From positions 7,274 to 71,273 of the forward strand of contig JBJOJZ010000079.1 in assembly GCA_046046325.1 (NCBI GenBank): DNA of 64,000 nucleotides, given 5' to 3'. Source of the stretch: Bacteroidota bacterium (GTDB lineage: Bacteria; Bacteroidota; Bacteroidia; Flavobacteriales_D; Crocinitomicaceae). The notes under the pieces are model-generated. The model saw nothing but the letters and a program-made list of their open reading frames with translations. It was not told where the DNA came from and made no database searches. Shown here one piece after another: positions 1 through 64,000 of the stretch; the first letter of the stretch is position 1, and each line of letters opens with the position of its first letter. The translations under genes were made by a program, and so were the position numbers.

Positions 1-861
1 AACAAGGAAGCAAAATATACCGTCAATTTCACCAACGAAAAAGACAAATTATCCTATGTTTTAGGTGCAATGAACGCCAAAACCATTTCTGACTCGAAAA
101 CGGAGTCTTTTGAGAAATTGGACAAAGAACAAATCATTAAAGGTTTCAATGCTAACTTAGCCGGAACCCCCGCCCAAGAGTGTTTAAGTACTTTGCAACG
201 ACTTTTTGGTCCCACATACCAAGACTTTAACCCAAGCTATTTGAAAGAAGGATCCATGTGCATGGGTAAATTGACAGGATACGCGTTCTTTTACGACATT
301 CGAAAACTGGGTGCCTTGGACAGGGTAAACTTAAACATGGTGAAAAAAGGATTCGCGGATGGATTGTACAAAAGAGATACCGCTGTTCTCAAATTGAACT
401 CAATGCGTTTTATCATGTCTGAATTTATCACTGGTTTAAATGTTGAGAACGGAAATAAAATGTTAGCCAAAGCTAAATCAATCCCAGGAGTTGAAATATT
501 TGAAAATGGAATAGTCATGGAAACCGTTCAAGCCGGAAAGGGCCCCAATCCAGGCCCCACGGATGATGTAAAAGTGCACTACATTCTTACTTCTTCGTTG
601 GGTGACACTATACAAAGTTCCTACCAGGGTGATGGCAAAGGGAACATTGAACCAGTACCATTGGCGCTAAACGGTGGAGTAATTCCTGGTTGGTCCTTTG
701 CAATACCCAAAATGAAGGTAGGTGGTAAATACCGAATTTTTATTCCTTGGAATTTAGCCTATGGGGAACAACAAGGAAAAGAATCCTTGTGTTTCATGGT
801 AGAACTGTTGGAGCGTGGTGCTGAAGGGAGCTTTACAAAATCATTAAAAACCAACCCATAA
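1..861 (+). CDS. FKBP-type peptidyl-prolyl cis-trans isomerase (Mip/FkpA-like); 5' end probably outside the window
   Basis: The frame is open from nt 1. The in-frame residues before the first ATG (nt 70) read ...NEKDKLSYVLGA, typical of the FKBP N-terminal helical domain. The C-terminal FKBP fold is present: VKVHYILTS-LGDTIQSS ... GGVIPGWSFAIPKMKVGGKYRIFIPWNLAYG. Confidence 0.85.
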   Translation, partial: NKEAKYTVNFTNEKDKLSYVLGAMNAKTISDSKTESFEKLDKEQIIKGFNANLAGTPAQECLSTLQRLFGPTYQDFNPSYLKEGSMCMGKLTGYAFFYDIRKLGALDRVNLNMVKKGFADGLYKRDTAVLKLNSMRFIMSEFITGLNVENGNKMLAKAKSIPGVEIFENGIVMETVQAGKGPNPGPTDDVKVHYILTSSLGDTIQSSYQGDGKGNIEPVPLALNGGVIPGWSFAIPKMKVGGKYRIFIPWNLAYGEQQGKESLCFMVELLERGAEGSFTKSLKTNP

Positions 862-1998
862 ATGCGTTCTTATTTTTTACTAATCTGTTGTCTTGCTTGG
901 TTGATATCATGTAATGAAAAAATCGACCTCATTGGTGATTATAAAGAAACGGCCGTTGTTTATGGGCTTTTAGATCAGAGCGATAGCCTGCATTACATCA
1001 AAATAACTCGAGCATTTATCGGTCCAGGAAATGCTGTGAACATTGCGAAAATTGCTGACTCAAGTTATTTTCAAAACGTTGATGCTCGAATCAAGGAATT
1101 CGTGGGGGGTGACTTGAAACGAACATGGATTCTCAAGGATACAATCGTTTCCAATAAAAACAGTAATGGGGCATTTTACTCTCCCGACCAAAAAGTGTAT
1201 TATTTTAAAACACTGACAACCGGTAACAACGGAGCCCAACAAGGCCCACCACTTGCATTGGGTTCTTCTTTAAACGTTAATGCCACCTACAAATTAGAAA
1301 TAAATATCGATAATGGGAAATTTATGGTAGAAGGAACAACCAACCTGGTGAATGGATTATCCTCACCTTCCAATACTCAAAATTTCACCTTCAAATTCGC
1401 AGGAAATCCTGGCGAATACCTTAGCGGGGGCGTTGCTGCCGTTAACACCTTTGGAAATGCTTTTGTCGTAAACACCCAACTAAATGTTTTGTACAACGAA
1501 TATATTGGAGTAAACGCTACTCGTAACTCTTACACATGGAACCTAGGGGAACGATCCATCCTGCCCGGAGAATCGACAACTTTTACAGCGAATGGTAAGA
1601 CGTTTTACGAAAACATGAAAAACGATGTCACGAACGACCCACTAATTGACCGTCGTACGCTGGAAGGTATCGAATTTGTTATTACGGGTGGGCATGAAGA
1701 GCTATACAATTACATGGTGGTCAATGCACCAAGTTCGTCATTATCGCAAAGTAAACCAACTTACACCAATCTTACGGTGAGCAACGGCAAACGCGTAGTG
1801 GGAATTTTCTCCTCTCGTCAAACCTTAAAATTTTACCGTCCTTTCTTCACCAATGCAGCTCAAGCCTTTGTAAGAGCCATAGATAAAAAATCCACGAAAG
1901 AATTGTGTCAAGGTCCAATTACAGGTCTCTTATACTTTTGCTCTAACCACCCTGGTGACAACGTGGTGAATCAAGAGGAGCCCTATGCTTGTCAGTAA
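862..1998 (+). CDS. hypothetical lipoprotein
   Basis: Hydrophobic signal plus lipobox (LLICCLAWLISC). The ATG abuts the upstream TAA (859-861), suggesting co-transcription. No catalytic motif recognised. Confidence 0.6.
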   Translation: MRSYFLLICCLAWLISCNEKIDLIGDYKETAVVYGLLDQSDSLHYIKITRAFIGPGNAVNIAKIADSSYFQNVDARIKEFVGGDLKRTWILKDTIVSNKNSNGAFYSPDQKVYYFKTLTTGNNGAQQGPPLALGSSLNVNATYKLEINIDNGKFMVEGTTNLVNGLSSPSNTQNFTFKFAGNPGEYLSGGVAAVNTFGNAFVVNTQLNVLYNEYIGVNATRNSYTWNLGERSILPGESTTFTANGKTFYENMKNDVTNDPLIDRRTLEGIEFVITGGHEELYNYMVVNAPSSSLSQSKPTYTNLTVSNGKRVVGIFSSRQTLKFYRPFFTNAAQAFVRAIDKKSTKELCQGPITGLLYFCSNHPGDNVVNQEEPYACQ

Positions 1999-2006
1999 AT
2001 ATTACG

Positions 2007-4487
2007 ATGGATGAACGAACAACCTGGTTTGTTGATTTAATATTACCGGTTCCAATTAGGAATCTTTTTACGTATAGAGTTCCGTTTGAATTAAATGACG
2101 CAATTTGCATTGGGCAACGCGTAATTGTCCCTTTCGGGGGAAAAAAACGAATAACCGGAGTAATTGCAAACCTTCACAATACAGCGCCGTCCAATTATAC
2201 CGCGAAATACGTTGATTATCTATTGGATGAACAACCGATTATTTCAGTGCAACAAATCCACTTTTGGCAATGGATTTCTGAATATTACTTAGCCCCTATT
2301 GGAGATGTAATGGCGGCGGCCCTCCCAGCAAACTTTAAACTTGCCAGTGAAACCGTCGTACTAATACACCCCGACTACGACGGTAATTTGAGCCAACTTA
2401 CCCCCAAGGAAGAACTGATATTAAACGCACTTGCGGAACGCGAGAAAATAGAACTAAACGAATTAGCCGAAATCACCGAAACCAATGCCATTGCACTCTT
2501 GGTGAAAAAAATGATCGATAAAGGACTGGTCATAACTCAAGAAGAAATTAATCAACGGTATACCCCAAAAACCAAGACTTTCTTTCGAATAAATCCCGAC
2601 CTCAGTGGAGAGTCAATTGCTAAAATCCTGGACGAGATGGCCTCCAACAATCGATTAAAAGGGTCATTGGATGCATTGCTTAGAATTCTTCAATGCTCAA
2701 AAGAATCGACCATTTCTGGTGGCTATGTAGCTAAAAAAAAGCTGTTGGAAAACAACATTTCAACAGCTGTGCTGAAAACCTTAGAGAAAAAAGGCATCAT
2801 TCTTCAAGAAAAACTTCAAATCGACCGGTTTGGTCTAGAGGGGAATGCGCTCGCTCCTTTTCCTCAATTAACCGAAGCACAACATAACGCTTTACTTTCG
2901 ATAGAAAAAAGCTGGGAAACGAAGAACATTACCCTATTGCATGGAATTACAGGTTCGGGAAAAACGGAAATCTACATGCACTTGATTCAGTCTTTCTTAG
3001 ATTTAGGAAAGCAAGTACTGTTCTTAATTCCCGAAATAGCCTTAACTACCCAGCTTATTTCACGTTTGCAAAAGTACTTTGGAGAATTGGTCGGTGTGTA
3101 TCATTCAAAATTCAATCAAAACGAGCGTGTCGAAATTTGGCAACAGGTACAAGCCAATCTTTCGGATAAATTTAGAGTGATTGTAGGGGCTAGATCTTCT
3201 ATTTTTTTGCCCTTCAAAAACCTAGGCTTAGTTATTGTAGATGAAGAACACGAAGCAACCTATAAGCAAAACGATCCCTCTCCACGCTACCATGGACGAG
3301 ATGCTGCTATATACTTGGCTAGATCCTTCGGTGCTAAAGTAATATTAGGATCCGCAACACCTTCGTTGGAAAGTTACCAAAATGCGAAAGATGACAAATA
3401 CGGATTGGTTCACTTGCAAGAAAGATTCCTCGGCATGAAACTGCCTTCGTTTTTAATGGCAAATCTTCGCAAAGAAAAAGAAGCAAAAACGATGGTTTCC
3501 CATTTTAGTTCGACATTGCTCGAGGAAATCACGACTACGTTAGCGAAAAAAGAACAAGTCATCTTATTTCAAAATAGACGAGGTTATACCCCTTATTGGA
3601 CCTGCGAGGTATGCAGTTGGATTCCAAAATGCCATCAATGCGACGTTTCACTTACTTACCATTTAGGTGTAAATATGTTAAAATGCCATTATTGTGGATT
3701 TTCATCGGCACCCATGGGGAGTTGCGGTGCCTGTGGCAGTAATAAAATCAAAATGCAAGGATTTGGCACAGAAAAAATCGAAGACGAATTGCAACCCTTG
3801 TTTCCAGTGGCGCACATCGAACGAATGGATTTTGATACTACAAGGTCAAAAAGTAAATATGCTGAAATCCTTCAATCCTTTGAAGACCGCAAAATTGATA
3901 TTTTAATTGGAACTCAAATGCTCGCCAAAGGTTTGGATTTCGACCATGTAGGACTTGTAGGTATTTTGGATGCCGAACAGCTGTTAAACGCTCCAAATTT
4001 TATGGCCTATGAACGAGGGTTCCAATTGATGACCCAAGTTTCAGGACGGGCGGGCCGAAAACATAATCAAGGAAAAGTGGTTATACAAACGCGAAATCCG
4101 GACCATTGGATACTGCAGCTTGTAGTTGAAAATGCAACGATTTCATTCATCGAACAAGAGCTCATGGAACGTTTGAATTACCAGTATCCCCCTTTCTATA
4201 AGTTGATCAATATCAACCTAAAACACGAGCAGGAACCGTTATTAGTTCGTGCTGCGAGTGATTTATCCAACGCTTTGAAAAAAACACTCCATGAACGGGT
4301 TATTGGACCAGAATTCCCTCTGATAAAACGACTTCAAGGAAAATTCCAGCAAGAAATTAAAGTCAAGTATGAAAAAACGTTGTCCGATAAAAAAATAAAG
4401 GAGCACCTAATGGAACTCCTTCATCAATTTTATGAAAATACGCGTTATAAAAAAATCAAAATTAGCATAGACGTTGATCCATATTAA
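2007..4487 (+). CDS. priA: primosomal protein N' (replication-restart helicase PriA)
   Basis: Walker [14 protein letters not shown] box (VIVDEEHE) and a Cys-rich zinc-binding insert ([31 protein letters not shown]). The ATG at 2007 ([11 protein letters not shown]) is preferred over the TTG at 1989 used by the track. Confidence 0.9.
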
Positions 4488-5353
4488 CCAAGATAACTTT
4501 TCAATGCTTTATTCTTCGAAGTATGCTTTAATCGGCGAATTGCCTTTTCTTTGATCTGCCGAACTCGTTCACGGGTTAAGTCAAATTTATCCCCGATTTC
4601 CTCTAAAGACATAGCAGGCTTACCATCCAATCCATAGAACATACAGATGACTTCGCTTTCTCTAGGAGTAAGTGTTAATAATGAATGTTTTATGTCCGTT
4701 CGAAGCGATTCCATCGTTAGGTTTGTTTCCGGTGTTAGCATCCCTTCGCCGCTCATGACATCGTACATGTTCGAAGACGATTCATCACCTTCAACCAGAG
4801 GTGCATCCATGGAAACGTGACGTCCGTTTTGAGCTAAAGATTGCTTAACTTCGTCCATACTGCAGTTTAAGAATTCTGCTAATTCCTCTGCCGATGGTGG
4901 ACGTTCGAATTTCTGTTCTAATTCAGAAAATGCGCGGTTGATTTTATTGATATTACCAATTTTATTCAAGGGCAACCGCACGATTCTTGCTTGTTCTGCC
5001 AAGGCCTGTAAAATGGATTGGCGAATCCACCAAACAGCATAGGATATGAACTTAAAGCCTCGGGTTTCATCAAATCGTTCAGCAGCTTTAATCAACCCCA
5101 AATTTCCTTCGTTGATGAGGTCAGGAAGTGCTAGGCCTTGATTTTGGTATTGTTTCGAAACGGAAACGACAAAACGTAAATTTGCCTTGGTTAATCGTTC
5201 CAATGCGGCCCGATCACCTTCCCTGATTTTTCTCGCGAGTTCTACCTCTTCATCTGCGGTAATTAACTCCACTCTACCAATTTCTTGTAGGTACTTATCT
5301 AAGGATGCTGTCTCCCGATTTGTCACCTGCTTTGCAATTTTCAGCTGCCTCAT
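4484..5353 (-). CDS. rpoD: primary-type RNA polymerase sigma-70 factor
   Basis: Region 2 ([26 protein letters not shown]) and region 4 HTH ([27 protein letters not shown]). At 289 aa it matches the short primary sigma of Bacteroidota. Confidence 0.9.
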
Positions 5354-5449
5354 AGTTTAATTTTAGTGAATTGTGTCCACCCTTAACGCACAAACATCAA
5401 AAAGGTTAGCCTTTATTGGGTAAAAAATTGAAAAAAATGAAAAAAGCAC

Positions 5450-6424
5450 CTATTTATGGTACCCCAAACTGTGCCTTACCCTCGATAAAACTCCCTCCGC
5501 GACGTCTTTTGCTCTAGAGGCACCAAACAATAAAATTTGTTCTACTTCTGCCGTGTTGGTCATGTAATAACTGTAAGCGGCTCGTTCCTTTTGGAATTTG
5601 AATAAAATTAACTCAAATAAAGCCTGTTTAGCATGTCCGTAACCGTAACCTCCAGAAAGATAATTTTGTCGCATTTCCAAGACTTCTTTGGGCTCGGCAA
5701 GAAGCGAAAACAATTTAAAAATATTACACGTATCTGGATTTTTGGGGTCTTCAAGTGGTGTGCTATCGGAAGCAATCGCCATTATACGTTTCCGTAATGC
5801 CTTCTCCTCTTCAAAAATATCAATGGTATTATTACGCGACTTGCTCATTTTATGACCATCAGTACCGGGAATAAGCATAACTGTTTCGTCAATTTTCTCC
5901 TCGGGTAAAACAAATACCTCTCCCATTTTCGCATTAAATCTTGAGGCTACATCCCGTGTAAACTCGAGGTGTTGGAGCTGATCTTTCCCAACAGGAACAC
6001 ACGTTGCATCGTACAACAAAATATCCGCTGCCATAAGCATTGGATAAGTAAAAAGACCGCCATTAACATCCTCTAAACGATCCGCCTTATCTTTAAAACT
6101 ATGGGCTAAGGTCAACCGTTGAAACGGAAAAAAAGACAAAAGGTACCACATAAGTTCACCTACTTGTGGAACATCACTCTGACGATAAAAGACTGATTTT
6201 TCAGGGTCAAGGCCAAAGGCGAGCCAAGTAGCCGCGGTAGAATACGTATTATTTCGCAGTAATTCGGCATCCTTGATTTGGGTTAAGGCATGCAAATCCG
6301 CAATAAAATAAAAGGAATCGTTCGATGGTACTTTAGACAGTTCAATCGCCGGGATAATAGCACCTAAAATGTTTCCCAAATGAGGTGTTCCTGTGCTTTG
6401 AATGCCGGTTAATATTCGTGGCAT
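5450..6424 (-). CDS. trpS: tryptophan--tRNA ligase
   Basis: HIGH-type motif (GIQSTGTPHLGN) and KMSKS (GHKMSKS). Length 324 aa. Confidence 0.92.
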   Translation of the reverse strand: MPRILTGIQSTGTPHLGNILGAIIPAIELSKVPSNDSFYFIADLHALTQIKDAELLRNNTYSTAATWLAFGLDPEKSVFYRQSDVPQVGELMWYLLSFFPFQRLTLAHSFKDKADRLEDVNGGLFTYPMLMAADILLYDATCVPVGKDQLQHLEFTRDVASRFNAKMGEVFVLPEEKIDETVMLIPGTDGHKMSKSRNNTIDIFEEEKALRKRIMAIASDSTPLEDPKNPDTCNIFKLFSLLAEPKEVLEMRQNYLSGGYGYGHAKQALFELILFKFQKERAAYSYYMTNTAEVEQILLFGASRAKDVAEGVLSRVRHSLGYHK

Positions 6425-6438
6425 AATATAAGGTTGGA

Positions 6439-6446
6439 CAAAAATA
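6439..6446 (-). promoter_or_regulatory. candidate Bacteroidota -7 box (TAnnTTTG) for trpS
   Basis: TATTTTTG on the minus strand. 14 nt to the ATG. Confidence 0.45.
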
Positions 6447-6480
6447 ACAATCTTCGCACAACGAAGCCCCGGGAATTGCT

Positions 6481-6488
6481 TAAATTTG
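6481..6488 (+). promoter_or_regulatory. candidate -7 box for plsC
   Basis: TAAATTTG. Only 3 nt to the ATG at 6492. Confidence 0.4.
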
Positions 6489-6491
6489 AGA

Positions 6492-7229
6492 ATGCGTTAT
6501 TTCTTGGGCTCACTGTCGTTATTATGGAAAGTCTATATTGCCATTGTCTTCTTCTTTTGGGCGATCGTGCTTTTTCCATTATTCATTACCATCGTTTCGT
6601 TCAAGAAATCCAAAAAACATGCCTTCAAAATTTTCATTTTTTGGAGTTATGCCTTCCGCATTTGTTGTTTATACCCCGTGCGCAAAATCGTGCACGCACC
6701 GTTGCCTAAAGGACCCTATATTATTGTTGCAAACCATACATCTTATCTGGACATTTTCTTCATGTATTCTATTTTACCAAAATATCCGTTCATGTTCATG
6801 GGTAAAAGTGAAATTTTGAGCTATCCGATCGTAAGCACCTATTTTAAAAATATGAACGTACCCGTTGACCGATCCAATAAATCAAGATCAACTCGTGCCT
6901 TCATGGGCGCTTTAAAAGCCTACCGAGATGGTTATGCTTTGGCCATTTTCCCTGAAGCGACTTTTCCAACGGAGAATCTTCCTCAAATGTTGCCATTCAA
7001 AGCCGGAGCATTTAAATTAGCGAAACAACTCGAAGCCCCTATTCTTCCCTTAACCTTTACCAATAATTACCTATTGTTTTCAGAACCCACCATTTGGCTA
7101 GGGCCTGCACGCCCTGGATTAGCCGTTGTGCATATTCATCCCGTGATTTCTGCCGAAGAAGTTAACGCTTTAACGGAAGACGAACTCCTTGAAAAGTGCT
7201 ATGCTACCATCGCAAGCGCCTTAGAATAA
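6492..7229 (+). CDS. plsC: 1-acyl-sn-glycerol-3-phosphate acyltransferase family protein
   Basis: HX4D motif (VANHTSYLD), FPEATF block and an N-terminal TM segment. The ATG at 6492 is preferred over the TTG at 6486, which lies inside a -7 box. Confidence 0.8.
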   Translation: MRYFLGSLSLLWKVYIAIVFFFWAIVLFPLFITIVSFKKSKKHAFKIFIFWSYAFRICCLYPVRKIVHAPLPKGPYIIVANHTSYLDIFFMYSILPKYPFMFMGKSEILSYPIVSTYFKNMNVPVDRSNKSRSTRAFMGALKAYRDGYALAIFPEATFPTENLPQMLPFKAGAFKLAKQLEAPILPLTFTNNYLLFSEPTIWLGPARPGLAVVHIHPVISAEEVNALTEDELLEKCYATIASALE

Positions 7230-7256
7230 GTAATGGCTAAGTTGACAAAACTTTTG

Positions 7257-7264
7257 TACTTTTG
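7257..7264 (+). promoter_or_regulatory. candidate -7 box for gatC
   Basis: TACTTTTG. 4 nt to the ATG at 7269. Confidence 0.4.
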
Positions 7265-7268
7265 AACC

Positions 7269-7568
7269 ATGATTATTGACGACCAGCTCATCGACCACTT
7301 AAGCCACTTGTCCCGGTTAAAATTTGAAGGTGTGGAGCGTGAAAATCTTAAAAAAGATTTGGGTAAAATTGTAGAATTCATGGATCAATTGAATGCAGTT
7401 AATACCGACGATGTTGAACCATTAATTTTCATGAGCGAGGAAATCAATTTCCTAAGAAAGGATGAAGCTCTCACGGAAATCAGCAAAGAAGAGGCTTTAA
7501 AAAACGCCCCAAAAAAGGATAGCGACTATTTTCGCGTACGAAAAGTGAAAGGAAAGCACAACGCCTAA
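7269..7568 (+). CDS. gatC: Asp/Glu-tRNA amidotransferase subunit C
   Basis: Typical GatC N-terminus (IDDQLIDHLSHLSRLKF..E...LKKDL.KIVEFMDQL..V.T..VEP). Length 99 aa. Confidence 0.85.
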   Translation: MIIDDQLIDHLSHLSRLKFEGVERENLKKDLGKIVEFMDQLNAVNTDDVEPLIFMSEEINFLRKDEALTEISKEEALKNAPKKDSDYFRVRKVKGKHNA

Positions 7569-7569
7569 A

Positions 7570-7932
7570 TCAACATAGATAACTTGATTTTTCCACTAAA
7601 ATACAGCGGTTATTTTCTTGTTTCAAATAACCGAGGTCATAGCAAAAAACGTAAATATCGCCTTTTTTTGTTTCATAAATTCCGGTGTGGTAATTGACAT
7701 TAAAACCGTTTTCAATTAAGGTATTCAAAGGCTGAGACCTTTGATTCTTTTCCATCAAATCGGAAAGAATTCTACGATTTTTTCGTAAAATTCTATTTAT
7801 TTTTCGTACAACTGCATTACAGTCTTCGTTCAAACGGTTATTGTAAGCATTCCGGCAATAATCTGAGCAAAATTTTTGATCTTTTCTTCCGCGCAGCGTC
7901 TCTGAACACTCTAAGCACTTTCGATGGGTCAT
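7570..7932 (-). CDS. hypothetical protein with N-terminal zinc-ribbon-like CxxC...CxxxC
   Basis: CLEC-x16-CSDYC followed by a basic helix (RKINRILRKNRRIL) and an unknown C-terminal domain. Function not recognised. Confidence 0.6.
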   Translation of the reverse strand: MTHRKCLECSETLRGRKDQKFCSDYCRNAYNNRLNEDCNAVVRKINRILRKNRRILSDLMEKNQRSQPLNTLIENGFNVNYHTGIYETKKGDIYVFCYDLGYLKQENNRCILVEKSSYLC

Positions 7933-8049
7933 GGTAGGTAGGTTAGTAAAATAGCGTGAAACAGATAAGGTTAATTCTCATCGGTGTACAATACGTCTCA
8001 ACCTGGATAAAATTGCCCAGAAGTTAAAAACGATGGATTCTTTTGAAGT

Positions 8050-8967
8050 TTATGAAATAGAAAAACAATCACCATCCTTCACCGCAGTGGTATTCGAAAA
8101 CACACCTTTTGCCTCCTCTTCAAGCTCCAATATATTGGAGTATCTCGAAGAATAATGTCCAATAAGTAAGTGGTTTACACCTACGTTCAATGCCTGTAAA
8201 CCTGCGTCTTCCGCCGTGGAATGAAACGTTTCATTGGCCCTTTTTTTACGATCCTTAAGAAACGTAGCTTCATGGTATAAGGTCGTGGTCCCCTCCAAAT
8301 AGTTGGTCAACGCCTTAAAAGGCATAGTATCGGAACAATAGGCATAGGCACGTGCTTTGGGTTTGGGTAAAGCAAAATCTTCAAACCTCATCCAGGTTCC
8401 ATCCATCCGCTGAAAGTCGCATCCTTCTGCCAATAATTTTCGGTGCTCATTCGATACCGCATGAAGCTCTAATTTACGTTTATCTAAAGGAAAACGTTGG
8501 TGCTTTTCTTCAATTTGAAAACCAAATGTTTTGATCCTGTGACGCAATGGAAAAGCAAAAATGCTCAAACCTGCATCTTCAAAAATAAGGTGTTTTTCTT
8601 CCTTTTCAATCGCGTGAAAGGTAAATGGAAAATCCAATCGAGTTTGGCTAGCATTGAAGATAACTTGAAGAATATTATGTAATTCGGGCGGGCCAAAAAT
8701 TTCAATTCCTGATGTCCTTCCAAGCAAACTCATGGTTCCGAGAAGCCCTGGAAGACCGTAGAAATGATCTCCATGCAAATGAGAAATTAAAATCGTGTTG
8801 ATGCGCTGTATCGACAAGTTAAATTTTCGAAGTTGCAATTGAGTGCCTTCACCGCAATCGATCAGGATACTTCGATTATTACAAGTAACAAGCTGCCCCG
8901 AACATGAACGCTCCAAACTTGGAACGGCGGCAGAACTCCCTAAGATGTGAACGGAAAAATTATTCAA
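8050..8967 (-). CDS. rnz: ribonuclease Z (metallo-beta-lactamase tRNA 3' endonuclease)
   Basis: HxHxDH motif (ISHLHGDHFYGLPGLL). Length 305 aa. The start overlaps the upstream STAS stop by 8 nt. Confidence 0.88.
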   Translation of the reverse strand: MNNFSVHILGSSAAVPSLERSCSGQLVTCNNRSILIDCGEGTQLQLRKFNLSIQRINTILISHLHGDHFYGLPGLLGTMSLLGRTSGIEIFGPPELHNILQVIFNASQTRLDFPFTFHAIEKEEKHLIFEDAGLSIFAFPLRHRIKTFGFQIEEKHQRFPLDKRKLELHAVSNEHRKLLAEGCDFQRMDGTWMRFEDFALPKPKARAYAYCSDTMPFKALTNYLEGTTTLYHEATFLKDRKKRANETFHSTAEDAGLQALNVGVNHLLIGHYSSRYSNILELEEEAKGVFSNTTAVKDGDCFSIS

Positions 8968-9298
8968 AATCCTTTAACGCCTCGTCCATGGTTGAATATA
9001 TATTCAATACGGATGATAATTGCGCAATCTCAATCATTTTTAGCACCATAGGTTGTATGTTACTGATTGCAAAAGTACCATTGGTGTCCTTACACAAACG
9101 ATTACCCACTAAAATTGCACTTAACCCAGAAGAATCACAAAACTTTGTTTTTTCGAGATTTAATAGCATTTTATTTAGCCCTTTCTTTTGTTCGAATGTG
9201 AATATCCCTTTCAATTCTGGAGCCGACTGAGTATCCAATCGTTCCGCAAGTACATGGACAAATAATACATCGTTTCGGACTTCAATCTTGAAACTCAT
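8960..9298 (-). CDS. STAS-domain protein (anti-sigma-factor-antagonist-like)
   Basis: SpoIIAA-like core with the conserved phosphorylatable-serine context (FCDSSGLSAILVG). The ATG at 9298 (MSFKIEVRND) is preferred; the track start at 9349 would overlap the pyrB 3' end by 23 nt. Confidence 0.75.
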   Translation of the reverse strand: MSFKIEVRNDVLFVHVLAERLDTQSAPELKGIFTFEQKKGLNKMLLNLEKTKFCDSSGLSAILVGNRLCKDTNGTFAISNIQPMVLKMIEIAQLSSVLNIYSTMDEALKDFE

Positions 9299-9326
9299 GG
9301 CAGGAATTTTACCAAATATACCAAAT

Positions 9327-10256
9327 TTAGCGTTCAATACTCGAGGCAAGTAAATAAATTACCGCCATGCGAACGGCAACACCGTTTTCTACTTGATTCA
9401 AAATTATACTATTAGGACTATCGGCAACTTCGGATGTAATTTCAACTCCGCGGTTTATAGGTCCTGGATGCAATAGCACTATTTCTTTTCCCAATGAATC
9501 TAATATCGACTGACTTAATCCAAAATTCAAGGTATAGTCCCTTAAACTTGGGAAATACTCGGTTTCTTGACGCTCCAACTGAATGCGTAACATGTTGGCA
9601 ACGTCACACCAAAGCAAAGCCTCCCTAAGGTTATTTGAAACATGAACTTGCAAATGTTGAATATGTTTTGGCATTAAAGTGGAAGGACCACAAACCATTA
9701 CCTCAGCACCTAATTTTTGCAAACAGTAAATATTGGAAAGTGCTACTCTAGAATGCAATATATCGCCTATGATAGCCACCTTTTTACCTTTTAAATCTCC
9801 CAATGTTTCTCGTATTGAGTAAGCGTCTAAAAGGGCTTGTGTAGGATGTTCGTGTGTTCCGTCACCCGCATTGATAATTTTTGCAGAGGTATGTTGTGAT
9901 AAAAAGAGTGCTGCTCCAGGAGAAGCGTGCCTTAATACCACCATATCCACTTTCATTGCCAGAATGTTATTCACGGTATCAATCAAGGTTTCCCCTTTTT
10001 TAACAGAACTGTTGGAGGCCGTAAAATTCACAACATCCGCCGATAATCGTTTCGCTGCAAGCTCAAAAGAAAGACGAGTTCTCGTCGAATTTTCAAAGAA
10101 CACATTCGCTAGGGTAATGTCGCGTAACGAAGGAACTTTTTTAATAGGCCGATTGATGACCTCTTTGAAAGCATCAGCCGTCTTAAAAATGGTTTGAATA
10201 TCCGTCAAGTTTAAATCACGTATACCCAGTAAATGTGGGACGCTTAAATTATTCAT
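9327..10256 (-). CDS. pyrB: aspartate carbamoyltransferase catalytic subunit
   Basis: STRTR carbamoyl-phosphate motif (FFENSTRTRLSFE), HEHPTQALLD and HPGPINRG. Confidence 0.93.
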   Translation of the reverse strand: MNNLSVPHLLGIRDLNLTDIQTIFKTADAFKEVINRPIKKVPSLRDITLANVFFENSTRTRLSFELAAKRLSADVVNFTASNSSVKKGETLIDTVNNILAMKVDMVVLRHASPGAALFLSQHTSAKIINAGDGTHEHPTQALLDAYSIRETLGDLKGKKVAIIGDILHSRVALSNIYCLQKLGAEVMVCGPSTLMPKHIQHLQVHVSNNLREALLWCDVANMLRIQLERQETEYFPSLRDYTLNFGLSQSILDSLGKEIVLLHPGPINRGVEITSEVADSPNSIILNQVENGVAVRMAVIYLLASSIER

Positions 10257-10806
10257 TGGAATGTTTTATGTATAATTCCACCCTATCCTCACCCTCAATG
10301 TTTTTCCAGCTTACATGGACTCGTTCATGGTTCAAGGTATCCACGGATTTACCGATATAATCTGCTTGAATTGGAAGATCTCGTTTAAACCTACGATCAA
10401 TTAGGACCAATAATTGAACTTGGCTCGGTCGCCCAAAGGTCAAAAGTGCGTCTAGTCCCGATCGAATTGTTCTACCCGTAAATAGCACATCGTCCACTAA
10501 AATCACTTTTTTATTTTCGATGCTAAAGTCAATATTGGTTACACTTGGTATCAAAGGAATTTCCCTCCGGCGAAAATCGTCGCGGTAAAAGGTAATGTCT
10601 AAATTCCCACATAAAGGTTGGGTGGGAAGAATTTCATTAAGTTTTTCACGCATACGTGATACTAAATGAACGCCACGTGGCTGCAAACCAATTAAAACGG
10701 AATTGGAAAAATCAGCATGTTGTTCCAGCAATTCATGACATAACCGAGTTACGGTTAAATCAAACTGTTGAGGATCTAGGATGACCTGTTTCTCCATGCT
10801 CAACAA
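10249..10806 (-). CDS. pyrR: bifunctional pyrimidine operon regulator / uracil phosphoribosyltransferase PyrR
   Basis: PRPP-binding loop VILVDDVLFTGRTIR. Length 185 aa. Overlaps the pyrB start by 8 nt. Confidence 0.88.
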   Translation of the reverse strand: MLSMEKQVILDPQQFDLTVTRLCHELLEQHADFSNSVLIGLQPRGVHLVSRMREKLNEILPTQPLCGNLDITFYRDDFRRREIPLIPSVTNIDFSIENKKVILVDDVLFTGRTIRSGLDALLTFGRPSQVQLLVLIDRRFKRDLPIQADYIGKSVDTLNHERVHVSWKNIEGEDRVELYIKHSNE

Positions 10807-10825
10807 AGATAATTAAAAAAAGAGG

Positions 10826-11308
10826 TTATGCGTGTTTCTGAACTAATACCGTTGCGTAAGCTTTTACTGCTTCACCTTGTCCAAAGGAATCAACGCTCTC
10901 ATGGGTAGTCGCTTTGATCGAAACACAATCCACATCTACCCTTAAAATATGTGCAATAACCTTTTGCATTTCAGGAATAAAGGGGTTTAATTTAGGGCGT
11001 TCTAGAATTACCGTAGCATCAAGATTAACAAGAGCGTAGCCTCTTTCCGCGATCATTTCATAAGTTCGCGAAAGTAAGATTTGAGAATCGATGTCCTTGT
11101 AGGCTGGGTCTTTATCTGAAAAGTGATAACCAATATCGCGCAAATTCACCGCGCCTAGCAACGCATCGCAAATGGCATGCAACAACACGTCCGCATCTGA
11201 ATGACCTAGGGCCCCAAAGGAGGAGGGAACTTTAACCCCGCCGATTACCAATTCCCGTTGTTCCACCAATCGATGAACATCAACTCCAAAACCGATACGC
11301 AATTGCAT
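10826..11308 (-). CDS. ispF: 2-C-methyl-D-erythritol 2,4-cyclodiphosphate synthase
   Basis: RIGFGVDVHRL ... GHSDADVLLHAICDALLGA. Length 160 aa. Confidence 0.93.
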   Translation of the reverse strand: MQLRIGFGVDVHRLVEQRELVIGGVKVPSSFGALGHSDADVLLHAICDALLGAVNLRDIGYHFSDKDPAYKDIDSQILLSRTYEMIAERGYALVNLDATVILERPKLNPFIPEMQKVIAHILRVDVDCVSIKATTHESVDSFGQGEAVKAYATVLVQKHA

Positions 11309-11311
11309 GAA

Positions 11312-12559
11312 TTATTCCGTTGTTTTAACTGGACGATCTCCTAGGTACAACCTCAAGGTAAACCGTAGGGTATTCGCCAATGGATTTTGGCGACCGTTCA
11401 AGGAAGCTAGATACGAAAAATCAATCCCAAACATATTATACTTTAGACTTGCCCCCAAATTGAGGTATTGACGGTTTCCTTTATTCCTATTTTCATAAAA
11501 AACCCCAGATCGAATGGCAAACGTTTCATTATACCACCATTCCACGCCACCGGCAATATTGATCTCCGCCATTTCTTCTTTAAATCTTGAACCCTTAACA
11601 ATTTCGTAAGATCCATCATCATTCTGAATATAATCACCGTTTTCATCCTTCGCAACCACACCAGGGGCATCGTAAAATGATTGCAACATACCATTGATTA
11701 CCCCAACATCGTTGCTGCGTCCAGACAACATAACTACCTGACCATTAATATTATCATAAAATGCCGGAGTAGGAACCAATAATCGTTGAATATCCAAGGA
11801 ATAAGTAACCGTATTATATCCATCGTATTTGGCTTGAAATGCATTTCCAATTTTGAGATTCATGGGAATGAAATCACGTTCCGCTAATACGGAATAAGCT
11901 ACCTTATTACCGATATTGTTGATCGTGGTAGCAAAGGTGTATGTACCTTTGGTTTTACCGATTTTCGCTTTATCGTTAAAATAGGTGAACGATAAATCTG
12001 CTGCTCCCACCATCCCAGGTTTGGTCATAACACCTGCGACGGTTAAACCGCCGGTTAGGTTTGAATAGGCAAATTTGCCATTGATTCCCACACTAAATTT
12101 TTCTGATAGTTTAAATGCATAGCCACCGGTCAATTCAAATTCGTTCGGTTTGTCGTCTCGTAAGACATTCCCCGAAGCGTCTGTAAAGGTTATTTCGCCC
12201 AAACTAAAATATCGAAGTGCCCCGGCAATCGTATGCTTCTTGTTAAACCTGAAATACCCTGAAAAATAGGAAAGGTGCATGTCGTTGGTCAATTGACGCA
12301 ACCAAGGGGTGTAAGAAAGGCTAAGTTCGCTGTTTGACTCAGAAAAACTCAATCCTGCAGTGTTCCAATAAATGGAAGTAGCGCTTGGACTCAAAGCCGT
12401 TCCTGCTTCGCCCATACCACCTGCTCTCGAATCCGGTGTTATCGCCATAAAGGGTAAAGCGGTGGTGATGGTATTTAGCTGTAAATCATTGGATTCTGCC
12501 TGAGAGAAACCATAATTTACGAGCACCAATACAACGAGGAGTAAAAGAAATTTTTGCAT
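11312..12559 (-). CDS. porV: type IX secretion system outer-membrane protein PorV (LptO)
   Basis: Signal peptide, then the PorV-type N-terminal block (ALPFMAITPDSRAGGMGEAGTA). Beta-barrel-like alternating sequence. Immediately downstream of porU, as in other Flavobacteriia. Confidence 0.8.
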   Translation of the reverse strand: MQKFLLLLVVLVLVNYGFSQAESNDLQLNTITTALPFMAITPDSRAGGMGEAGTALSPSATSIYWNTAGLSFSESNSELSLSYTPWLRQLTNDMHLSYFSGYFRFNKKHTIAGALRYFSLGEITFTDASGNVLRDDKPNEFELTGGYAFKLSEKFSVGINGKFAYSNLTGGLTVAGVMTKPGMVGAADLSFTYFNDKAKIGKTKGTYTFATTINNIGNKVAYSVLAERDFIPMNLKIGNAFQAKYDGYNTVTYSLDIQRLLVPTPAFYDNINGQVVMLSGRSNDVGVINGMLQSFYDAPGVVAKDENGDYIQNDDGSYEIVKGSRFKEEMAEINIAGGVEWWYNETFAIRSGVFYENRNKGNRQYLNLGASLKYNMFGIDFSYLASLNGRQNPLANTLRFTLRLYLGDRPVKTTE

Positions 12560-12613
12560 AAATGGTTCAACAAGGCGCTAATATACGGAATCCAAGCTGG
12601 AATATTGCACAGC

Positions 12614-15600
12614 CTAATTTAAAATAACCAATTTCTGAGTCTCCTCTGCCGTTTTACCCTCTTCGTTTTGATAGATTAATCGATAAACATACACCCCATT
12701 GGCCAAAGAGTCTCCAAAGTCGTCTTTGCCATCCCAATAAATTCCTCGAATGGTAAAGCCTGTAGTAACGGCCTTTTCGTTCAACGTTTTAACCAACCTA
12801 CCACTGATTGTGTAAATTTGAATCTGCACCTCCAAGGAGCTGCAAGATTGATTGTGTTCCAGGATGAATTGAGTGGATTTTGAGAAAGGATTGGGATAGT
12901 TAAATAAACGTTGAATTTTTGGATCTTCCTTTTGTTTAACAACAAAGTTTACAGAAGTTTCCGAAGAATTGTTATTGACATCCCAGGCCTTTATCTTCAA
13001 TTGATGGGGACCTGGTTCCAATTCGAAAAAAAGATATTTAAGTCGGCCCTCTTTGTAAGTATCCATTTCTGCGACATAATAGTCGTTTAATACAATGGGT
13101 TCTGCAGTTTTGTCATCCAAGACAGCTGTTAAATCGTGACCGATTCCGTTGCCAACCGTGTTGATGCCGCTTTCATCGAAAAACTTACAAAAAAGAACCG
13201 GTGTTGCATCAGTAAGTCCACCGTCAATAAACTGATCATCGTTCAAATAAACCGTAATTTCAGGCCCCGCAGAGTCCAAGTAAGCGTTTGGATTAATCCC
13301 ACCAATAACAAAGGTCGTGTCAACGCCAACAGCATCAACATTGGAAGAAAAGGCATAATAGCTTAATTTCCCTCTTCCGTTTGCAAGGGTAATATCCTTG
13401 GGAATAATAAAACTAAATTCGAACTCACCGTTAGTCACACTAGCCTTGCCGCGGTAAAGGATATTGCGCTGTTCTTCGTAGGAAATCACCGGCGATCCAG
13501 GATCCTGACCTAAGGTTTGCTCTACCTTAACTTTATCAAATATGGTAGGAACAATGGTTCCGTTGAATTGGTTCGCTAAAGATCCATTTAAATCCGTAAT
13601 ATGACCTTTAACGGTTACCTTACTCAACGCTTGCAAGGTATCAATATGGCTTATGTGCATTCCATTGATGCTATCTGTAACCACCGTCCAATGAGGCAAA
13701 GCCAACCTTAATGCTGGATCACCAATCAGGGTGAAACTTCGTTTATTATCGGAGGAAAGTGCAGCGTTTTTTGTAAGCTTGGCAATATCACCAAAGCGAC
13801 GGGGCAAACCGCTGACATCTCGCTCAAACGCTTGGTTAAAAAATGCTAAACCAACGCTGGTGTTAACCCCAAAAAACACCGACCTGGTGGTGGTCATCAA
13901 GGCAATTGCCCCTCCCTTTGGGTTCAATGCGACCCATTCACCAGCCGAGACCCTTGAGGGGTCATCAAATTTGGTAAACTCACACGTTGCAGAGACAAAA
14001 AGAGTTAAGGCATTGATATTTTGCCATGACTGAATCTGAGGGATGGTTACTACACGTTCTTCCGCCAAACCAACTTCGCCTCCATGGCCAACATAATTGG
14101 TTACCAAAGCACCACGTGTTATACGATCATTAATGGCGTTGAAAACATCAGGATATCGCTGACCACCCGCAGAAACTTGCTGAGGATAACTGTCGGTGTA
14201 AAGCTTGTCAACATTTAACTCGCGGTGATTATTTTTCAGTATTTTGTATTGAGGCTCTGTATCGTTTTTTATAAAGTACCCGTTTTCTTCATCGTCCGCA
14301 ATTTGAACAACTTTGGTCCTCCAATCGCCGAAGGTAATGTCGGAATTGTTATCTAAACAACAATTTTCATTATTCCCAGCGAAAAGTTTGGAACCATTCA
14401 ACATGTAATGTTCAATCTTATCTACTTGCTCTTTGGCTTGAGCAATGGTACTCGCTAAAATTCTTCCAACCCCGATATCCAATAAATCTCCGTCGTTTAA
14501 AGCTTCGTTGTCGTCTAACATACCAAAATAATCATCTGTAACAAGGGCTGAAATATGATTTTCACTGTTATCCACTTGGTACGTTATGATAAAATTATTG
14601 TTGTTTGCCACGCGATCTTTTGGATCATAAGTACCGTCCCCAAAAAGGCAAAGATATTTCAGCATTTTGCTTCCGTTTTGTAGGGAACGGTCATAGAACA
14701 TTTTAGCCATTTTTCGGATGGCTGTTGGGTCTTGAGCCCCCGAACTGAATTCATTAAAAACGTCGTTAATATCTACGACTGCAACTTCCAACCCCTGTGT
14801 GCGGTGAAGGTCTGCCAGCCGTTCGGCTTGGGACATGAAATCAGGGTGCGAAACAATCAAATAATCAATTTGTGGAAGCGCGTGGAGGTTTTGATTTTGA
14901 ACCGAACCCACCGGCGACGGGGTTAAGAAAGTACTGCCGTTGCAGGCCACAAACTCACGGTAAACGTTGGTGCACCAAAAATCCAAAGTACTCCCCACCA
15001 GAGAACCTTTGATTTTCTTTGGATTGAATTTATCGGAAATGTCCCACACGAACCCCGACGATGGAAAGGAGGCGATTGAATATTTCGCGATTTGATTACT
15101 ATCGGTTTGGGTCAAGTTCCTAAAACCGAATTGGCCTCCCAAAAAACTCAAATTCCTGCGACCGTTGAGCAGAATCCGATCCAAATAGGTCAGGGTGGAA
15201 GGACTGTTTCGAACAACATTGATCTGCAATGGAATATTCGCACTTGGGTTATTCAGGGTAAAATTCACAACCGATCGGTTAAAATCGTACGGTGCAACTG
15301 GAAGCGTGGTTTGAAACAATTGAGTTGCTCCAACGCTGTATTTCTGGGCAGTTCCTGAACCCGTTAAAGCATTGGAGGCCATAGAAACCCTAAATTTTAC
15401 CGGAAATGAATTAACAATAGACGGAATTACAAAATTGAATGTGCGACTGAGCTCAATATCGAACAATTCACCATACCATCGCTTTCCTCCTCCAACCAAG
15501 GAAACTAAATCATTCTCATATACTTCTCGATAATCATAAGTCGTAATTTGTGTCTGTTCAAGGCCGATGGACCAATCGACTTCTTGAATCGCTTGTGGAG

Positions 15601-16453
15601 AGACAATATCTTTTGAAATCAACAAGAAATAATAGGATTTATCAGAATACGGATTCCTTCGCTGCTCAAATTCTGAACTGCCATTTGGATACCATTTATG
15701 CGGGCCAAAACCATAGAACAAGATATAATCTCCGTCATCAAAAACTCCGTCATCACCACCAACCACCTGAACAGCGTTCTGGGCTAAATCGTCGGTATAA
15801 GGGATTGAATTAAGTTCTGGAAGACTGCCCTCACCGTTACCAAATACGTGAATGTGATTTGGGTTTAAACCTTGAGTGTTAATCCCTAAAGCATTCAAAA
15901 GTGCCTTATCAATACGATAAATTCCATCCGTAGCGACACTCATTTTATACCAACTTCCTTGACCAAGGACCGAAGTAGCAGCAAAATCTTTGTTAATTGG
16001 CTTGGGTGGAAGAGGTGCCAAGTTTACCTGAAAAGATAAAACCTTTTGCATCAAACCATCTTTGTAGAAGAAGGGTTGACAAACAACGCTCAACCTAGGT
16101 TCAGACCCCTCGCGGGTAACAATAGTCATTATTTCAACATTTTCTGATGGCTGAAAACCCATAGTTTTTAAGTATGACTCTTCTGATGCGCTAACACGAT
16201 CAAAAGAGATCAATTGGAAAGATGCAGCGAAATTGACCGACTTTAACTTTTCAACTCTCGAAAACTTGGGAATACCATTGGAAGGGATTTCAAATTCTAT
16301 CGTTGGAACTGCGTAATGCACGCCATCTTGCACCATGAAAGCAGGTTCTGTCCATGGTATTTGATATTCAAACGATTGGGCTTGAAACCGATGAGCACCC
16401 ATTAGGTAGCAAAAGAATGCGAATGCAATAAGCCGATTGAAAAAGGTCGTCAT
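12614..16453 (-). CDS. porU: type IX secretion system sortase PorU (C25 gingipain-like peptidase)
   Basis: 1279 aa with a signal peptide. C25-like core (IDYLIVSHPDF...SSGAQDPTAIRKMAKMFYD; NYVGHGGE; SATCEF). C-terminal T9SS-type sorting domain (LFNYPNPFS...GVYVYRL). Confidence 0.85.
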   Translation of the reverse strand: MTTFFNRLIAFAFFCYLMGAHRFQAQSFEYQIPWTEPAFMVQDGVHYAVPTIEFEIPSNGIPKFSRVEKLKSVNFAASFQLISFDRVSASEESYLKTMGFQPSENVEIMTIVTREGSEPRLSVVCQPFFYKDGLMQKVLSFQVNLAPLPPKPINKDFAATSVLGQGSWYKMSVATDGIYRIDKALLNALGINTQGLNPNHIHVFGNGEGSLPELNSIPYTDDLAQNAVQVVGGDDGVFDDGDYILFYGFGPHKWYPNGSSEFEQRRNPYSDKSYYFLLISKDIVSPQAIQEVDWSIGLEQTQITTYDYREVYENDLVSLVGGGKRWYGELFDIELSRTFNFVIPSIVNSFPVKFRVSMASNALTGSGTAQKYSVGATQLFQTTLPVAPYDFNRSVVNFTLNNPSANIPLQINVVRNSPSTLTYLDRILLNGRRNLSFLGGQFGFRNLTQTDSNQIAKYSIASFPSSGFVWDISDKFNPKKIKGSLVGSTLDFWCTNVYREFVACNGSTFLTPSPVGSVQNQNLHALPQIDYLIVSHPDFMSQAERLADLHRTQGLEVAVVDINDVFNEFSSGAQDPTAIRKMAKMFYDRSLQNGSKMLKYLCLFGDGTYDPKDRVANNNNFIITYQVDNSENHISALVTDDYFGMLDDNEALNDGDLLDIGVGRILASTIAQAKEQVDKIEHYMLNGSKLFAGNNENCCLDNNSDITFGDWRTKVVQIADDEENGYFIKNDTEPQYKILKNNHRELNVDKLYTDSYPQQVSAGGQRYPDVFNAINDRITRGALVTNYVGHGGEVGLAEERVVTIPQIQSWQNINALTLFVSATCEFTKFDDPSRVSAGEWVALNPKGGAIALMTTTRSVFFGVNTSVGLAFFNQAFERDVSGLPRRFGDIAKLTKNAALSSDNKRSFTLIGDPALRLALPHWTVVTDSINGMHISHIDTLQALSKVTVKGHITDLNGSLANQFNGTIVPTIFDKVKVEQTLGQDPGSPVISYEEQRNILYRGKASVTNGEFEFSFIIPKDITLANGRGKLSYYAFSSNVDAVGVDTTFVIGGINPNAYLDSAGPEITVYLNDDQFIDGGLTDATPVLFCKFFDESGINTVGNGIGHDLTAVLDDKTAEPIVLNDYYVAEMDTYKEGRLKYLFFELEPGPHQLKIKAWDVNNNSSETSVNFVVKQKEDPKIQRLFNYPNPFSKSTQFILEHNQSCSSLEVQIQIYTISGRLVKTLNEKAVTTGFTIRGIYWDGKDDFGDSLANGVYVYRLIYQNEEGKTAEETQKLVILN

Positions 16454-16559
16454 TGTTTACAAAGGTAAAGGAAACGATAAATAAGAAGGTTCATTTTATT
16501 TATTTGAAAATATTTTCGATATTTGTAACCAAGTTAACTTAAATTCGTAGAGGCGCATA

Positions 16560-17552
16560 GTGAAAAAACTCGGCTTTATTCCCAAACCTGCTGTAATTAG
16601 GGCTGTATCTCTAATGTTGTTTGTGATGCGCGGCATGTATTCCGTTGCTCAGGACCCAACCTTTACACAATTTTATTCTAATCCCTTATATTTAAATCCC
16701 GCTCTTTCAGGTGCAACAGGGTGTTCACGTTTTTCATTTAATTACCGTAATGAGTGGCCTCAACTCACTGGAAATTACGTCACTTATTCTGCAGCCTATG
16801 ACAGTTATGTTAAAGATATCAAAGGAGGTCTGGGATTTTTAGCTACTTACGACCAACAAGCAGAAGGCACCATTTCAACAACCATGATTGGGGGAATTTA
16901 TTCGTACAATCTGAAAATCAATCGAAAACTATCCTTCAATTTTGGCGTAAGGGCGGCCTACATTCAGAAATATTTGGATTGGGATAAACTTACCTTCGGT
17001 GATATGATTGATCCTAGAAGGGGTTTCATTTACCAAACGGGTGATGTTCCGAGAGGAGGAAAGCGTGGATTATTTGACGCAAGTGCTGGAGCAGTATTAT
17101 TTGGTAAGTATTTCTACGGGGGTGTTGCAGCACATCACATCAACCAACCCGATGAATCGATGATTCTCGGGACGAGTAAACTTCCAATGCGAATTACCAT
17201 TCATGCTGGCGGTACTGTTCCTATCGGAAGGAGGGGAAGGTACACCGATGGCACAACCATTAAACCCGCCATCATCTACCAATATCAAAATGGTTTTCAG
17301 GAATTAAACATCGGTGGTTATTTAAATTACGAACGCTTAAACATTGGAGTATGGTATCGAAATAAAGATGCCATGGTTTTTATAATTGGTTTGAAAGCGG
17401 ACAAATTTAGAATTGGATACAGCTACGATCTTACCGTTTCTCGATTGGGTAATGGTTTGACAGGTGGTTCGCACGAAGTGTCTTTTCAAACGGACATTAA
17501 GTGCCGAAGAAAACCTAAGAATTTTAGAAAAATTTCATGTCCTTCCTTTTAA
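16560..17552 (+). CDS. PorP/SprF-family type IX secretion membrane protein
   Basis: Family signature at the mature N-terminus (AQDPTFTQFYSNPLYLNPALSG) and C-terminal GGSHEVS. GTG start at 16560. Confidence 0.85.
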   Translation: MKKLGFIPKPAVIRAVSLMLFVMRGMYSVAQDPTFTQFYSNPLYLNPALSGATGCSRFSFNYRNEWPQLTGNYVTYSAAYDSYVKDIKGGLGFLATYDQQAEGTISTTMIGGIYSYNLKINRKLSFNFGVRAAYIQKYLDWDKLTFGDMIDPRRGFIYQTGDVPRGGKRGLFDASAGAVLFGKYFYGGVAAHHINQPDESMILGTSKLPMRITIHAGGTVPIGRRGRYTDGTTIKPAIIYQYQNGFQELNIGGYLNYERLNIGVWYRNKDAMVFIIGLKADKFRIGYSYDLTVSRLGNGLTGGSHEVSFQTDIKCRRKPKNFRKISCPSF

Positions 17553-17603
17553 GTGTAACGAATGAATAAAACGGTATTTAAATTGAGCCTAAATAAAAAA
17601 AGT

Positions 17604-20444
17604 ATGAAACGTTCAATGATTGCAAAGTTTTCCTTTTTGGCCATCGCCTTGGCAGTTGCCACTGGATGTCAGAAAGAAACTTCCACCTCTACCGGTTGGG
17701 ATTACAACAACGTTCAAAACGGTGGTTTTGAAAAAGCGAATTTCGAAGAACAAAGAACCGGCCCTGGGCTTGTTATGATTGAGGGAGGTACTTTTACCAT
17801 GGGAAGAACGGAAGAGGACGTCTTTGAAGACAACGACAACCGTCCTAACCGCTTCACGGTCTCTTCGTTTTACATGGACCGAACCGAAGTTACCAATTTC
17901 CATTGGTTGGAATACGTGTACTGGATGAAACGGGTGTATAATAAGACCTACCCGCACATTTACAAAAAATCGTTGCCAGATACTAACTGTTGGAGAGACC
18001 CTCTTTCCTACCGTGAAAAATTTGTGGAGTATTACTTCCGATATCCCGCATACCGCGATTACCCGGTGGTGGGAGTTTCTTGGGTGCAGGCCAACGACTT
18101 CTGCAAATGGAGAACGGACAGGGTGAACGAGTACATTCTTGTTGAGCAAGGGATTATCAAATGGCATTTTGCGGATAAAATCGAAGATGGGGGAGATCTA
18201 GGAGCTATGGGACCACCAGATCAAGCCAAAAAAGCAAAAAAAACATTTAGTGCTCCCGAAAACATGTTCAACACTGAAAGTTATTTAGCAGGTCAATATA
18301 ATATTGAGTCAGGTAAATTAAACTCGGAAAAAGACGAACTCAATTACAAGTATAAAGGTACGGGATATACGCTTACAGATGGAAATGCAACAAAAACCAA
18401 GCCTGGAGAGACTTATCCAAGAGACCCATATCAACTGAATGACTTCGATCCAGTTTATGCTGTAAACGATGATGGTAATTTTTATCAAGGTAAACGAAAC
18501 GTTCGCATGGAAGATGGGATTCTTCTTCCAAATTATCGTTTACCCACCGAAGCGGAATGGGAATATGCAGCGACTGGATTATTAGGGAATTTGGATGCGA
18601 ATTCTGAGAACGTGGATGAGCGCAGGATTTATCCTTGGGACGGACATTACGTGCGTTACGATGAAGAACAATTCCAAGGGACCATACAAGCTAATTTCGT
18701 CCGTGGAACGGGAGATCACATGGGCGTTGCAGGAGCCTTGAACGATGGTGCAGACGCTACGACGCATGTTGATGCTTATTGGCCCAACGACTTTGGTCTG
18801 TATAACATGGCCGGAAATGTTTCCGAATGGGTTTTGGATACGTATCGTCCAAGCACAAGCGACTTAGCCGATGGTTTTATGCCATTTCGTGGTAACATGT
18901 ATCAAGCAAAGTTGATGGTACCTGATGGTTTGCATGAAAAATATGTCAAAACAAAAGATAATATTTACGACGTATATGGAATGAAAGAATTCGTGAATGA
19001 GTACGCTAGGGTTCTTTATCTTGCCAACACTCAAAATTCACTTGATCCTATTTCAAGTTATTCTGCGAACCTTCAGAATCAAATGAATCAAAATTCACTC
19101 CTTCAATCGGGATTAAGTGTGAATGCCACCCCGGGGGGGCCATATGGTAAATATCAACTCACGAACGGATATAATTATGTAGCAGTTGGAGATACGATGC
19201 GATTTGAAGTTAAATCCCTCAAAGGGGCTGCTCAATATCAAACGTTGCTCAATGCCAACAAAGGGGCTAAAGGTACATGGACAAGTACCGTTCCGGGTGC
19301 TACCCGAGTTGCTAGGCCATCGGACGGGGATTCGATTTACACCATTGAATTTACAAAATTCACACCTGCACCTGGTGATACTGGAAGTTTAATCTTTACT
19401 ATCGGCTCGGAGTATTTTAGAATGCCTTTCAAGATAGTTTCTAGCAAGTCTGATTTCAATCCTTACGTTAACAGCATTTCCACGGGCGTGAAGATCAACT
19501 CGAATCAAGATCCTCGTAAATACAAATTTAACAGCCTAAGTAAGTACTACACAGCAAATAACAAAATGTATACCGAGTCAGATAAAGCCAAATTTCAAGT
19601 ACTCGATGATATCAATGCAATCCTCGACACTGCAATTTACCTTTACAACAAAGGAAATACGGTTAAATCATCTGCCTATGTAGAAGCAGCCTTGTTTGGA
19701 GCCAAAACGATGACTGAATTGATAAATTCTGATATTCGAAGTAAGGAAGTCATTCAAAACGACCCTCTGTTTGGAAATGACCCGAAAGGTAAAATTGAAA
19801 AAGCAGGGGTATATTTAAAAAGATTTGCGGATGACGGAACGCCGGAAGACGGTGAATTTAAACCCGTTTTTGATCAAGAAAAACCTTCGGGAAATGACGA
19901 TAAATCCTACTTAGCAACTAGATTTCCAAATTATACGGTGGATCAAACGATAACCACTTGGTTAATTACCTTAAGAAATGGTTTAACAGAATACACCTTA
20001 GAATCCCGAGGTAAACAACGTTGGAGAAATGTAACGGAAGAAGAGAACATCGGTCGATTGAACTATCGTAAAGACGATTACATTGACTACTTAGACGGGG
20101 ATTTAGAATCGTCCATTTTCTACAACAATCAAAAGCGAATTAATGATATTAACTCCGGAAGATTGAGTGCTAAGAATACCGTATACCAAAGTGAACATGA
20201 AAACCGTGACCTAGAAGGCAACGTGCTCTCTCCTTCCTCTTCCGGTTGGCCGACTACCTTGATCTCCGATAAGTCAAAAGTGTACAAGGGAGGTTCTTGG
20301 GCAGACCGTGCGTATTGGCTGTCTGCAGGTAATCGTAGGTTTATGGATCAAGACAAAACAAGTGCTACGATTGGGTTCCGTTGTGCCATGGATCGCTTAG
20401 GTGACCAACGCAACATGAACTATAAAAAACGTAAACGACGGTAA
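17604..20444 (+). CDS. gldJ: gliding-motility lipoprotein GldJ (FGE/SUMF1-like fold), unusually long
   Basis: Lipobox LAVATGC. GldJ-type blocks: GPGLVMIEGGTFTMG, FYMDRTEVTN, YPVVGVSWVQANDFCKWRT, LPTEAEWEYAA, YNMAGNVSEWV, KVYKGGSWADRAYW, IGFRCA. Synteny with porU/porV upstream and murF downstream. The ATG at 17604 (MKRSMIAKF..) is preferred for a lipoprotein signal. Confidence 0.8.
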   Translation: MKRSMIAKFSFLAIALAVATGCQKETSTSTGWDYNNVQNGGFEKANFEEQRTGPGLVMIEGGTFTMGRTEEDVFEDNDNRPNRFTVSSFYMDRTEVTNFHWLEYVYWMKRVYNKTYPHIYKKSLPDTNCWRDPLSYREKFVEYYFRYPAYRDYPVVGVSWVQANDFCKWRTDRVNEYILVEQGIIKWHFADKIEDGGDLGAMGPPDQAKKAKKTFSAPENMFNTESYLAGQYNIESGKLNSEKDELNYKYKGTGYTLTDGNATKTKPGETYPRDPYQLNDFDPVYAVNDDGNFYQGKRNVRMEDGILLPNYRLPTEAEWEYAATGLLGNLDANSENVDERRIYPWDGHYVRYDEEQFQGTIQANFVRGTGDHMGVAGALNDGADATTHVDAYWPNDFGLYNMAGNVSEWVLDTYRPSTSDLADGFMPFRGNMYQAKLMVPDGLHEKYVKTKDNIYDVYGMKEFVNEYARVLYLANTQNSLDPISSYSANLQNQMNQNSLLQSGLSVNATPGGPYGKYQLTNGYNYVAVGDTMRFEVKSLKGAAQYQTLLNANKGAKGTWTSTVPGATRVARPSDGDSIYTIEFTKFTPAPGDTGSLIFTIGSEYFRMPFKIVSSKSDFNPYVNSISTGVKINSNQDPRKYKFNSLSKYYTANNKMYTESDKAKFQVLDDINAILDTAIYLYNKGNTVKSSAYVEAALFGAKTMTELINSDIRSKEVIQNDPLFGNDPKGKIEKAGVYLKRFADDGTPEDGEFKPVFDQEKPSGNDDKSYLATRFPNYTVDQTITTWLITLRNGLTEYTLESRGKQRWRNVTEEENIGRLNYRKDDYIDYLDGDLESSIFYNNQKRINDINSGRLSAKNTVYQSEHENRDLEGNVLSPSSSGWPTTLISDKSKVYKGGSWADRAYWLSAGNRRFMDQDKTSATIGFRCAMDRLGDQRNMNYKKRKRR

Positions 20445-20470
20445 ACTTCCGTAACTTTAAGTAACTTTAG
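20441..20470 (+). repeat. three tandem ~10-nt repeats (GTAAACTTCC GTAACTTTAA GTAACTTTAG) between the gldJ stop and its terminator
   Basis: Read directly. Copies 2 and 3 share a perfect 9-mer GTAACTTTA at 20451-20459 and 20461-20469. Copy 1 (20441-20450) is imperfect and overlaps the gldJ TAA. Confidence 0.6.
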
Positions 20471-20493
20471 TCCCGCTTCGGCGGGACTTTTTT
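20469..20493 (+). terminator. intrinsic terminator after gldJ, abutting the murF ATG
   Basis: Stem AGTCCCGC, loop TTCG, stem GCGGGACT, followed by TTTTT. The murF ATG starts at 20494. Confidence 0.8.
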
Positions 20494-21768
20494 ATGCAAG
20501 CTTTATTTGAACTTTTTTACCAAACAAGCGGCGTATGCACCGATACACGTACCCTCGTGAAGAACTGCATGTTCATTTGCCTACAAGGTGACCGCTTTGA
20601 TGCCAATGAATTTGCTGAAAAAGCAATAGATTCAGGTGCAAAACATGTTATTTCTTCAGACTATACGAAATGCAACGGAATCAACATCCATTATGTTGAG
20701 AATACGTTAATTTTTCTGCAGAACCTTGCCAACTTTCACCGAAAAAAATTCAATATCCCTGTAATCGGAATTACGGGCAGCAACGGTAAAACCACTACTA
20801 AGGAATTGGTGCACGCAGTTTTAAAAACAACCCATAAAGTCTTGTGCACCCAAGGCAATTTAAACAATCATATTGGAGTACCACTCACCCTACTCCAACT
20901 GCAGTCAGAACACGAAATTGCCATCGTTGAAATGGGGGCTAACCGACCAGGTGACATTGAGGAACTGTGTGAAATTGCTTCTCCAACTCATGGTATCATT
21001 ACCAACATAGGTAGAGCTCACTTGGAAGGATTCGGCTCATTTGAAGGAGTACTTTCAACGAAACTGGCATTGTACGAAGCAGTATCTGCTCATCAAGGTA
21101 TTTTATTCGTGAATGCCGATGATGCTACTTTAATGGAGCATTTACCCCACCTAAGACTTGATACCTATTCTTCCCACAACGAAGCGGAAGTATTAGGAAA
21201 AATCCATGAACTGAATCCCTTTCTTTCGTTTACCTATAAAACCCAAGAGGGCGTTTTTGGACCCATTCAAACCCACTTAGTAGGGTCCTATAACTTATTC
21301 AATTTTTTAACAGCCGTCAGCGTTGGAAGGCACTTTGGCGTCTCCAATGACAATATTGCTAATGCACTAAGCACCTACATTCCCACCAACAACCGTTCCC
21401 AGGTGCAACAAACCGCACGAAACACGTTAATCGTAGATTGCTATAATGCGAATCCGTCCAGCATGAACGCTGCACTTTCATCCTTCGAACGCATGAAGGC
21501 AAACAAAAAGTTAGCGATTTTAGGCGACATGTTAGAATTAGGGAAGGTTTCGAACGAAGAACATTATAAAACCCTCGAAACTTGCCGAAGCGCCAACCTT
21601 CCTTTCATCACCGTAGGTAAAGAGTTTGGTCAAATTGCACTTTCGAATCACTTTGAGAACGTTCAGCAGCTTATAGATAGCGGTATTTTATCAAGTATCC
21701 ATGAAACCACCCTTTTAGTAAAGGGTTCGCGCGGTATCGGTTTGGAAAAAATCATCCCCTATCTTTAA
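20494..21768 (+). CDS. murF: UDP-N-acetylmuramoyl-tripeptide--D-alanyl-D-alanine ligase
   Basis: Mur ligase P-loop [14 protein letters not shown]-terminal CTDTRTL block. Length 424 aa. Confidence 0.9.
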
Positions 21769-22847
21769 CCACCGTATTGCATTAAAAAGGATTTTAGAAA
21801 GGTGTCCAAGTCACCGTTCATGACACCTTCCACATCGGAAGTTTCGGTCCCTGTTCGTACGTCTTTGACCAATTTGTAGGGGTGCATCACGTAGTTTCTA
21901 ATCTGCGAACCCCACTCGATCTTCTTTTTTCCCGCCTCAATTTCGCTGCGTTTTTCCATTCGCTCGCGCAATTCCAATTCGTACAATTGCGATCTTAACA
22001 ACTGCATGGCTTTTTCCTTGTTCGCTAACTGGGAACGAGACTCGGAATTCTCAATGATAATGCCTGAAGGAGCGTGTCGTAACCGCACGGCAGTTTCAAC
22101 CTTATTGACGTTTTGACCTCCTGCTCCACCGGATCGAAAGGTCTCCCACGTTATATCCGCCGGATTGACGTTGATCTCAATATTATCATCCACCAACGGG
22201 TATACATATACCGAAACAAAAGAGGTGTGGCGTTTTGCGTTGGAATCGAACGGAGAAATTCGCACCAAACGGTGTACCCCATTCTCCCCTTTCAAATAAC
22301 CAAAAGCAAACTCTCCGTCAAATTCTAATGAAACCGTTTTTATTCCGGCCACATCTCCTTCTTGAAGGTTTAATTCGGCAATTTTATAACCTTGTTTTTG
22401 CGCCCACATGGTGTACATGCGGGTTAGCATGGATGCCCAATCGCACGATTCCGTTCCACCTGCACCCGCAGTGATTTGAATAACCGCGCTCAATGAATCT
22501 TCTTCGTTGGAAAGCATATTTTTTAACTCCAACTCTTCTACCCTATTGATTAAAAAGGAATATTGTTCTTCTACTTCTTGTGAAGTAGCACCTCCTTCCT
22601 TTTCAAACTCGATGAGTACTTGTAAATCATCGTAACCAGATTGGATAGATTTGAATCCATCTACCCAGTACTTTAATCCTCGAATTACTTTCATTTGCGC
22701 CTCGGCTTTCTTTGGATCGTCCCAAAAAGATGGGTCTTGTGTGCGCAATTCTTCTTCGCTTAATTGTTGAGTTTTTTCGGCAATTTTTAAGTAGACGAAA
22801 ATCTTTTGAATTCTTTGCTCTAAATCCTTATTCTGTTCACTGGTCAT
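21765..22847 (-). CDS. prfB: peptide chain release factor 2 (no programmed frameshift)
   Basis: SPF tripeptide (RISPFDS) and GGQ ([18 protein letters not shown]). Continuous ORF. The ATG at 22847 is preferred over the GTG at 22853, which lies inside a -7 box. Confidence 0.9.
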
Positions 22848-22852
22848 AAGCA

Positions 22853-22860
22853 CAAAAATA
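22853..22860 (-). promoter_or_regulatory. candidate -7 box for prfB
   Basis: TATTTTTG on the minus strand. 5 nt to the ATG at 22847. Confidence 0.4.
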
Positions 22861-22900
22861 CAAAACTTCGATGCTTTCGTTGAGAATCATTACTTTATAT

Positions 22901-22908
22901 TACTTTTG
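22901..22908 (+). promoter_or_regulatory. candidate -7 box for gcvH
   Basis: TACTTTTG. 14 nt to the ATG. Confidence 0.45.
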
Positions 22909-22922
22909 TAAAAAAAGAAATC

Positions 22923-23300
22923 ATGAGCGTACCCACTAATTTAAAATACACCAAAGAACACGAATGGATTCTCATCGAAGGCGATGTAGCAACTATTGGA
23001 ATAACCGATTTCGCACAAGGCGAATTGGGGGATATTGTTTATGTTGAGATAGAAACTGTTGGGGAAACCTTAAGTAAAGACGAAGTTTTTGGTTCCGTTG
23101 AAGCGGTAAAAACCGTTTCTGACTTGTTCATGCCTGTTAGCGGTGAAATCCTAGCGTTGAATGAGGCATTGGAAGGAAATCCAGAGGCTGTCAATAAAGA
23201 CCCATACGGCGAGGGATGGATGATCAAAGTTCGCGTCAGCGACCCTGCTGAATTGGATCAATTAATGGATGCGGAAGCCTATCAAGATCTTGTTGGATAA
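22923..23300 (+). CDS. gcvH: glycine cleavage system protein H
   Basis: Lipoyl-lysine context (GSVEAVKTVSDLFMPVSG). Length 125 aa. Confidence 0.92.
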   Translation: MSVPTNLKYTKEHEWILIEGDVATIGITDFAQGELGDIVYVEIETVGETLSKDEVFGSVEAVKTVSDLFMPVSGEILALNEALEGNPEAVNKDPYGEGWMIKVRVSDPAELDQLMDAEAYQDLVG

Positions 23301-23318
23301 CCTAGTATAAAATGCATT

Positions 23319-23352
23319 AAAAAAGCCCTGACGGTTTCGTCAGGGCTTTTTT
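23319..23352. terminator. bidirectional intrinsic terminator between gcvH and gyrB
   Basis: AAAAA, stem AGCCCTGACG, loop GTTT, stem CGTCAGGGCT, TTTTT. A 10-bp stem flanked by an A-run and a T-run. Confidence 0.85.
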
Positions 23353-23353
23353 G

Positions 23354-25309
<1,956 letters not shown>

Positions 25310-25346
25310 TTAACTTCGTTTTAAATTCTGTTAAAAAATCGAAGAA

Positions 25347-25354
25347 CAAAAATA
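25347..25354 (-). promoter_or_regulatory. candidate -7 box for gyrB
   Basis: TATTTTTG on the minus strand. 40 nt to the ATG. Confidence 0.35.
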
Positions 25355-25426
25355 GCGAAATAGGCGAAAAAATAAGAATCAAAAAATGCTTGAAAGCCTT
25401 AACTTATCAACAATAATTTAACCGGA

Positions 25427-26020
25427 TCACTTTGATTTTATCCATTGAACAATGGATGGATCGTCGGGCTGCATGGAAGGGTCAATTACTCCCACCAAAA
25501 ACCCGTTCTCGTCCAACAGGTATTTTTGAAAATTCCATTTAACATCGTTATCCTGAAGGGCATTTTGGTTCAGGGAGGTCAGAAATTGGTATACGGGATG
25601 CATGTCGTTTCCTTTAACCGAAATTTTCGACATCATAGGAAAAGAAACACCGTAATTTTTGGCACAGAAAGCAGCAATTTCTTCATTACTTCCTGGTTCT
25701 TGCCCCATAAAATTATTGGCAGGGAAACCAATGATTACAAAGTTTGAATCCTTGAATTGCTGATACAAAGCCTCCAGGCTTTTGTATTGAGGTGTAAGCC
25801 CACATTTTGAGGCCGTATTGACCACCATAATTTTCTTACCCTTCAAGGTAAGGAAGGAAAACGGATTGCCGTCGATGTCGGTTACCGTGAATTCATGAAT
25901 TGACTTTTTCTCCATGGGTGCTGAAATGGATGAGGGTGAGTTTTGGATGTCTTTTCGTCTACTGGTTCCACAACTTAACATGAACCCTGCGATCGTCATT
26001 AATACAAATATAATTTTCAT
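25427..26020 (-). CDS. glutathione peroxidase family protein with lipoprotein-type signal
   Basis: NTASKCGLTPQY (peroxidatic Cys), FPANNFMGQEPG, WNFQKYL. The ATG at 26020 (MKIIFVLMTIAGFMLSC) is preferred over the track start at 26053. Confidence 0.85.
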   Translation of the reverse strand: MKIIFVLMTIAGFMLSCGTSRRKDIQNSPSSISAPMEKKSIHEFTVTDIDGNPFSFLTLKGKKIMVVNTASKCGLTPQYKSLEALYQQFKDSNFVIIGFPANNFMGQEPGSNEEIAAFCAKNYGVSFPMMSKISVKGNDMHPVYQFLTSLNQNALQDNDVKWNFQKYLLDENGFLVGVIDPSMQPDDPSIVQWIKSK

Positions 26021-26064
26021 AACTGAATTTACCTTCAAACAAAGTATAACCAAAATAGTTTAAT

Positions 26065-26072
26065 TACGTTTG
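26065..26072 (+). promoter_or_regulatory. candidate -7 box for the OmpA-family gene
   Basis: TACGTTTG. 6 nt to the ATG at 26079. Confidence 0.4.
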
Positions 26073-26078
26073 TGCGGT

Positions 26079-26927
26079 ATGCGAATTGCTACACTAATAC
26101 TTTTTTGTTGCTGCAGTCAATTGTTCGGACAGTCTTTTAAAATCTCGGGCAATTGGAGCGGCATCATCACCGACTCGCTCTTCACGAAAAGTCATCCAGC
26201 ATTGTTGCAGATTAAAGGTATTAACGGTCATGCAACGGGGATTTTTCGCATCGACACCCCGGAAGGATTTTGTCAATATGAGGTTACGGGGGCCTATAAA
26301 AAAAAGAAGCATTTCATCCTTAAATCTTCCTCTAAAGCACAATTGGCATCCAAAGGCTTTGAATCCGTTCCGTTTGAATTCACTTTTCACTACGATGACT
26401 CGAGTGAGTATGTCGTTGGCACTTTAAATTGTATAGGAAGTGCTTTTCATCGATTTAAGTTGTTTTTGGAATGGGATGAGAGTCCGTACAATCTCAACGA
26501 GGAAAATTCACTTTCTAAAATTGGTGCTCAAGCCATGGCTTATCGAATAAAGCTGAATGTCCCTGCGAAATCCAAGCGCATGAAGGAACTCGCCCGTTTT
26601 CAATTCATTCCGATTTATTTTGATGTGGATCGTTATGAAATAGACAGCACCTATTTCGCTTATTTGGAAAAATTAACGAGGATTCTGAATAGCCATAGCG
26701 ATTTGCGATTGAAAATCATTGGACATACAGATGCGGACGGAAGCGATGAATATAACTTGAGCCTATCAAAAAATCGCGCAAATGCGATTTTTCTACACAT
26801 GGTAGCATTAGGAATTTCGCCAGACCGCATGATTTTTGAGTTTCAAGGGGAAAGCCAACCCGCTGAAAGCAATGAAAACGAGCGCGGAAAACAACGCAAC
26901 CGAAGGGTTGAATTCGCGTTTATTTAG
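26079..26927 (+). CDS. OmpA-family (peptidoglycan-associated) protein with uncharacterised N-terminal domain
   Basis: C-terminal OmpA_C block (GHTDADGSDEYNLSLSKNRANAI ... NRRVEF). Signal peptide from the ATG at 26079. Confidence 0.8.
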   Translation: MRIATLILFCCCSQLFGQSFKISGNWSGIITDSLFTKSHPALLQIKGINGHATGIFRIDTPEGFCQYEVTGAYKKKKHFILKSSSKAQLASKGFESVPFEFTFHYDDSSEYVVGTLNCIGSAFHRFKLFLEWDESPYNLNEENSLSKIGAQAMAYRIKLNVPAKSKRMKELARFQFIPIYFDVDRYEIDSTYFAYLEKLTRILNSHSDLRLKIIGHTDADGSDEYNLSLSKNRANAIFLHMVALGISPDRMIFEFQGESQPAESNENERGKQRNRRVEFAFI

Positions 26928-26931
26928 GAAA

Positions 26932-29553
26932 TTATCCTAAACGAGTTAAGCGATCGTTCAATAGAGCAATTTTTTGTAACGTATCAGATTCCTTTTTGAT
27001 TTCGTTGTCGATCACTTGCTTTGGGGCAGAATTCACAAAACGCTCGTTCTTAAGTTTAACTTGAACGGAATCAAGAAACCCATGCAAATAAACCAGTTCA
27101 GAATTGATTTTTTCTTTTTCCGCCTCAATATCGACCATTTCACCAAATGGAATAAAATACTCAATCCCTTGAACCATAAAACAATGTGCCCCGATTGGGG
27201 GATTATCTATGCTTGAAAAACTGACCAAATTGGCCATTTTAAGAATAACCGAAGGTATAATATTGCCTTTATCTCCAACATAATTCAAGGTAAGTTTTAC
27301 TTTATTGGCTACGGACTGTTCTTTACGAAAATTTCGAACACCCGTAATCACATCGAACGAAACTTGCATGCGCTCCAACACTTCTGTATTCATTGAATTG
27401 GACGTTGGCCAAGAACTAACAACCACATCCTCGCCTTGCGGTCGACTTTTTAATGCATGCCAAATTTCCTCCGTTACAAAAGGCATAAAAGGGTGGAGAA
27501 TTTTCATCAAGTACTCAAAAAACAGGATAGTGCTTTCTTTCGTCTTTTGGTCCACGGGTTGTTCAAAACCCGGTTTAATCATTTCCAAATACCAAGAACA
27601 AAAATCATCCCAAACCAATTTGTAGGACTCCATCAAGGCCTCTGAAATACGAAACTTATCAAATAGGTTATTTAATACCGGTATGGTTGCGTCCAATTTA
27701 GTTTGAAACCAATCCACAGCAACTTTGGCGTGCTCTGGTTGGTCGAAGTCTCGAACCTCCCAACCGGCAATTAATCGGTAGGCATTCCAAATCTTATTGG
27801 CAAAATTCCTTCCTTGTTCGCATTGAGAAGTATCGAAAGGCAGGTCGTTACCGGCAGGAGACGAAATCAAAACTCCCATTCGGACCCCGTCGGCTCCAAA
27901 CTGCTTAATTAAATCGATGGGATCCGGAGAATTGCCCAAAGACTTCGACATTTTTCTACCTAATTTATCACGAACGATCCCCGTAAAATAGACGTTTCGA
28001 AACGGTAAATTGCCCAAATATTCATAACCAGCAACAATCATTCTTGCAACCCAAAAAAACATAATTTCGGGGGCTGTAACTAAATCATTCGTTGGATAAT
28101 AGTAGGAAATTTCTTCATTCTTTGGTTCAGTTAATCCCTTGAAAACAGAAATAGGCCAAAGCCAACTTGAAAACCAAGTATCGAGTACGTCTTGGTCTTG
28201 TCGAAGGTCATGAATGCTCAAGGGTTTGCCAAGTTTTTGCTCTGCTTTTTTAAGTGCTTCCTCTGCATTCTTGGCTACTACATAATCGTTCGTTCCAGGT
28301 CCGAAATACCATGCAGGGATTTGGTGTCCCCACCATAATTGTCGAGAAATACACCAGTCTTTGATGTTCTCCATCCAATGTCGGTAGGTGTTTTTAAACT
28401 TCTCGGGGTAAAATTTAATGGTGTCGTTCATCACATTTTCCAAAGCGGGCTTGGACAATTCTTCCATGGACAAAAACCATTGAAGGGACAGTTTAGGTTC
28501 AATAACGGCATTGGTTCTTTCCGAAAAGCCTACCTTATTCAAGTGATCTTCAGTTTTCACTAAATAACCTTTATCCTTAAGTTCATGAGCTATCTGTTTG
28601 CGAACCTCAAACCGATCAAGGCCTTGATAATGCATACCATTCTGATTCAATGTCCCGTTATCGTTGAACAAATCTATGCTCTCTAGGTTGTGTGTTTTTC
28701 CTAAAGCATAGTCGTTGATATCATGAGCTGGAGTAACCTTTAAGCAACCTGTTCCAAACGTCGGATCCACATATGCATCGGCAATCACAGGAATCCAACG
28801 ACCGCTTATCGGAACTTGAACGCGTTTCCCAACAAGGTTTGCATAGCGTAGATCCTCTGGGTTTACACATATTGCGGTATCGCCTAAAATGGTTTCGGGG
28901 CGCGTAGTTGCCACGGTTAGCCAATCGTCCTCACTCCCCTCTAACTTATATCGAACGAAATAAAGTCGAGAATTAACCTCTTTGTACATCACTTCTTCGT
29001 CTGAGACCGCAGTTAAAGCCTCAGGATCCCAATTAACCATTCGAACCCCCCGGTAAATCTTTCCTTTTTCAAACAGATCCACAAAAACCTGAATAACCGA
29101 ATTAGAATAATCTGGATCCATGGTAAAATGAGTTCTTTCCCAATCGCAAGAAGCCCCTAATTTTTTCAATTGCTCGAGAATAATGCCTCCGTGTTTATCC
29201 TTCCAAGCAAAGGCATGTTCCAAAAACTGTTCTCTGCTTAAATCTGATTTATTGATTCCCTCAAGTTTCAATTTTTGCACCACTTTTGCCTCGGTTGCAA
29301 TCGAGGCATGGTCGGTTCCCGGAACCCAACAGGCATTTTTACCGAGCATACGAGCCCTTCGAACCAACACATCTTGAAGGGTGTTGTTGAGCATGTGGCC
29401 CATATGCAATACCCCAGTAACGTTTGGGGGAGGAATCACAACAGTATAAGGCTCTCGGTGGTCGGGCACGGAACGAAAGTACTGTTGATCCATCCAGTGC
29501 TGGTACCATTTTGCTTCGATCGGTTCGGGATTAAATGTTTTTGGCAATTCCAT
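26932..29553 (-). CDS. valS: valine--tRNA ligase
   Basis: [13 protein letters not shown] (HIGH), KMSKSLGN and a C-terminal coiled coil. Length 873 aa. Confidence 0.95.
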
Positions 29554-29592
29554 ATTGGCAAATAAAATGAGGTGAGATTTACGGGGCGTACA

Positions 29593-29973
29593 TTAATTTT
29601 TTTGAGGAAGCACATTCCCGCGTATGGTCAAAACGACTGGTTCTCCAACATCTGGAGTCACGGTAATGGACTTGACAAATTCCCCAACACGTTTTGTATC
29701 GTAGGAAACACTTATCTGTCCTTGAGCTTTTTTGGCTATGGCATCGATGGGTTTATCAGCCGTTGTGCATCCACAACTTGTTTGCACCGATACTATCCTA
29801 ATTGGCTCTTTGCCGTTGTTTTTGAAGGTAAAGACAAACAAATCTTTAGCGTCGTAGGGAATATCCTGACGTACAATTTCCACCGCATCAAATGCTAAAA
29901 CAGGCTTTTTCGTTTTTTGACTGAATAGAACAATGGGTGCGAACATTAATAAGGCAAACAAGGAATGCTTCAT
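29593..29973 (-). CDS. DUF1573-like secreted protein
   Basis: Signal peptide, then an Ig-like domain with the characteristic SCGCT motif (VQTSCGCTTA). Length 126 aa. Confidence 0.7.
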   Translation of the reverse strand: MKHSLFALLMFAPIVLFSQKTKKPVLAFDAVEIVRQDIPYDAKDLFVFTFKNNGKEPIRIVSVQTSCGCTTADKPIDAIAKKAQGQISVSYDTKRVGEFVKSITVTPDVGEPVVLTIRGNVLPQKN

Positions 29974-29992
29974 GATTAATTTTTACGCAAAA

Positions 29993-30598
29993 CTAACCAA
30001 TAAATTCATTTTGTCTTTGGAATGACTCCCAAATCCAACGGATCATACGATAACTATTCTCTAAACGTTCGCTTACTTTTTCAAAAGGAACAAACTCAAC
30101 TTTGCTGATGCCCTCATTGCGTTGCGGGGTTAACTGATAGTTACTTGCCGCATGCATTCTGTACCAATGGGTTTCTTTCAAAATGAATTTTCCTTTAGCC
30201 GGGTAAACATGATAGGTTATTAAGGGAACCTCTGCTTTAACCGTTAAATCCAGTTGACCGCATTCTTCGCGAACCTCTCGTAGCGCGGTTTGCATCGGAA
30301 ATTCTCCCGATTCCATCCACCCTTTTGGAAGATCCCATTGATTGTTACGGAAAATCATTAGCAGGTTGTTACCGGAACAAACAATTCCTCCTGCAGCAAC
30401 AACCCTTTTGAAAGCACTACAAAAAACCTCGAAAGGAATTCCAAGGTCAAATTGCTCATTTGTTTGAGAATGAATCAATTGCCATATTTTCTCAGCTTTT
30501 AGATCTTTCTTCTTCCAATCACTTTGCTCCCAATCTTGTTGATAACTCAAAAAAACGAGGCATTTATTTTCGGTAAAAACAAAATACTTTTGCGCCAT
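29993..30598 (-). CDS. NUDIX hydrolase with ~70-aa N-terminal extension
   Basis: Nudix box GWMESGEFPMQTALREVREECG. The start codon overlaps the pyrE start codon (CATG at 30596-30599). Confidence 0.8.
   Translation of the reverse strand: MAQKYFVFTENKCLVFLSYQQDWEQSDWKKKDLKAEKIWQLIHSQTNEQFDLGIPFEVFCSAFKRVVAAGGIVCSGNNLLMIFRNNQWDLPKGWMESGEFPMQTALREVREECGQLDLTVKAEVPLITYHVYPAKGKFILKETHWYRMHAASNYQLTPQRNEGISKVEFVPFEKVSERLENSYRMIRWIWESFQRQNEFIG
30585..30592 (+). promoter_or_regulatory. candidate -7 box for pyrE, embedded in NUDIX codons 3-5
   Basis: TACTTTTG. 4 nt to the pyrE ATG. Confidence 0.4.
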
Positions 30599-31244
30599 GG
30601 TTTACGACAAAGATAGTGCAATGCGCATTGCTGGTGAGTTATTGAAAATAAAAGCGGTAAAACTTCAGCCGGAGAATCCTTTTACATGGGCCTCTGGTTG
30701 GAAATCTCCCATATACTGCGATAATCGTAAGACGCTTTCGTTTCCAATGGTTCGAACTTTTATCCGACAAAAATTTTCTGAAATCATCGACAAAGAATAC
30801 GGTAAACCGGATGTCATTGCAGGAATTGCTACCGGTGGAATACCTCAAGGGGTATTAGTCGCTCAAGAGCTTGGAATCCCCTTCATTTATGTAAGGAGCA
30901 ATGTGAAAGAGCACGGGTTAGGTAACCTCATCGAAGGCAGTTATGAAGCTGGTCAAAAAGTGGTCGTTGTAGAAGATTTAATTTCTACTGGTGGGAGCAG
31001 TTTATTAGGAGTTCAAGCACTTAAAGACGCAGGGCTTCAAGTACGCGGTTTATTGGCTATTTTCTCGTATGGTTTTGATCAAGCTCAAGTAGCTTTTGAT
31101 GAGGCCTCTTGTCCTTTCATTACCCTTTCTGATTACGACCATTTGATCGAGCAAGCTTTGGCCTTAGACTACATTCGAGAGACGGATTTAGAAGCCCTAA
31201 AGAAATGGAGGGAATTGCCTTCTACATGGACCCCCAAAGCATGA
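30597..31244 (+). CDS. pyrE: orotate phosphoribosyltransferase
   Basis: PENPFTWASGWKSPIYCDNR block and PRPP loop VVVVEDLISTGGSS. Confidence 0.92.
   Translation: MVYDKDSAMRIAGELLKIKAVKLQPENPFTWASGWKSPIYCDNRKTLSFPMVRTFIRQKFSEIIDKEYGKPDVIAGIATGGIPQGVLVAQELGIPFIYVRSNVKEHGLGNLIEGSYEAGQKVVVVEDLISTGGSSLLGVQALKDAGLQVRGLLAIFSYGFDQAQVAFDEASCPFITLSDYDHLIEQALALDYIRETDLEALKKWRELPSTWTPKA
30608..30615 (-). promoter_or_regulatory. candidate -7 box for the NUDIX gene, embedded in pyrE codons 4-7
   Basis: TATCTTTG on the minus strand. 9 nt to the NUDIX ATG. Confidence 0.4.
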
Positions 31245-31645
31245 TCATTCAAAGCGACACCCTAGTAGTTAAATGTTCGTTAGTAGAGGCATTCGATTTT
31301 CTGAGCCAGCCCGCTAACATCGAGTTTTTATTGCCAAAAGAAAGGGTTTCAGATTTCAAATCCGACGAACAACGTTGCGAATTCAAAGTACAGGGCGGCA
31401 TCGTAATTTCTTTGATGTTTCAAGAAAAACATGAAGAGGGAATTTTATACAAAAGCGGATCCAAAGCGCCATTTCCATTCACTTTGCAGATTACTGTAAA
31501 ATCCATTGAAGGAGGAATTGAAGGCTATCTTCGTTTTAACGGCGAGGCTCCAGCTATGGTAGCCATGTTGGCAAAAAACCCGTTGACTGCACTTTTCAAT
31601 GATATGGGACAAAACCTTAAGAAGCGCCTAGAGGAACAAGGGTAA
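31241..31645 (+). CDS. small SRPBCC/START-like protein (tentative)
   Basis: About 134 aa of alpha/beta-looking sequence (VEAFDFLSQPANIEFLLP...). The ATG at 31241 forms an ATGA overlap with the pyrE stop. The family call is by resemblance only. Confidence 0.5.
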   Translation: MIIQSDTLVVKCSLVEAFDFLSQPANIEFLLPKERVSDFKSDEQRCEFKVQGGIVISLMFQEKHEEGILYKSGSKAPFPFTLQITVKSIEGGIEGYLRFNGEAPAMVAMLAKNPLTALFNDMGQNLKKRLEEQG

Positions 31646-32357
31646 TTTCACCTTGTACGTATTGCTTAAGTTGCCCGTCTACCAACATTTCTAACGCCCC
31701 CTCTGTAGAAATCCCTTGAATGTTGCCTTGAAAACGTTCACCGTTTACCTCAAATACCTTTAACTCAGAGATTCCCAACATGTTGTTGATATAAATCTTG
31801 CGTAATTTCAGTTCATCATTCGAATTGAAAGGCATTTCATTAAGTATGGAACAAAAATGCTGCAAAACTTCATTCACGGAGCATACTACCCCAGTTTCAT
31901 GGAGGACCGAGGTAGCATTGATGTCCTTAAAATTGCTTTGGTTAACATTTAAGCCGAGGCCAATCGTTGCCGACTTGACGTCTGTACTTTGAACAACTGC
32001 TTCAATAAGCAACCCTGCGATTTTATTTGAACCCACCCATATGTCATTGGGCCACTTAATTTTGGCTTCAATGTTAAAACGCTTGAGCAATTGAATTAAG
32101 GCGATAGAAACCCAACAATTCAACAAATACATTCGATTAACCGACAAATTGGCAGGAAAATATACCAAGGAACAGGTTAGGTTCATTCCTCTTGCTGCAT
32201 ACCATTGTTTTCCGCGCTGACCTCTGCCACCTGTTTGAAAATCCGCAATGACAACTGTGCCATTTTCTGCCAAACCGTGTTCGATGAGTTGATTGGCATA
32301 ATTGTTCGTTGAATCAATGGAATCCAAACGATGAATGACGCATCCGAAAAATGACAT
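31617..32357 (-). CDS. birA: biotin--[acetyl-CoA-carboxylase] ligase
   Basis: GRGQRGKQW biotin-binding loop and KWPNDI block. No N-terminal HTH (group I type). The 3' end overlaps the convergent neighbour by 29 nt. Confidence 0.88.
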   Translation of the reverse strand: MSFFGCVIHRLDSIDSTNNYANQLIEHGLAENGTVVIADFQTGGRGQRGKQWYAARGMNLTCSLVYFPANLSVNRMYLLNCWVSIALIQLLKRFNIEAKIKWPNDIWVGSNKIAGLLIEAVVQSTDVKSATIGLGLNVNQSNFKDINATSVLHETGVVCSVNEVLQHFCSILNEMPFNSNDELKLRKIYINNMLGISELKVFEVNGERFQGNIQGISTEGALEMLVDGQLKQYVQGEITLVPLGAS

Positions 32358-32381
32358 AGGGTTTTAATACGAATAATAAAT

Positions 32382-32389
32382 CAAAGGTA
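32382..32389 (-). promoter_or_regulatory. candidate -7 box for birA
   Basis: TACCTTTG on the minus strand. 24 nt to the ATG. Confidence 0.45.
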
Positions 32390-32406
32390 AATTTAAAATT
32401 TAGACT

Positions 32407-32414
32407 TAGCTTTG
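32407..32414 (+). promoter_or_regulatory. candidate -7 box for the rsfS-ftsH-cdsA-psd unit
   Basis: TAGCTTTG. 16 nt to the ATG. Confidence 0.45.
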
Positions 32415-32430
32415 TAACTTAAAGCAATTC

Positions 32431-32811
32431 ATGGCAAAAAAGAAAATTGAACTAGAACATTCCGAAATGCTTAGTAAGTGCATTGTCGAAGGGATGCAGG
32501 AAAACAAAGCCAAGGACATCGTTGTTTTGGATTTAAGAAGTTTGGAAAGCAGGGTTTGTGACTTTTTTGTTATCTGTTCAGGAGAGTCCTCAACGCAGGT
32601 AGATGGTATAACCAATGCCATCACGCGTTATACCCGAAAAACGATTAAAGAAAAGCCTTGGCATATTGAGGGACAAAGAAACAGTGAATGGGTGCTTTTA
32701 GATTATATTGATGTAGTAGCTCATGTTTTTTACAAAGATGCAAGGAGTTTTTATGAGATTGAAGAACTTTGGGCAGATGCGGTACGAACCGATATTCCCG
32801 AATTAAATTAA
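32431..32811 (+). CDS. rsfS: ribosome silencing factor
   Basis: RsfS/Iojap blocks (KAKDIVVLDL, DFFVICSG.S..QV, WVLLDYIDVVAHVF). Confidence 0.88.
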   Translation: MAKKKIELEHSEMLSKCIVEGMQENKAKDIVVLDLRSLESRVCDFFVICSGESSTQVDGITNAITRYTRKTIKEKPWHIEGQRNSEWVLLDYIDVVAHVFYKDARSFYEIEELWADAVRTDIPELN

Positions 32812-32819
32812 AAGAAGTT

Positions 32820-34874
32820 ATGTCAGACAACAAAAAGAAAGGAGGTTTTTCCGTATACTGGATTTATGCCTTAGCAGGAGTAGCATTTATCGCCATACAG
32901 CTTTTCTATGGAACCGAATCCAAAATAACCATAGACCGAAAACAAACGCTGTTCGATTTAGTGGATTCATCGGGTGTAGCTAAAATTACCATTATCAACA
33001 ATAACCGCGCTGATTTCCAATTGAATGCAGAGGGCGTATCCATGGTAAAAACGATAAAAGGAGGGGAGTTTCCAAAAATTTGGAACCAACTCAAAAAGCT
33101 CAATTCCTTAGAAAAACAAAAGAAACAAGTGATCGTACTTGAGAATATTGGGGACCTAGGTAACTTTGAAAACAGCATTGAAAAAGAACGGAATTTCCCT
33201 TGCGATCGAGACACTGATACGGATTATTTAGGGACAATACTTGCCTACTTGTTGCCGTTTGGTATTATCTTTTTGATTTGGTTCTTTGTAATGCGACGAA
33301 TGACTGGCGGAGGCGGCGGAGGCGGCGGAGGCCAAATTTTCAACATTGGTAAATCGAAGGCTCAGTTGTATGAAAAAGGCAAATCAACGAATGTTACCTT
33401 CAAGGACGTTGCTGGTCTCGAAGGTGCCAAAGAAGAAATAGTGGAAATTGTGGAGTTCCTCAAAAATCCTAAAAAATATACGGACATTGGTGCTAAAATT
33501 CCGAAAGGAGCCTTATTGGTAGGGCCTCCAGGGACTGGAAAAACCTTATTGGCCAAGGCAGTTGCTGGTGAAGCAAAAGTGCCTTTCTTTTCCTTATCTG
33601 GGTCAGATTTCGTAGAGATGTTTGTTGGTGTAGGGGCTTCCAGAGTTCGTGATTTGTTCCGACAAGCAAAGGAAAAATCACCTTCCATAATTTTCATTGA
33701 TGAAATTGACGCCATTGGTAGAGCCAGGGGGAAAAACAATGGTTTCAACTCCAACGACGAACGCGAAAACACGCTGAACCAATTACTTACGGAAATGGAT
33801 GGGTTTGGAACGAACAGCGGTGTAATCATTCTTGCAGCGACCAACAGAGCCGATGTATTGGACAGTGCTTTGTTGCGTGCTGGAAGGTTTGATCGTCAAA
33901 TCTATGTGGATATGCCAGACGTGAATGAGCGAAAAGAAATATTTCAAGTTCACCTTAAGCCGCTTAAGCTGGAAAACGACGTAGATATTGAATTTCTATC
34001 GAAACAAACTCCCGGTTTCAGCGGTGCCGACATTGCTAACCTGTGCAACGAGGCGGCGTTAACTGCGGCAAGAAAAGATAAGAAAAAGGTAGGTAAACAG
34101 GATTTCTTGGATGCCGTTGACCGAATTGTGGGGGGACTCGAAAAGAAAAATAAAATCATCACGAAAGAAGAAAAGAAAACCATCGCATTTCATGAAGCAG
34201 GACATGCTACCATCTCATGGTTGTTAGAATTTGCCTCTCCCTTGGTAAAAGTTACCATTGTACCGAGAGGGCAATCTCTAGGAGCTGCTTGGTATTTACC
34301 GGAAGAAAGAAGCATCACAACAACGGAGCAGCTCTTAGATCAAATGTGCTCTGCGCTTGGAGGGCGTGCCGCAGAAGAATTAATGTTTGGAAAAATAAGC
34401 ACAGGAGCATTGAGCGACTTGGAAAAAGTGACAAAGCAAGCCTATGCCATGGTTTCGATTTATGGACTTAATAAACGGATAGGAAATATTTCGTACTACG
34501 ATTCTCAGGGAAGGGATATGTTTACCAAACCCTATTCCGATGATACCGCGAAAATGATTGATGAAGAGGTTTCATTGTTGATTGAATCTCAGTATCAAAG
34601 AGCGTTAAGTATATTGACGGAGCATCGGGAGAAATTGGTTGAGCTAGCTGATAAACTGCTCACAGATGAGGTAATATTCAAAGAAAACCTTGAGACGATA
34701 TTTGGCAAGCGGCCTTGGGAACCTGCAGAAATTTCTTTACCCGACTCCCCCGAAAAGATTGACGAATCAGAAAACGGTGCTTCTACCAATGAAGTCGCGC
34801 CAGATTCCACGATCGGTTTAGAAGATTCATCGGAGGATTTTCCGGATCAAAAACACACTGAAGATCCTCAGTGA
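32820..34874 (+). CDS. ftsH: ATP-dependent zinc metalloprotease FtsH
   Basis: Walker A GPPGTGKTLLAKAVAGEA, IIFIDEIDA, SRH (TNRADVLDSALLRAGRFD) and HEAGHA zinc site. The ATG at 32820 (MSDNKKKGG) is preferred over the track start, which overlaps rsfS. Confidence 0.95.
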   Translation: MSDNKKKGGFSVYWIYALAGVAFIAIQLFYGTESKITIDRKQTLFDLVDSSGVAKITIINNNRADFQLNAEGVSMVKTIKGGEFPKIWNQLKKLNSLEKQKKQVIVLENIGDLGNFENSIEKERNFPCDRDTDTDYLGTILAYLLPFGIIFLIWFFVMRRMTGGGGGGGGGQIFNIGKSKAQLYEKGKSTNVTFKDVAGLEGAKEEIVEIVEFLKNPKKYTDIGAKIPKGALLVGPPGTGKTLLAKAVAGEAKVPFFSLSGSDFVEMFVGVGASRVRDLFRQAKEKSPSIIFIDEIDAIGRARGKNNGFNSNDERENTLNQLLTEMDGFGTNSGVIILAATNRADVLDSALLRAGRFDRQIYVDMPDVNERKEIFQVHLKPLKLENDVDIEFLSKQTPGFSGADIANLCNEAALTAARKDKKKVGKQDFLDAVDRIVGGLEKKNKIITKEEKKTIAFHEAGHATISWLLEFASPLVKVTIVPRGQSLGAAWYLPEERSITTTEQLLDQMCSALGGRAAEELMFGKISTGALSDLEKVTKQAYAMVSIYGLNKRIGNISYYDSQGRDMFTKPYSDDTAKMIDEEVSLLIESQYQRALSILTEHREKLVELADKLLTDEVIFKENLETIFGKRPWEPAEISLPDSPEKIDESENGASTNEVAPDSTIGLEDSSEDFPDQKHTEDPQ

Positions 34875-35704
34875 TGAAGAAGTTGCGCATGAGCAATTTG
34901 CAGCAGCGTGTACTAACAGGACTTGTACTTGGCATATTGATCCTCGGATCGATTTGGCTTGGACCTTTATATCAAGGTATAGCTTTTAGCTCATTCATGC
35001 TATTGGGTTTATGGGAATTCTACACCTTGTGTGAAGGCATTTCAGTGGTTCGGATTTCCAAAGAAATGGGAGTCTTCATTGGATTGTTCATTTATGTTCT
35101 TTTAATTGGAATGAGCATGCGAATTTTACCAGTAATTTCAATCACGCTTATTTCACCGCTATTCTTCAGCCTAATATTGATCGAACTATGGAAAAAACAC
35201 GGTTCTCCACTGCTCAACATCGCGTTGCTACTCATGGGTATCATTTACGTTACTATTCCTTTTTATTTGTGCATTGACCTGAACTTAAGAAATACGGAAT
35301 ACCTATCGTCTGTTTCTGTCATGTTTATATTGATATGGACCAATGATTCCATGGCATATTTTACGGGAAAATACTTTGGAAAAAGACCGTTATTTGAAAG
35401 GATATCTCCCAAGAAAACGTGGGAAGGAACGATTGGAGGCATTTTGTTTACCCTAATCGCTGGGTTAATCATTGGAACGTATGTCAACAGAGGCAGGGTT
35501 GATTTTTGGTTGGTGTCGGCAGTACTCATTAGCCTCGGAGCTATTTTCGGAGATTTGCTAGAATCCCTATTTAAACGAAGTTTAAACGTCAAAGACAGCG
35601 GCTCCATCCTTCCTGGTCATGGTGGGATTCTCGACCGATTTGACGCAGCGCTATTCAGTATACCATTTTTTTATTGTTGGTATATGCTATACTTTTATTG
35701 GTAG
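34874..35704 (+). CDS. cdsA: phosphatidate cytidylyltransferase
   Basis: C-terminal signature SLFKRSLNVKDSGSILPGHGGILDRFD. Multi-TM. The ATG at 34874 forms a TGATG overlap with the ftsH stop. Confidence 0.9.
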   Translation: MKKLRMSNLQQRVLTGLVLGILILGSIWLGPLYQGIAFSSFMLLGLWEFYTLCEGISVVRISKEMGVFIGLFIYVLLIGMSMRILPVISITLISPLFFSLILIELWKKHGSPLLNIALLLMGIIYVTIPFYLCIDLNLRNTEYLSSVSVMFILIWTNDSMAYFTGKYFGKRPLFERISPKKTWEGTIGGILFTLIAGLIIGTYVNRGRVDFWLVSAVLISLGAIFGDLLESLFKRSLNVKDSGSILPGHGGILDRFDAALFSIPFFYCWYMLYFYW

Positions 35705-35707
35705 AAT

Positions 35708-36358
35708 ATGAAATTGCATCGGGAAGGATATGGCATAATAGGGATCAGCTTTACCTTTTTCATAGGTTTGAGTATCTTGTGTTTTTGGTTTTTGAATGAA
35801 ATATTTTTCTTTGGTATCACAAGTTCACTTTTAATACTGTTTGCTTTAATACTGCAGTTTTTTAGGGTTCCGCATCGACACATCACTGCCGAATCTCAAC
35901 AGGTTATTGCTCCTGCTGACGGTAAGATTGTAGTTATAGAAGAGGTTTTTGAACCTGAATTTCTAAAGGAAAAGTGTCGGCAAATATCGATTTTTATGTC
36001 CCCTTTGAACGTTCATGCCAATTACTTTCCCATCGACGGAAAAGTCATTTATACCCAATACCATCCAGGTAAGTATTTAGTTGCATGGCATCCCAAGAGT
36101 TCTACCGAAAACGAACGAAGTACTACGGTGGTTGAAACAGAAGAAGGGAAAAAAGTATTGGTAAGGCAAATTGCAGGTGCAATGGCACGTAGAATTTGTT
36201 TTTACGCGAAAACGGGGATGAAATCAACCCGAGGGGAAGAATTAGGGTTTATTAAATTTGGATCGAGGGTCGACGTTTTCTTACCCCTCGACGCAAAAAT
36301 ACAGGTTGCTTTGGGACAAGATGTTAAAAATCGTAAAGACGTTCTTGCTACCTTGTAA
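35708..36358 (+). CDS. psd: phosphatidylserine decarboxylase proenzyme (short type)
   Basis: Short membrane-anchored Psd with a C-terminal self-cleavage-site-like FGSRVD. Follows cdsA. Confidence 0.85.
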   Translation: MKLHREGYGIIGISFTFFIGLSILCFWFLNEIFFFGITSSLLILFALILQFFRVPHRHITAESQQVIAPADGKIVVIEEVFEPEFLKEKCRQISIFMSPLNVHANYFPIDGKVIYTQYHPGKYLVAWHPKSSTENERSTTVVETEEGKKVLVRQIAGAMARRICFYAKTGMKSTRGEELGFIKFGSRVDVFLPLDAKIQVALGQDVKNRKDVLATL

Positions 36359-36387
36359 TTTTTTGTACTTTTAGAAAAATTATCCTT

Positions 36388-36597
36388 ATGAAAAAATTAG
36401 TTCTAACATTTGCTTTATTGGCCTTCACCGGAGGTATGGCATCAAGAGTTTACGCGGCTGAGTCTGGAATCAAGATGGAAGTTCGCGATGACGAAAAGAA
36501 GAAAAAGAAGAAGAAAAAAGGATGTTGCTCTTCAACTGAACAAAAGAAATGTTGTTCTAGCGGAGCGCAAAAATCCTGCAGCGGGGATAAACATTAA
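36388..36597 (+). CDS. small secreted Lys-run / Cys-Ser-rich peptide (unknown function)
   Basis: Sec signal ending VYA|AE. Mature ~45 aa: ...DDE-K8-GCCSSTEQKKCCSSGAQKSCSGDKH. Followed directly by a strong terminator. Confidence 0.65.
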   Translation: MKKLVLTFALLAFTGGMASRVYAAESGIKMEVRDDEKKKKKKKKGCCSSTEQKKCCSSGAQKSCSGDKH

Positions 36598-36600
36598 ATT

Positions 36601-36626
36601 AAAAAGGGGCCTCGGCCCCTTTTTTT
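36601..36626. terminator. bidirectional intrinsic terminator
   Basis: AAAAA, stem GGGGC, loop CTCG, stem GCCCC, TTTTTTT. Lies between the convergent small-peptide gene and the 87-aa gene. Confidence 0.85.
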
Positions 36627-36627
36627 C

Positions 36628-36891
36628 TTATTGTTCGCTTAAAGCGTTTAACTTTTCCGAGAACCCCTCTGACCTATCGTTGAAATCATTCCAAACCGCG
36701 TTGAAATCGGCTTTATTTTTTCCATGATTTATCCTCGAAATTAGATCATTGTAACTGTTTACCACTTCTTCAATCAATTGTTCGGCCTCTTGGGCTTTTT
36801 CTTCTTGGGTTTCCTGAAGGTATAAGCATTCATCGATCACATCAAACACCATAGCGTTAATGTGTTTTTTTAAGGTTCTTTTATTGGCCAT
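36628..36891 (-). CDS. hypothetical small helical protein (87 aa)
   Basis: ORF with a perfect -7 box 17 nt upstream and a terminator downstream. No motif recognised. Confidence 0.6.
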   Translation of the reverse strand: MANKRTLKKHINAMVFDVIDECLYLQETQEEKAQEAEQLIEEVVNSYNDLISRINHGKNKADFNAVWNDFNDRSEGFSEKLNALSEQ

Positions 36892-36908
36892 TTTTCAGTT
36901 TGTTTAAA

Positions 36909-36916
36909 CAAAGATA
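36909..36916 (-). promoter_or_regulatory. candidate -7 box for the 87-aa gene
   Basis: TATCTTTG on the minus strand. 17 nt to the ATG. Confidence 0.45.
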
Positions 36917-36952
36917 CCAAAAATAAAAAGGACCTGTCTCTCCTATAATCCG

Positions 36953-36960
36953 TAAATTTG
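36953..36960 (+). promoter_or_regulatory. candidate -7 box for rlmI
   Basis: TAAATTTG. 4 nt to the ATG at 36965. Confidence 0.4.
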
Positions 36961-36964
36961 ACCC

Positions 36965-38134
36965 ATGCACCCTGAAATTCACCTTAAAAAAGGCAAAGAG
37001 GCATCCTTGTTTCGGAGGCATCCATGGGTATTTTCGGGAGCCATAGCGACGGATTTTAGCCTAATTACCGACGGAGCATGCGTACGGGTAATGTCCTCTA
37101 CCGGAAAGTATTTAGGAACCGGACATTTTCAGCACGGAAGTATCGCTGTTAGAATTTTAACCTTTGAAGAAGAGTTCATTGATCAAGGATTTTGGGATAA
37201 GCGGGTGCAAAGAATGGTCAATCTAAGAGAAACACTTGGATTACTTACCCCTGAAGGAATATGCCGTCTATGCCACGGCGAAGGTGATGAACTTCCAGGA
37301 TTAATCTTGGATTATTATAACGGTGTTGTCGTGTTGCAATGCCATTCGGTGGGCATGTTAAACCATCTGACGGAAATTACACATGCGCTTAAAAAATCCT
37401 TGGGAAAAAAGTTTAAAGCGCTTTATCATAAATCATCCGATACCTTGCCAAAGCGCCAAGAAATCCGTGACGAATACCTCTATGGCACCTGCCCGACACC
37501 ACATGTTGCCACAGAGGATGGTATAAAGTATGCCATTGATTGGGAAACTGGTCAAAAAACGGGTTTTTTCATCGATCAACGCGATAATCGGTCCTTGCTG
37601 GGCAGAATGTCACAAGGAAAAACAGTCTTAAATGCATTTTGTTACTCTGGAGGGTTCAGCCTTCAAGCTTTAAAGAACGATGCGAAATTAGTGTATTCTT
37701 TGGATTCATCTCCAAGAGCCATCGCATTGACCCAACGAAACCTTGAGCTGAATGAAATCAAGGACCGCCACGTGTCAGTTGTAGCCGATGCCATGGAATT
37801 TCTCAAAGAGCTCCCGGAGCCGTTTGATATCATTGTTTTAGATCCTCCTGCTTTTGCAAAACACTTGGATAAGAAGCATAAAGCGGTTCAGGGATACAAA
37901 CGCCTGAATGCTCATGCATTACGACAAATCAAACCAGGTGGCATTTTATTTACATTTTCTTGTTCTCAAGTCATCGACAAGGATCTTTTCCAACATACGA
38001 TCGTGGCTGCATCGATTGAATCCGGCAGAAAAGTGAAAATTTTACATCAGTTGCATCAACCTGCTGATCACCCCATTGGCGCTTTTCATCCGGAAGGAGA
38101 ATACCTAAAAGGACTGGTATTGTATGTTGAATGA
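36965..38134 (+). CDS. rlmI: class I SAM-dependent rRNA methyltransferase (RlmI-like, PUA + MTase)
   Basis: N-terminal PUA-like region (HPWVFSGAI), SAM fold (VLNAFCYSGGFSL) and catalytic-region LDPPAFAK. Length 389 aa. Confidence 0.8.
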   Translation: MHPEIHLKKGKEASLFRRHPWVFSGAIATDFSLITDGACVRVMSSTGKYLGTGHFQHGSIAVRILTFEEEFIDQGFWDKRVQRMVNLRETLGLLTPEGICRLCHGEGDELPGLILDYYNGVVVLQCHSVGMLNHLTEITHALKKSLGKKFKALYHKSSDTLPKRQEIRDEYLYGTCPTPHVATEDGIKYAIDWETGQKTGFFIDQRDNRSLLGRMSQGKTVLNAFCYSGGFSLQALKNDAKLVYSLDSSPRAIALTQRNLELNEIKDRHVSVVADAMEFLKELPEPFDIIVLDPPAFAKHLDKKHKAVQGYKRLNAHALRQIKPGGILFTFSCSQVIDKDLFQHTIVAASIESGRKVKILHQLHQPADHPIGAFHPEGEYLKGLVLYVE

Positions 38135-39464
38135 AATTCTACCGCTCAAATACAAGAGCATCCTTTCCGTAGCATTACCCATGATGGTTTCGGGCTTTAT
38201 CCAGTCCGTGGTATTAATTACGGATAGTGCTTTCATTAGCCGATATTCTGTGGAAGGATTCGACGCGGTTGGCAACGCAGGATTGGCCTATATAACTTTT
38301 TTTATGATGTTAATGGGAATGTCCGACGGGGCTCAAATCATTATGGCCAGGAGGATTGGTGAAAACAGGCTTGGGGCGGTAGGACGGCAAGTCTCCGCAG
38401 CAGGATTGGTTCTCGTTACCCTTGCCATCGTATTTTTCCTTATACTCGAAACACTTATTCCGAAACTGATTGAAACAACATCGCTCAACCATGAGGTTGC
38501 AAGGCTACAGGGGATCTATTTAAATTACCGTTCTTTTGGCTTGTTTTTCTCGATGATTACCCTGGTATTGCAAGCATTTTACCTTGCCCAAGGCCGAACA
38601 GGGTTAGTACTTACTGCTGCTTTAATCACTGCCGGAGGGAATATCCTTTTGGATTATTTATTCATTTTCGGCATTGGATTTTTTCCTGAACTTGGTGTTG
38701 CTGGTGCAGCTTTGGCATCCGCACTTTCCGATGGTTTAGGAATGCTTTTTTTGCTTGCGGTCACCCTAACCTCGAAAAGAAATAAAGCCTTCGAATTATT
38801 TAAAGGATTAAAAAACATCGGTATTGAAATCAAAGAGTTGTTAAAGGTCGGTACCCCTCTTCTGCTTCAAGGATTTTCGGCGCTTTTTACATGGACCTTA
38901 TTTTTCACTTGGATCGAACAGATGGGGCAGTATGAATTAACGGTTTCACAAAATATTCGATCCTTGTATTTTCTTGCATTTGTTCCAATATGGGGATTTG
39001 CGAGTACTACTAAAACGTATATTTCTCAATATATTGGAGCCGGTAGACAAGTGGAACTTCCGATCATTCAGAGAAGAATACAACGGCTAACCCTTCTTTT
39101 TTTAATCGTTTTTTTTCATGGTGCATTGCTGTATCCAGAAACCTTAATTTCGCTCATCAATCCTCATCAAGAGTACTTAGCAGAGAGCAGTGCTATTCTT
39201 CGTTTAATCATTGGTTCTATCTTGATATTCGGATTAGTTTCGGTGTATTTCCAAACCATTCATGGCAGCGGGAATACGGTGGCTTCTATGACCATTGAAA
39301 TGATATCCGTGGCTGTTTACATGCTATTTGTCTATTTATTTATCAAGGTTTTTAAGTTCGAAATTTATCATGTCTGGACGGTTGAGTACATTTATTTTGG
39401 AACCATGGGACTGCTTTCCATTGGGTACTTGCGTTTTTATAATTGGAATCAAAAAACTATTTAA
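38124..39464 (+). CDS. MATE-family efflux transporter
   Basis: About 12 TM segments, 446 aa, internal two-fold repeat typical of MATE. The ATG overlaps the rlmI end by 11 nt. Confidence 0.7.
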   Translation: MLNEILPLKYKSILSVALPMMVSGFIQSVVLITDSAFISRYSVEGFDAVGNAGLAYITFFMMLMGMSDGAQIIMARRIGENRLGAVGRQVSAAGLVLVTLAIVFFLILETLIPKLIETTSLNHEVARLQGIYLNYRSFGLFFSMITLVLQAFYLAQGRTGLVLTAALITAGGNILLDYLFIFGIGFFPELGVAGAALASALSDGLGMLFLLAVTLTSKRNKAFELFKGLKNIGIEIKELLKVGTPLLLQGFSALFTWTLFFTWIEQMGQYELTVSQNIRSLYFLAFVPIWGFASTTKTYISQYIGAGRQVELPIIQRRIQRLTLLFLIVFFHGALLYPETLISLINPHQEYLAESSAILRLIIGSILIFGLVSVYFQTIHGSGNTVASMTIEMISVAVYMLFVYLFIKVFKFEIYHVWTVEYIYFGTMGLLSIGYLRFYNWNQKTI

Positions 39465-40414
39465 TGGGATTAAAACTTGTATTTATGGGGACCCCCTTGT
39501 TTGCAAAACATATGCTTCATGGATTATATCAATCCAAGCACGATGTTTTAGCCGTGATTACGGTGGAAGACAAACCTGCAGGTCGCGGTCAAAAAATTCA
39601 GGAAAGCGAAGTTAAACGGCTCGCCCTAGAGCATGGAACACCGATACTTCAACCGCATTCTCTAAAAGACCCCCATTTTATTGAAGAACTCGCATCCTTT
39701 CAGGCAGATCTTTTTGTGGTGGTGGCTTTTCGAATGCTTCCGGAAATCGTTTGGAAAATGCCCCCGAGAGGAACGATTAACCTTCATGCCTCATTACTTC
39801 CCAATTACCGCGGCGCTGCACCCATTCATTGGGCGGTGATTAATGGCGAAAGGAAAACCGGATTAACCACTTTTTTCATCAATGAAAAAATCGATAGTGG
39901 ATCCATCCTAATGCAAAAAGAACTTACGGTTGAAAGCCATTGGACTACGGGAATCCTTCATGACGAAATGCTCGATCCGGGATGTCAACTGATTCTCGAA
40001 ACCTTGGATGCCATTGAACTCGGAACGGTTGTAGGTCAGCCGCAACTTACCCAAGCATCAATCAAGGAAGCACCCAAGCTGACAAAGGAAAACACCCTCG
40101 TTGATTTTTCGCAATCCGGAGAAGAAATTGAACGCATGATTCGTGGTCTTAACCCCTACCCTACCGCCTATTGTTTTTTAATGGACATTAAACATCAACA
40201 AACCTTACTCTGTAAGATTTTCGAAGGTACATTCGTTGAAGGCAAATCAGATCTTTCGGCGCCATTATTCGGAACCAGAGAAGGGATCAATTTTCCATGC
40301 AAGAATGGCCATTTATCCGTAAAAAAATTGCAGCTAGAGGGTAAAAAAGCTTTAGATTTTAAAGCGTTTCTTGCGGGAAATGACGCTAGCAACTACCGTT
40401 TGGTTCAAAAATAA
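39464..40414 (+). CDS. fmt: methionyl-tRNA formyltransferase
   Basis: LVFMGTPLFA and HASLLPNYRGAAPIHWAVINGE. The ATG at 39464 forms a TAATG overlap with the MATE stop. Confidence 0.9.
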   Translation: MGLKLVFMGTPLFAKHMLHGLYQSKHDVLAVITVEDKPAGRGQKIQESEVKRLALEHGTPILQPHSLKDPHFIEELASFQADLFVVVAFRMLPEIVWKMPPRGTINLHASLLPNYRGAAPIHWAVINGERKTGLTTFFINEKIDSGSILMQKELTVESHWTTGILHDEMLDPGCQLILETLDAIELGTVVGQPQLTQASIKEAPKLTKENTLVDFSQSGEEIERMIRGLNPYPTAYCFLMDIKHQQTLLCKIFEGTFVEGKSDLSAPLFGTREGINFPCKNGHLSVKKLQLEGKKALDFKAFLAGNDASNYRLVQK

Positions 40415-40461
40415 TTAGTTTCGGTATACAACTTTGCGATAAAATAGTATTTTTACGAGGT

Positions 40462-40815
40462 ATGGCGGACTTTAAATCAAATCGCAAAGAGCTCGACGAG
40501 GAACTGGAGAAGTTCATGCGTTTGTTAGAAGAATTACTTCCTCACTACCATCAATTGTTAAAAAAAACGGAATTATCACATGATGAATTAACCCGATTAG
40601 GTGAGATTGAACACTATTTAATTGGGGTCAATGCCAAAATTTTGGAAATAAAAAAACGACTTGAACAAGATTTGTTTGGACAATCGTTGCACACCTATTA
40701 CAAAACGAAACAAGACGCTCTTTCGGGGGATCCGCAAGCAAAGTTGAAACTCGAGCGCATGCGTGACGCATTTGCGGAGGCCTTGAAAACGGGCGAAATC
40801 ATGAGCTTTAATTAA
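40462..40815 (+). CDS. hypothetical coiled-coil protein (117 aa)
   Basis: ORF only. Heptad-rich sequence with no recognised motif. Confidence 0.5.
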   Translation: MADFKSNRKELDEELEKFMRLLEELLPHYHQLLKKTELSHDELTRLGEIEHYLIGVNAKILEIKKRLEQDLFGQSLHTYYKTKQDALSGDPQAKLKLERMRDAFAEALKTGEIMSFN

Positions 40816-40830
40816 ATCGCTCATAAATGC

Positions 40831-40838
40831 TACCTTTG
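40831..40838 (+). promoter_or_regulatory. candidate -7 box for gpsA
   Basis: TACCTTTG. 5 nt to the TTG start at 40844. Confidence 0.35.
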
Positions 40839-40843
40839 GGTGC

Positions 40844-41848
40844 TTGAAAGGGAACATAACATATCGTTTCGGGGTACTTGGAAGCGGAAGCTGGGCAACC
40901 GCCTTGGTTAAAATCCTTTCGGAGAACCTTGAACAAGTAAATTGGTATGTTCGAAATCCCGATAGCCTACATCACCTTGAGAAATTTGGGCATAATCCAA
41001 AGTATTTACAATCGGCATCCTTCCCAAAAGAGAAATTAAGATTACACGGTGACCTCATACCATTCATTCAGGAGTCTGATATCCTTATTGCAGCCGTTCC
41101 AGCGGCATTCCTCCACGAAACCATTGGATCAATTGACCCTCAGTGCTTTAATGGCAAATGCGTCATCTCCGCCATCAAAGGTATTGTACCCGAATTTCAT
41201 GCTATTCCGGCAAGGTATTTCCACAAGACGTTTCAGATACCCTATGAGCAGTTAGGTATCGTTTGCGGTCCTTGCCATGCGGAAGAAATTGCCTTAGAAC
41301 GCTTGTCTTATTTAACCGTTGGTAGCCAAAGTGCGACACTAACCAAACATGTAGCTCGCGCTTTGAGGTGCCGCTATGTAGAGGTAAGTGAAAACGACGA
41401 TTTATTCGGCGCCGAATTATCAGCCATTTTAAAAAACGTATATGCAATAGCTTCAGGAATGTATGCCGGACTTGGATACGGAGATAATTTTCAGGCGGTA
41501 CTGGTTTCCAATGCGCTTCAAGAAATGAAAAGGTTCATTGACGTGGTTCATCCCATTCATCGAGATGTGAACTCAAGCGCCTATATGGGTGATTTATTGG
41601 TGACTGCCTATTCCAAGTTTTCCCGGAACAGAACGTTTGGCTTCATGTTAGGTCAAGGCTATACCCTTCAGTCGGCAAAACTGGAGCTCACCATGATTGC
41701 GGAGGGGTATTATGCCGCGCGAAGTTTAATGGAAATCAATCAAAAATTCCAGGTAGAAATGCCCATTTTGTCGGCAGTTTATGCGGTGCTATATCAAGGA
41801 GCGAACTGCCAACAGAAGATGAAAGAACTAACCAGTAAATTATCGTAA
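40844..41848 (+). CDS. gpsA: NAD(P)H-dependent glycerol-3-phosphate dehydrogenase
   Basis: Rossmann GVLGSGSWATAL; GPCHAEE; EGYYA block. TTG start at 40844, with no in-frame ATG before the GxGxxG motif. Confidence 0.85.
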   Translation: MKGNITYRFGVLGSGSWATALVKILSENLEQVNWYVRNPDSLHHLEKFGHNPKYLQSASFPKEKLRLHGDLIPFIQESDILIAAVPAAFLHETIGSIDPQCFNGKCVISAIKGIVPEFHAIPARYFHKTFQIPYEQLGIVCGPCHAEEIALERLSYLTVGSQSATLTKHVARALRCRYVEVSENDDLFGAELSAILKNVYAIASGMYAGLGYGDNFQAVLVSNALQEMKRFIDVVHPIHRDVNSSAYMGDLLVTAYSKFSRNRTFGFMLGQGYTLQSAKLELTMIAEGYYAARSLMEINQKFQVEMPILSAVYAVLYQGANCQQKMKELTSKLS

Positions 41849-41852
41849 CCGA

Positions 41853-43115
41853 ATGAAAGTTTTCAAATTTGGTGGTGCATCTGTAAAAAATAGTGCGGCT
41901 TTAAAGAATGTCGTAAAGATCATACGCAGGTTCGAAGATCGCTTATTCATAGTGGTATCCGCTATGGATAAAACCACGAACCGTTTAGAGGAGGTAGTAA
42001 AACATCTATTAGCTCGGGATGCTGCTTCATTTGAGGTTTCCATAAGGGTGGTTGAAGAATTTCATCAAACCGTAATTGAAGCTTTAGATTTACAGGACTC
42101 TGAAGTTTTAAAGCAAGAAATTAAAGATTTATTTGATGTATTACGTAAGCGATACCATGCTCCGATTTCCGAACATTTAGGGTTTGAGTACGATCAAATT
42201 GTTTCATTGGGAGAAGTGCTTTCCTCTAAAATTTTAGCTCATGTACTTTTAACAGAAAAGGTAGCAGCTCAATGGTTAGACGCCCGGCAACTGATACGAA
42301 CCGACAACCACTACAAGGAAGGCAATGTTGACTGGGATAAAACCACCCAAAAAATACAATCTTGTGTAGATCAATTTCCGAAGAAAACGTGCTTCATTAC
42401 CCAGGGCTTTATTGGACACACCTCCGAAGGATTTACCACCACGCTTGGACGTGAAGGGTCCGATTATTCAGCAGCTATTTTCGCGTACGCTTTAACAGCG
42501 CAAGACGTCACCATTTGGAAAGATGTCCCTGGAATGTTGAATGCGGATCCCAAGTTTTTCAGCAACACGCAACTGCTCAAATCAATTTCGTACAAAGAAG
42601 CAATAGAACTTGCTTACTTCGGTGCAAGCGTTATCCATCCCAAAACCGTAAAACCTTTACAAAATAAAAACATCAAGCTTTACATCAAGAGTTTTATCGA
42701 TCCGGAAAGCGAGGGTACTGTTATTCAATCCGAACAAGCACAAGACCAACTGATCCCATCGTTCATCGTTAAGAAACATCAAATACTCATTTCAATTTCC
42801 GCAAACGATTTCTCGTTCATCAACGAAGAAGCCTTGTCCAAGGTATTTGAACGGTTCTATTCTAATGCCATAAAAATCAATTTGATGCAAAATTCAGCTT
42901 TGAATTTTTCTACCTTAGTCGATGCCGATAAGGTTGACATGGAAAAGTTGATTGAACTTTTTAAACCAGAATTCAGCTGTAAATACAACGAAAATGTTGA
43001 ATTGCTTACCATCCGTCATTACACTCCAGAGATCATCGCTGATCTGATCGCAGGTAGAACGGTTCTATTGGAACAACGGTCACGGCAAACAGCGCGATTC
43101 GTTATGATGAAGTAA
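41853..43115 (+). CDS. aspartate kinase (monofunctional, C-terminal ACT-type region)
   Basis: KFGGASV N-terminal kinase motif, TLGREGSDYSAA and DVPGMLNADP. Length 420 aa. Confidence 0.88.
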   Translation: MKVFKFGGASVKNSAALKNVVKIIRRFEDRLFIVVSAMDKTTNRLEEVVKHLLARDAASFEVSIRVVEEFHQTVIEALDLQDSEVLKQEIKDLFDVLRKRYHAPISEHLGFEYDQIVSLGEVLSSKILAHVLLTEKVAAQWLDARQLIRTDNHYKEGNVDWDKTTQKIQSCVDQFPKKTCFITQGFIGHTSEGFTTTLGREGSDYSAAIFAYALTAQDVTIWKDVPGMLNADPKFFSNTQLLKSISYKEAIELAYFGASVIHPKTVKPLQNKNIKLYIKSFIDPESEGTVIQSEQAQDQLIPSFIVKKHQILISISANDFSFINEEALSKVFERFYSNAIKINLMQNSALNFSTLVDADKVDMEKLIELFKPEFSCKYNENVELLTIRHYTPEIIADLIAGRTVLLEQRSRQTARFVMMK

Positions 43116-43166
43116 ATACCGCTTTAATGGTATCCAATTAAATAGAATTCGCCCTAAATTTACGGC

Positions 43167-43394
43167 ATGAATCTTTCGGAAATCCCGAAGCGAACACGCG
43201 TAAAAATACTGGAAATCACCCAACCATTTCTGCGAACCAAATTAATGGAGATGGGCATTGTTCCTGGTGTAGAAATCACTTTAACGTTAAAGGCACCGTT
43301 TCGCGGCCCTATTGCTTTTGCCTATGGAAACACGCAAATTTCGATTCGATTCGAGGATGCTGCATTCATCATGGTTAACCCAATCGCCCCATGA
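43167..43394 (+). CDS. feoA: ferrous iron transport protein A
   Basis: 75-aa SH3-like FeoA (LMEMGIVPGVEI...). ATGA overlap with feoB. Confidence 0.8.
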   Translation: MNLSEIPKRTRVKILEITQPFLRTKLMEMGIVPGVEITLTLKAPFRGPIAFAYGNTQISIRFEDAAFIMVNPIAP

Positions 43395-45337
43395 ATCTTT
43401 TATTATTTGGCAATCCAAATTGCGGTAAAAGCACCCTGTTTAACCTTTTAACAGGAATGCGTCAAAAGATTGGGAATTTCCCCGGAGTAACCGTCGACAA
43501 AAAAACGGGATCGGTAATTATAAATGGCCAAACACTCCCCATAACGGACTATCCCGGGATTTACAGCATTTATCCTAAAAGCACGGAGGAGCAGGTGGTC
43601 TTTGATGCTTTAAAAAAGTTGAAGCCCTTGGAAGAAACCATCGTTGGTTTAGTCGTGGTTGATGCATCCAATCTTGAACGGGGCTTGTTTTTGTTATCCC
43701 AATTGGCGGATTTGAAGATTCCCTTGGTGCTGGTCGTAAACATGATTGATCTTGCCGAACGAAACGGAATTACTCTTGACGAAAAGGCTTTAATGCGAGC
43801 GCTTCCTTCAACCCCTGTGGTATTAATGAATGCAAGAGTTGGACTAGGTAAAGAGCGGCTATTACAAGCCATAGCATTGCAAATAAAAGAGCAATCGATG
43901 GAAAAGTACTTTTCCATAAGCGAAGGAATTTTGGACATGCAAGATTTTTCTCATCAAGAGGCTGATGCTCAAAACCGTTCTAACAAAGTAAAAGTTCTTT
44001 ATGACCAGGTGATACATGTAAAAGAAAAGGTATCAAAGAAACGAGATATTGATAGATGGCTTACCCATCCAATTTGGGGTTATGTTATTTTTTCCGGATT
44101 TCTCATTGCCATTTTTCAAGCCGTATTTTCCTTGTCGGCAATACCCATGGATGCCATTGAGCAAGGACTTCAGTGGGTCTCTTTAGAATTGGAAAAGAAC
44201 TTGCCGGAGGGCGCTATGCAAGCATTAATCTGTGGCGGGATCATTCCGGGAATAACAGGCGTGGTTGTATTCATTCCTCAAATCGGCTTGCTGTTCTTTT
44301 TCATCGCATTAATGGAAGATTCCGGCTACCTCTCGCGAGCAGTTTTTATCATGGACCGCTTGGTAAGACCCTTTGGCATGAACGGAAGAAGCGTGGTCCC
44401 TTTGCTATCGAGCATGGCTTGTGCAATACCAGGGATACTGGCAACCCGAGGCATCCCAAATTCCAAAGAACGGCTCATTACCTTGTTCGTGACCCCTCTC
44501 ATGAGTTGTAGTGCTCGAATTCCTGTGTACACCTTGCTCATTTCCGTCGTAATTCCTTCCAAAAAAATTTTCGGAATCATGCAATTGCAGGGCTTGGTAC
44601 TTTTTGCCTTGTACGCTCTCGGGATTATCGCCGCATTGTTCGTGTCATGGTTGATGCATCGACTGCTAAAGCAAGACAAACGTTCCATTTATCTGATGGA
44701 AATGCCAGATTTTAAGCCCCCGCATTGGAGAAATATTTTCACGACAATATTCGATAAGATTAAAGTTTTTGTGCTCGAAGCGGGAGGTATAATCCTCGCC
44801 TTATCCATTGTGATTTGGGCTTTGTCGAATTACGGCCCAATGGACGAACGGAAAATGGCGGTAAAACACTTAGAACAAATGAAGGACTATCAAACGTCGT
44901 CCCCACAGCAAAAGGAAAGGTTAACGCGTTCTGTTTTATTGGAACACTCGTATCTCGGTAAATTTGGAAAGGGATTGGAACCTGTTATTGCACCCTTAGG
45001 GTATGATTGGAAAATCGGCATCGCCATTGGTTCGTCGTTTTTAGCTCGAGAGGTATTTGTTGGTACTTTATCCACCTTACATGCACACGATGAATCTTCT
45101 GGAAACTTCAGTTTACGGGAAAAGTTAAGAAATGAAAGAAATCCTGATGGATCGAGAAAATTCACCCTAGCTTCTGGAATTTCACTAATGGTGTTTTATG
45201 TATTTGCCCTTCAGTGCCTCTCCACTTTAGCCGTTTCGCGAAGGGAAACTGGTTCCTGGAAAATTCCCGTATTGCAACTTTTACTTTACGGATTGTTTGC
45301 CTACGGAGCCGCCTTAGTTTGCTATCAATTATTCTAA
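43391..45337 (+). CDS. feoB: ferrous iron transport protein B
   Basis: N-terminal G domain (GNPNCGKSTLFNLLTG; DYPGIYS; NMID) followed by a polytopic membrane domain. Confidence 0.9.
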   Translation: MNLLLFGNPNCGKSTLFNLLTGMRQKIGNFPGVTVDKKTGSVIINGQTLPITDYPGIYSIYPKSTEEQVVFDALKKLKPLEETIVGLVVVDASNLERGLFLLSQLADLKIPLVLVVNMIDLAERNGITLDEKALMRALPSTPVVLMNARVGLGKERLLQAIALQIKEQSMEKYFSISEGILDMQDFSHQEADAQNRSNKVKVLYDQVIHVKEKVSKKRDIDRWLTHPIWGYVIFSGFLIAIFQAVFSLSAIPMDAIEQGLQWVSLELEKNLPEGAMQALICGGIIPGITGVVVFIPQIGLLFFFIALMEDSGYLSRAVFIMDRLVRPFGMNGRSVVPLLSSMACAIPGILATRGIPNSKERLITLFVTPLMSCSARIPVYTLLISVVIPSKKIFGIMQLQGLVLFALYALGIIAALFVSWLMHRLLKQDKRSIYLMEMPDFKPPHWRNIFTTIFDKIKVFVLEAGGIILALSIVIWALSNYGPMDERKMAVKHLEQMKDYQTSSPQQKERLTRSVLLEHSYLGKFGKGLEPVIAPLGYDWKIGIAIGSSFLAREVFVGTLSTLHAHDESSGNFSLREKLRNERNPDGSRKFTLASGISLMVFYVFALQCLSTLAVSRRETGSWKIPVLQLLLYGLFAYGAALVCYQLF

Positions 45338-45358
45338 CGGAAATCCCTAATTTAGCAC

Positions 45359-45481
45359 ATGATTCAAAACGGTTTAGTTGCAGGGGTCGTACTTTTGGCA
45401 TTCGTTTATTTGATACGGCGTTTTTTGTTTAAAAAAGCAAGTTGTGACCGTTGTGGAATGGAATCCACCAAAAAGCCATAA
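45359..45481 (+). CDS. FeoB-associated Cys-rich membrane peptide (40 aa; not in the supplied track)
   Basis: Hand translation: MIQNGLVAGVVLLAFVYLIRRFLFKKASCDRCGMESTKKP*. One TM helix, a basic patch and CxxC, placed 21 nt after the feoB stop, as in the Bacteroidota family of that name. Confidence 0.65.
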   Translation: MIQNGLVAGVVLLAFVYLIRRFLFKKASCDRCGMESTKKP

Positions 45482-45485
45482 ATGC

Positions 45486-46517
45486 ATGGAAAATTATTGC
45501 GAATTATACAAATACAACCATTGTTTTTATGCGATAAAACGAGAATCCATCACCTATTTCTCGTCCGACTTTTTGGAGGCAGAATTGGATCAAGATCACT
45601 TAAGTTGGCTGAATATTCATGGTTTATCGGACCGACAAGCCATTGTGCAATTGTGCAATAAACTGAATATCGAGAAAATTAGCATCGAAAACATCTACAT
45701 CAAACATCGACGCCCCAAGGTAGAAGAATACCCTAGCTACCTATATTTTAGCGTGATATTCGTTCGAAGTATTCTTGGAGACGCAGAACATTTCGAAGAA
45801 GACCAGGTGACATTTTTTCTGGGTCAAGATTACCTGATCACCATGCAAACCAAATTAAACCGTTACTTTGATTCTGTTCGCGACCGAATTGAAAAGGCTA
45901 AAGGTAAAATTCGATCTCAAAAATCAGATTTTCTGTTGTACCGTTGCATGGAGGCGATCCTAGACAATTATTATGCGATTGTCGATGAGGTTATTGGGGT
46001 TACGGATCAACTGGAGAAGCGATTGCATCAACACGAAGATAAAGCCATTTTGCATGACATAGAAGCTCAAAAGCGAAAGTTAATTCAGCTTCGGATTATT
46101 GCAAGACCTTTACGCGATATTACCGAACAAATTTCCAACAGCGAGGGGACGTTAATTCAGCAAGACAACCTGCGTTATTTTCGAAACTTGAATAACCACA
46201 GCAACAATCTCATTACAGAAATCGACGGACAAATTCAGATTTTAGATGGCTTGGCAAACTTTTATTACGCTGCCCAAGGTCAAAGGATGAACGAAATCAT
46301 GAAAACCCTTACCATAGTTAGTGCGATTTTTATTCCATTAACCTTTATTGCTGGTTTGTACGGGATGAATTTCGAAAACATGCCCGAACTTAAAATGAAA
46401 AATGCGTATTTCGTGGTCTTGGGTATCATGGCTTCGATTGGGGTCATTTTGTTCCTTTATTTCCTCCGTCGCGGATGGATCAAACGCAGCGATTATTCTG
46501 GAGAAGACGATCGATAG
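45486..46517 (+). CDS. corA: magnesium/cobalt transporter CorA
   Basis: YGMNF signature before the last TM. The ATG at 45486 (MENYCELYKY) is preferred over the GTG at 45444, which overlaps the small feoB-associated ORF. Confidence 0.85.
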   Translation: MENYCELYKYNHCFYAIKRESITYFSSDFLEAELDQDHLSWLNIHGLSDRQAIVQLCNKLNIEKISIENIYIKHRRPKVEEYPSYLYFSVIFVRSILGDAEHFEEDQVTFFLGQDYLITMQTKLNRYFDSVRDRIEKAKGKIRSQKSDFLLYRCMEAILDNYYAIVDEVIGVTDQLEKRLHQHEDKAILHDIEAQKRKLIQLRIIARPLRDITEQISNSEGTLIQQDNLRYFRNLNNHSNNLITEIDGQIQILDGLANFYYAAQGQRMNEIMKTLTIVSAIFIPLTFIAGLYGMNFENMPELKMKNAYFVVLGIMASIGVILFLYFLRRGWIKRSDYSGEDDR

Positions 46518-46520
46518 ACC

Positions 46521-47207
46521 ATGGACTTGAACGAATACCTTTACGGTTGTTTCCAATCCTTGTTAACACCGCACAAAGCGCAATTATTCGAACGTGTTGC
46601 ATCTGAGCGTACTCGTTATGTAACAGTAGTGCTCGAGGACTTATTTCAAGAACACAATGCCTCAGCGGTGATAAGAACCTGCGAGTGTTTTGGCATTCAA
46701 GACCTTTACGCCATTGAGGATAAAAACAAATATACGTTGCAACGAAAAGTTGCACGAGGTGCAGGGCAATGGATCGATTTGCATCGATTTACGGAGCGAG
46801 AAAAGGCTACTCAACAAGCCATCAACCATCTAAAATCAAAGGGCTATAAAATTGTTGCAACATCTCCCCACGCACAGGCTTTTACCCCGGAAACATTGCC
46901 CATAGCTGATCCCATTGCCCTATGTTTTGGAACGGAACGTTTGGGATTGTCAACCATCATGCTAGAACAGGCGGACTACCATGTAAAAATACCAATGTAT
47001 GGATTCACGGAGAGTTTCAACCTATCTGTATCGGTAGCTCTTTTACTACAGGGCCTCAAGTCGCGATTGAATGCAGCACCCGTTGATTGGAGTTTAAGCC
47101 ATGAAGATCAACTTGCTTTAAAAATTGAGTGGAGTAAACGTATGTTGAATGGTGGAGAAATGCTCGAAAAACAATTCAGCAAAGCTTATTTCGAAAAAGA
47201 ATTTTAA
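46521..47207 (+). CDS. TrmH/SpoU-family RNA 2'-O-methyltransferase
   Basis: SpoU motifs (HNASAVIRTCECFG; GTERLGLS; IPMYGFTESFNLSVSVA). Confidence 0.8.
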   Translation: MDLNEYLYGCFQSLLTPHKAQLFERVASERTRYVTVVLEDLFQEHNASAVIRTCECFGIQDLYAIEDKNKYTLQRKVARGAGQWIDLHRFTEREKATQQAINHLKSKGYKIVATSPHAQAFTPETLPIADPIALCFGTERLGLSTIMLEQADYHVKIPMYGFTESFNLSVSVALLLQGLKSRLNAAPVDWSLSHEDQLALKIEWSKRMLNGGEMLEKQFSKAYFEKEF

Positions 47208-47212
47208 CTTTG
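47205..47212 (+). promoter_or_regulatory. candidate -7 box for the THX gene
   Basis: TAACTTTG, overlapping the upstream stop codon. 24 nt to the ATG. Confidence 0.4.
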
Positions 47213-47236
47213 TTATACTAACTAAAACTAAAAATT

Positions 47237-47443
47237 ATGGGAAAAGGAGATAAGAAAACAGCCAAAGGCAAACGCGTTATTGGTTCTTACGGAAATGTTA
47301 GAAAACGCAAAACGAGTAAAGTAATTGTTGCTTCTGCAAAAACCGAAAAGGCAGAAAAGAGCCCAACCAAAAAAGCAGAGGGCAAAGCAGCGGCACCGAA
47401 GGCGGCAAAGAAAACTACCAAGGCTCCCAAAGCAGACGCTTAA
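47237..47443 (+). CDS. 30S ribosomal protein THX with Lys/Ala-rich C-terminal tail
   Basis: N-terminus MGKGDKKTAKGKRVIGSYGNVRKRK matches the THX signature (GKGD..T..GK...G.YG..R.RK). The rest is a KA-rich low-complexity tail. Confidence 0.7.
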   Translation: MGKGDKKTAKGKRVIGSYGNVRKRKTSKVIVASAKTEKAEKSPTKKAEGKAAAPKAAKKTTKAPKADA

Positions 47444-47478
47444 ATTATTGATATTAATCCCATCAACAACCAACAACC

Positions 47479-48543
47479 ATGAAATATAATTTCGGTGCCG
47501 GACCTTGTATTTTACCGCAGGCAGTTTTTCAAGAAGCCGCAGCGGGTGTGCTCGATTTCAATGGTCTATCTATTCTAGAAGTCTCCCACCGCCACAAAGA
47601 TTTTGTTGCTGTTATGGATGAAGCCATCTCCCTTACCAAGGAAGCGCTTGGAGTTCCTGAAGGGTACTCGGTGGCCTTTGTGCAAGGCGGGGCAACACTT
47701 GGGTTTACCATCGCAGCCTTAAACATGATGCGCGATCGCAAAACGGCAGGCTACATGAATACAGGAACGTGGGCATCCGGAGCCATAAAAGAAGCCAAAA
47801 AAGTAGGCGTTGATGTGAATGTCTTTGCCAGTTCGGAAGATAAAAATTTCACGTATATCCCCAAAAACTATTCAATACCCGAAGGATTAGATTACGTTCA
47901 TTTTACCTCAAATAACACCATTTACGGAACCCAATTTCACGCATTTCCAGCCACTGATCACCCTTTAGTTTGCGATATGTCTTCGGACATTTTCTCGAAG
48001 CAAATTAACGTGGCAGATTTTGATTTGATTTATGCGGGAGCCCAGAAAAACCTAGGTCCGGCTGGAGCTACGCTTTACATCGTAAAGGATGAAGTGTTAG
48101 GAAAATCTACTTCGCCATTTTTACCAACCTATTTGGACTTAAAACAGCACGTTGAAAAAGAATCCATGATGAATACGCCTCCAGTGTTTTCGGTGTATGT
48201 AGCTATGCTCAATCTACGGGACTTAATCGCCCATGGTGGCGTTGCGTCCATGGAACAGCGCAACAATGCAAAGGCAGCACTTTTGTACGATGAAATCGAC
48301 CGAAACAGCCAATTCAAAGGAGCTGTAGCCACGGAGGATCGCTCTAAAATGAACGTAACATTTTTACTGAACGACGAAACCAGGGCTGCGGATTTTGATG
48401 CGCTTTGGAAGGGTGCGGGAATTGTTGGCCTTCCAGGACATCGTTCTGTAGGAGGATACCGTGCTTCGTTGTACAACGCGCTACCCATCGAAAGCGTACA
48501 AGTTTTGGTGGATGTAATGAAAGAATTTGAACGAAAGGCTTAA
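47479..48543 (+). CDS. serC: phosphoserine aminotransferase
   Basis: NFGAGPCILPQ N-terminus and PLP-lysine region (YAGAQKNLGPAG). Confidence 0.9.
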   Translation: MKYNFGAGPCILPQAVFQEAAAGVLDFNGLSILEVSHRHKDFVAVMDEAISLTKEALGVPEGYSVAFVQGGATLGFTIAALNMMRDRKTAGYMNTGTWASGAIKEAKKVGVDVNVFASSEDKNFTYIPKNYSIPEGLDYVHFTSNNTIYGTQFHAFPATDHPLVCDMSSDIFSKQINVADFDLIYAGAQKNLGPAGATLYIVKDEVLGKSTSPFLPTYLDLKQHVEKESMMNTPPVFSVYVAMLNLRDLIAHGGVASMEQRNNAKAALLYDEIDRNSQFKGAVATEDRSKMNVTFLLNDETRAADFDALWKGAGIVGLPGHRSVGGYRASLYNALPIESVQVLVDVMKEFERKA

Positions 48544-48545
48544 TC

Positions 48546-49499
48546 ATGAAAATTTTAGCAAACGACGGCATCTCAGAAGCCGGAAAAAAAGCCTTAGAAC
48601 AGGCAGGTTACCAAGTAATTACCGACAAAGTAGCGCAAGATGCGTTAGCGAACTACCTGCAAACCTACTCCATCGATATATTGTTGGTCCGAAGTGCTAC
48701 CACTGCTCGAAAAGAACTGATTGATGCCTGTCCTTCTTTAAAGTTAATTGGACGCGGAGGAGTCGGAATGGACAACATTGATGTTAATTACGCGAGGGAA
48801 AAAGGCCTTACTGTTATCAATACTCCCGCGTCTTCGTCACAATCCGTGGCAGAATTGGTAATGGGTCAAATGTTTTCTGTAGCCCGTTTCTTGCATGATT
48901 CCTACAAAAACATGGGATCTGGAGATTTCAACGCGCTCAAAAAAGCCTACGGTAAAGGAGTTGAATTGCGGGGAAAAACACTCGTTATAGTTGGTTTTGG
49001 CAGAATTGGTCAAGCTTTGGCATCCTATGCGTTAGGTGCGGGCATGAAGGTTATTGGCGTTGGCAAAGAGCGTGGCACGGTAGGAATAGGCTTAAGCATC
49101 GGTGAACATTCCCTCACAGTAGAGGTGCAATGCACCAACGACTTAAACGAAGTACTTCCACACGCCGATTACTTGTCGTTGCACGTTCCTAAACAACCCA
49201 ACGGGGATGCAGTCATTGGTGCAAATGAATTCTTGCGCATGAAAAAAGGCATTCGCATTGTCAATGCTGCACGCGGCGGTGTGATCGATGAAAACGCCTT
49301 GCTCGAAGCGTTGGAAAACGGGACGGTATCCTTTGCTGGTTTAGACGTTTATAACAACGAGCCCAACCCAGACCCAAGGTTATTAAACCATCCGAAAATT
49401 GCTTGTACTCCGCACATTGGTGCAGCTACTAACGAGGCTCAGGACCGTATTGGGGAGGAACTTGCTTCCCTAATTATCGCTCAATACGGCAAATTCTAG
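48546..49499 (+). CDS. serA: D-3-phosphoglycerate dehydrogenase (short form, no ACT domain)
   Basis: NAD fold GFGRIGQALA; 2-hydroxyacid dehydrogenase blocks (NAARGGVID, PHIGAAT). Follows serC. Confidence 0.85.
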   Translation: MKILANDGISEAGKKALEQAGYQVITDKVAQDALANYLQTYSIDILLVRSATTARKELIDACPSLKLIGRGGVGMDNIDVNYAREKGLTVINTPASSSQSVAELVMGQMFSVARFLHDSYKNMGSGDFNALKKAYGKGVELRGKTLVIVGFGRIGQALASYALGAGMKVIGVGKERGTVGIGLSIGEHSLTVEVQCTNDLNEVLPHADYLSLHVPKQPNGDAVIGANEFLRMKKGIRIVNAARGGVIDENALLEALENGTVSFAGLDVYNNEPNPDPRLLNHPKIACTPHIGAATNEAQDRIGEELASLIIAQYGKF

Positions 49500-49509
49500 G
49501 CTTAATAAA

Positions 49510-49962
49510 CTAAGCTGTTACGGTAATTTCGTTGATGCTATCGCCTTGAGTGATGCTATCCAACACATCTAATCCTTCGATCAATTTTCCAAAACAGGTA
49601 TGGTTTCGATCTAAGTGAGCTGTATTGTTACGCGAGTGGCAAACAAAAAACTGTGATCCTCCTGTATTTCTTCCCGCATGTGCCATAGAAAGTACTCCGC
49701 GGTCGTGGTATTGCAATTCACCGTCAAGTTCACAATTGATGTGGTAACCCGGGCCGCCCGTACCAGGCATTCCATGTGCGCCGTCACGGGTATTGGGACA
49801 ACCGCCTTGAATTACGAAATCAGGGATAACTCGATGGAATTTCAAACCATTGTAAAATCCTTCATCGGCTAATTTCTTGAAATTTGCTACCGTATTCGGA
49901 GCATCGTTTAGGTAAAGTTCGGCTACCATGGTGCCTTTTGAAGTGCTAATTGTCGCTTTCAT
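49510..49962 (-). CDS. cyclophilin-type peptidyl-prolyl isomerase
   Basis: [28 protein letters not shown]. Length 150 aa. Confidence 0.9.
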
Positions 49963-49978
49963 TCCATTTAAATTTCAG

Positions 49979-49986
49979 CAAAAGTA
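49979..49986 (-). promoter_or_regulatory. candidate -7 box for the cyclophilin gene
   Basis: TACTTTTG on the minus strand. 16 nt to the ATG. Confidence 0.45.
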
Positions 49987-50057
49987 CAAACGATTTATGT
50001 TGAAAACTCGGTTAATAAGATAAAAGCAACAAAAAAATTCAGCGTGCTTTCAATTTC

Positions 50058-50065
50058 TATTTTTG
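50058..50065 (+). promoter_or_regulatory. candidate -7 box for the 178-aa gene
   Basis: TATTTTTG. 27 nt to the ATG. Confidence 0.4.
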
Positions 50066-50092
50066 TAAAAACCTTAATATTCGCTTAACGCA

Positions 50093-50629
50093 ATGTTTTC
50101 TAACTTTCTCAAGAAAAAACTCAACGAGGATCAAATCTCGAGCATTTTCATCAATGGAATCTTTGATGTGATTGACCGAGGCTTTACCACGGTATGCGAT
50201 TGCATTAACGAAGATCCATGTTTTGTTGCGTCACCGGGCATTGAGGCGAAGGCAGTTGATGAATTCGCGCTGATTGTAATTACGGCTAACATTGTTGAAA
50301 TGGAACGATTGTTTGACGGACATTCAGGAACTCGAACCATACAATTGATATACGAAAAGCTGGCTACGGCCTACAAAATGGAATCGTTGGAAATGCGTCA
50401 ACTCATTCAGGAGTATAAGCAATTCATGAAACGGGTGAATCTGCCTTCCAAAACCACCTTATATGCTATGTCGAAGGCGGTATTTCACAAATATGAACTG
50501 AACCAGTTCCAAGACGATTATTTCAAAAGAATGAATGCTCCGAATCCGGTGTTTTTAAAACGATTGGACGAACTCCTCAACAATTTCCTTTGGAATTGGG
50601 AATCGTTTTTTAAGAAGTATCGGTTTTAA
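50093..50629 (+). CDS. hypothetical protein (178 aa)
   Basis: ORF with a perfect -7 box 27 nt upstream. No motif recognised. Confidence 0.55.
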   Translation: MFSNFLKKKLNEDQISSIFINGIFDVIDRGFTTVCDCINEDPCFVASPGIEAKAVDEFALIVITANIVEMERLFDGHSGTRTIQLIYEKLATAYKMESLEMRQLIQEYKQFMKRVNLPSKTTLYAMSKAVFHKYELNQFQDDYFKRMNAPNPVFLKRLDELLNNFLWNWESFFKKYRF

Positions 50630-50649
50630 TGCTGACATACTACCCGAAA

Positions 50650-52122
50650 TCACTGCGTTTTATCTTCCATCAGGCGATTCAACCACCGCGCGGCAAGTAT
50701 TATTACTACTCCAGTAATTAGGGCGTAAATACTCAATTGTAAATAACCGTTGGTATAGCCATCTAAACGTTCGCTCAAGGGGGCTTTTTCATCAGGGTTG
50801 GACATTCCCGCACCCAAAATTCCTGCGACATACTGTCCGTAGGCGGAAGCTAAAAACCACATGCCCATCATGATTCCCCAAAGGTGTTTTGGCGACAATT
50901 TGGTCATTAAGGAAAGGCCAATGGGAGATAAGAAAAGCTCACCAATGGATATCACTAAGTACGCTATGGTGAAAATCCCCAATGAAGCGAGCCCGTCGCC
51001 ATCCAGCATAAAACGCATGGCATAAAAAAGGTAAAACGAAAGGCTAAGAAAAAGAAAAGCCAGACCGAATTTCGCGAAATAATTTGGCTCTAATTTTCGT
51101 TTATTCAACCACACCCATAGTAAACCAATCAGTGCACTAAAACAAATCACAAAAAATGAATTAGCGGAGTTATTCACTACATTCGGATCGATGTTAATAC
51201 CTAGCATATTACTTGAAACTAAATCCCGTGCGAATAAGCTCAAAGACCCCCCACTCTGCTCAAAAAACGACCAGAAAATTATGGATAATACAATGAAGAT
51301 CAACGCAGCACCCATTTTTTTAATCTGCATTTTATCCAGTTTGATCATCTCATAAATTACATAAACCAAAGTAACCGGCCCAATGATATACATGAATAAA
51401 TCGGTATACTCGGTTTTTCGAATCATGATATAAATCAAGGGTAAAACGGCCAGGGATCCAGCATAAACGTACCACCTATTTCTTCGATCTTTTAAAGGCG
51501 ATTCCGAGGCAGGTGAAATTCCAATCGGGCCTAAAAACCTCCGTGTTAGCAAAAAATTTAACAGCCCTATAGCCATAAATACACCCGACAATAAGAACGC
51601 AACATTCCAGCTGAAGGTTTTACCTACATAAACGCAAAGGCCACCTCCCAAGAGTGCGCCGATATTGATTCCAGCATAGAACAGGCTAAATCCAGCATCC
51701 CGACGCGTATCTCCATCACGGTACAACTCTCCCACCATGGTAGAAATATTCGGTTTGAAGAATCCCGTCCCCACGATAATTAAACAAATACCATAGAAAA
51801 AAAATTGTTTGGCATCAATTCCCATGACAACACTTCCTAGCACCATTAAAATTCCACCCCAGAGTAACGACCTCTGAAACCCAAGGATTTTATCCGCAAA
51901 TAAGCCTCCAACAAAGGTAAATGCGTAAACAAAAGCTTGTATGGCTCCATATTTCAAGTTAGCTGCATCATTTTTTATCAACAAGATATCCGTCATGAAA
52001 ATGACTAACATCCCGCGGTTACCATAAAAGCAGAAGCGTTCCCACATTTCAGTAAAGAACAAATACCAAATTTGTTTTGGGAATTTCCCTTTGAAGTCTT
52101 GAATTTCAGATAAACTAAGCAT
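50650..52122 (-). CDS. POT/PTR2-family proton-dependent oligopeptide transporter
   Basis: ExxERFxYY-type motif (TEMWERFCFYGNRGML), PTR2 block (GGLFADKILG; GFFKPNIST) and FWSFFEQSG. Confidence 0.88.
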   Translation of the reverse strand: MLSLSEIQDFKGKFPKQIWYLFFTEMWERFCFYGNRGMLVIFMTDILLIKNDAANLKYGAIQAFVYAFTFVGGLFADKILGFQRSLLWGGILMVLGSVVMGIDAKQFFFYGICLIIVGTGFFKPNISTMVGELYRDGDTRRDAGFSLFYAGINIGALLGGGLCVYVGKTFSWNVAFLLSGVFMAIGLLNFLLTRRFLGPIGISPASESPLKDRRNRWYVYAGSLAVLPLIYIMIRKTEYTDLFMYIIGPVTLVYVIYEMIKLDKMQIKKMGAALIFIVLSIIFWSFFEQSGGSLSLFARDLVSSNMLGINIDPNVVNNSANSFFVICFSALIGLLWVWLNKRKLEPNYFAKFGLAFLFLSLSFYLFYAMRFMLDGDGLASLGIFTIAYLVISIGELFLSPIGLSLMTKLSPKHLWGIMMGMWFLASAYGQYVAGILGAGMSNPDEKAPLSERLDGYTNGYLQLSIYALITGVVIILAARWLNRLMEDKTQ

Positions 52123-52138
52123 AATAATTAGGTTTATG

Positions 52139-52160
52139 AAAAAAGGCTCCGAAGAGCCTT
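52139..52160 (-). terminator. intrinsic terminator between the two POT genes
   Basis: Minus strand reads AAGGCTC-TTCG-GAGCCTT followed by TTTT. It lies 8 nt after the upstream POT stop and 16 nt before the downstream POT ATG. Confidence 0.7.
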
Positions 52161-52167
52161 AATTGAT

Positions 52168-54228
52168 TTATAACACGTTGTTTTCTTTCATTACACGGTT
52201 CAGCCAACGTAACATTAAAAACAATAATAAGGCGGCACCTAATACTAAGGCAAAATTCAGGTAAAAGAAATTTTGCTTACTGTTGGCATCAAAGCCTTCC
52301 CAAAGACTCGAAAGCATACCCGACATTTTGTTACCAACAGAAATGGCAAGGAAATACCCCCCCATCATTAATGCCGTGATACGTGGAGGACTTAATTTAG
52401 ATACTAAAGACAATCCCATCGGGGATAAACAAAGTTCACCAATGGTAATTACCCCATAAGACGCTAACAACCACATGGAGCCTGCCTTTGCACTTAACCC
52501 ATTGGTAGCAAACACGGCTCCCACCATGACAAGCGCCGACAAGGCCGTTATAACTAATCCGATGGCAATCTTAGCTGGCGTACTCGGTTCTTTTTTCTTT
52601 CTACGGAAAAAGCCCCAAATGCCAACCATAACAGGCGTTAATACGACCACCCAAAATGGATTAATGGATTGATAAAGCTCCGTTGAATACAATTTCAAAT
52701 TAGGTACTTCCGTATTGGATTTTTGAATTAATTGATTCTCGTTTAGGTAATCATATACATGTTGCGCTGATTGAAGCGCTAAAAGTTCCCCTTGCAATGC
52801 TTTTTGTTCAACGGTATCTTTAGCCTTAGCAAGTGCCGTCTCCGTTGCCTTAATTTGCTTGGAAGTCTCCGTTGCAAGCAGTTCGATTGATTTCTTGTCG
52901 CTGAGCACGCTTGGAAGTTGCTGACTTGGAGTTTCTGCTAATCGAATAAGCATTAATTTCTCCGAATCTTGCAAGATCGAATCGCTTTCAATGGTGGCAT
53001 TAAGGGCAGGTTCTATCTTATTGGCCTCTAAGGCAGGAATATCAGATTTCGATAAATTGGTGAAATACTTATACGATTTGTCGATACGTTCAATTTTCTC
53101 GGCACATTCCTTGAGGTTTTTAAAATCTTCCTTTGTTTCTTTCGGCAGTGCAGATTGAGTTACATTCAAAAAACTCATAGAGGCGTCATAGGAAGCTTTA
53201 TCTCGTATCATCGGACTGTTTTCAACCAACTGCGCCATGCCAGCAGCATCTGCTGCACCTGTTATACTCGAAGACATTTCACGATCTGTATAATCTTCAG
53301 CCCATACGGTAAGTGCATCCCCATTTTGATGAAATATCGCAAAGAATAAAATAACACAGGTAAATACCGCCAAAAGGGCCTTTATTGCACGACTTTCTTT
53401 AGCCTCTGATTTAAAGGCAAGGTAAATAAAGAAGCCAATAACCGGCAGACACCCGATAATAAATGCATCGTTCGTATCAGTTCCCAACAAATTCCCTGGA
53501 ATCAAGTAACCAATGATGCCAAAAACAAACATTGGAAGTACGGTTAAACCTAATATTTTAAGGGTTGACATATCCCCTTCCTGCAAGGGTTTTACCACAT
53601 CGTAATGCTTAATGTGTTTGTTCCCAATGGAGAAAATTACCACTCCCAACAACATGCCAACTCCTGCAGCAGCGAAGGCATGACCCCAACCGTAATTGAT
53701 TCGCATGAAAGCTGCAACAAAATTACATACGAAGGCACCAATATTAATTCCCATATAGAAGATGTTAAATCCAGCATCTTTTTTATCCTTCAAAGAATCT
53801 TCACTGTATAAATTACCTACCAAGGTTGAAATATTCGGCTTGAAAAACCCATTACCAAGAATGATGAGAAGAAGCGCCGCGTAGAAACTTGGTATGGTGT
53901 GCATCGCTAACATGAAATAACCAGCAGCCATCATCAATCCACCAATAATGATTGATCTTCGATAACCTAATAATCGATCGGCCAACAATCCTCCAATAAA
54001 CGGTGTTAAATAGACCAATCCTAAGTACGTACCATAAATATCCGATTTCAATTGACCATCAAAACCCATTCCCCCGTTGTTCCAACCGTCAAGCATATAG
54101 AGTGAAAAAATCCCGAGCATTAGGTAATACCCAAAGCGTTCCCACATCTCAGTTCCAAACATGAACCATAGTCCTTTCGGGTGACCGAAAAGCATTTGAA
54201 TTTCATTCTTATTGTTAGCGTTACTCAT
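52168..54228 (-). CDS. POT/PTR2-family peptide transporter with ~210-aa loop insertion
   Basis: TEMWERFGYYLMLG, GGLLADRLLG, GFFKPNISTLVG. There is a long hydrophilic helical insert between FFAIFHQNGDALTVWA and YQSINPFWVV. Confidence 0.85.
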   Translation of the reverse strand: MSNANNKNEIQMLFGHPKGLWFMFGTEMWERFGYYLMLGIFSLYMLDGWNNGGMGFDGQLKSDIYGTYLGLVYLTPFIGGLLADRLLGYRRSIIIGGLMMAAGYFMLAMHTIPSFYAALLLIILGNGFFKPNISTLVGNLYSEDSLKDKKDAGFNIFYMGINIGAFVCNFVAAFMRINYGWGHAFAAAGVGMLLGVVIFSIGNKHIKHYDVVKPLQEGDMSTLKILGLTVLPMFVFGIIGYLIPGNLLGTDTNDAFIIGCLPVIGFFIYLAFKSEAKESRAIKALLAVFTCVILFFAIFHQNGDALTVWAEDYTDREMSSSITGAADAAGMAQLVENSPMIRDKASYDASMSFLNVTQSALPKETKEDFKNLKECAEKIERIDKSYKYFTNLSKSDIPALEANKIEPALNATIESDSILQDSEKLMLIRLAETPSQQLPSVLSDKKSIELLATETSKQIKATETALAKAKDTVEQKALQGELLALQSAQHVYDYLNENQLIQKSNTEVPNLKLYSTELYQSINPFWVVVLTPVMVGIWGFFRRKKKEPSTPAKIAIGLVITALSALVMVGAVFATNGLSAKAGSMWLLASYGVITIGELCLSPMGLSLVSKLSPPRITALMMGGYFLAISVGNKMSGMLSSLWEGFDANSKQNFFYLNFALVLGAALLLFLMLRWLNRVMKENNVL

Positions 54229-54302
54229 AGTTAGTTTTTAAGATTATTGCTGCCGAATATACAAAAAAACACGTGACTAAGCGATTTTTCTTAATTCGCC
54301 CT

Positions 54303-54310
54303 TAATTTTG
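54303..54310 (+). promoter_or_regulatory. candidate -7 box for tatD-tcdA
   Basis: TAATTTTG. 7 nt to the ATG. Confidence 0.4.
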
Positions 54311-54317
54311 AATTGAA

Positions 54318-54932
54318 ATGAAATTTTACAACGTTCATACCCACCGTTTACGCTCCCATGAAGTCGCCATCGTACAATCCGTCAATGCCCCGATAAATCA
54401 TTGTCATTCCTCAGGAATACATCCTTGGTTTGCGGACTCTGCCCTCCTGCCCTCGTTGGCAATTGCCTTGGAACATCCTGCATGCAAGGCCCTTGGCGAA
54501 GTGGGTTTGGATCGAATTAAAGGTCCCAGCATAGAAATTCAATGTAATATACTCGAGAAGCAACTATCCCTTGCTGCTAAGCACCATAAACCGGTCATTT
54601 TCCATATCGTTCGCGCTTGGGAAGAATTTTACGCCCTGCAGAGAACTCAGCAAGTAACTCCTTGGGTTCTGCACGGCTTCAACCAACCAAGGCAATTCCC
54701 TAGGTTACTCGATACCCCGGTATACCTCAGCATAGGTCCAGGTGCTTTGTCCAACCTCGCCATGCATCCCTTGCTTTCAAAAATCCCCCTCGAGCGCTTG
54801 TTGTTTGAAACCGACGATAGCGACAAGGAGATTCAGACGGTTTACCACCGTTTTTGCGGCATAACAGGATTCGAACTCATGGCGCTATCTCGACAAATCG
54901 AACAGAATTTTTTGGCTATTTTTGGGGCATGA
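54318..54932 (+). CDS. TatD-family metal-dependent hydrolase (short)
   Basis: N-terminal HTH motif (NVHTH), EVGLD and ETD blocks. Length 204 aa. Confidence 0.7.
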   Translation: MKFYNVHTHRLRSHEVAIVQSVNAPINHCHSSGIHPWFADSALLPSLAIALEHPACKALGEVGLDRIKGPSIEIQCNILEKQLSLAAKHHKPVIFHIVRAWEEFYALQRTQQVTPWVLHGFNQPRQFPRLLDTPVYLSIGPGALSNLAMHPLLSKIPLERLLFETDDSDKEIQTVYHRFCGITGFELMALSRQIEQNFLAIFGA

Positions 54933-55651
54933 ATCATTGGTTGGAAAGGTCGGAACTGTTGATCGGTTCAGAAAAACTCGAAAAACTGGCGAAATCGCAC
55001 GTAATGATTGTTGGACTCGGTGGCATTGGATCGTTTGCCGGAGAATTCATTGCACGGGCGGGCGTGGGCACGCTGACCCTCATCGACGGCGACGTCTTCG
55101 ATCCCACCAACAAAAACCGTCAGCTAACGGCCTTGGATTCCACCATTGGAAAAAACAAGGCGGTTGTTTTAGCCGAACGCATCAAGGACATTAATCCGAA
55201 TGCCAAGGTAAATGTACTCGAAGAATTTGTAGTTCCAGAAAGGGTTTGGGAGTTGCTCAACGAATACCAACCGGACTACGTAATGGACTGTATCGACTCA
55301 GTTTCACCCAAACTTGCGTGGTTGCTCTGCTGTAAAAAGCAGAAGATTAAAGTGATTACCCACTTGGGCGCTGGGGGTAAATCGGATCCTTCCACGGTGC
55401 ACGTAGCCAACTTGGTCGACACCCACAATTGCAAGCTGGGTTCGCACATCAAAAAACGCATCAAGCGTCAAGGCGCCTCATTGAGAGGCATCAAGGCCGT
55501 ATTTTCTTCCGAATTGCAGGATAAAAAATCGCTTAAAATGACGGATGGAACGAAATTCAAAAAATCCTTTTATGGAACCATTAGCTACATGCCGGCACTC
55601 TTTGGCTTACACGGTGCGGCGGAGGTGATTCGGTATTTGAGTTCGAAGTAG
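54929..55651 (+). CDS. tcdA: tRNA threonylcarbamoyladenosine dehydratase (ThiF/E1-like)
   Basis: VGLGGIGS nucleotide loop, LIDGDVFD..N.NRQ and DCIDS. The ATG at 54929 forms an ATGA overlap with the tatD stop. Confidence 0.8.
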   Translation: MNHWLERSELLIGSEKLEKLAKSHVMIVGLGGIGSFAGEFIARAGVGTLTLIDGDVFDPTNKNRQLTALDSTIGKNKAVVLAERIKDINPNAKVNVLEEFVVPERVWELLNEYQPDYVMDCIDSVSPKLAWLLCCKKQKIKVITHLGAGGKSDPSTVHVANLVDTHNCKLGSHIKKRIKRQGASLRGIKAVFSSELQDKKSLKMTDGTKFKKSFYGTISYMPALFGLHGAAEVIRYLSSK

Positions 55652-55709
55652 AGTGCCTTTGAGAATGAACTTTCGAATACGAAAAACGTTTTAAATTTTA
55701 ACCATTAAC

Positions 55710-56717
55710 ATGACATACACCCTACGCTTTATCCGCTTCCAATGGATTACCTTAATTGGCTTGTTTTTGGTGATTTGTGCCGGCAGTTTTGTGCGCATCA
55801 CAGGTTCCGGCATGGGTTGTCCGGACTGGCCTAAGTGTTTTGGACAATGGATTCCTCCGACCGCAGAATCGCAGCTTCCTTCGAATTATTTATCTATTTT
55901 TCAAGAGAAACGTGCGAAAAAAGCCGTTAAGTTCTGTGCTTTTCTGAGAAAATTAGGGATGGAAGAAACCGCTCGAAAAATCGAGACTGACCCTACGCTT
56001 CTGCAAGAAGAACCTTTTAATGCTGCGAGAACGTACACGGAATACATCAATCGTTTGCTCGGATTTCTTGCGGGCAACCTGATGCTGGCGGGTTTCTTTT
56101 GGAGCGTGCTTTTCTACCGAAAGCGCTGGCTGTTAACGTTATCCGCCATCAACCTGGTGCTCATCGCCGTGGAGGCGTGGTTTGGTTCGATCGTGGTTGC
56201 AACGAACTTGGTGCCTTGGACAATCACCGTGCATTTATTCCTAGCCTTGGTCATTTTACTCATCCAACTTTACGTGATTTATCGGATTTCGCCGAAGCAT
56301 GGTGTGAAAATTCCTGTCAACCAACTGACCTTCTATATTTGGTGGGCGGTCTTTGCCATTACTTTTTACCAAATGTTTCTGGGTACTCAGGTACGAGAAT
56401 ACATTGACGCCCTAACGAAACAAGGATTAGGCAGGGAGGCCTGGAGCGATTATTTGGGGATCGAATTCTTCATTCACCGCAGTTTCAGCTGGTTGGTGTT
56501 GGTGTTGTTGGCTTATTTGGCGTGGAGAAATGAACGTGGTGAAAAAATTTCCGTAATCCGTTGGGCTTTTGGGGTATTGGGCATCGAACTTACTGCTGGA
56601 GTCTTATTGGCCTACTTTGATTTACCTGGATTAGTTCAGACCTCCCACTTGCTATTTGCCGTAGTTGTGCTCGCATTGCTTGGCATGGGGGTTTATCGAT
56701 TTAGAAAAACTGCTTAA
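55710..56717 (+). CDS. ctaA: heme A synthase (COX15/CtaA family)
   Basis: GSGMGCPDWPKC motif. About 8 TM segments with conserved His residues (TVHLFLA, TSHLLFA). Confidence 0.85.
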   Translation: MTYTLRFIRFQWITLIGLFLVICAGSFVRITGSGMGCPDWPKCFGQWIPPTAESQLPSNYLSIFQEKRAKKAVKFCAFLRKLGMEETARKIETDPTLLQEEPFNAARTYTEYINRLLGFLAGNLMLAGFFWSVLFYRKRWLLTLSAINLVLIAVEAWFGSIVVATNLVPWTITVHLFLALVILLIQLYVIYRISPKHGVKIPVNQLTFYIWWAVFAITFYQMFLGTQVREYIDALTKQGLGREAWSDYLGIEFFIHRSFSWLVLVLLAYLAWRNERGEKISVIRWAFGVLGIELTAGVLLAYFDLPGLVQTSHLLFAVVVLALLGMGVYRFRKTA

Positions 56718-56737
56718 CTTTAAACAAACTTCTACCT

Positions 56738-57772
56738 ATGAAACATTATCTACTTTTTGCTGCAGGAATTTTTGCCGTAACGTGTAATGCACAAATTACC
56801 CTCGACCAAGGGGACATGCCCTCCGTGGGCGACAACATTCCTAGAAAATCCGACACCATGACCGTTTTAGCCGGTCCCGGGGGCAGCGGTCCGAACCAAA
56901 CGTGGAATTTCACAGCTACCAGCAACTATGTTATTACCGAGAATACCAGCGTGGTATCGGTAGCGTCAACGCCCAACGGAAACCAATTTGGGAATTCCAA
57001 CATGGCCATGACCAACGACAACGCGAGTTATTTGTACTTTAATAAAAGTGCTCAATCGTTCACCACTCAAGGATTTTCTGGAGATTTATTGGGTTCAGGC
57101 ATCATCAATGCCGTGTTCAACCCGGATTTAACCTTGCATCAATTTCCGAGAACTTTTGGTTCGAGTTTCAACGACAGCTATGTCATTGACGTGATTGTAC
57201 CAGGGGCAGCCTTCAATCCCTTGGTAAGTCAGATCCGTTTTAAGCGATCTTCGATGGTCCACGACACCACCGATGCTTGGGGACAAATCACCACCCCGCA
57301 CGGAACCTATGACGTATTGCGCATTCACACCACGGAAACGTTCACCGATTCCATTTGGGCTTTGCCGATATTTCCACCAACTTGGAGTTTGGTGAGCACG
57401 AGTTCGGACGTTACCAACAGCTATTCTTGGGTGGGTAAAGGCGGTAAATTGGCTATTGCGGAGATGAGTTTCGACACCCTAGGAGCTCCAAAGATTTTTA
57501 AATGGACAGAACTTCCTGGAATTGGTGTGGGGTTAGAGGAGTCCAATGTTGCCAACCTGGAAATTTATCCAAATCCGTGTGGCGATGCGATAACAGTTTC
57601 TGTTGATGTGGAACAACTTGGAGAAGCATATGCTGTGTTTGACCCGCTGGGAAAACGCATACTTGAAGGAACCGTTTGCGCTGAAGTACAACCAATCAGA
57701 ATGGACAACTTACCTTCTGGAAATTATATCTTGCGCATTGGAACGCAATGTTGCAGGTTAACAAAATCCTAA
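56738..57772 (+). CDS. secreted protein with T9SS C-terminal sorting domain
   Basis: Signal peptide (AVTCNAQ). C-terminal ~70 aa resemble the type-A T9SS CTD (LEIYPNPCGDAITVS...LPSGNYILRI). The passenger domain is unknown. Confidence 0.65.
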   Translation: MKHYLLFAAGIFAVTCNAQITLDQGDMPSVGDNIPRKSDTMTVLAGPGGSGPNQTWNFTATSNYVITENTSVVSVASTPNGNQFGNSNMAMTNDNASYLYFNKSAQSFTTQGFSGDLLGSGIINAVFNPDLTLHQFPRTFGSSFNDSYVIDVIVPGAAFNPLVSQIRFKRSSMVHDTTDAWGQITTPHGTYDVLRIHTTETFTDSIWALPIFPPTWSLVSTSSDVTNSYSWVGKGGKLAIAEMSFDTLGAPKIFKWTELPGIGVGLEESNVANLEIYPNPCGDAITVSVDVEQLGEAYAVFDPLGKRILEGTVCAEVQPIRMDNLPSGNYILRIGTQCCRLTKS

Positions 57773-57784
57773 GCCCTCGGCTTA

Positions 57785-58291
57785 TCAACGGTACAATTCA
57801 TAAGGAGAAACTTCAACGAGTTGTCCTTTGCGGTTTTTCACCAAATAGTTGACGTAATAACTGAGGTCATTCCCTCCTACTTTAACCTCCACGATTACCG
57901 CACTGGTGGAATCCACTTTAAACCTTGCGACATCTCCGGGTCTAAACTCTGTGATTTCCAGCACGCGGTCGCGGAGTTTTGCGTTGTAAATCACGGCTCT
58001 CATGGGATGGTAATAGTCTACCCAATCTTGCAAAGAATCACGCTTTTGAGTCATGCGCCGATACTCCTTTTGCATGGATTTAAGTTCCGAATTTAACTCC
58101 TTCATCTGTTCCTTAAAGACCTTGGCTTGTTGCTCCGAGTCGCGCTTTTGGTCCATTAAGGATTTAATCAGTAAAAAAATCAAAACAGCCACCATCAAAC
58201 CCACGACAGCGTAAATGACCATCTTGCTTAATTCCACTTTCTTGGGAGCTTCAGGAGGAAGAGTATTCATATCGTTTTCTAATTGTTGCAT
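57785..58291 (-). CDS. single-pass membrane protein with coiled coil and small C-terminal beta domain (unknown function)
   Basis: TM helix MVIYAVVGLMVAVLIFLLI, heptad-rich KEQMKELNSELKSMQKEYRRM and a C-terminal beta-rich ~60 aa. Lies 50 nt downstream of the 1119-aa gene with no promoter box or terminator between them. Confidence 0.65.
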   Translation of the reverse strand: MQQLENDMNTLPPEAPKKVELSKMVIYAVVGLMVAVLIFLLIKSLMDQKRDSEQQAKVFKEQMKELNSELKSMQKEYRRMTQKRDSLQDWVDYYHPMRAVIYNAKLRDRVLEITEFRPGDVARFKVDSTSAVIVEVKVGGNDLSYYVNYLVKNRKGQLVEVSPYELYR

Positions 58292-58341
58292 CGAAAGTAC
58301 TTAAAAATATAAGTTGTTAAAAATCGAATGATCACAACCCT

Positions 58342-61300
58342 TTAAAAACCCAAGCCTTTAAATGCTTTAATCTCCTTGATTTTATGTTCAAATTCAGCAA
58401 GCACCTTTGGCAATTCCTGTTCGTTGTTCACAGGAACCCAATGCTGCAATTCAATTTTAGATGGAACGATTTTTTTACCCCAAAAGTCGACCCTAAAACC
58501 GGGCCATCCGAAAAAGGCTACGGGAATAATTTTGATGAATTTCGCATTGAAAGCGCTTTCAAAGGTGAGTTCTAAGGTGGAAAAACCATCGTTCAATCCT
58601 TCTAAATCGCTGAGCGTTTGCCAGTTCTTTTTATCCACGGAATACATGATATGAAAACGTGTTACATAACTTTTACCGTGAGGTGCTCCCTTAAGGACTA
58701 GTTGCGAAACGGACATTGCCTCGGGAAGTTCCACTTGCCACCATTGTTTATCGTCTTGCTTTGCGGCACACCAGTACGTTTTTTCATTAGAAATTAATGC
58801 GTGGTGGGCTTTGTAATTGCGGTTATAATCGGAAGAAGAGGTCATAACTGCCGAAGAATTGCTTAGGATCCAGTAAGGATCGTTCAATGCGGCCTCGCCT
58901 TTGGTTACAAATTTCCAACTTGAATCGTTATTGGCTTTATTCTGCATTTGTTCCATCAATTGCGCTCCTTTGAGGGAATCTCCGACGTGCAACACCACTC
59001 CCGCCATCATTTGATCTTGTTGGAACTCCAACCCCCAACCCAACCAATGCGCTACGCCCTTACCAGAATAAACATAATCCAAGAATCGATAACCTTTCAT
59101 CCAATTGCGTTCACGGGTGATGGTATTGGAGAAAAGTCCTTGAAGCGATGGATTAATTTCCTCCAAAACCTCCGCCATTGAATTACCGAAACGGGTTAAC
59201 ACGGGTTGGGTTAACTTCAATCCAAGGAATGAGACATACGATTTTGAACAAGCATCCGCCAAAGCAGTTAAAAAGAAGGAGGTCAAAGGTCGAGGGTCAA
59301 ATCGTTCCAAATCCTCCACTTTACATTGGACTAAAAACTTACTGCGTTTAAAGTGGAAACGTGCATTTTCAAACGATAGACCTTCCAAGGACTCAAGGAT
59401 TCTTTCAACAGGTTCATGGATTTCAGGTTGCAAATAACCCGCGCAGGAAATATAAATTAAGTAATTCAGTTCATTGTTAAAATAGTCTTGTTTGATTTGA
59501 AAACTAATGCACAAGGGATACCCTTTGATTCTTGGTCGGAATTCACGGGAAAAGTAACCCAAATGCACACTACCTTTCAAACCATCGTTAGAAAGTTGGT
59601 TGTCGCTCGAATCCTGGGTTTCCATTCCTTCATCCACTTCATCCCCCCCTTGGTCGGAAGGAAGGTCTTCTTCCGTGGCCTCACTTAAACCGCAACCCAA
59701 CAGAAGGTCTTCAAGGCTGGTTAGCTTACTCCTAATGAGCGCTTCATCTTGATCAATTACGTAAGACCCGTTGAGCATATTTTGGTAATCCCGGTTGACC
59801 GCCTCAAATACCCCCTTAAACAAGTTAAACGCGATATCAAAGCTATCGATAAGAACGGATGGATTGGCAATGATCTCCTCCACTTTATGGTAGAATTGAA
59901 TTTGATCAAATCCATAAATAAAATCATAGAACCAAGGAAAACGGCTCATCGACTCGGTAAAGGAGTAATAGGTGTTATTGTTCAGGCTGTCCCATAAAAC
60001 AAGGTTAGGGTATTTTTTCAAATCTTCCGAATACTCCATGGCGAAAGACTTCAAATGTTCTACAAAAACATTGAGAAGGAGCCCATAATTTTCTAAGTCT
60101 TTGTAATCCTTCCAATCAGGAAGATATCCAATAGCAGCGCCGCCGGACGAATAAAGGGAAAAGTGCAGGGCTAGAATTTTCTTACTGGGTAAATTCTTAG
60201 GATATAAGGTACACCATGCATACCCTGTCATAACGCCAATTTGCCAATTGTTTTGTTTGGTATCCCATTCGGAATCTTCGTCCAAACATAGTTTTGTTAA
60301 CCGAGATTGTACGAAATGGTCTAATGAAGCGAAAGCGGTACGATGCCAATATTCCTTGGTGCCGAATTTATACGAATCTTCCCTTATTTTAAAGATACTC
60401 TCCTTGGTTGCGTGTCTAAATACTCCCATACCAATCAACCACTTATGGGCTGCCATTAAACCTTGAAAATCGGTTAATTCCTCTATGGTAAACTGCAGTA
60501 CCTTATTCCTTCGAACCTCATCCGGGTCAACATTCAAGGCAAAGGTTCGTTCCAAAAAAACTTTATCAAATGTTACGTTATCCACCCCGTATTGTTGCCC
60601 GGTAAGTTTTAACAAAAATTCATTGTAGGTTTTCGTGGTTATAGCATGGTCAACGACCTCTATAAAACGTTTATCTACCTCCGGAAAAGGGTCTTCAATG
60701 TTCAACTCAGTTGCAACACTTACAATCAAGGCTTTCACTTGTTCCTTGGATAATCCCATGCGGGTTTTGCCAATAGACTCAAAGAAATTTAGCTCATCTA
60801 AGCTAATTTGTTCATCATCCAAAGCTGCCTTTATCGATTCTTTTAGATCTTCTACTGTCGCTTTGTTTCGGAGCTCCTCTTCTTCTTGACGTATTTTCTC
60901 AACGGCTTCCTTTCCAGCGCGAAGAAGCAATTTCCAATCCGAAAGCAACACGGTATCATTCGCCGCAAACACCTTAATACCTTCCGGATAATCGGCGGTT
61001 TTAGTTACTTCCAGAGGTTCGTTACTGTCTTCGCTGATCAGAGTAAGCACCCCCTGTTCGTTGCTGTCCACCACAAACTGACGAAACTCCCAAATCTTCC
61101 CAAGTTCATTGATTACCTGGTTTAAAGCGCTTTCTAAAAACGGGTTTGTTGCATCAAAATACTCCTCGCTGAAAGGCCAAGAAACTATTTTTCCTTTCAC
61201 TTCCTTGTGTGGATGAGCAACGCGATTTCTAAGTTGAATGAAAACATCAAAAAACTCCAACAAATTCACCTTTCCAAGGTTATTCTTAAGAGCCTGCGAA

Positions 61301-61701
61301 ATGAGGTCAGCGTAATTCGGTTGATCGTTTTCTACCGCTGATTTCAGCGCACCGTATGCTTTCACGAATTTGGATAATTCAGGAAGCTCGTTTGAACCGT
61401 GTAAAAGTTCTTGTATTTCTGAGGGTTGCTTTTGTTGATACAAAAACTTGGAGGACTCCCGAAGCCAACCCAAGTATATGCCAAAACTGACATTTTTACC
61501 ATTCTTTAAAAACGACTTCTCAAGTTCGATTGAAACCAAGCCCGTTTCTTTATACTCGCCCAAAACAAAAGAACATAGATGCATTACTAGGCTTTCACCA
61601 AGGTCCAATAGGTACTTTTGCTTGGCCGCTTTTTCTCGTGCCCTTGCTAAATCGCTGATCGTTTTCTCAAGGTTCTTGGGGAGTTGGTTCGTGATATTCA
61701 T
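58342..61701 (-). CDS. large cytoplasmic multidomain protein: N-terminal HEPN-like (RNxxAH) region and C-terminal discoidin/F5-8 type C domain (function unknown)
   Basis: Uninterrupted ORF with no signal peptide. Motif FFDVFIQLRNRVAHPH, with RNRVAH encoded at 61213-61230. Acidic linker around 59590-59700. Discoidin signature at 58477-58869 (TYWCAAKQDDKQWWQVELPEAMSVSQLVLKG...YVTRFHIMYSVDKKNWQ...AKFIKIIP...FRVDFWG). The start is set at the ATG at 61701 (MNITNQ) because the upstream ATG (61728) lies inside the -7 box. The gene itself is well supported; the functional labels are low confidence. Confidence 0.8.
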   Translation of the reverse strand: MNITNQLPKNLEKTISDLARAREKAAKQKYLLDLGESLVMHLCSFVLGEYKETGLVSIELEKSFLKNGKNVSFGIYLGWLRESSKFLYQQKQPSEIQELLHGSNELPELSKFVKAYGALKSAVENDQPNYADLISQALKNNLGKVNLLEFFDVFIQLRNRVAHPHKEVKGKIVSWPFSEEYFDATNPFLESALNQVINELGKIWEFRQFVVDSNEQGVLTLISEDSNEPLEVTKTADYPEGIKVFAANDTVLLSDWKLLLRAGKEAVEKIRQEEEELRNKATVEDLKESIKAALDDEQISLDELNFFESIGKTRMGLSKEQVKALIVSVATELNIEDPFPEVDKRFIEVVDHAITTKTYNEFLLKLTGQQYGVDNVTFDKVFLERTFALNVDPDEVRRNKVLQFTIEELTDFQGLMAAHKWLIGMGVFRHATKESIFKIREDSYKFGTKEYWHRTAFASLDHFVQSRLTKLCLDEDSEWDTKQNNWQIGVMTGYAWCTLYPKNLPSKKILALHFSLYSSGGAAIGYLPDWKDYKDLENYGLLLNVFVEHLKSFAMEYSEDLKKYPNLVLWDSLNNNTYYSFTESMSRFPWFYDFIYGFDQIQFYHKVEEIIANPSVLIDSFDIAFNLFKGVFEAVNRDYQNMLNGSYVIDQDEALIRSKLTSLEDLLLGCGLSEATEEDLPSDQGGDEVDEGMETQDSSDNQLSNDGLKGSVHLGYFSREFRPRIKGYPLCISFQIKQDYFNNELNYLIYISCAGYLQPEIHEPVERILESLEGLSFENARFHFKRSKFLVQCKVEDLERFDPRPLTSFFLTALADACSKSYVSFLGLKLTQPVLTRFGNSMAEVLEEINPSLQGLFSNTITRERNWMKGYRFLDYVYSGKGVAHWLGWGLEFQQDQMMAGVVLHVGDSLKGAQLMEQMQNKANNDSSWKFVTKGEAALNDPYWILSNSSAVMTSSSDYNRNYKAHHALISNEKTYWCAAKQDDKQWWQVELPEAMSVSQLVLKGAPHGKSYVTRFHIMYSVDKKNWQTLSDLEGLNDGFSTLELTFESAFNAKFIKIIPVAFFGWPGFRVDFWGKKIVPSKIELQHWVPVNNEQELPKVLAEFEHKIKEIKAFKGLGF

Positions 61702-61721
61702 GCTAAAGATAATCTGTAGGG

Positions 61722-61729
61722 CAAACATA
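61722..61729 (-). promoter_or_regulatory. candidate -7 box for the 1119-aa HEPN-motif/discoidin gene
   Basis: TATGTTTG on the minus strand. It contains the ATG of the longer track ORF. 20 nt to the ATG at 61701. Confidence 0.45.
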
Positions 61730-61783
61730 CCTATTTTGAACCATTAGAATATCACATAAACATAATTATTTATCCAATTTATC

Positions 61784-61791
61784 TACCTTTG
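61784..61791 (+). promoter_or_regulatory. candidate -7 box for the DHH-motif ORF
   Basis: TACCTTTG. 16 nt to the ATG at 61808. Confidence 0.45.
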
Positions 61792-61807
61792 TTGACTCAA
61801 CCAAGCT

Positions 61808-64000
61808 ATGAAGTTTCACTACCATTTTATCCCACAGGGTGCAAGGGCTACTCACAACCTTGAAGAAAACACATTTACGGTGGATTACAATGCCGGAACG
61901 CGTGATAAACCGAACGCTGTTGTATTGAAACTTCCTGCGGATCAGACGGTCATTTTGGATACGGGAAATTTACTCCAACCTGGAATCATCGACCACCATC
62001 AGCCCGGTTGTGAATACAGTAATCAGTGCGTGGCATCCATTGTTGTACAACATGCAGAAAAATATCTGGGACATTGCCTCGGCAAAGATGAAGTTCATAT
62101 CGTGACGCATTTCTTGCCCGATTTAGACGCCATAAGTGCGGTTTATTTTGCTCAAAAATTCCTCAGCGGCCAACCGTTCAGCGCATTCGACGGATTGTTT
62201 TGCGATTATGTTAACATGGTGGATTTAGGAAAACTCATCCTTGATCCAGATCATCCCGTTGGTATTGCTTCGCTCTGGTTAAGCCATACGTCCAATGTTG
62301 ATTACGGGATCGCCTTTACCCAGGACTTCAACAAAAAACTACTTCAACAAGGTTTATCCTTCATCGAAGCGGTAATAACCGTAACTGAAGAAGAAGAGAA
62401 CCCTTGGATCAACCACGGATTTGACGAAGTAGCAAGCCTTCAGCCTCATTGCGACAAAATCATCAATGATGCGCACCAGTACGCAGAAGATTTTAAAAAC
62501 TCAGTTACTGGAATTGTGGAACTATACAACGCTGAAACAAGAGGATTCGACGAGGTTGAAGTCATCATTTCGAAAGAAGCAAAGAGTTTTCTGTGGAAAT
62601 ATTGGGTGCGCGGTGATCGTCGAAACACCTTGTTTAAAAGAGGGTTTGTTCTCACTTGTTTGCACTATCCGAATAAATCGATTATCAGCGTTCCTTCCAA
62701 CCTCCCATATCACTTGAAAGGATTGGGATTGTACATCGATAGCCTTGAAATTAAAGGGCTTTTAGCGCATAAAAATCAGCCGGAACTAACGGCAGCAATT
62801 GATGCCTTGGTAACAGGTAGCGAAGGCACCCCGAGGGTTGGATTTCACCGAAACGATCCATGGTATGATGGGCGTGGGGCCCACAATTTCACCATCATCG
62901 ACGTTCCACGAGCCGGTAGCTTGTTGGACCACGAAACCCTTGACGCCTCCATCTTCGCCTATCGTTTATGGAATGAATTTGGTCAAAAATTTAACCTAAC
63001 ATCCTTGGATGTTGCATCCCAAGAAGCCTTGTCGGCGGTAGAAGAACTTGCATTGAACGAACGTCCCTATTTTAATAAAACCAATGACAATTCCTCACTG
63101 CATTCTCAGATTGACGCCTACCACATTCGATTGGGTGTTAAACAGGTTCAATACCTATTGAATTCCTACGTTGACCATACGCATGACTTGAGCGAACGAA
63201 ATGTACAAAGTATCAAAGAATGGGTGGAAACGGCGGGTAACCATATTGAAGCATTAGTGACCGAACCCAGTAACGACGTATTCATCAATTCGGATCGCAT
63301 CAAAGATTTCATGATGGAACTCCATCGGATTTCCTTTTCCCAGTATGCCTTTATTGTTAAAGTTCGGCATTGGAGCACGTTGTTGGCGAAATACATTGCG
63401 GAAGGATTCTCCTTTTTTCACTCAAGGGCGTTTGACGACCAAAAAAACGAGCTAGTTGAAAAGTTGGAGCCCTACATTAATCCGACGTTTGCGAGAACCA
63501 TGCTCGATGTGTGCCAAAGCCTACCGGTAAAATCGTTTTCGTTGCTCTTCATTAAAATCGAAAAGGACATTAAGAATTCCGATTTGTTTTACTCCTTATT
63601 GGCCTATCAGAGCGTTTTCAGTCGAGCGTTTTCTCCTCAGTCTATTCAAGAGTTTTTTACAGGTAACGTAAAAATATCTTCCGACTGTTCGGACCTGGTG
63701 GGTGCCATTGAATACGAAAAATGGGATGAACCTTTCTTTGAAGAGATACCATTGTATTCTTATAATAGCATCAAGAACTATGCTGACGATTTATTCCACT
63801 TGCTCGAAATGGAAAATCCGGGGGCTTTGAGAATGGAGGCTTTGCACGAATTCCAACAAACCGATTTTAAGCAAATCTTCGATGTTCAGTTGAACGCAAA
63901 TTCCCATAAATCCCTTGAAAAATTAACCACCTTTTTTTCGGAAAATAAACAACAAATAGTAAAACAACTTTTTGGGGAAAATTGCAAAAATTTACGCAAG
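61808..64000 (+). CDS. large ORF (at least 731 aa, 3' end outside window) with DHH/MYG1-like phosphoesterase motifs; absent from the supplied ORF track
   Basis: The ATG at 61808 is the first start after an in-frame TGA (61793-61795). I translated the frame by hand to nt 64000 (731 codons) without meeting a stop. Motifs: VILDTGN-x8-IIDHHQ (DHH at 61991-61999), HFLPDLDAIS (62108-62137), DGRGAHNF (62867-62890). A perfect -7 box lies 16 nt upstream. The gene itself is well supported; the functional label is low confidence. Confidence 0.8.
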   Translation, partial: MKFHYHFIPQGARATHNLEENTFTVDYNAGTRDKPNAVVLKLPADQTVILDTGNLLQPGIIDHHQPGCEYSNQCVASIVVQHAEKYLGHCLGKDEVHIVTHFLPDLDAISAVYFAQKFLSGQPFSAFDGLFCDYVNMVDLGKLILDPDHPVGIASLWLSHTSNVDYGIAFTQDFNKKLLQQGLSFIEAVITVTEEEENPWINHGFDEVASLQPHCDKIINDAHQYAEDFKNSVTGIVELYNAETRGFDEVEVIISKEAKSFLWKYWVRGDRRNTLFKRGFVLTCLHYPNKSIISVPSNLPYHLKGLGLYIDSLEIKGLLAHKNQPELTAAIDALVTGSEGTPRVGFHRNDPWYDGRGAHNFTIIDVPRAGSLLDHETLDASIFAYRLWNEFGQKFNLTSLDVASQEALSAVEELALNERPYFNKTNDNSSLHSQIDAYHIRLGVKQVQYLLNSYVDHTHDLSERNVQSIKEWVETAGNHIEALVTEPSNDVFINSDRIKDFMMELHRISFSQYAFIVKVRHWSTLLAKYIAEGFSFFHSRAFDDQKNELVEKLEPYINPTFARTMLDVCQSLPVKSFSLLFIKIEKDIKNSDLFYSLLAYQSVFSRAFSPQSIQEFFTGNVKISSDCSDLVGAIEYEKWDEPFFEEIPLYSYNSIKNYADDLFHLLEMENPGALRMEALHEFQQTDFKQIFDVQLNANSHKSLEKLTTFFSENKQQIVKQLFGENCKNLRK

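Follow-up and report, generated by a model that had tools for sequence, protein, structure and literature searches.

The HEPN RNases that Anantharaman and co-workers (2013) reportedly placed among defence and abortive-infection proteins include AbiD/F, ApeA, PrrC/RloC, Csm6/Csx1 and the RiboL-PSP-HEPN family. VanderWal and co-workers are said to have described in 2023 the association of Cas13b with the membrane proteins Csx27 and Csx28 in Bacteroidota, where the membrane partner of this HEPN RNase reportedly modulates or amplifies the response through an action on the membrane. In type III CRISPR, CorA and a DHH phosphodiesterase work together as effectors, a pairing common in the same phylum, and type III-B CorA effectors of Bacteroidota are obligately paired, sometimes fused, with a degrading phosphodiesterase (Chi et al. 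2023, PMC10600005). One such phosphodiesterase, NrN, has the canonical order of motifs, with DHH at residues 85–87 (PMC10600005). A role in sensing invaders has been proposed for lectin domains of discoidin fold that act inside the cell: NPCBM domains, which have a discoidin-like fold, and FGS domains are fused to TIR or kinase effectors, and paralogue diversification is proposed to widen recognition in such lectin-sensor systems (Kaur et al. 2021, PMC8195603).

The window, i.e., the whole 64,000-nucleotide stretch of Bacteroidota DNA analysed here, has in its final 6 kb an unnamed pair of giant genes, ORF2 and ORF3, which freshwater Flavobacteriales retain or lose as a unit and rearrange. We read them as a dispensable, recombining two-gene cassette and infer for it a role as a conflict system of the anti-phage or abortive-infection type, a reading to which we give roughly even chances.

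Gene layout and control region

The reading frames, motifs, spacing and promoter-like boxes listed in the original prediction were all confirmed in the sequence. The genes and their control elements are arranged as follows:

57785-58291, minus strand: ORF1, a 168-aa single-pass membrane coiled-coil protein with a weak DUF8429 match
58342-61701, minus strand: ORF2, likely coding sequence, 1119 aa from M10
58342-61728, minus strand: ORF2, longest open reading frame, 1128 aa
61702-61807, no strand assigned: divergent control region between ORF2 and ORF3, 106 nt
61729-61722, minus strand: TAnnTTTG box on the ORF2 side, TATGTTTG
61784-61791, plus strand: TAnnTTTG box on the ORF3 side, TACCTTTG
61808-64000, plus strand: ORF3 in the window, first 731 of 1420 aa, open at the window end

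The shorter ORF2 frame is the likely coding sequence because homologues begin at the nearly invariant M10 and the minus-strand box covers the first ATG. Both promoter-like boxes are conserved in close relatives (L006, L011, L042), and the one on the ORF2 side additionally in L013, L048 and L015; across the whole window the TAnnTTTG motif is not enriched (71 found, 67.6 expected). The GC content at 58–64 kb (0.41–0.42) is like that of the rest of the window, in line with the earlier impression by eye that base composition resembles the surrounding core.

The sequence past nt 64000 was taken from a near-identical contig, L001, with 1 mismatch in 8416 shared bases. Further partner genes had been suspected there; in L001, however, ORF3 is followed by the outer-membrane gene DUF481 and the leucyl/phenylalanyl-tRNA-protein transferase gene (aat), with no additional partner genes. 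The stop codon of ORF3 overlaps the start of DUF481, a core gene, in the window lineage and also in L045 and L048.

ORF1 has a single hydrophobic segment (aa 18–48) and weak coiled-coil-type matches. It may be co-transcribed with ORF2, from which it is separated by a 50-nt spacer with no predicted terminator-like site. The gene was found only in L001, L006, L011, L012, L042, L043 and L046, and none of the ORF2/ORF3 loci at greater distance has it. L046 has lost ORF2 and ORF3 by deletion, yet ORF1 persists there and adjoins DUF481. The predicted three-gene module therefore shrinks to two genes, with ORF1 a neighbour limited to the closest genomes.

Domain architecture of ORF2 and ORF3

Searches of Pfam, NCBIfam, PHROGs and PADLOC with ORF2 and ORF3 named nothing except a discoidin domain, so both giant genes are indeed uncharacterised, as had been supposed. 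In PADLOC-DB 2.0 no family matched ORF2 or ORF3 at E ≤ 1, or full-length ORF3 at E ≤ 0.1, and neither the ORF2 core nor ORF3 receives a name from any PDB or BFVD structure. The searches brought up no cyclase, Cas10, CARF or SAVED domain, which agrees with the earlier inspection of the window for cyclase, CARF and SAVED, and no cas10/cmr/csm Pfam family was present among called genes within 10 kb in L001, L002, L004, L006, L007 and L009.

ORF2 has neither a signal peptide nor a transmembrane segment and is a cytoplasmic protein. Its family comprises 88 clusters, every one labelled hypothetical, and has a narrow taxonomic range, with 29 loci in a set of 185,579 species genomes. In the numbering of the 1128-aa frame, its parts are:

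61084-61686, minus strand: N-terminal all-helical HEPN-like domain, aa 15–215
61213-61230, minus strand: RNRVAH, an Rx4H (HEPN-type) motif with invariant R167, N168, H172 and P173
59689-60267, minus strand: first alpha/beta domain, aa 488–680, with an NNWQIG..YxW motif
59593-59679, minus strand: acidic disordered linker, aa 684–712, pLDDT below 50
58927-59577, minus strand: second alpha/beta domain, aa 718–934, after the acidic linker
58429-58851, minus strand: C-terminal discoidin (F5/8 type C) lectin-fold domain, aa 960–1100

The AF2 model of the N-terminal domain is helical and confident over aa 18–214 (pLDDT 80–92). The four residues R167, N168, H172 and P173 are invariant in both the 27-sequence and the 50-sequence family sets, including distant relatives of 831–1301 aa, and distant ORF3 partners carry the motif as IRNTYAHP or IRNINAHP. 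R167-N168-x3-H172 thus presents the conserved Rx4-6H motif, often RN...H, of the HEPN superfamily. The profile PF18735 (HEPN_RiboL-PSP) aligns over positions 12–176 of 191 to aa 15–192 of the homologue P0076 (E = 5.7e-4), scoring 20.3 bits, below the Pfam cut-off of 28.4 bits; such sub-threshold matches occur in 3 of the 27 family members, and the ORF2 of the window itself has none in the Pfam search. Foldseek matched the aa 1–950 model to no structure in PDB or BFVD at E ≤ 1e-3, HEPN or other, and the best PDB match, 2a8e (prob 0.99, TM 0.51, E = 0.085), belongs to the whole model and is assigned to no one domain. A search of PDB sequences with the N-terminal profile found nothing. The predicted HEPN-type motif accordingly holds as the most conserved feature of the ORF2 family, while the HEPN fold is absent from the structure-search matches.

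In the first alpha/beta domain W488, W495 and G498 are invariant, and the NNWQIG motif is retained in P0087 and in the 833-aa protein of L128. The second is confidently modelled (pLDDT 85–97) and is the most variable region among close strains. Neither has a significant Foldseek match in PDB or BFVD, and about 650 aa of ORF2 are confidently folded without a significant structural match. The discoidin domain matches PF00754 at E = 4.6e-22 (78.9 bits; cut-off 28.2 bits), finds neuropilin b1, CASPR2 and lactadherin C2 by Foldseek (E about 1e-8, TM 0.7–0.84), and yields PDB profile matches down to 1e-42.

Full-length ORF3, read from L001, consists of a DHH-like N-terminal domain, a helical region of ~750 aa and six C-terminal transmembrane helices (aa ~1156–1417, outside the window); this transmembrane part is the most conserved stretch of the protein. 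Features of the DHH-like domain are:

61808-63007, plus strand: N-terminal DHH-like domain, aa 1–400, its motifs in swapped order
61964-61969, plus strand: GN motif
61991-61999, plus strand: DHH motif, residues 62–64, (nearly) invariant in the domain family
62117-62128, plus strand: PDLD motif, DxD at 105–107, (nearly) invariant in the domain family
62222-62224, plus strand: D139, (nearly) invariant in the domain family
62594-62617, plus strand: WKYWVRGD motif
62714-62728, plus strand: LKGLG motif
62858-62875, plus strand: PWYDGR motif
62891-62908, plus strand: TIIDVP motif

The canonical order of the DHH superfamily (DxD, D, DHH, D) is not kept in ORF3, as DHH precedes both DxD and D139; DHH phosphodiesterases of the PDB align to both motifs, but in swapped order. 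Pfam DHH (PF01368) matches ORF3 at E = 0.009 and 16.7 bits, under the 28.1-bit cut-off, and matches 6 of 50 representatives of its domain family at E ≤ 8.4e-6. ORF3 has no Pfam match to DHHA1 or DHHA2 (E ≤ 1), and neither family is one of the 25 to which the 50 representatives have matches (E ≤ 0.001). What was predicted as a DHH-type motif set is therefore the most conserved feature of the ORF3 family, though in a non-canonical order and with no DHHA1 domain. The domain family is unnamed and counts 1452 representative clusters. CorA-like domains, recognised by PADLOC CRISPR-type CorA models, are its most frequent fusion partner (14/50 representatives), and the others are Ser/Thr kinase (11/50), TIR (10/50) and HD-CE (2/50) domains.

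Linkage, loss and recombination of the pair

Co-occurrence and adjacency in Bacteroidota had been put forward as a test of the module, and ORF2 and ORF3 proved to be a conserved pair: they lie side by side in 14 or more distinct loci, where four gene orders are seen and identity falls to about 30%. An ORF2-family gene adjoins every full-length ORF3-like gene with enough flank. The two are divergent in the window, L006, L011–L015, L017, L042–L048 (a range in which L046 and L047 are listed as empty), L055, L068 and L126. In L021 ORF3 is followed by ORF2, and in L009/L010 an ORF2-like gene (31% identity, E = 1e-175) is followed by ORF3. In L125 and L128/L129, ORF3 and a 73-aa gene or none precede an 831–835-aa protein whose similarity to ORF2 is confined to the HEPN-like N-terminus and the NNWQIG domain. 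Transposases (IS66, IS21 or IS3) adjoin some of the pairs. The genes are absent from viral contigs.

Some loci have ORF3 beside ORF2, others a CorA-like protein in its stead. In 13–14 sister genomes ORF2 lies, mostly in one operon, beside a CorA-like 442-aa protein (E = 5.5e-10 to PADLOC CorA) and a 158-aa protein, and in three genomes a ThsA-like SIR2 gene (E = 2.9e-33) is located upstream of this set. Together with the prevalence of CRISPR-type CorA among the DHH-like fusions, this operon gives substance to the earlier lead towards type III CRISPR signalling. However, the trio of CorA-like, 158-aa and DUF481 genes also exists with no ORF2 within 10 kb (L064–L067), so the association of ORF2 with CorA may partly reflect a shared neighbourhood.

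Occupied sites in the window lineage read ctaA-PorSec-ORF1-[ORF2-ORF3]-DUF481-aat, and the same ctaA-to-aat site is empty of the pair in L046, L047, L050, L053 and L058–L061. The empty sites make the pair accessory, not core. In the close relative L046, ORF1 and a remnant of ORF3, its last ~27 codons, are still present, indicating that one deletion took out both genes.

ORF2 occurs in one to three tandem copies: L006 and L048 have two, and L045 has two and an additional fragment. Both paralogues of L006 are reciprocal mosaics relative to the ORF2 of the window, with segments either 20–52% or 86–98% identical, and the genes flanking them are 96–99% identical to those of the window. Along ORF2, dS varies between 0.03 and 1.7. 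Purifying selection acts on both genes (dN/dS 0.09–0.14 for ORF2 and 0.08–0.09 for ORF3); dN/dS is low everywhere, with no sign of positive selection.

Proposed function, alternatives and comparison with known systems

An undescribed anti-phage or conflict system fits ORF2 and ORF3 better than a housekeeping role. In favour of this reading are the linkage and joint loss of the genes, the diversification of ORF2 as the putative sensor and the invariant Rx4H motif. Conflict systems are also suggested by the domains with which the DHH-like domain is fused (TIR, kinases, HD, CRISPR-type CorA) and by the ThsA-like SIR2 gene nearby, and the proposed lectin sensors (PMC8195603) and the CorA-DHH effector pair (PMC10600005) offer precedents. 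We hypothesize that ORF2 may be a cytoplasmic sensor-effector, in which the variable middle and C-terminal part, discoidin domain included, would recognise an invader-derived molecule or a membrane-associated cue, and the N-terminal HEPN-like domain (R167/H172) would be the RNase effector. ORF3 would be its obligate inner-membrane partner. By analogy with the CorA-like proteins of sister loci, its six-helix membrane domain may act as an anchor and/or a second effector, and the putative phosphoesterase activity of its DHH-like domain could hydrolyse a phosphodiester ligand or product, restraining or resetting the system; alternatively, this domain may sense a ligand. Counting against defence are the lack of PADLOC-DB 2.0 matches and of significant structural matches to the ORF2 model, the low dN/dS, the absence from viral contigs, the narrow spread of the ORF2 family and the failure of the searches to bring up a signal-making enzyme. 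In addition, the cassette has a fixed position among housekeeping genes in the window lineage, with no integrase or other defence genes nearby, and the overlap of the ORF3 stop with the DUF481 start suggests that the cassette has long been inherited vertically and may act in the envelope.

Such an envelope role, which we regard as unlikely, would make the pair an accessory membrane module, where ORF3 or the CorA-like protein acts with DUF481 in transport, ion homeostasis or envelope stress, with ORF2 serving it as a regulator in the cytoplasm that bears a lectin domain, or as an RNA-processing factor. The overlap just mentioned (also in L045 and L048), the housekeeping context of the window and the purifying selection on both genes would suit it, as would the closeness of DUF481 to ORF2, a few kb at most in 18 of the 39 ORF2-anchored loci, rearrangements notwithstanding. 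The CorA-like/158-aa/DUF481 trio is stable even without ORF2, and the L009 and L041 relatives have genes for OmpA and for an outer-membrane protein of the Phenol_MetA_deg family in their vicinity. However, the pair occurs without DUF481 in L009, L021, L125, L126 and L128; a physiological transport module would not usually show repeated loss, varying tandem copies and mosaicism of ORF2, and the fusion partners and SIR2 indicate conflict. It is decidedly unlikely that the locus performs Cas10-independent small-molecule signalling of a CorA/NrN-like kind, with a domain of ORF2 making or binding a nucleotide-type signal once infection is sensed, the membrane domain of ORF3 as the effector and the DHH-like domain degrading the signal. 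This idea draws on the frequent fusion to CRISPR-type CorA-like domains, the alternation of ORF3 and the CorA-like protein beside ORF2, the obligate pairing of CorA effectors with a degrading phosphodiesterase in Bacteroidota type III-B systems (PMC10600005), and the room for an unknown enzyme in the ~650 aa of ORF2 without a structural match. Against it, no cyclase, polymerase-palm, CD-NTase or other nucleotidyltransferase signature was found in ORF2 or its neighbours, and the conserved core of ORF2 outside the HEPN-like domain has few invariant acidic or His residues. Full-length ORF3 has no CorA match in PADLOC or Pfam, and by hhalign it is not homologous to either the CorA-like or the 158-aa protein of sister loci.

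An addiction pair resembling toxin-antitoxin systems would explain the strict two-gene linkage in any orientation, the HEPN-type motif, the joint rather than single loss of the genes and the transposases flanking the pair in L125 and L126; ORF2 would be a HEPN RNase toxin, kept inactive by ORF3 through membrane sequestration or, by way of the phosphoesterase domain, removal of an activating nucleotidyl modification. We find this highly improbable, as 1119 and 1420 aa far exceed known toxin-antitoxin components, ORF2 occurs without ORF3 in at least 14 genomes, the pair was on none of the plasmids or phages sampled, and ORF1–3 have no Pfam nucleotidyltransferase match, so that an MNT-type partner is missing. 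Scarcely credible are an operon-like module of three genes including ORF1, or lineage-conserved core genes. The short, terminator-free ORF2-ORF1 spacer and the conserved ctaA...aat synteny in the nearest relatives speak for them, and both are largely refuted, by the retention of ORF1 in L046 and its absence beyond the closest genomes in one case, and by the empty sites in the other.

Taking the pair as a proposed conflict cassette, its dimensions (1119 + 1420 aa, no nucleotidyltransferase) set it apart from HEPN-MNT toxin-antitoxin systems, in which a ~130-aa HEPN toxin meets an MNT antitoxin. ORF3 shares the conserved HxxPDxD, D and DHH motifs with DHH/DHHA1 phosphoesterases (NrnA, GdpP, PggH, RecJ), but in swapped order and without a DHHA1 domain or a GGGH motif; WxRGD, LKGLG, PWYDGR and TIxDxP are additional invariant motifs peculiar to its own domain family. 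Type III-B CorA + NrN, which uses SAM-AMP signalling, likewise pairs or fuses a membrane protein with a DHH-type phosphoesterase and is frequent in Bacteroidota. However, our pair has neither cas10/cmr genes nor a CRISPR array within 10 kb to either side, the ORF3 membrane domain consists of six helices without a CorA match, DHH lies ahead of DxD with no DHHA1, unlike in NrN, and the partner is an 1100-aa HEPN-like/lectin protein instead of a Cas10 complex. Cas13b with Csx27/Csx28 offers a similar pairing of a HEPN-type protein with a membrane protein in the same phylum, ORF2 being the putative RNase here; it differs in its crRNA-guided protein, whereas ORF2 has a single HEPN-type motif, and no sequence relationship was detected.

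The architecture of ORF2 (HEPN-like, helical, two novel alpha/beta domains, discoidin) with an obligate giant membrane partner is present in no named system, and its parts have separate counterparts. In comparison with HEPN RNases, made here with PF18735, ORF2 has the invariant Rx4H, its R followed by N, in a terminal helical domain that is joined to a variable putative sensing region, although its match to this profile is sub-threshold and no structural match was obtained. Compared with NPCBM/FGS systems, its lectin domain is of the F5/8 type C, the effector is HEPN-like, no STAND NTPase or Death-like adaptor is present, and the pair is confined to unicellular freshwater Flavobacteriales. With intracellular lectin-sensor systems in general, ORF2 shares a cytoplasmic discoidin-fold domain attached to a putative effector.

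Gene layout, linkage and loss

The last 6.2 kb or so of the window hold three ORFs as originally described, and a check of the sequence bore out the divergent spacer with one TAnnTTTG box per strand:

57785-58291, minus strand: ORF1, 168 aa, one hydrophobic segment (aa 18-48) and then a coiled-coil-like stretch
58342-61728, minus strand: ORF2, longest frame 1128 aa; a probable 1119-aa form starts at 61701
61729-61722, minus strand: TAnnTTTG box overlapping the first ATG of the longest ORF2 frame
61784-61791, plus strand: TAnnTTTG box, 17 nt before the ORF3 ATG
61808 onward, plus strand: ORF3, open to the window end; 1420 aa in full, as completed from contig L001

Homologues of ORF2 begin, in the family alignment, at the equivalent of M10, and the minus-strand box lies over the first ATG, so that translation probably begins at 61701 and yields 1119 aa, which makes the spacer 106 nt (ORF2 residues below follow the 1128-aa numbering). 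Both boxes are kept in the nearest relatives. The octamer is not enriched across the window (71 occurrences observed, 67.6 expected), so that the boxes taken alone are weak evidence. Base composition had been described as like the surroundings, and the GC content of the ORF2/ORF3 pair does match the rest of the window. GC rises to 0.45-0.465 at 54001-58000 (TatD/ThiF/ctaA/PorSec), compared with about 0.40-0.42 elsewhere, ORF2 and ORF3 included.

An exact-protein look-up placed ORF2 on three contigs, among them L001, which overlaps the window over 8416 bases with one mismatch and reaches 8 kb past its end. On this contig ORF3 runs with its stop codon into the start of a gene for a DUF481 outer-membrane protein, after which come a 56-aa gene, aat (leucyl/phenylalanyl-tRNA-protein transferase), OmpA, an ion channel and glutamate synthase. 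The suggestion that further partners might lie beyond nt 64000 thus found no support, as no gene on the 8-kb extension resembles one.

Neighbourhoods were taken around three anchors (ORF2 homologues, ORF3 homologues and DUF481); all relatives are metagenomic, and linkage was scored by neighbourhood. An ORF2-family gene directly adjoins every full-length ORF3-like gene having sufficient flank, which answers, for the two giant genes, the originally proposed test of linkage; four arrangements occur (L numbers denote database loci):

Divergent, as in the window: L006, L011-L015, L017, L042-L048, L055, L068, L126
ORF3 then ORF2: L021
ORF2-like then ORF3: L009/L010, with an ORF3 identity of 31% along the entire protein (E = 1e-175) and a 1301-aa ORF2 relative without the discoidin domain
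ORF3 then an 831-835-aa protein: L125, L128/L129

The 831-835-aa partners resemble ORF2 in two places only, the HEPN-like N-terminal 200 aa (32% identity; the motif reads IRNTYAHP or IRNINAHP) and the motif NNWQIG in alpha/beta domain one. The conserved partnership is therefore that of ORF3 with the N-terminal core of ORF2, and, judged from these alignments, the C-terminal part of ORF2 is interchangeable. A gene of about 95 aa with a weak Bflower_3 match lies upstream of the ORF3-like gene in both of these loci (L125:247-537, L128:7552-7839) and may be a third component of the short-partner variant. The pair is found outside the DUF481 context as well, and beside IS66, IS21 or IS3 transposases.

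The position downstream of ctaA is variable, being occupied in some relatives and empty in others. Locus L046, with ctaA 86% and DUF481 78% identical to those of the window, is missing ORF2 and ORF3, and its ORF1 stands 182 nt from DUF481. The last ~27 ORF3 codons (ending in FFSFFSEKIFGGGNE and the stop) remain directly before DUF481 (L046:9800-10010), which indicates that a single deletion took ORF2 and nearly all of ORF3, sparing ORF1. Most of ORF1 is additionally lost in L047, and ctaA-PorSec-DUF481-aat with nothing between is found in L047, L050, L053 and L058-L061. The pair is retained in L048, L055 and L068 despite equally diverged DUF481; taken with the empty sites, this shows it to be dispensable and repeatedly lost. 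ORF1, originally counted as a member of the module, drops out of it: its homologues are confined to the closest genomes, and it stays in L046 where the pair is deleted. Small genes near distant pairs (158 aa and 135 aa in L004, 127 aa in L009) showed no similarity to ORF1.

The gene adjoining ORF1 (56738-57772) encodes a T9SS-tailed PorSec protein of 344 aa, which diverges much faster than ctaA (74-78% vs 91-99% identity in L011 and L012). These two loci carry an additional 285-aa gene between PorSec and ORF1, so that the whole ctaA-to-DUF481 interval can be considered a variable region.

ORF2: domains and variation

Pfam, NCBIfam, PHROGs and PADLOC recognise no family in ORF2 except a C-terminal F5/8 type C (discoidin) domain (E = 4.6e-22). 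The family comprises 88 clusters at 90% identity, every one labelled hypothetical; the 185,579 species genomes searched yielded 29 loci, of which nearly all belong to freshwater Flavobacteriales or Crocinitomicaceae MAGs, and viral contigs yielded no relative. AlphaFold models (mean pLDDT 83-84) begin with a domain built of helices only (aa 18-214), followed by a small beta domain and a long helical stretch; then come two alpha/beta domains (aa 488-680 and 718-934), joined by an acidic disordered linker, and the C-terminal discoidin sandwich. No signal peptide, membrane segment or type IX secretion tail was detected, and the lectin domain is thus predicted to be cytoplasmic.

The predicted HEPN motif, RNRVAHP, is located at the end of helix 156-171 of the model. 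Its residues R167, N168, H172 and P173 are invariant in alignments of 27 and of 50 members, as are E32, E45, E58 and Y59 in the preceding helices. The Pfam RiboL-PSP-HEPN profile aligns nearly end to end with one homologue (E = 5.7e-4, under the curated threshold), and sub-threshold matches occur in 3 of 27 family members. Structure searches did not recover the fold: Foldseek matched the full model to discoidin structures only in the PDB, and a second model made to leave out that domain (aa 1-950) gave no significant match in the PDB or BFVD. Its best match was 2a8e (prob 0.99, TM 0.51, E = 0.085), a B. subtilis structural-genomics protein of unknown function. PDB sequence-profile searches likewise returned only discoidin matches for the full alignment and nothing relevant for the N-terminal 230 aa. 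The evidence on the HEPN assignment is thus mixed, and we call the domain HEPN-like, not HEPN. In the model, about 650 aa of the remaining protein are confidently folded without a known structural relative.

Locus L006 carries two tandem ORF2 paralogues (L006:10001-16875), 64-65% identical to the ORF2 of the window between flanking proteins at 96-99%, and reciprocally mosaic relative to the single copy. Both resemble it in aa 150-400. Paralogue one stays close over aa 350-650 and falls to 32-46% over aa 800-1128; paralogue two is diverged over aa 400-850 (20-52%), and its aa 900-1128 show 86-94% identity. Two copies are also present in L048 (7-5746), and two with a ~200-aa fragment in L045 (1-5566). 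Between the window and L042, synonymous divergence along ORF2 ranges from 0.03 (aa 401-900) to 0.9-1.7 (aa 1-200), which shows that alleles have recombined. Positive selection was not found in any segment of the dN/dS analysis (0.01-0.21; ORF3 0.08-0.09), and such low values indicate that both genes are functional and constrained. On these sequence comparisons, ORF2 diversifies through module exchange and duplication, not through point mutations of the arms-race type.

ORF3, its DHH-like domain and CorA-like proteins

ORF3 starts with a domain of ~400 aa, continues as a helical region of ~750 aa and ends in six hydrophobic helices. This six-helix membrane domain is its best conserved part, and as a query it returned fragments of ORF3-like proteins only and no other architectures. 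Invariant in the N-terminal domain are G53-N54, D62-H63-H64, D107, D139, K264/R268/D270, LKGLG, E314, PWYDGR and TIxDxP. The Pfam DHH model matches ORF3 weakly (E = 0.009) and 6 of 50 representatives of the DHH-like family at E <= 8.4e-6. In a PDB profile search the domain matched DHH phosphodiesterases in two separate stretches, HxxPDxD (profile positions 83-104) with chain positions 14-35 and IDHH (53-65) with positions 109-121; as the two matches cross over, the motifs stand in swapped order compared with canonical DHH enzymes. A search for a DHHA1 domain detected none. The predicted DHH-type motifs are real and invariant or nearly so in the family, but they are rearranged.

A word-indexed protein search with the 731-aa ORF3 fragment (window:61808-64000) missed both the 1420-aa ORF3 itself and an 87%-identical relative, although both exist in the gene-position collection. 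Absence from that search is thus not evidence of absence, and we relied on an exhaustive HMMER search of 1.84 billion representatives, which returned a 1420-aa entry (P0109). It delineated 1452 clusters of the DHH-like domain at 50% identity, 512 of them at E <= 1e-30; the domain was not found in viral contigs, and Pfam, NCBIfam and PADLOC have no model for it as such. Among the 50 representatives, some are standalone proteins of about 400 aa and the ORF3-like form measures 1320-1420 aa. Others are fusions, with a C-terminal region matching PADLOC CRISPR-type CorA-like models (14/50), an N-terminal Ser/Thr kinase (11/50), a C-terminal TIR domain (10/50), HD-CE (2/50) or a guanylate cyclase domain (1/50).

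Large unknown proteins adjoin a DHH-CorA fusion in L040 and a standalone DHH-like gene in L041, but they are not ORF2 relatives. A 1221-1292-aa protein with faint CLIPPER/BatD matches adjoins DHH-like-domain genes in two loci (L009:18582-22460, L041:4257-7922; 32% mutual identity), as does a Phenol_MetA_deg-type outer-membrane protein in the same two loci, whose contexts differ in other respects. Next after the standalone gene, L041 encodes an AAA_16+TPR (STAND-like) ATPase of 1371 aa. A 702-aa Ser/Thr-kinase/DHH-like fusion is followed by a 1599-aa WD40-repeat protein at L123:8001-14953; upstream come genes of the SMC-like ATPase and Metallophos kinds, and downstream a PD-(D/E)xK protein, another conflict-like context for the family.

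In 13-14 other genomes, ORF2 occurs without ORF3 beside a 442-aa protein, which has two C-terminal membrane helices and matches CRISPR-type CorA-like models (E = 5.5e-10), and a 158-aa protein without a match in Pfam, PADLOC or PHROGs. The usual order is CorA-like, 158 aa, ORF2, with gaps of 17 nt, and in three genomes a ThsA-like SIR2 protein (E = 2.9e-33) comes before them. The CorA-like gene and ORF3 never share a neighbourhood among those examined. The 442-aa and 158-aa proteins are not a split ORF3, as neither BLASTP nor hhalign shows homology, and an HMM of the 442-aa family, run against the DHH-CorA fusions, gave a single weak match. ORF2 beside ORF3, ORF2 beside the CorA-like protein, and the ORF3 N-terminal domain fused to CorA-like regions in hundreds of other proteins are three observations that point the same way. 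Caution applies, however, since the CorA-like and 158-aa genes keep close to DUF481 and are also present with no ORF2 inside 10 kb (L064-L067), so that part of their association with ORF2 could reflect a shared variable DUF481 neighbourhood. The two genes are conserved as neighbours of DUF481, whether ORF2 is there or not, in another Flavobacteriales lineage (L004:7349-13318; L064-L067, ~8179-10789), and in some genomes an 861-aa LRR protein and a ThsA-like SIR2 lie upstream.

Interpretation and comparison with known systems

We see about an even chance that the ORF2/ORF3 pair is a conflict (defence-type) system, its activities being inferred. A housekeeping function fits poorly with an obligately linked, accessory and repeatedly lost pair that is sometimes flanked by transposases. 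The same conclusion is favoured by the contrast between a constant effector-like end and a modular, duplicated, recombining other end, and by the occurrence of related domains in fusions with TIR, kinase, HD and CRISPR-type CorA modules. In the model we prefer, ORF2 would sense through its variable region and act through the HEPN-like domain, and ORF3 would be the membrane partner, whose DHH-like domain may restrain, reset or sense. A function in sensing invaders has been proposed for cytoplasmic lectin domains of the discoidin fold (PMC8195603), and the role suggested for the DHH-like domain may be likened to that which NrN has for CorA in type III-B CRISPR systems of Bacteroidota (PMC10600005).

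The main rival is an accessory module with an envelope role, linked to the outer-membrane protein DUF481. It draws support from the overlap of the ORF3 stop with the DUF481 start and from the persistence of the DUF481 neighbourhood, but the pair stands without DUF481 in five contexts, and we consider this explanation unlikely. Further rivals are that the pair is a Cas10-independent small-molecule signalling system or a toxin-antitoxin system. A broader version of the defence reading joins two proposals: that the rearranged DHH-like domain is a large unnamed regulatory or enzymatic module of prokaryotic immunity, joined with effectors of CorA-like, six-helix membrane, TIR, kinase and HD type, and that the pair is a new, CRISPR-independent, membrane-coupled abortive-infection system in which a lectin-type intracellular sensor with swappable modules controls a HEPN RNase and a giant membrane effector. 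Taken together, these we advance only tentatively and with some doubt.

Should the pair serve defence, it would represent a new architecture (HEPN-like RNase, intracellular discoidin sensor, giant membrane partner) from abundant, uncultured freshwater Flavobacteriales, a group whose phage defence is little explored. It would also draw attention to an unnamed DHH-like family of ~1450 clusters, whose TIR, kinase and CRISPR-type CorA-like fusions suggest that it generally takes part in immune signalling or in controlling it, and would connect CorA-like membrane effectors, which studies have so far treated only downstream of Cas10, with a setting independent of CRISPR. If it does not, these are still two large families with confident unmatched folds and clear genetic linkage, which makes both testable.

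The architecture was originally said to match no named defence system, and PADLOC 2.0 (2023) agrees; the databases tested hold no name for the ORF2 core, ORF3 or the DHH-like domain, and the literature searched yielded no description of a HEPN/discoidin or rearranged-DHH/CorA system. The pair belongs neither to the CorA/NrN CRISPR module nor to HEPN-MNT nor to any PADLOC system, and ORF3, with its swapped motifs and no DHHA1, falls outside the canonical DHH/DHHA1 enzymes. By analogy, the working of the pair would come closest to that of a HEPN system of abortive infection that has a membrane partner.

Follow-up and report, generated by a model that had tools for sequence, protein, structure and literature searches.

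Gene A, on the reverse strand of a 64,000-nucleotide stretch of Crocinitomicaceae DNA (the window), encodes a conserved cytoplasmic protein of freshwater Flavobacteriales, which we lean towards reading as a subunit, both effector and sensor, of a conflict- or defence-type module not characterised before. Conservation across homologues divides the protein as expected of such a subunit: the N-terminal half is conserved, and the C-terminal half is variable and fast-diverging. The N-terminal ~200 residues resemble an HEPN RNase domain of a new family, and the gene partners of A suggest an undescribed immune-type gene module.

Protein A and its domains

Read from the first ATG, at 61728, the ORF spans 58342-61728(-) and 1128 residues; the second methionine, at 61701, gives 1119 residues and is the start used by most homologues (Table 1; stop codon, 58342-58344). 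There are 84 full-length homologues, and the 1119-residue ORF at 58342-61701(-) that a sequence-only reading of this DNA had called is genuine and conserved. The same reading had described the product as signal-less, which is upheld for both candidate starts: Kyte-Doolittle hydropathy reaches at most 1.29 over all 19-residue windows, indicating neither a signal peptide nor a transmembrane segment, and the nine-residue upstream extension from 61728 brings no export signal. Neither an NTPase nor a P-loop is present in protein A, which matches 0 families among the PADLOC-DB v2 component models, has no NCBIfam match and, by hhalign, contains no internal repeats among its three alpha/beta regions. 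Its architecture had been thought undescribed, and no Pfam, NCBIfam or PADLOC family covers it.

In the central regions, AlphaFold models the supposed coiled coil as one well-conserved helix of 41 residues (aa 256-296). A TerB-like identity had been suggested for part of this region and is weakly supported: the window protein gives no match to the TerB profile (PF05099) at E<=1, and 3 of 19 homologues match it below threshold (best E=0.035), level with IDEAL, an unrelated domain. About 350 residues had been left with no recognised motif; this stretch in fact holds a YktB/DUF1054-like alpha/beta domain, in which W479, W486-Q487-x-G489 and W496 are invariant. Foldseek matched B. subtilis YktB (DUF1054, PDB 2a8e; prob 1.00, TM(target) 0.55, 196 columns, E=0.036) in an output that carries no query range, and we infer that the match falls on aa 449-669. 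At the sequence level, protein A has no Pfam match to YktB/DUF1054. The YktB-like core is common to most shorter relatives. Kinase-like Foldseek matches to the central region (prob <0.4, rmsd ~10 A) were treated as noise. The acidic linker had been recognised correctly and is disordered in the model, being the sole long segment of protein A with pLDDT <50. The two alpha+beta modules beyond it are the more variable portion of the protein.

The call of a discoidin domain was right: Pfam F5_F8_type_C (PF00754) matches at 79 bits, exceeding the gathering cut-off of 28.2, F5_F8_type_C_2 matches at E=3.9e-12, and phmmer against PDB sequences finds neuropilin b1/b2, factor V/VIII C domains and CBM32. 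Domains of the discoidin type occur mainly outside the cell. The domain is missing from two homologues (P0063 and P0064) and swapped out in another (P0084); the C-terminal tail persists in homologues that lack it.

Table 1. Features of gene A and its neighbours, in window coordinates
Feature	Position (nt)	Strand	Evidence
Gene A, soluble multidomain protein, 1119 aa	58342..61701	-	homologues; no hydrophobic segment
N-terminal all-helical domain, aa 1-204, candidate new HEPN-superfamily family	61090..61701	-	AlphaFold; sub-threshold HEPN matches
RNRVAH motif, R158-H163, putative catalytic Rx4H	61213..61230	-	invariant R, N, H
Small beta segment, aa 207-253, poorly conserved	60943..61083	-	AlphaFold; conservation
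Single 41-residue helix, aa 256-296, putative coiled-coil/dimerisation element	60814..60936	-	AlphaFold
Helical domain, aa 301-432, invariant QIS..E and DPFPEVDKR	60406..60801	-	homologue alignment; AlphaFold
Alpha/beta domain, aa 449-669, YktB-like	59695..60357	-	Foldseek; residue range inferred
Disordered acidic linker, aa 676-703, unconserved	59593..59676	-	pLDDT <50
Two alpha+beta modules, aa 709-820 and 833-925	58927..59577	-	AlphaFold; Foldseek; conservation
F5/8 type C (discoidin) domain, aa 953-1062	58516..58845	-	Pfam E=4.5e-22
C-terminal tail, aa 1077-1119, ends G-[FL]	58345..58473	-	homologue alignment
TM + coiled-coil ORF, 168 aa	57785..58291	-	50 nt downstream of A
Gene B, partner of A, divergent, continues past window end	61808..64000	+	contig L001

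The N-terminal domain and its RNxxAH motif

The segment FFDVFIQLRNRVAHPH is found in protein A as the sequence-only reading had it, with RNRVAH at residues 158-163. By our own estimate, chance alone would supply a bare R[NDH]xxxH about 0.15 times in a protein this large, so the weight of RNRVAH lies in its invariance and not in its presence. Both R and H are kept: R158, N159, H163 and P164 of LRNRVAHPH are unchanged in 31 full-length homologues, down to 25% identity, and across 33 divergent N-domains, which reach down to 17% identity, H never changes and R and N are conserved to 90% or more. Also invariant among homologues are E23 (Ex3K), E36 and E49, the last two within predicted helix 24-53. 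HEPN domains carry Rx4-6H with a polar residue (N/D/H) directly after the Arg, and the spacing varies between Rx4H and Rx5H across families (PMC3710099). R158-N159-x3-H163 has this form, conserved family-wide, and some N-domain variants have RNx4H spacing, that is, Rx5H instead of Rx4H. Further invariant features (YP, GEY, S-x-G, WP, NP-x-L) are private to the N-domain of A.

AlphaFold models this domain with a pLDDT of 86.9 and a pTM of 0.83, predicting H9-20, H24-53, a helical insert (58-138), H147-162, a beta-hairpin (165-174) and H179-201. In the model the motif lies where helix 147-162 runs out at its C-terminus, H163 already belonging to the loop as its first residue. In the published description of HEPN domains, the motif sits at a helix end, the long helix before it carries an acidic residue and a helical insert separates the two (PMC3710099); at the level of predicted secondary structure, the domain agrees with this layout. 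The proposed HEPN fold is compatible with the modelled topology, but a Foldseek search of PDB and BFVD with the model returned no significant match to a solved or viral structure (best E=0.17 and 0.31, respectively).

The 33 divergent N-domains were scanned one at a time against 24,736 Pfam models. Sub-threshold matches were to HEPN_RiboL-PSP in six of them (best E=0.0047), HEPN_Apea in three (0.0097) and Abi_2 in two; only HEPN families recurred in more than one domain, and there was a single KEN-domain match. Below threshold in PADLOC were CARF-HEPN_Csx20 (twice, 3.6e-4), Cas13b (7.7e-4), CARF_HEPN, RTasHEPN and Cas13-ApeA. Eight or more distinct HEPN-containing models are covered by these weak matches, and no other family repeats. 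The HEPN reading made from the sequence, which had named RiboL-PSP, gains support from the convergence of sub-threshold matches (RiboL-PSP, Apea, Abi_2, KEN, Cas13b, CARF-HEPN) but from none above threshold: the N-domain passes no curated Pfam threshold, and the window copy alone matches no HEPN model. N-domain profiles against PDB sequences gave nothing relevant, and a word-indexed homologue search with a broad N-domain profile returned same-family fragments only, with no bridge to annotated HEPN proteins. The short motif alone may drive all of the sub-threshold HEPN matches.

Gene partners and distant operons

Gene B, divergent from A, leaves the window; its full length of 1420 aa is taken from the near-identical contig L001. 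The ORF-free stretch upstream of A is in fact this gene leaving the window, and scanning the window with Rfam and for tRNAs turned up no RNA genes upstream of A. Protein B consists of a conserved ~400-aa N-terminal domain (BN), a long helical region and about six C-terminal TM helices. BN is weakly DHH-like: matches to Pfam DHH run from E=0.00076 to 0.04, under the cut-off of 28.1 bits, and an invariant DHHQP precedes an HFxPDxDA motif-I-like element, an order that differs from canonical DHH. The middle region of B has no homology to STAND NTPases, B has no P-loop, and neither PADLOC nor NCBIfam matches it. A and B stay paired at identities as low as 25-30%, in three distinct arrangements; about half of the gene A loci have no B. 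Where B is missing, g442 and g158 lie beside A, and hhalign finds no homology between them and B. Downstream of A, the 168-aa ORF, conserved in close relatives only, is probably co-transcribed with it. Gene A is tandemly duplicated in L004, and no conserved immunity-like gene accompanies it. At some loci A adjoins the defence genes SIR2_2, GmrSD and GIY-YIG. Outer-membrane barrel genes (DUF481, Phenol_MetA_deg) recur next to A and are unexplained by a defence model.

Beyond these loci, A and B are part of a broader gene system linked to STAND. The N-domain of A is mobile and stands at the N-terminus of varied architectures (113 representatives), in fusions with STAND NTPase and TPR, HSDR_N, Eco57I/MmeI methylases and FGE-sulfatase, and BN is elsewhere fused to TIR_2 and to kinases. 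One locus, L030, is a tight operon of BN, STAND and an A-like protein, in that order; in other operons BN and STAND are followed by a 1226-aa protein with a related RNKDAH N-domain. BN also adjoins a DUF4145 (HEPN) protein. On the components of the distant operons, PADLOC gave nothing beyond generic TPR and TRIP13-like ATPase matches on the STAND protein.

Proposed role, rival readings and known systems

If A is indeed an effector-plus-sensor subunit, what might its mechanism be? The N-domain would be a new family of the HEPN superfamily, in which R158, N159 and H163 form a metal-independent RNase site. HEPN RNase activity is metal-independent and yields products with 2',3'-cyclic phosphate ends, and HEPN RNases are usually dimeric, with a composite active site; the neighbouring 41-residue helix may pair two copies of A. 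The more variable C-terminal half, with its YktB-like domain, alpha+beta modules and discoidin beta-sandwich, would serve ligand recognition, so that binding of an invader- or stress-derived ligand would release the RNase, RNA would be cut and growth would arrest. B would be a functional partner, either an inner-membrane regulator or co-sensor or a second effector, and in distant relatives a separate STAND NTPase-TPR switch may link both domain families. A broader version, which we offer tentatively, is that A and B are the Flavobacteriales form of an undescribed, widely scattered modular immune system composed of BN, an NTP-dependent switch and an HEPN-type large protein. Here the helical and six-TM region of B would replace the STAND NTPase-TPR switch of the distant operons, and the large protein would join a new HEPN-family N-terminal RNase to interchangeable sensors, in this case a cytoplasmic discoidin domain.

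Other readings of A have to be weighed against this. Synteny around A is kept within a narrow Flavobacteriales/Crocinitomicaceae lineage, its GC content is in line with that of the rest of the window and tblastn against plasmids and phages found no relative, so gene A looks vertically inherited. Descent of this kind within one lineage, at a constant chromosomal position, speaks for a lineage-specific housekeeping or stress RNase (Ire1-, RNase L-, Las1- or Swt1-like) rather than an anti-phage one. Such a housekeeping enzyme would process or degrade cellular RNA when its C-terminal domains sense an endogenous ligand, and B and the barrel may connect it to the envelope; the recurring DUF481 and Phenol_MetA_deg proteins and the lack of a PADLOC match fit it as well. 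We nevertheless consider it unlikely, given that the N-domain and BN recur with STAND NTPases, TIR, restriction-modification and other HEPN proteins, a conflict-system signature, and given the variable neighbours, tandem duplication and fast-diverging C-terminal half of A. Slightly less probable again is an N-domain that is no nuclease, with the RNxxAH helix structural or ligand-binding and A a large adaptor or sensor. HEPN never exceeds threshold, the window copy matches no HEPN model, Foldseek finds no structural neighbour and HEPN-like domains without catalysis exist, but inactive HEPN domains mostly lose the motif (PMC3710099), whereas here exactly three catalytic-type positions are invariant over wide divergence with HEPN-typical Rx4-5H spacing, and the weak matches converge on HEPN-containing models.

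Least probable by far is an exported toxin or surface protein whose discoidin domain binds extracellular glycans after unconventional export via B and the barrel. The chiefly extracellular occurrence of discoidin domains, the adjoining membrane protein B and outer-membrane barrel and the retained G-[FL] tail favour it. The secreted-toxin reading was dropped because A has no export signal, neither start codon giving a signal peptide or hydrophobic segment; A also has no T9SS C-terminal domain, whereas a neighbouring gene has one, its toxin-like domain is N-terminal, contrary to polymorphic toxins, no immunity-like gene is conserved beside it and its relatives are fused to cytoplasmic STAND NTPases.

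If the effector-plus-sensor reading is true, it would add a new family of HEPN RNases, an uncommon intracellular discoidin domain that probably acts as a sensor, BN as a new partner domain that travels with TIR, kinase, STAND and HEPN proteins, and a candidate defence system in abundant, uncultured freshwater Flavobacteriales. Current defence-system catalogues (PADLOC v2) contain none of A, B or the BN-STAND-HEPN components. The pair of A and B, like the BN-STAND-HEPN operon of three genes, is small enough for direct study in a heterologous host.

At the motif level, the nearest known systems are the HEPN effectors RiboL-PSP-HEPN (PF18735), Apea-like HEPN (PF18739) and Abi_2/AbiD-F (PF07751). 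A has in common with them R-N-x3-H at a helix end with Asn following Arg, a conserved acidic residue in the predicted long helix before it, a predicted helical insert between core helices, conflict-type gene contexts and recurrent sub-threshold profile matches. It differs in its much larger insert (~80 aa), the beta-hairpin after the motif, its own invariant features, a domain that passes no curated threshold and the N-terminal position of that domain in a 1100-aa protein. Ire1 and RNase L, in which ligand-driven dimerisation switches on a KEN-type HEPN RNase, resemble the mechanism proposed for A, in which a multidomain sensor is joined to an HEPN RNase that dimerisation would be expected to activate; their HEPN domain is C-terminal whereas the candidate one of A is N-terminal, and A is bacterial and cytoplasmic, with no kinase or pseudokinase. 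YktB (UPF0637/DUF1054, 2a8e) is similar in fold to the central alpha/beta domain and has no sequence match to it; we know of no function for YktB, and the likeness therefore says nothing on mechanism. Among F5/8 type C/CBM32 domains, that of A is a clear member (79 bits vs 28.2), unlike them in being a dispensable terminal module on a signal-less, cytoplasmic-type protein. From Dsr1- and Avs-type proteins A, whose defence role is putative, differs in having no NTPase or P-loop, an unrelated sensor region (YktB-like, alpha+beta, discoidin) and no PADLOC match. With single-chain defence proteins such as Dsr1 and the Streptomyces HEPN-like protein that has the same sensor as Avs7 (PMC13581612), and with Avs/STAND proteins, it shares a layout in which a conserved effector, here putative, stands at the N-terminus and a large non-enzymatic region that evolves faster comes after it, and relatives of its N-domain are fused to, or lie beside, STAND NTPase-TPR proteins.

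Gene A and its invariant motif

Protein A, encoded on the minus strand at 58342-61701, looks like a HEPN effector with sensor domains attached, within an apparently undescribed modular gene system. In the window, the minus-strand ORF spans 58342..61728, or 1128 aa counted from the first ATG, and the start at 61701 (MNITNQ..., 1119 aa) chosen in the sequence-only reading is that of most homologues (84 full-length). No signal peptide is found with either start, nor any hydrophobic segment of A in a 19-residue Kyte-Doolittle scan (highest mean 1.29), and the earlier claim of a protein lacking an export signal holds for the upstream start as well. A has no match in NCBIfam or PADLOC, and the GC content is unremarkable.

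The stretch previously read as a HEPN-type helix, FFDVFIQLRNRVAHPH, is present in A, with RNRVAH at nt 61213-61230. The mere presence of R[NDH]xxxH means little, since such a pattern is not rare by chance; the weight rests on its invariance across homologues. An alignment of 31 homologues with identity down to 25% shows no variation at R158, N159, H163 or P164, which answers the question of R and H conservation raised at first sight. E23 (within an Ex3K arrangement), E36 and E49 are likewise invariant. Across 33 N-domains (the first ~200 aa of A and their counterparts), with identity down to 17%, the H is invariant and the R and N are conserved at at least 90%. The motif of N-domain relatives is RNxx[A]H almost throughout, with one subgroup having RNx4H.

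Probable HEPN membership of the N-domain

The N-domain was modelled by AlphaFold2, run on residues 1-225 of A with 19 homologues, as a confident, all-helical structure (pLDDT 86.9, pTM 0.83; see the table). In the HEPN superfamily, N, D or H usually follows the motif R, helix 2 bears a conserved acidic residue, and insertions between helices 2 and 3 are common (PMC3710099). The published HEPN features, four in all, fit the N-domain model as far as sequence and secondary structure go (PMC3710099). Foldseek gave a best E of 0.17 (TM about 0.2) against the PDB and of 0.31 against BFVD, and HMM profiles of the N-domain found nothing relevant among PDB sequences; searches of this kind are known to perform poorly on small helical bundles.

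The most telling test of membership is the scanning of single sequences, in which the 33 N-domains were each compared with all of Pfam (E<=1) and with PADLOC, all matches being below curated thresholds. HEPN_RiboL-PSP was matched by six of the 33 (best E=0.0047), HEPN_Apea by three (best E 0.0097) and Abi_2 by two; these were the only Pfam families matched by more than one N-domain, the others, including the KEN domain (Ribonuc_2-5A), being matched once each. In PADLOC, CARF-HEPN_Csx20 was matched by two N-domains (best 3.6e-4), alongside Cas13b (7.7e-4), CARF_HEPN, RTasHEPN and Cas13-ApeA. The window copy itself had no HEPN match in these Pfam and PADLOC scans. The matches may be largely due to the motif helix; even so, the convergence of weak matches on one superfamily is hard to explain otherwise. 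We consider it likely that the N-domain belongs to the HEPN superfamily as a new family. The initial interpretation is largely right, if not proven at the level of the fold, where structure comparison gave no significant match.

A profile of the N-domain had 113 matches among 1.84 billion representative proteins. Many proteins 550-1260 aa long carry the domain at their N-terminus in architectures unlike that of A; most of them have in common with A the helical domain and a W-x6-WQ-x-G core. Pfam scans of 54 such proteins found fusions to STAND NTPases (AAA_16, nSTAND3) with TPR repeats, to HSDR_N, to Eco57I/MmeI methyltransferases, and to DUF3320, GHMP kinase and FGE-sulfatase.

A beyond the N-domain

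Residues 205-948 were modelled separately (AlphaFold2; pLDDT 81, pTM 0.69). The coiled coil and acidic linker seen in the sequence-only reading correspond to modelled features, the former as a single helix and the latter as disorder, while the TerB-like repeat is weakly backed: TerB is sub-threshold in 3 of 19 homologues, level with an unrelated IDEAL domain. The sole credible Foldseek match in the PDB is B. subtilis YktB (DUF1054, 2a8e; prob 1.00, TM(target) 0.55, 196 aligned columns, no query range given), which, judging from size and fold type, probably lies on the alpha/beta domain. The many kinase matches in the same search were dismissed as noise (probability <0.4, rmsd ~10 A).

The C-terminal discoidin domain is truly of the F5/8 type C family, with a Pfam match at E=4.5e-22 and 79 bits (gathering score 28.2), and among PDB sequences the C-terminus matches neuropilin b1/b2, factor V/VIII C domains and CBM32 modules. 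Together with the ORF and the invariant motif, this confirms as a whole the original observation of a signal-less protein combining RNxxAH with discoidin; the gene, its domains, the motif and the absence of an export signal are established directly. Conservation is good across the N-terminal half, which has 33 invariant positions in residues 1-432, and the C-terminal modules and discoidin domain are far more variable, the latter being absent from the homologues P0063 and P0064 and replaced in the homologue P0084. Such a pattern would befit a conserved effector fused to a recognition part that diversifies.

Coordinates of features in A (residues), in the window (nt) and in other loci (L numbers)
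Feature	Position	Basis
N-domain helix	9-20	AlphaFold2
N-domain long helix	24-53	AlphaFold2
N-domain helical insert	58-138	AlphaFold2
N-domain motif helix (RNRVA at its C-terminal end; H163 first loop residue)	147-162	AlphaFold2
N-domain beta-hairpin	165-174	AlphaFold2
N-domain last helix	179-201	AlphaFold2
Small beta segment	207-253	AlphaFold2
Single 41-residue helix (the coiled coil)	256-296	AlphaFold2
Helical domain with invariant QIS..E and DPFPEVDKR motifs	301-432	AlphaFold2
Alpha/beta domain	449-669	AlphaFold2
Disordered stretch (acidic linker)	676-703	AlphaFold2
Two alpha+beta modules	709-820 and 833-925	AlphaFold2
Discoidin domain	953-1062	Pfam F5/8 type C
168-aa ORF	window 57785-58291 (-)	
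Terminator-like hairpin	window 57784-57770	
Peptide transporter genes	window 50650-54228 (-)	
B, full length	L001:5662-9921(-)	
Tandem A paralogues	L004:10001-16875	
442-aa/158-aa pair	L002:7349-9983; equivalents in L016-L018, L021-L027	
Barrel genes	L001:4860-5666; L002:13761-14567; L016-L018, L021-L026; L005:9098-9838	
BN, STAND, A-like protein	L030:8001-15820	
Cluster of BN and STAND with ~1220-aa protein after them	L033:7200-16258	
Cluster of BN and STAND with ~1220-aa protein upstream of BN	L032:4257-13431	
TIR_2-BN fusion locus	L031:1482-8089	

Gene partners and the wider system

Upstream of A lies a long plus-strand ORF, starting at 61808 and leaving the window end (seen to 64000), which encodes the membrane protein B; the idea of an ORF-free stretch here was dropped because B's ORF fills it. 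Scanning the window with Rfam and for tRNA genes gave no match. On contig L001 (99% identity), B is 1420 aa long, with about six C-terminal TM helices and a strongly conserved N-terminal domain of ~400 aa (BN) bearing the motifs DTGN, DHHQP, THFxPDxDA, SFLWKYxVRGD, PWYDGR and HNxTIID. BN matches Pfam DHH at sub-threshold level only; it is weakly DHH-like, with the invariant DHHQP preceding HFxPDxDA. A and B are divergent in the window, L001, L004, L009-13 and L015, in tandem as A->B for the homologues P0084 and P0079, and in tandem as B->A in L019, with A as little as 25-30% and B about 30% identical to the window proteins. Adjacency of A and B in three arrangements is established directly. 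In L004, the genome is otherwise syntenic and has two tandem A paralogues (1121 and 1118 aa), both sharing ~64% identity with A of the window.

B is missing from about half of the loci, which have two conserved genes (442 aa and ~158 aa) in its stead. This pair was rejected as B homologues, having no homology to B; the 442-aa protein has C-terminal TM helices, and ahead of the pair, some of these loci have a SIR2_2 gene together with LRR and DUF4116 proteins. SIR2_2, LRR, GmrSD or GIY-YIG genes are included in some A loci. A gene for an outer-membrane barrel (DUF481; in the P0084 lineage, Phenol_MetA_deg) is repeatedly found beside A, no more than a few genes away, in very divergent loci with or without B. 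Downstream of A, at a distance of 50 nt, comes the 168-aa ORF, whose product has one TM segment and a coiled coil. A and this ORF may share a transcript, since the sole terminator-like hairpin on A's strand near its 3' end comes after the ORF, which is kept in close relatives only. Farther away are two adjoining genes for peptide transporters of the PTR2/POT family, of 490 and 686 aa, the longer with a large soluble insertion.

With BN as the query, the matches included stand-alone proteins (~400 aa) as well as fusions with TIR_2 and with protein kinases. On a 7.4-Mb contig (L030), BN, a 1363-aa STAND NTPase-TPR protein and an 838-aa A-like protein are in tight order (BN/STAND overlap of 8 nt, next gap 1 nt), the last with an N-domain (E=1.7e-68 against A5, the profile of A's N-domain) and the same WQxG core as A. 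In L029, an A-like protein adjoins a STAND NTPase. A protein of ~1220 aa follows BN and STAND (~1365 aa) in L033-L036 (1226-aa type) and lies just upstream of BN, with STAND, in L032 (1221-aa type). Its N-terminus, shorter and with RNKDAH, is tentatively a relative of A's N-domain (hhalign E=1.4e-4, probability 52%), and a homologue (32% identity) adjoins the A-B pair of P0084. In L031, a DUF4145 protein (weak match), DUF4145 being a recognised HEPN family, and a kinase-WD40 protein come after a TIR_2-BN fusion, which makes a further pairing of BN with HEPN. The recurrence of the N-domain and BN families with STAND, TIR and HEPN genes is established directly.

What might the role of A be? In our preferred reading, the N-domain would be an active HEPN RNase, the 41-residue helix would drive dimerisation, the C-terminal half would sense a ligand, and the A-B module would work in defence. 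The main rival is that A has a vertically inherited, lineage-specific function in stress or RNA metabolism. Conserved synteny agrees with this, as does the absence of A from mobile elements, a search of plasmids and phages having found nothing similar. All genome matches are freshwater Flavobacteriales or Crocinitomicaceae MAGs. The N-domain might also be a non-catalytic scaffold, and A, in which no signal peptide is found, is unlikely to be a secreted toxin.

Generic TPR and ATPase models are the only ones in PADLOC v2 that match components of this wider system. The system is not in a survey of bacterial STAND receptors, which describes proteins composed of an N-terminal effector and a sensor, one of them HEPN-like (PMC13581612).

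Follow-up and report, generated by a model that had tools for sequence, protein, structure and literature searches.

The gene that runs off the end of the window (the whole stretch of DNA analyzed, 64,000 nucleotides) is predicted to encode a large inner-membrane protein whose N-terminal part, here called the head, carries four DHH-like motifs in the order II-III-I-IV. The evidence favors placing this head, predicted to be cytosolic, within the DHH/DHHA1 phosphoesterase superfamily as a divergent branch, with the motif II/III strand-loop units transposed upstream of motif I. The gene is linked to a partner gene, and we propose with moderate confidence that the two form a hitherto undescribed conflict system, probably an anti-phage one, in which the DHH-like head would bind or hydrolyze a nucleotide-type ligand and control a membrane effector.

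Reading frame and protein layout

Translation from the ATG at position 61808 gives 731 sense codons and no stop up to position 64000, where the frame is still open. The sequence-only reading had arrived at the same frame by hand, and its account of why the frame was missing from the supplied list also holds: the stop lies outside the window, and the listing omits frames that leave the window end. It took the start to be well defined by a preceding in-frame TGA; this codon is present at 61793–61795, and the N-termini of homologues (MKINFEFLPQGA and MKFKFDFIPQGA) support the same start. The possibility it raised of an overlooked frameshift or stop was not borne out, either in the 731 codons or in orthologues of 91%, 86%, and 84% identity, all of which are free of stops. 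Synonymous codon differences to these three orthologues exceed non-synonymous ones (144:69, 154:100, and 202:116, respectively). Since the orthologues are stop-free and the differences mostly synonymous, the frame is, as judged from sequence comparison, a real gene under purifying selection. The full-length 91%-identical orthologue has 1,421 amino acids (L007:10001–14266), and others have 1,388 (L010), 1,361 (L016), and 1,420 (L018); by this comparison, the frame is the N-terminal half of a predicted inner-membrane protein of about 1,420 amino acids. The gene and the parts of its product are as follows.

61729–61807, no strand: divergent intergenic region of 79 bp, from the sequence
61808–64000, forward strand: start of the gene (about 1,420 codons in all), comprising the first 731 codons; the last ~690 lie beyond the window
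61808–62992, forward strand: two-domain head (aa 1–395), from the AF2 model, hhalign, and the family search
About aa 38–232, forward strand: catalytic-type domain of the head, from the AF2 model
Aa 233–395, forward strand: second alpha/beta domain of the head, from the AF2 model
62993–64000, forward strand: start of the middle region of the long class (aa 396–731), no domain recognized

In the intergenic region, TACCTTTG at 61784–61791, 16 nt ahead of the ATG, fits TAnnTTTG, the Bacteroidetes -7 promoter consensus, and is a candidate promoter element.

In proteins of the long form, about 750 residues, mostly unassigned, separate the DHH-like head from six C-terminal transmembrane helices. Six hydrophobic segments were present within the last ~270 amino acids in 18 of 19 aligned sequences of the long class; the remaining one, P0004, has no C-terminal region. 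The six-helix membrane domain is highly conserved. This domain, the partner gene, and the conflict-system setting described below had all escaped the sequence-only reading. The middle region (aa 396–731) is conserved within the long class only and had no matches in Pfam, NCBIfam, PADLOC, or the PDB. The head was modeled with a pLDDT of 81.4 and a pTM of 0.81.

A DHH-like head with a swapped motif order

The conserved elements of the head, all on the forward strand, are these.

61946–62002, forward strand: motif II/III block VILDTGNLLQPGIIDHHQ (aa 47–65; D50, D62, H63, H64), from conservation, hhalign, and HMMER
62090–62146, forward strand: motif I block VHIVTHFLPDLDAISAVY (aa 95–113; H101, D105, D107), from a sub-threshold Pfam match and hhalign
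62207–62233, forward strand: motif IV-like YVNMVDLGK (aa 134–142; D139, G141) at a helix end, from conservation and pattern
62597–62617, forward strand: KYWVRGD (aa 264–270), basic/acidic signature of the second domain, from conservation
62855–62908, forward strand: DPWYDGRGAHNFTIIDVP (aa 350–367), the block conserved best across the family, from conservation

The three blocks picked out by the sequence-only reading are present in the translation: VILDTGN...IIDHHQPG at aa 47–67, HFLPDLDAISAVY at aa 101–113, and DGRGAHNF at aa 354–361. Its eight-residue spacer between VILDTGN and IIDHHQPG needs correcting to five residues (LLQPG), Asp50 and Asp62 being 12 residues apart. Its concern that the Asp and His residues might not be conserved is answered by an alignment of 164 relatives, over which the residue conservation values below were computed and in which these residues are 88–100% conserved. 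Judged by the criteria for the DHH superfamily (Aravind & Koonin 1998; Pfam PF01368), LDTGN-x7-DHHQ at aa 49–65 has the form of motifs II and III (D50 96%, D62 100%, H63 88%, H64 97%), and THFLPDLDAIS at aa 100–110 that of motif I (H101 94%, D105 95%, D107 100%), with both Pfam and hhalign aligning the latter to motif I. A further element that had gone unnoticed, VDxGK (aa 138–142; D139 92%, G141 97%), looks like the counterpart of motif IV; it resembles GdpP motif IV "GIIVDTKSF" by pattern and helix-end position, with no significant alignment covering it. The order of motifs is II-III-I-IV, not the canonical collinear I-II-III-IV, and this is a segment transposition rather than a simple circular permutation.

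Profile-profile alignment recovered the two blocks separately. Against two clean GdpP segment profiles, built from 47–134-aa GdpP gene fragments, family positions 77–147 aligned to the canonical motif I segment (hhalign probability 80.5%, E = 1.3e-5) and positions 22–134 to the motif II/III segment (probability 82%, E = 1.1e-5), which in GdpP sits about 70–85 residues downstream of motif I. An unsplit, combined alignment of GdpP fragments matched poorly (probability 43%). HMMER likewise aligned the family to GdpP and to another DHH structure in two pieces with their order swapped. The match extends beyond the motifs to the flanking hydrophobic strands and to an ASSxxELV-type helix after DHH. 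The AF2 model shows no beta-strand from aa 101 to 233, and hence all strands of the catalytic sheet except that of motif I are N-terminal of motif I.

The AlphaFold and Foldseek comparison proposed in the sequence-only reading put DHH proteins at the top of both structure libraries searched. The best PDB match of the head was NrN of Bacteroides fragilis (PDB 9lq9 and 9lqa; E = 2.8e-3, probability 0.72–0.89), with RecJ, Cdc45, and AlaRS C-Ala also among the matches, and the best BFVD match was a Harvfovirus "DHH family phosphohydrolase" of ~390 aa (E = 3.5e-5, probability 0.96); the TM-scores in both libraries were low (0.18–0.33). The giant-virus protein may be of the MYG1 type. MYG1/UPF0160, a DHH-like exonuclease of eukaryotes and bacteria, carries DVGG-x(8-10)-DHHQ, a block very like the LDVGN-x7-DHHQ of our family, including the Gln after DHH; MYG1 motif I (HxGxFHxDE) lies upstream of this block, in the canonical order, unlike in the head. 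The Pfam scan of the frame gave no match to MYG1/UPF0160 (PF03690) at E ≤ 10.

At the level of single profiles, a sub-threshold DHH hit was the sole match of the frame in Pfam, NCBIfam, PADLOC, and PDB sequence scans. It scored 16.7 bits, and relatives and sub-segments scored 18.9–22.1 bits, against a gathering threshold of 28.1; a match of this kind recurred in every member tested, reaching E < 1e-3 in 3 of 56 members scanned at full length. When the motif I block was moved ahead of the II/III block in five members, rescanning with Pfam showed no gain (e.g., 18.7 versus 20.5 bits). Probably the absence of the canonical beta2/alpha2 costs as much in this test as the added motifs gain. The earlier reading had left both a fortuitous match and a permuted DHH fold standing; between these, the evidence favors a rearranged DHH domain, within the limits set by the low TM-scores, the sub-threshold Pfam matches, and the reordering result. 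We infer that the Asp and His residues cluster in one active site. Because none of the Asp/His metal ligands has been lost, the head most likely still binds a divalent metal and a phosphate-containing ligand.

The second domain is marked by KYWVRGD (K264 91%, R268 97%, D270 99%) and by the block PWYDGR..H..TIID (P351 and W352 100%, D354 and G355 99%, R356 91%), in which DGRGAHNF sits and which was modeled with low confidence (pLDDT 48–55). The earlier suggestion that DGRGAHNF is a degenerate GGGH of a DHHA1 domain is in line with weak Foldseek matches to AlaRS C-Ala (E = 0.2–1.6), and the Pfam scan of the frame found no DHHA1 profile (PF02272), YDGRGAH standing in place of GGGH. The block may correspond to the loop that binds substrate in DHHA1.

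Compared with canonical DHH/DHHA1 enzymes (NrnA, GdpP, PggH, RecJ; PF01368, PF02272), the head shares motifs I–III and, by pattern, a motif IV-like element, with the same residue types and local context, and it likewise has two domains with a helical linker between them. It differs in having no strands between motifs I and II, in an extra N-terminal beta region (aa 1–43), and in the PWYDGR..H block replacing GGGH.

Fusions of the head and the linked partner gene

The head family comprises at least 1,442 clusters at 50% identity (cluster representatives, E ≤ 1e-3). It has no name in curated libraries, and no Pfam, NCBIfam, or PADLOC model reaches threshold. Fusions were counted in 56 hand-picked, fusion-bearing representatives: kinase in 24, TIR in 15, HD-CE in three, NACHT/AAA_16 in two, and cyclase in one. 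The kinases are Ser/Thr kinases. In a sister class of ~850 aa, the head of which matches ours with an hhalign probability of 100% (E = 2e-77), 29 of 32 members match the PADLOC model of CRISPR-type CorA (best E = 2.9e-28), and the C-terminal part, transmembrane helices included, matches CorA structures in the PDB. A diverged CorA was considered for the long-class C-terminus as well and was rejected: hhalign gave a probability of only 0.2–15% against the CorA-type C-terminus of the ~850-aa class, and PADLOC gave no match. The stand-alone head adjoins an AAA_16 plus TPR STAND protein in six of six loci, and the kinase-fused head adjoins a 1,599-aa WD40 protein. On the best reading of these contexts, prokaryotic conflict systems use the head as a mobile module. 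A tblastn search of plasmids with two family heads found none, and no phage or plasmid copy of the family was found.

The partner gene lies divergently to the head gene, and its features are as follows.

58342–61728, reverse strand: partner gene (1,128 aa), divergent to the frame, from adjacency in 19 loci
61213–61230, reverse strand: RNRVAH (R167–H172), an HEPN-type Rx4H motif invariant in alignments, as is the Pro that comes next
58516–58845, reverse strand: F5/8 type C (discoidin) domain (aa 962–1071), Pfam E = 4.6e-22

A homologue of the partner adjoins the long-class gene in 19 of 19 informative loci, in one of three arrangements (divergent, upstream co-directional, or downstream co-directional), and among loci with both flanks visible none is without it. 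Four distant long-class genes (L027, L045, L047, and L048) had no partner within the flank available. In L010, the partner is 60% identical to that of the window, while every other flanking gene differs. As the remaining flanking genes are unrelated between loci, the comparison suggests that the long-class gene and its partner move as a unit between unrelated contexts. A 168-aa frame at 57785–58291 is not part of the module, being absent from L010 and L016. At least two distinct loci have the partner but not the head. In L013, it lies two genes from a CorA-like gene without a head, with a ThsA-like SIR2 gene alongside; in L014/L015, it lies 1.8 kb from a CorA-like gene without a head.

The partner consists of a conserved N-terminal half, a variable middle, and the C-terminal discoidin domain. 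Across 37 long and 11 short homologues of the partner (alignments A3 and A6), R167, N168, and H172 never vary, which conforms to the HEPN pattern Rx4-6H, and the invariant Rx4H with a polar residue after the Arg resembles that of HEPN RNases of the RiboL-PSP and Apea types. Pfam matches to HEPN_RiboL-PSP (E = 0.0023 and 0.0088) and HEPN_Apea (E = 0.096) were obtained for two of six members, all sub-threshold. On this motif and these matches, the partner may be described as HEPN-like. The discoidin assignment is supported by PDB profile matches down to 1e-38 and by Foldseek TM-scores of 0.7–0.84 to discoidin domains; among the matches listed for the full-length partner model against the PDB, all were discoidin domains, and a profile of discoidin-less partner forms had no PDB match. 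Tandem partner paralogues are 85–86% identical over the N-terminal 480 amino acids and only 36–42% identical beyond, and the copy in the window is a mosaic. Because of its conserved N-terminal half, its hypervariable, mosaic C-terminal half, and its tandem paralogues, the partner looks like a sensor. In these respects it recalls NLR/Avs-like sensors, from which it differs in having no NTPase domain.

Proposed function and alternatives

NrN is a DHH phosphodiesterase that is required together with CorA and sometimes fused to it (PMC10600005; bioRxiv 10.1101/270033), and its DHH triad is D85-H86-H87 (PMC10600005). As a DHH-type phosphoesterase it works with a membrane effector, which we propose for our protein too; both come from the phylum Bacteroidota, and nrn-corA fusions are echoed by the head-CorA class. 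The two also differ. NrN has the motifs in canonical order (E21, D85-H86-H87, and D119, with E21 and D119 taken from PDB entry titles), whereas the order in the head is swapped; it has only about 250 amino acids compared with ~1,420 for the long-class protein; and HMMER detected no sequence similarity between the two. NrN loci carry CorA, which in our family is present in the ~850-aa sister class, the six-helix membrane domain of the window protein being unrelated to it. The NrN system has Cas10, whereas the partner here is an HEPN-like/discoidin protein, and the cas10/cmr neighborhood of type III-B loci was not seen: no cas genes were noticed among nine ORFs scanned at 50–64 kb of the window or in the loci with called genes, which do not include L019–L048. 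A literature search on DHH/STAND/TIR or DHH/HEPN systems returned only the NrN-CorA work.

Like CARF, SAVED, and cNMP-binding domains, the family couples one conserved head to interchangeable effectors (TIR, CorA channel, multi-TM, HD, and kinase). The fold and chemistry of those domains are unrelated to the DHH-like head, and no cognate signal synthase was identified for the family. CARF domains, for their part, are able to break down the ligand they bind.

The gene, its domain layout, the order and conservation of the motifs, the fusions, and the linkage of the two genes are shown by the data; from these comparisons we infer a catalytic activity, a ligand, a role in defense, and a direction of control. 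The partner would sense a trigger. A nucleotide or oligonucleotide-type ligand would be bound, and probably slowly hydrolyzed, by the DHH-like head, and binding would switch the six-helix membrane domain on or off, by analogy with the NrN phosphodiesterase and CorA channel in type III-B CRISPR signaling. Membrane damage and abortive infection may be the outcome. Counting against this scheme, no signal-generating enzyme was identified, PADLOC recognized neither the long protein nor its partner, no phage or plasmid copy turned up, the pair sits among housekeeping genes in the window, and the partner is found in some loci that have no head. A more specific version, which we regard as speculative and improbable as it stands, makes the pair a self-contained signaling immune system: the variable, discoidin-bearing half of the partner would recognize a phage component and activate its HEPN-like RNase, short RNA fragments or their cyclic-phosphate ends would be the ligand of the nanoRNase-like head, and the head would gate the six-helix membrane domain (in the sister class, a CorA channel) and hydrolyze the ligand to reset the system.

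The head could itself be the effector, a RecJ/NrnA/MYG1-like exonuclease or phosphodiesterase, membrane-tethered or fused to other effectors, that breaks down nucleic acid or a pool of nucleotides after the partner or a STAND sensor has set it free, the membrane domain serving for localization only. Its complete set of conserved catalytic residues, the many nucleases among DHH enzymes (with RecJ among our Foldseek matches), the stand-alone form beside STAND NTPases, where separate effectors are common, and the frequent combination of several effector domains (e.g., TIR and HD) in conflict effectors all fit this. We nevertheless judge it unlikely: the domains fused to the head usually accompany ligand-sensing domains, not a second nuclease, the nearest characterized analogue, NrN, degrades a signal rather than kills, and the conservation of the six-helix domain seems more than an anchor would need. 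Somewhat less likely again is a housekeeping role without any part in conflict, in which a membrane-anchored phosphodiesterase of Bacteroidota would, for example, turn over a second messenger or nanoRNA and the partner would have an ordinary role in regulation or ligand binding. GdpP, a membrane-anchored DHH/DHHA1 enzyme, is a precedent; the neighbors in the window are housekeeping genes (COX15, ThiF, TatD, and POT transporters), synteny is retained among related freshwater Bacteroidota (L007, L018, and L021), and PADLOC-DB v2 gave zero families for the frame, its full-length orthologue, the partner, and a distant pair. The GC content of the pair (0.414 and 0.426, versus 0.415) shows no anomaly, and recent horizontal transfer was rejected on this ground. 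Against a housekeeping role stand the relocation of the pair as a unit, the tandemly amplified partner with its hypervariable, mosaic C-terminal half, the fusions of the head to TIR, NACHT, and CRISPR-type CorA and its linkage to STAND NTPases, and the occurrence of the partner family beside ThsA-like SIR2 and CorA-like genes.

The DHH resemblance could instead be convergent or fortuitous, some other fold carrying Asp/His-rich motifs, and the swap in motif order would then say nothing about evolution. Sequence-based matches that all stay under curated thresholds, low TM-scores, and the lack of gain on reordering speak for this. We give it little credence, as two independent profile-profile alignments each reached E of about 1e-5, DHH proteins lead in two structure libraries, four separate motifs fit DHH motifs I–IV together with flanking strands and the post-DHH helix, and the sub-threshold Pfam match is found in every member tested.

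If the conflict-system reading with its rearranged DHH head is true, a large family that curated libraries leave unnamed would be defined, and it would clearly exemplify rearrangement within a DHH catalytic core, which bears on how enzyme folds evolve. The range of fusions and the STAND linkage would show that prokaryotic immunity has repeatedly used the head as a building block, and the DHH-CorA theme would extend beyond CRISPR loci. The ligand of the head could reveal a new signaling molecule or off-switch logic, as NrN and SAM-AMP did; were the messenger RNA-derived, the rearranged DHH head would be a new, widespread class of immune-signal sensor beside CARF, SAVED, and cNMP-binding domains. 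The two-gene cassette, with its hypervariable and tandemly amplified partner, would be a testable candidate for a new defense system, and it is found in abundant freshwater and marine Bacteroidota, whose phage defense is poorly studied.

The open reading frame and its surroundings

A sequence-only reading had proposed that a long ORF with DHH-family motifs in inverted order runs off the end of the window. On translation, the 731-codon ORF proved stop-free from an ATG at 61808, which is preceded by an in-frame TGA at 61793–61795; it is absent from the mechanical ORF list because it extends past the window end. The three motif blocks lie where that reading had placed them, except that the spacer between VILDTGN and IIDHHQPG is 5 residues and not the proposed 8. 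Orthologues from three Bacteroidota contigs are 84–91% identical and stop-free, synonymous codon changes are about 1.5–2 times as frequent as non-synonymous changes, and homologues share the N terminus MKxxFxFIPQGA. Judged from these sequence comparisons, the ORF is a real gene. The 91% identical orthologue of a lake Bacteroidetes MAG (L007) is 1,421 aa long, and the window therefore carries about half of the gene.

Features of the window:
54318–54932, TatD-like ORF; Pfam match begins at profile position 44
54854–55651, ThiF ORF with TTG start
56738–57772, 344-aa protein whose C terminus is a T9SS sorting domain (Por_Secre_tail)
58342–61728 (−), partner gene, 1,128 aa, divergent from the ORF, C-terminal discoidin domain
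61784–61791, TACCTTTG, candidate promoter 16 nt 5′ of the ORF ATG
61808–64000 (+), DHH-like ORF

In the mechanical list the ThiF and TatD-like ORFs overlap by 79 nt, and the true starts of both probably differ from those listed. The T9SS sorting domain and the matches to Bacteroidota MAGs assign the window to a freshwater genome of Bacteroidota, Flavobacteriales-like in character. The candidate promoter lies inside the 79-bp divergent intergenic region between partner and ORF and fits TAnnTTTG, the −7 promoter consensus of Bacteroidetes.

A DHH-like head with swapped motifs

An alignment of 17 first-pass homologues and an AlphaFold2 model (pLDDT 81, pTM 0.81) delimit an N-terminal head of ~395 residues. 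The head opens with a beta-rich stretch and a strand ending at D50 (LDTGN); after a short connection D62-H63-H64 close the next strand, and a helix (aa 75–90) leads into the strand VHIVTH (aa 95–101) with PDLD (D105, D107). Past PDLD two helices run up to VDLGK (D139), and three further helices follow. The model places no beta-strand in residues 101–233, and hence the strands of the catalytic sheet, the motif I strand excepted, are all N-terminal of the motif I strand. KYWVRGD and DPWYDGR..H..TIIDxP, the latter almost invariant, lie in a second alpha/beta domain (aa 233–395). In full-length relatives no domain was recognised in the ~750 residues after the head; the last ~270 residues contain six hydrophobic helices, highly conserved within the long class (head, long middle region and six TM helices).

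The ORF scored 16.7 bits against Pfam DHH, below the threshold of 28.1, and searches of NCBIfam, PADLOC and PDB sequences returned nothing meaningful. Residues equivalent to DHH ligands are conserved at 88–100% among 164 family proteins (D50 96%, D62 100%, H63 88%, H64 97%, H101 94%, D105 95%, D107 100% and D139 92%), and these metal-ligand residues would presumably meet at one site. The motif I block gave a sub-threshold Pfam DHH match in every family member tested. When the family profile was aligned with two canonical DHH structures by HMMER, it matched as two pieces in swapped order. For hhalign, profiles of canonical GdpP segments were rebuilt from gene fragments: the motif I segment aligned with family positions 77–147 (probability 80.5%, E = 1.3e-5) and the motif II/III segment with positions 22–134 (probability 82%, E = 1.1e-5). 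In the GdpP fragment P0271 the II/III segment sits 70–85 residues past motif I. A synthetic "de-permuted" sequence scored no higher against Pfam DHH than the native order.

In Foldseek searches of the PDB, the four NrN entries were the best matches of the head (E = 2.8e-3 to 1.1e-2), and RecJ, Cdc45 and the DHHA1-like C-Ala domain of AlaRS came next; among viral models a protein named "DHH family phosphohydrolase" ranked first (E = 3.5e-5, probability 0.96). TM-scores are low (0.18–0.33). In our view the head very probably derives from the DHH superfamily, its motifs now standing in the order II-III-I-IV through a transposed segment, not a circular permutation. The earlier permuted-DHH reading is supported in part: the swapped order is real and family-wide, and the fold-level proof is incomplete. 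A fortuitous resemblance to DHH enzymes would square with the low TM-scores; given the two hhalign matches and the DHH proteins heading both Foldseek lists, we regard it as very unlikely.

Fusions of the head and its partner gene

The head belongs to a large family: a word-index search found 17 relatives, and an exhaustive profile search 1,442 cluster representatives at E ≤ 1e-3 (518 at E ≤ 1e-30). In a Pfam scan of 56 representatives, hand-picked as fusion-bearing, the head was fused to a protein kinase (24), TIR (15) or HD-CE (3) domain and more rarely to NACHT/AAA_16 (2) or a nucleotide cyclase (1). In a class of ~800–900 aa the C-terminal half matches PADLOC CRISPR-associated CorA models (29 of 32 proteins, E down to 2.9e-28) and aligns with CorA structures over their C-terminal part, transmembrane helices included. 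The stand-alone ~400-aa head adjoins an AAA_16+TPR STAND protein (~1,360–1,400 aa) in all six flanked loci, and at one locus, L004, a kinase-fused head is directly 5′ of a 1,599-aa WD40 protein. Such fusions and neighbours are typical of prokaryotic conflict systems.

In this pair (L004:10001–16953) the kinase-fused protein is 702 aa long and its motifs are degenerate: one reads LNVGN, and SENLSFD replaces THxxPDLD. From its sequence, the head of this subfamily may be catalytically inactive. An SbcCD-like pair and a PDDEXK protein are encoded nearby.

Using our own module HMMs, we scanned the window and 48 loci (49 sequences). In 19 loci a partner homologue adjoins the long-class gene; the two are divergent in 13, and in the others the partner is co-directional, either upstream (2) or downstream (4). 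Among the sequences scanned no locus showing both flanks of a long-class gene is without one. At L010 the long protein is 41% and the neighbouring partner 60% identical to those of the window, every other flanking gene being different; at L016 a 1,301-aa partner relative lies co-directionally 5′ of a 30%-identical long protein, with a 33-nt gap. The most distant long-class genes (L045:2174–8853, L047 and L048) are directly 3′ of genes for the alpha and gamma subunits of ATP synthase, and no partner is visible in their short flanks.

The motif RNxxAHP is invariant in the partner family, and Pfam HEPN matches are sub-threshold, in 2 of 6 members. Partner genes occur in tandem beside a single long-class gene at L030:2–10007 (−; up to three genes and a fragment), L022:1222–8023 (−) and L018:8001–14875 (+), with near-identical N-terminal and strongly diverged C-terminal halves. 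The paralogues of L018 and L030 are 85–86% identical over the first 480 residues and 36–42% beyond. The window's partner is itself a mosaic: one L018 paralogue shares 89% identity with its C terminus, and the other is nearer to its N terminus. This pattern is characteristic of proteins in which a conserved module for signalling or effector function is coupled to a recognition module that diversifies.

Shorter partner-like proteins accompany the stand-alone head and STAND protein in L001, L039 and L040. At L039:1147–11170 and L040:629–10638 four co-directional genes encode a partner-like protein (~900–980 aa, without discoidin), a ~370-aa Sel1-repeat protein, a 1,359-aa AAA_16+TPR STAND protein and the head.

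The partner family is also found near CorA-like genes without the head, in L013 and L014/L015. In L013:5349–11318 the partner-family gene shares its orientation with genes for a ThsA-like SIR2 protein (PADLOC, E = 2.9e-33) and a CRISPR-type CorA-like protein of 442 aa (E = 5.5e-10) and with a 158-aa ORF; the CorA-like gene lies two genes 5′ of it, and an LRR protein and DUF4116 are upstream of the cluster. The cluster appears to be a further candidate system that is based on the partner family and lacks the DHH-like head. In L014/L015 a weakly CorA-type 455-aa ORF (4800–6164, −; E = 2e-6, own HMM) is 1.8 kb from the partner-family gene (8001–11342, +), with a series of small ORFs and DUF4407 downstream.

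A candidate conflict system

In the type III-B CRISPR system of B. fragilis, SAM-AMP is the ligand that the CorA effector responds to, and the DHH phosphodiesterase NrN breaks it down; immunity requires NrN, and some NrN proteins are fused to CorA (PMC10600005; bioRxiv 10.1101/270033). NrN-CorA is the nearest characterised counterpart. We count as established that the head has an intact-looking metal site and is exchanged among effector-type domains including CRISPR-type CorA, that the membrane domain is conserved, and that a sensor-like protein with a HEPN motif accompanies the long protein in what looks like an obligate pair. From these features and the NrN-CorA analogue we infer that the head would bind a nucleotide-type ligand, which it would probably also hydrolyse, and would thereby control the membrane domain; recognition would be supplied by the partner.

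The same metal site would suit a head that is itself the nuclease effector, a reading that we think unlikely beside the conserved membrane domain. A housekeeping phosphodiesterase, like the membrane-bound GdpP, would likewise combine such a site with a membrane anchor; set against the exchange of the head among effector-type domains and its pairing with the partner, this appears distinctly improbable.

By thresholds, motif order and context, the protein falls outside the curated DHH, DHHA1, NrN and MYG1 families and all PADLOC systems; in mode of action and fold it would probably resemble DHH phosphoesterases. No description of the head, the partner family or the gene pair was found in the libraries and literature searched. 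We propose the protein as a candidate rearranged DHH module within a conflict system that would be new; of wider weight are the two-gene system itself and the size and modularity of the head family.
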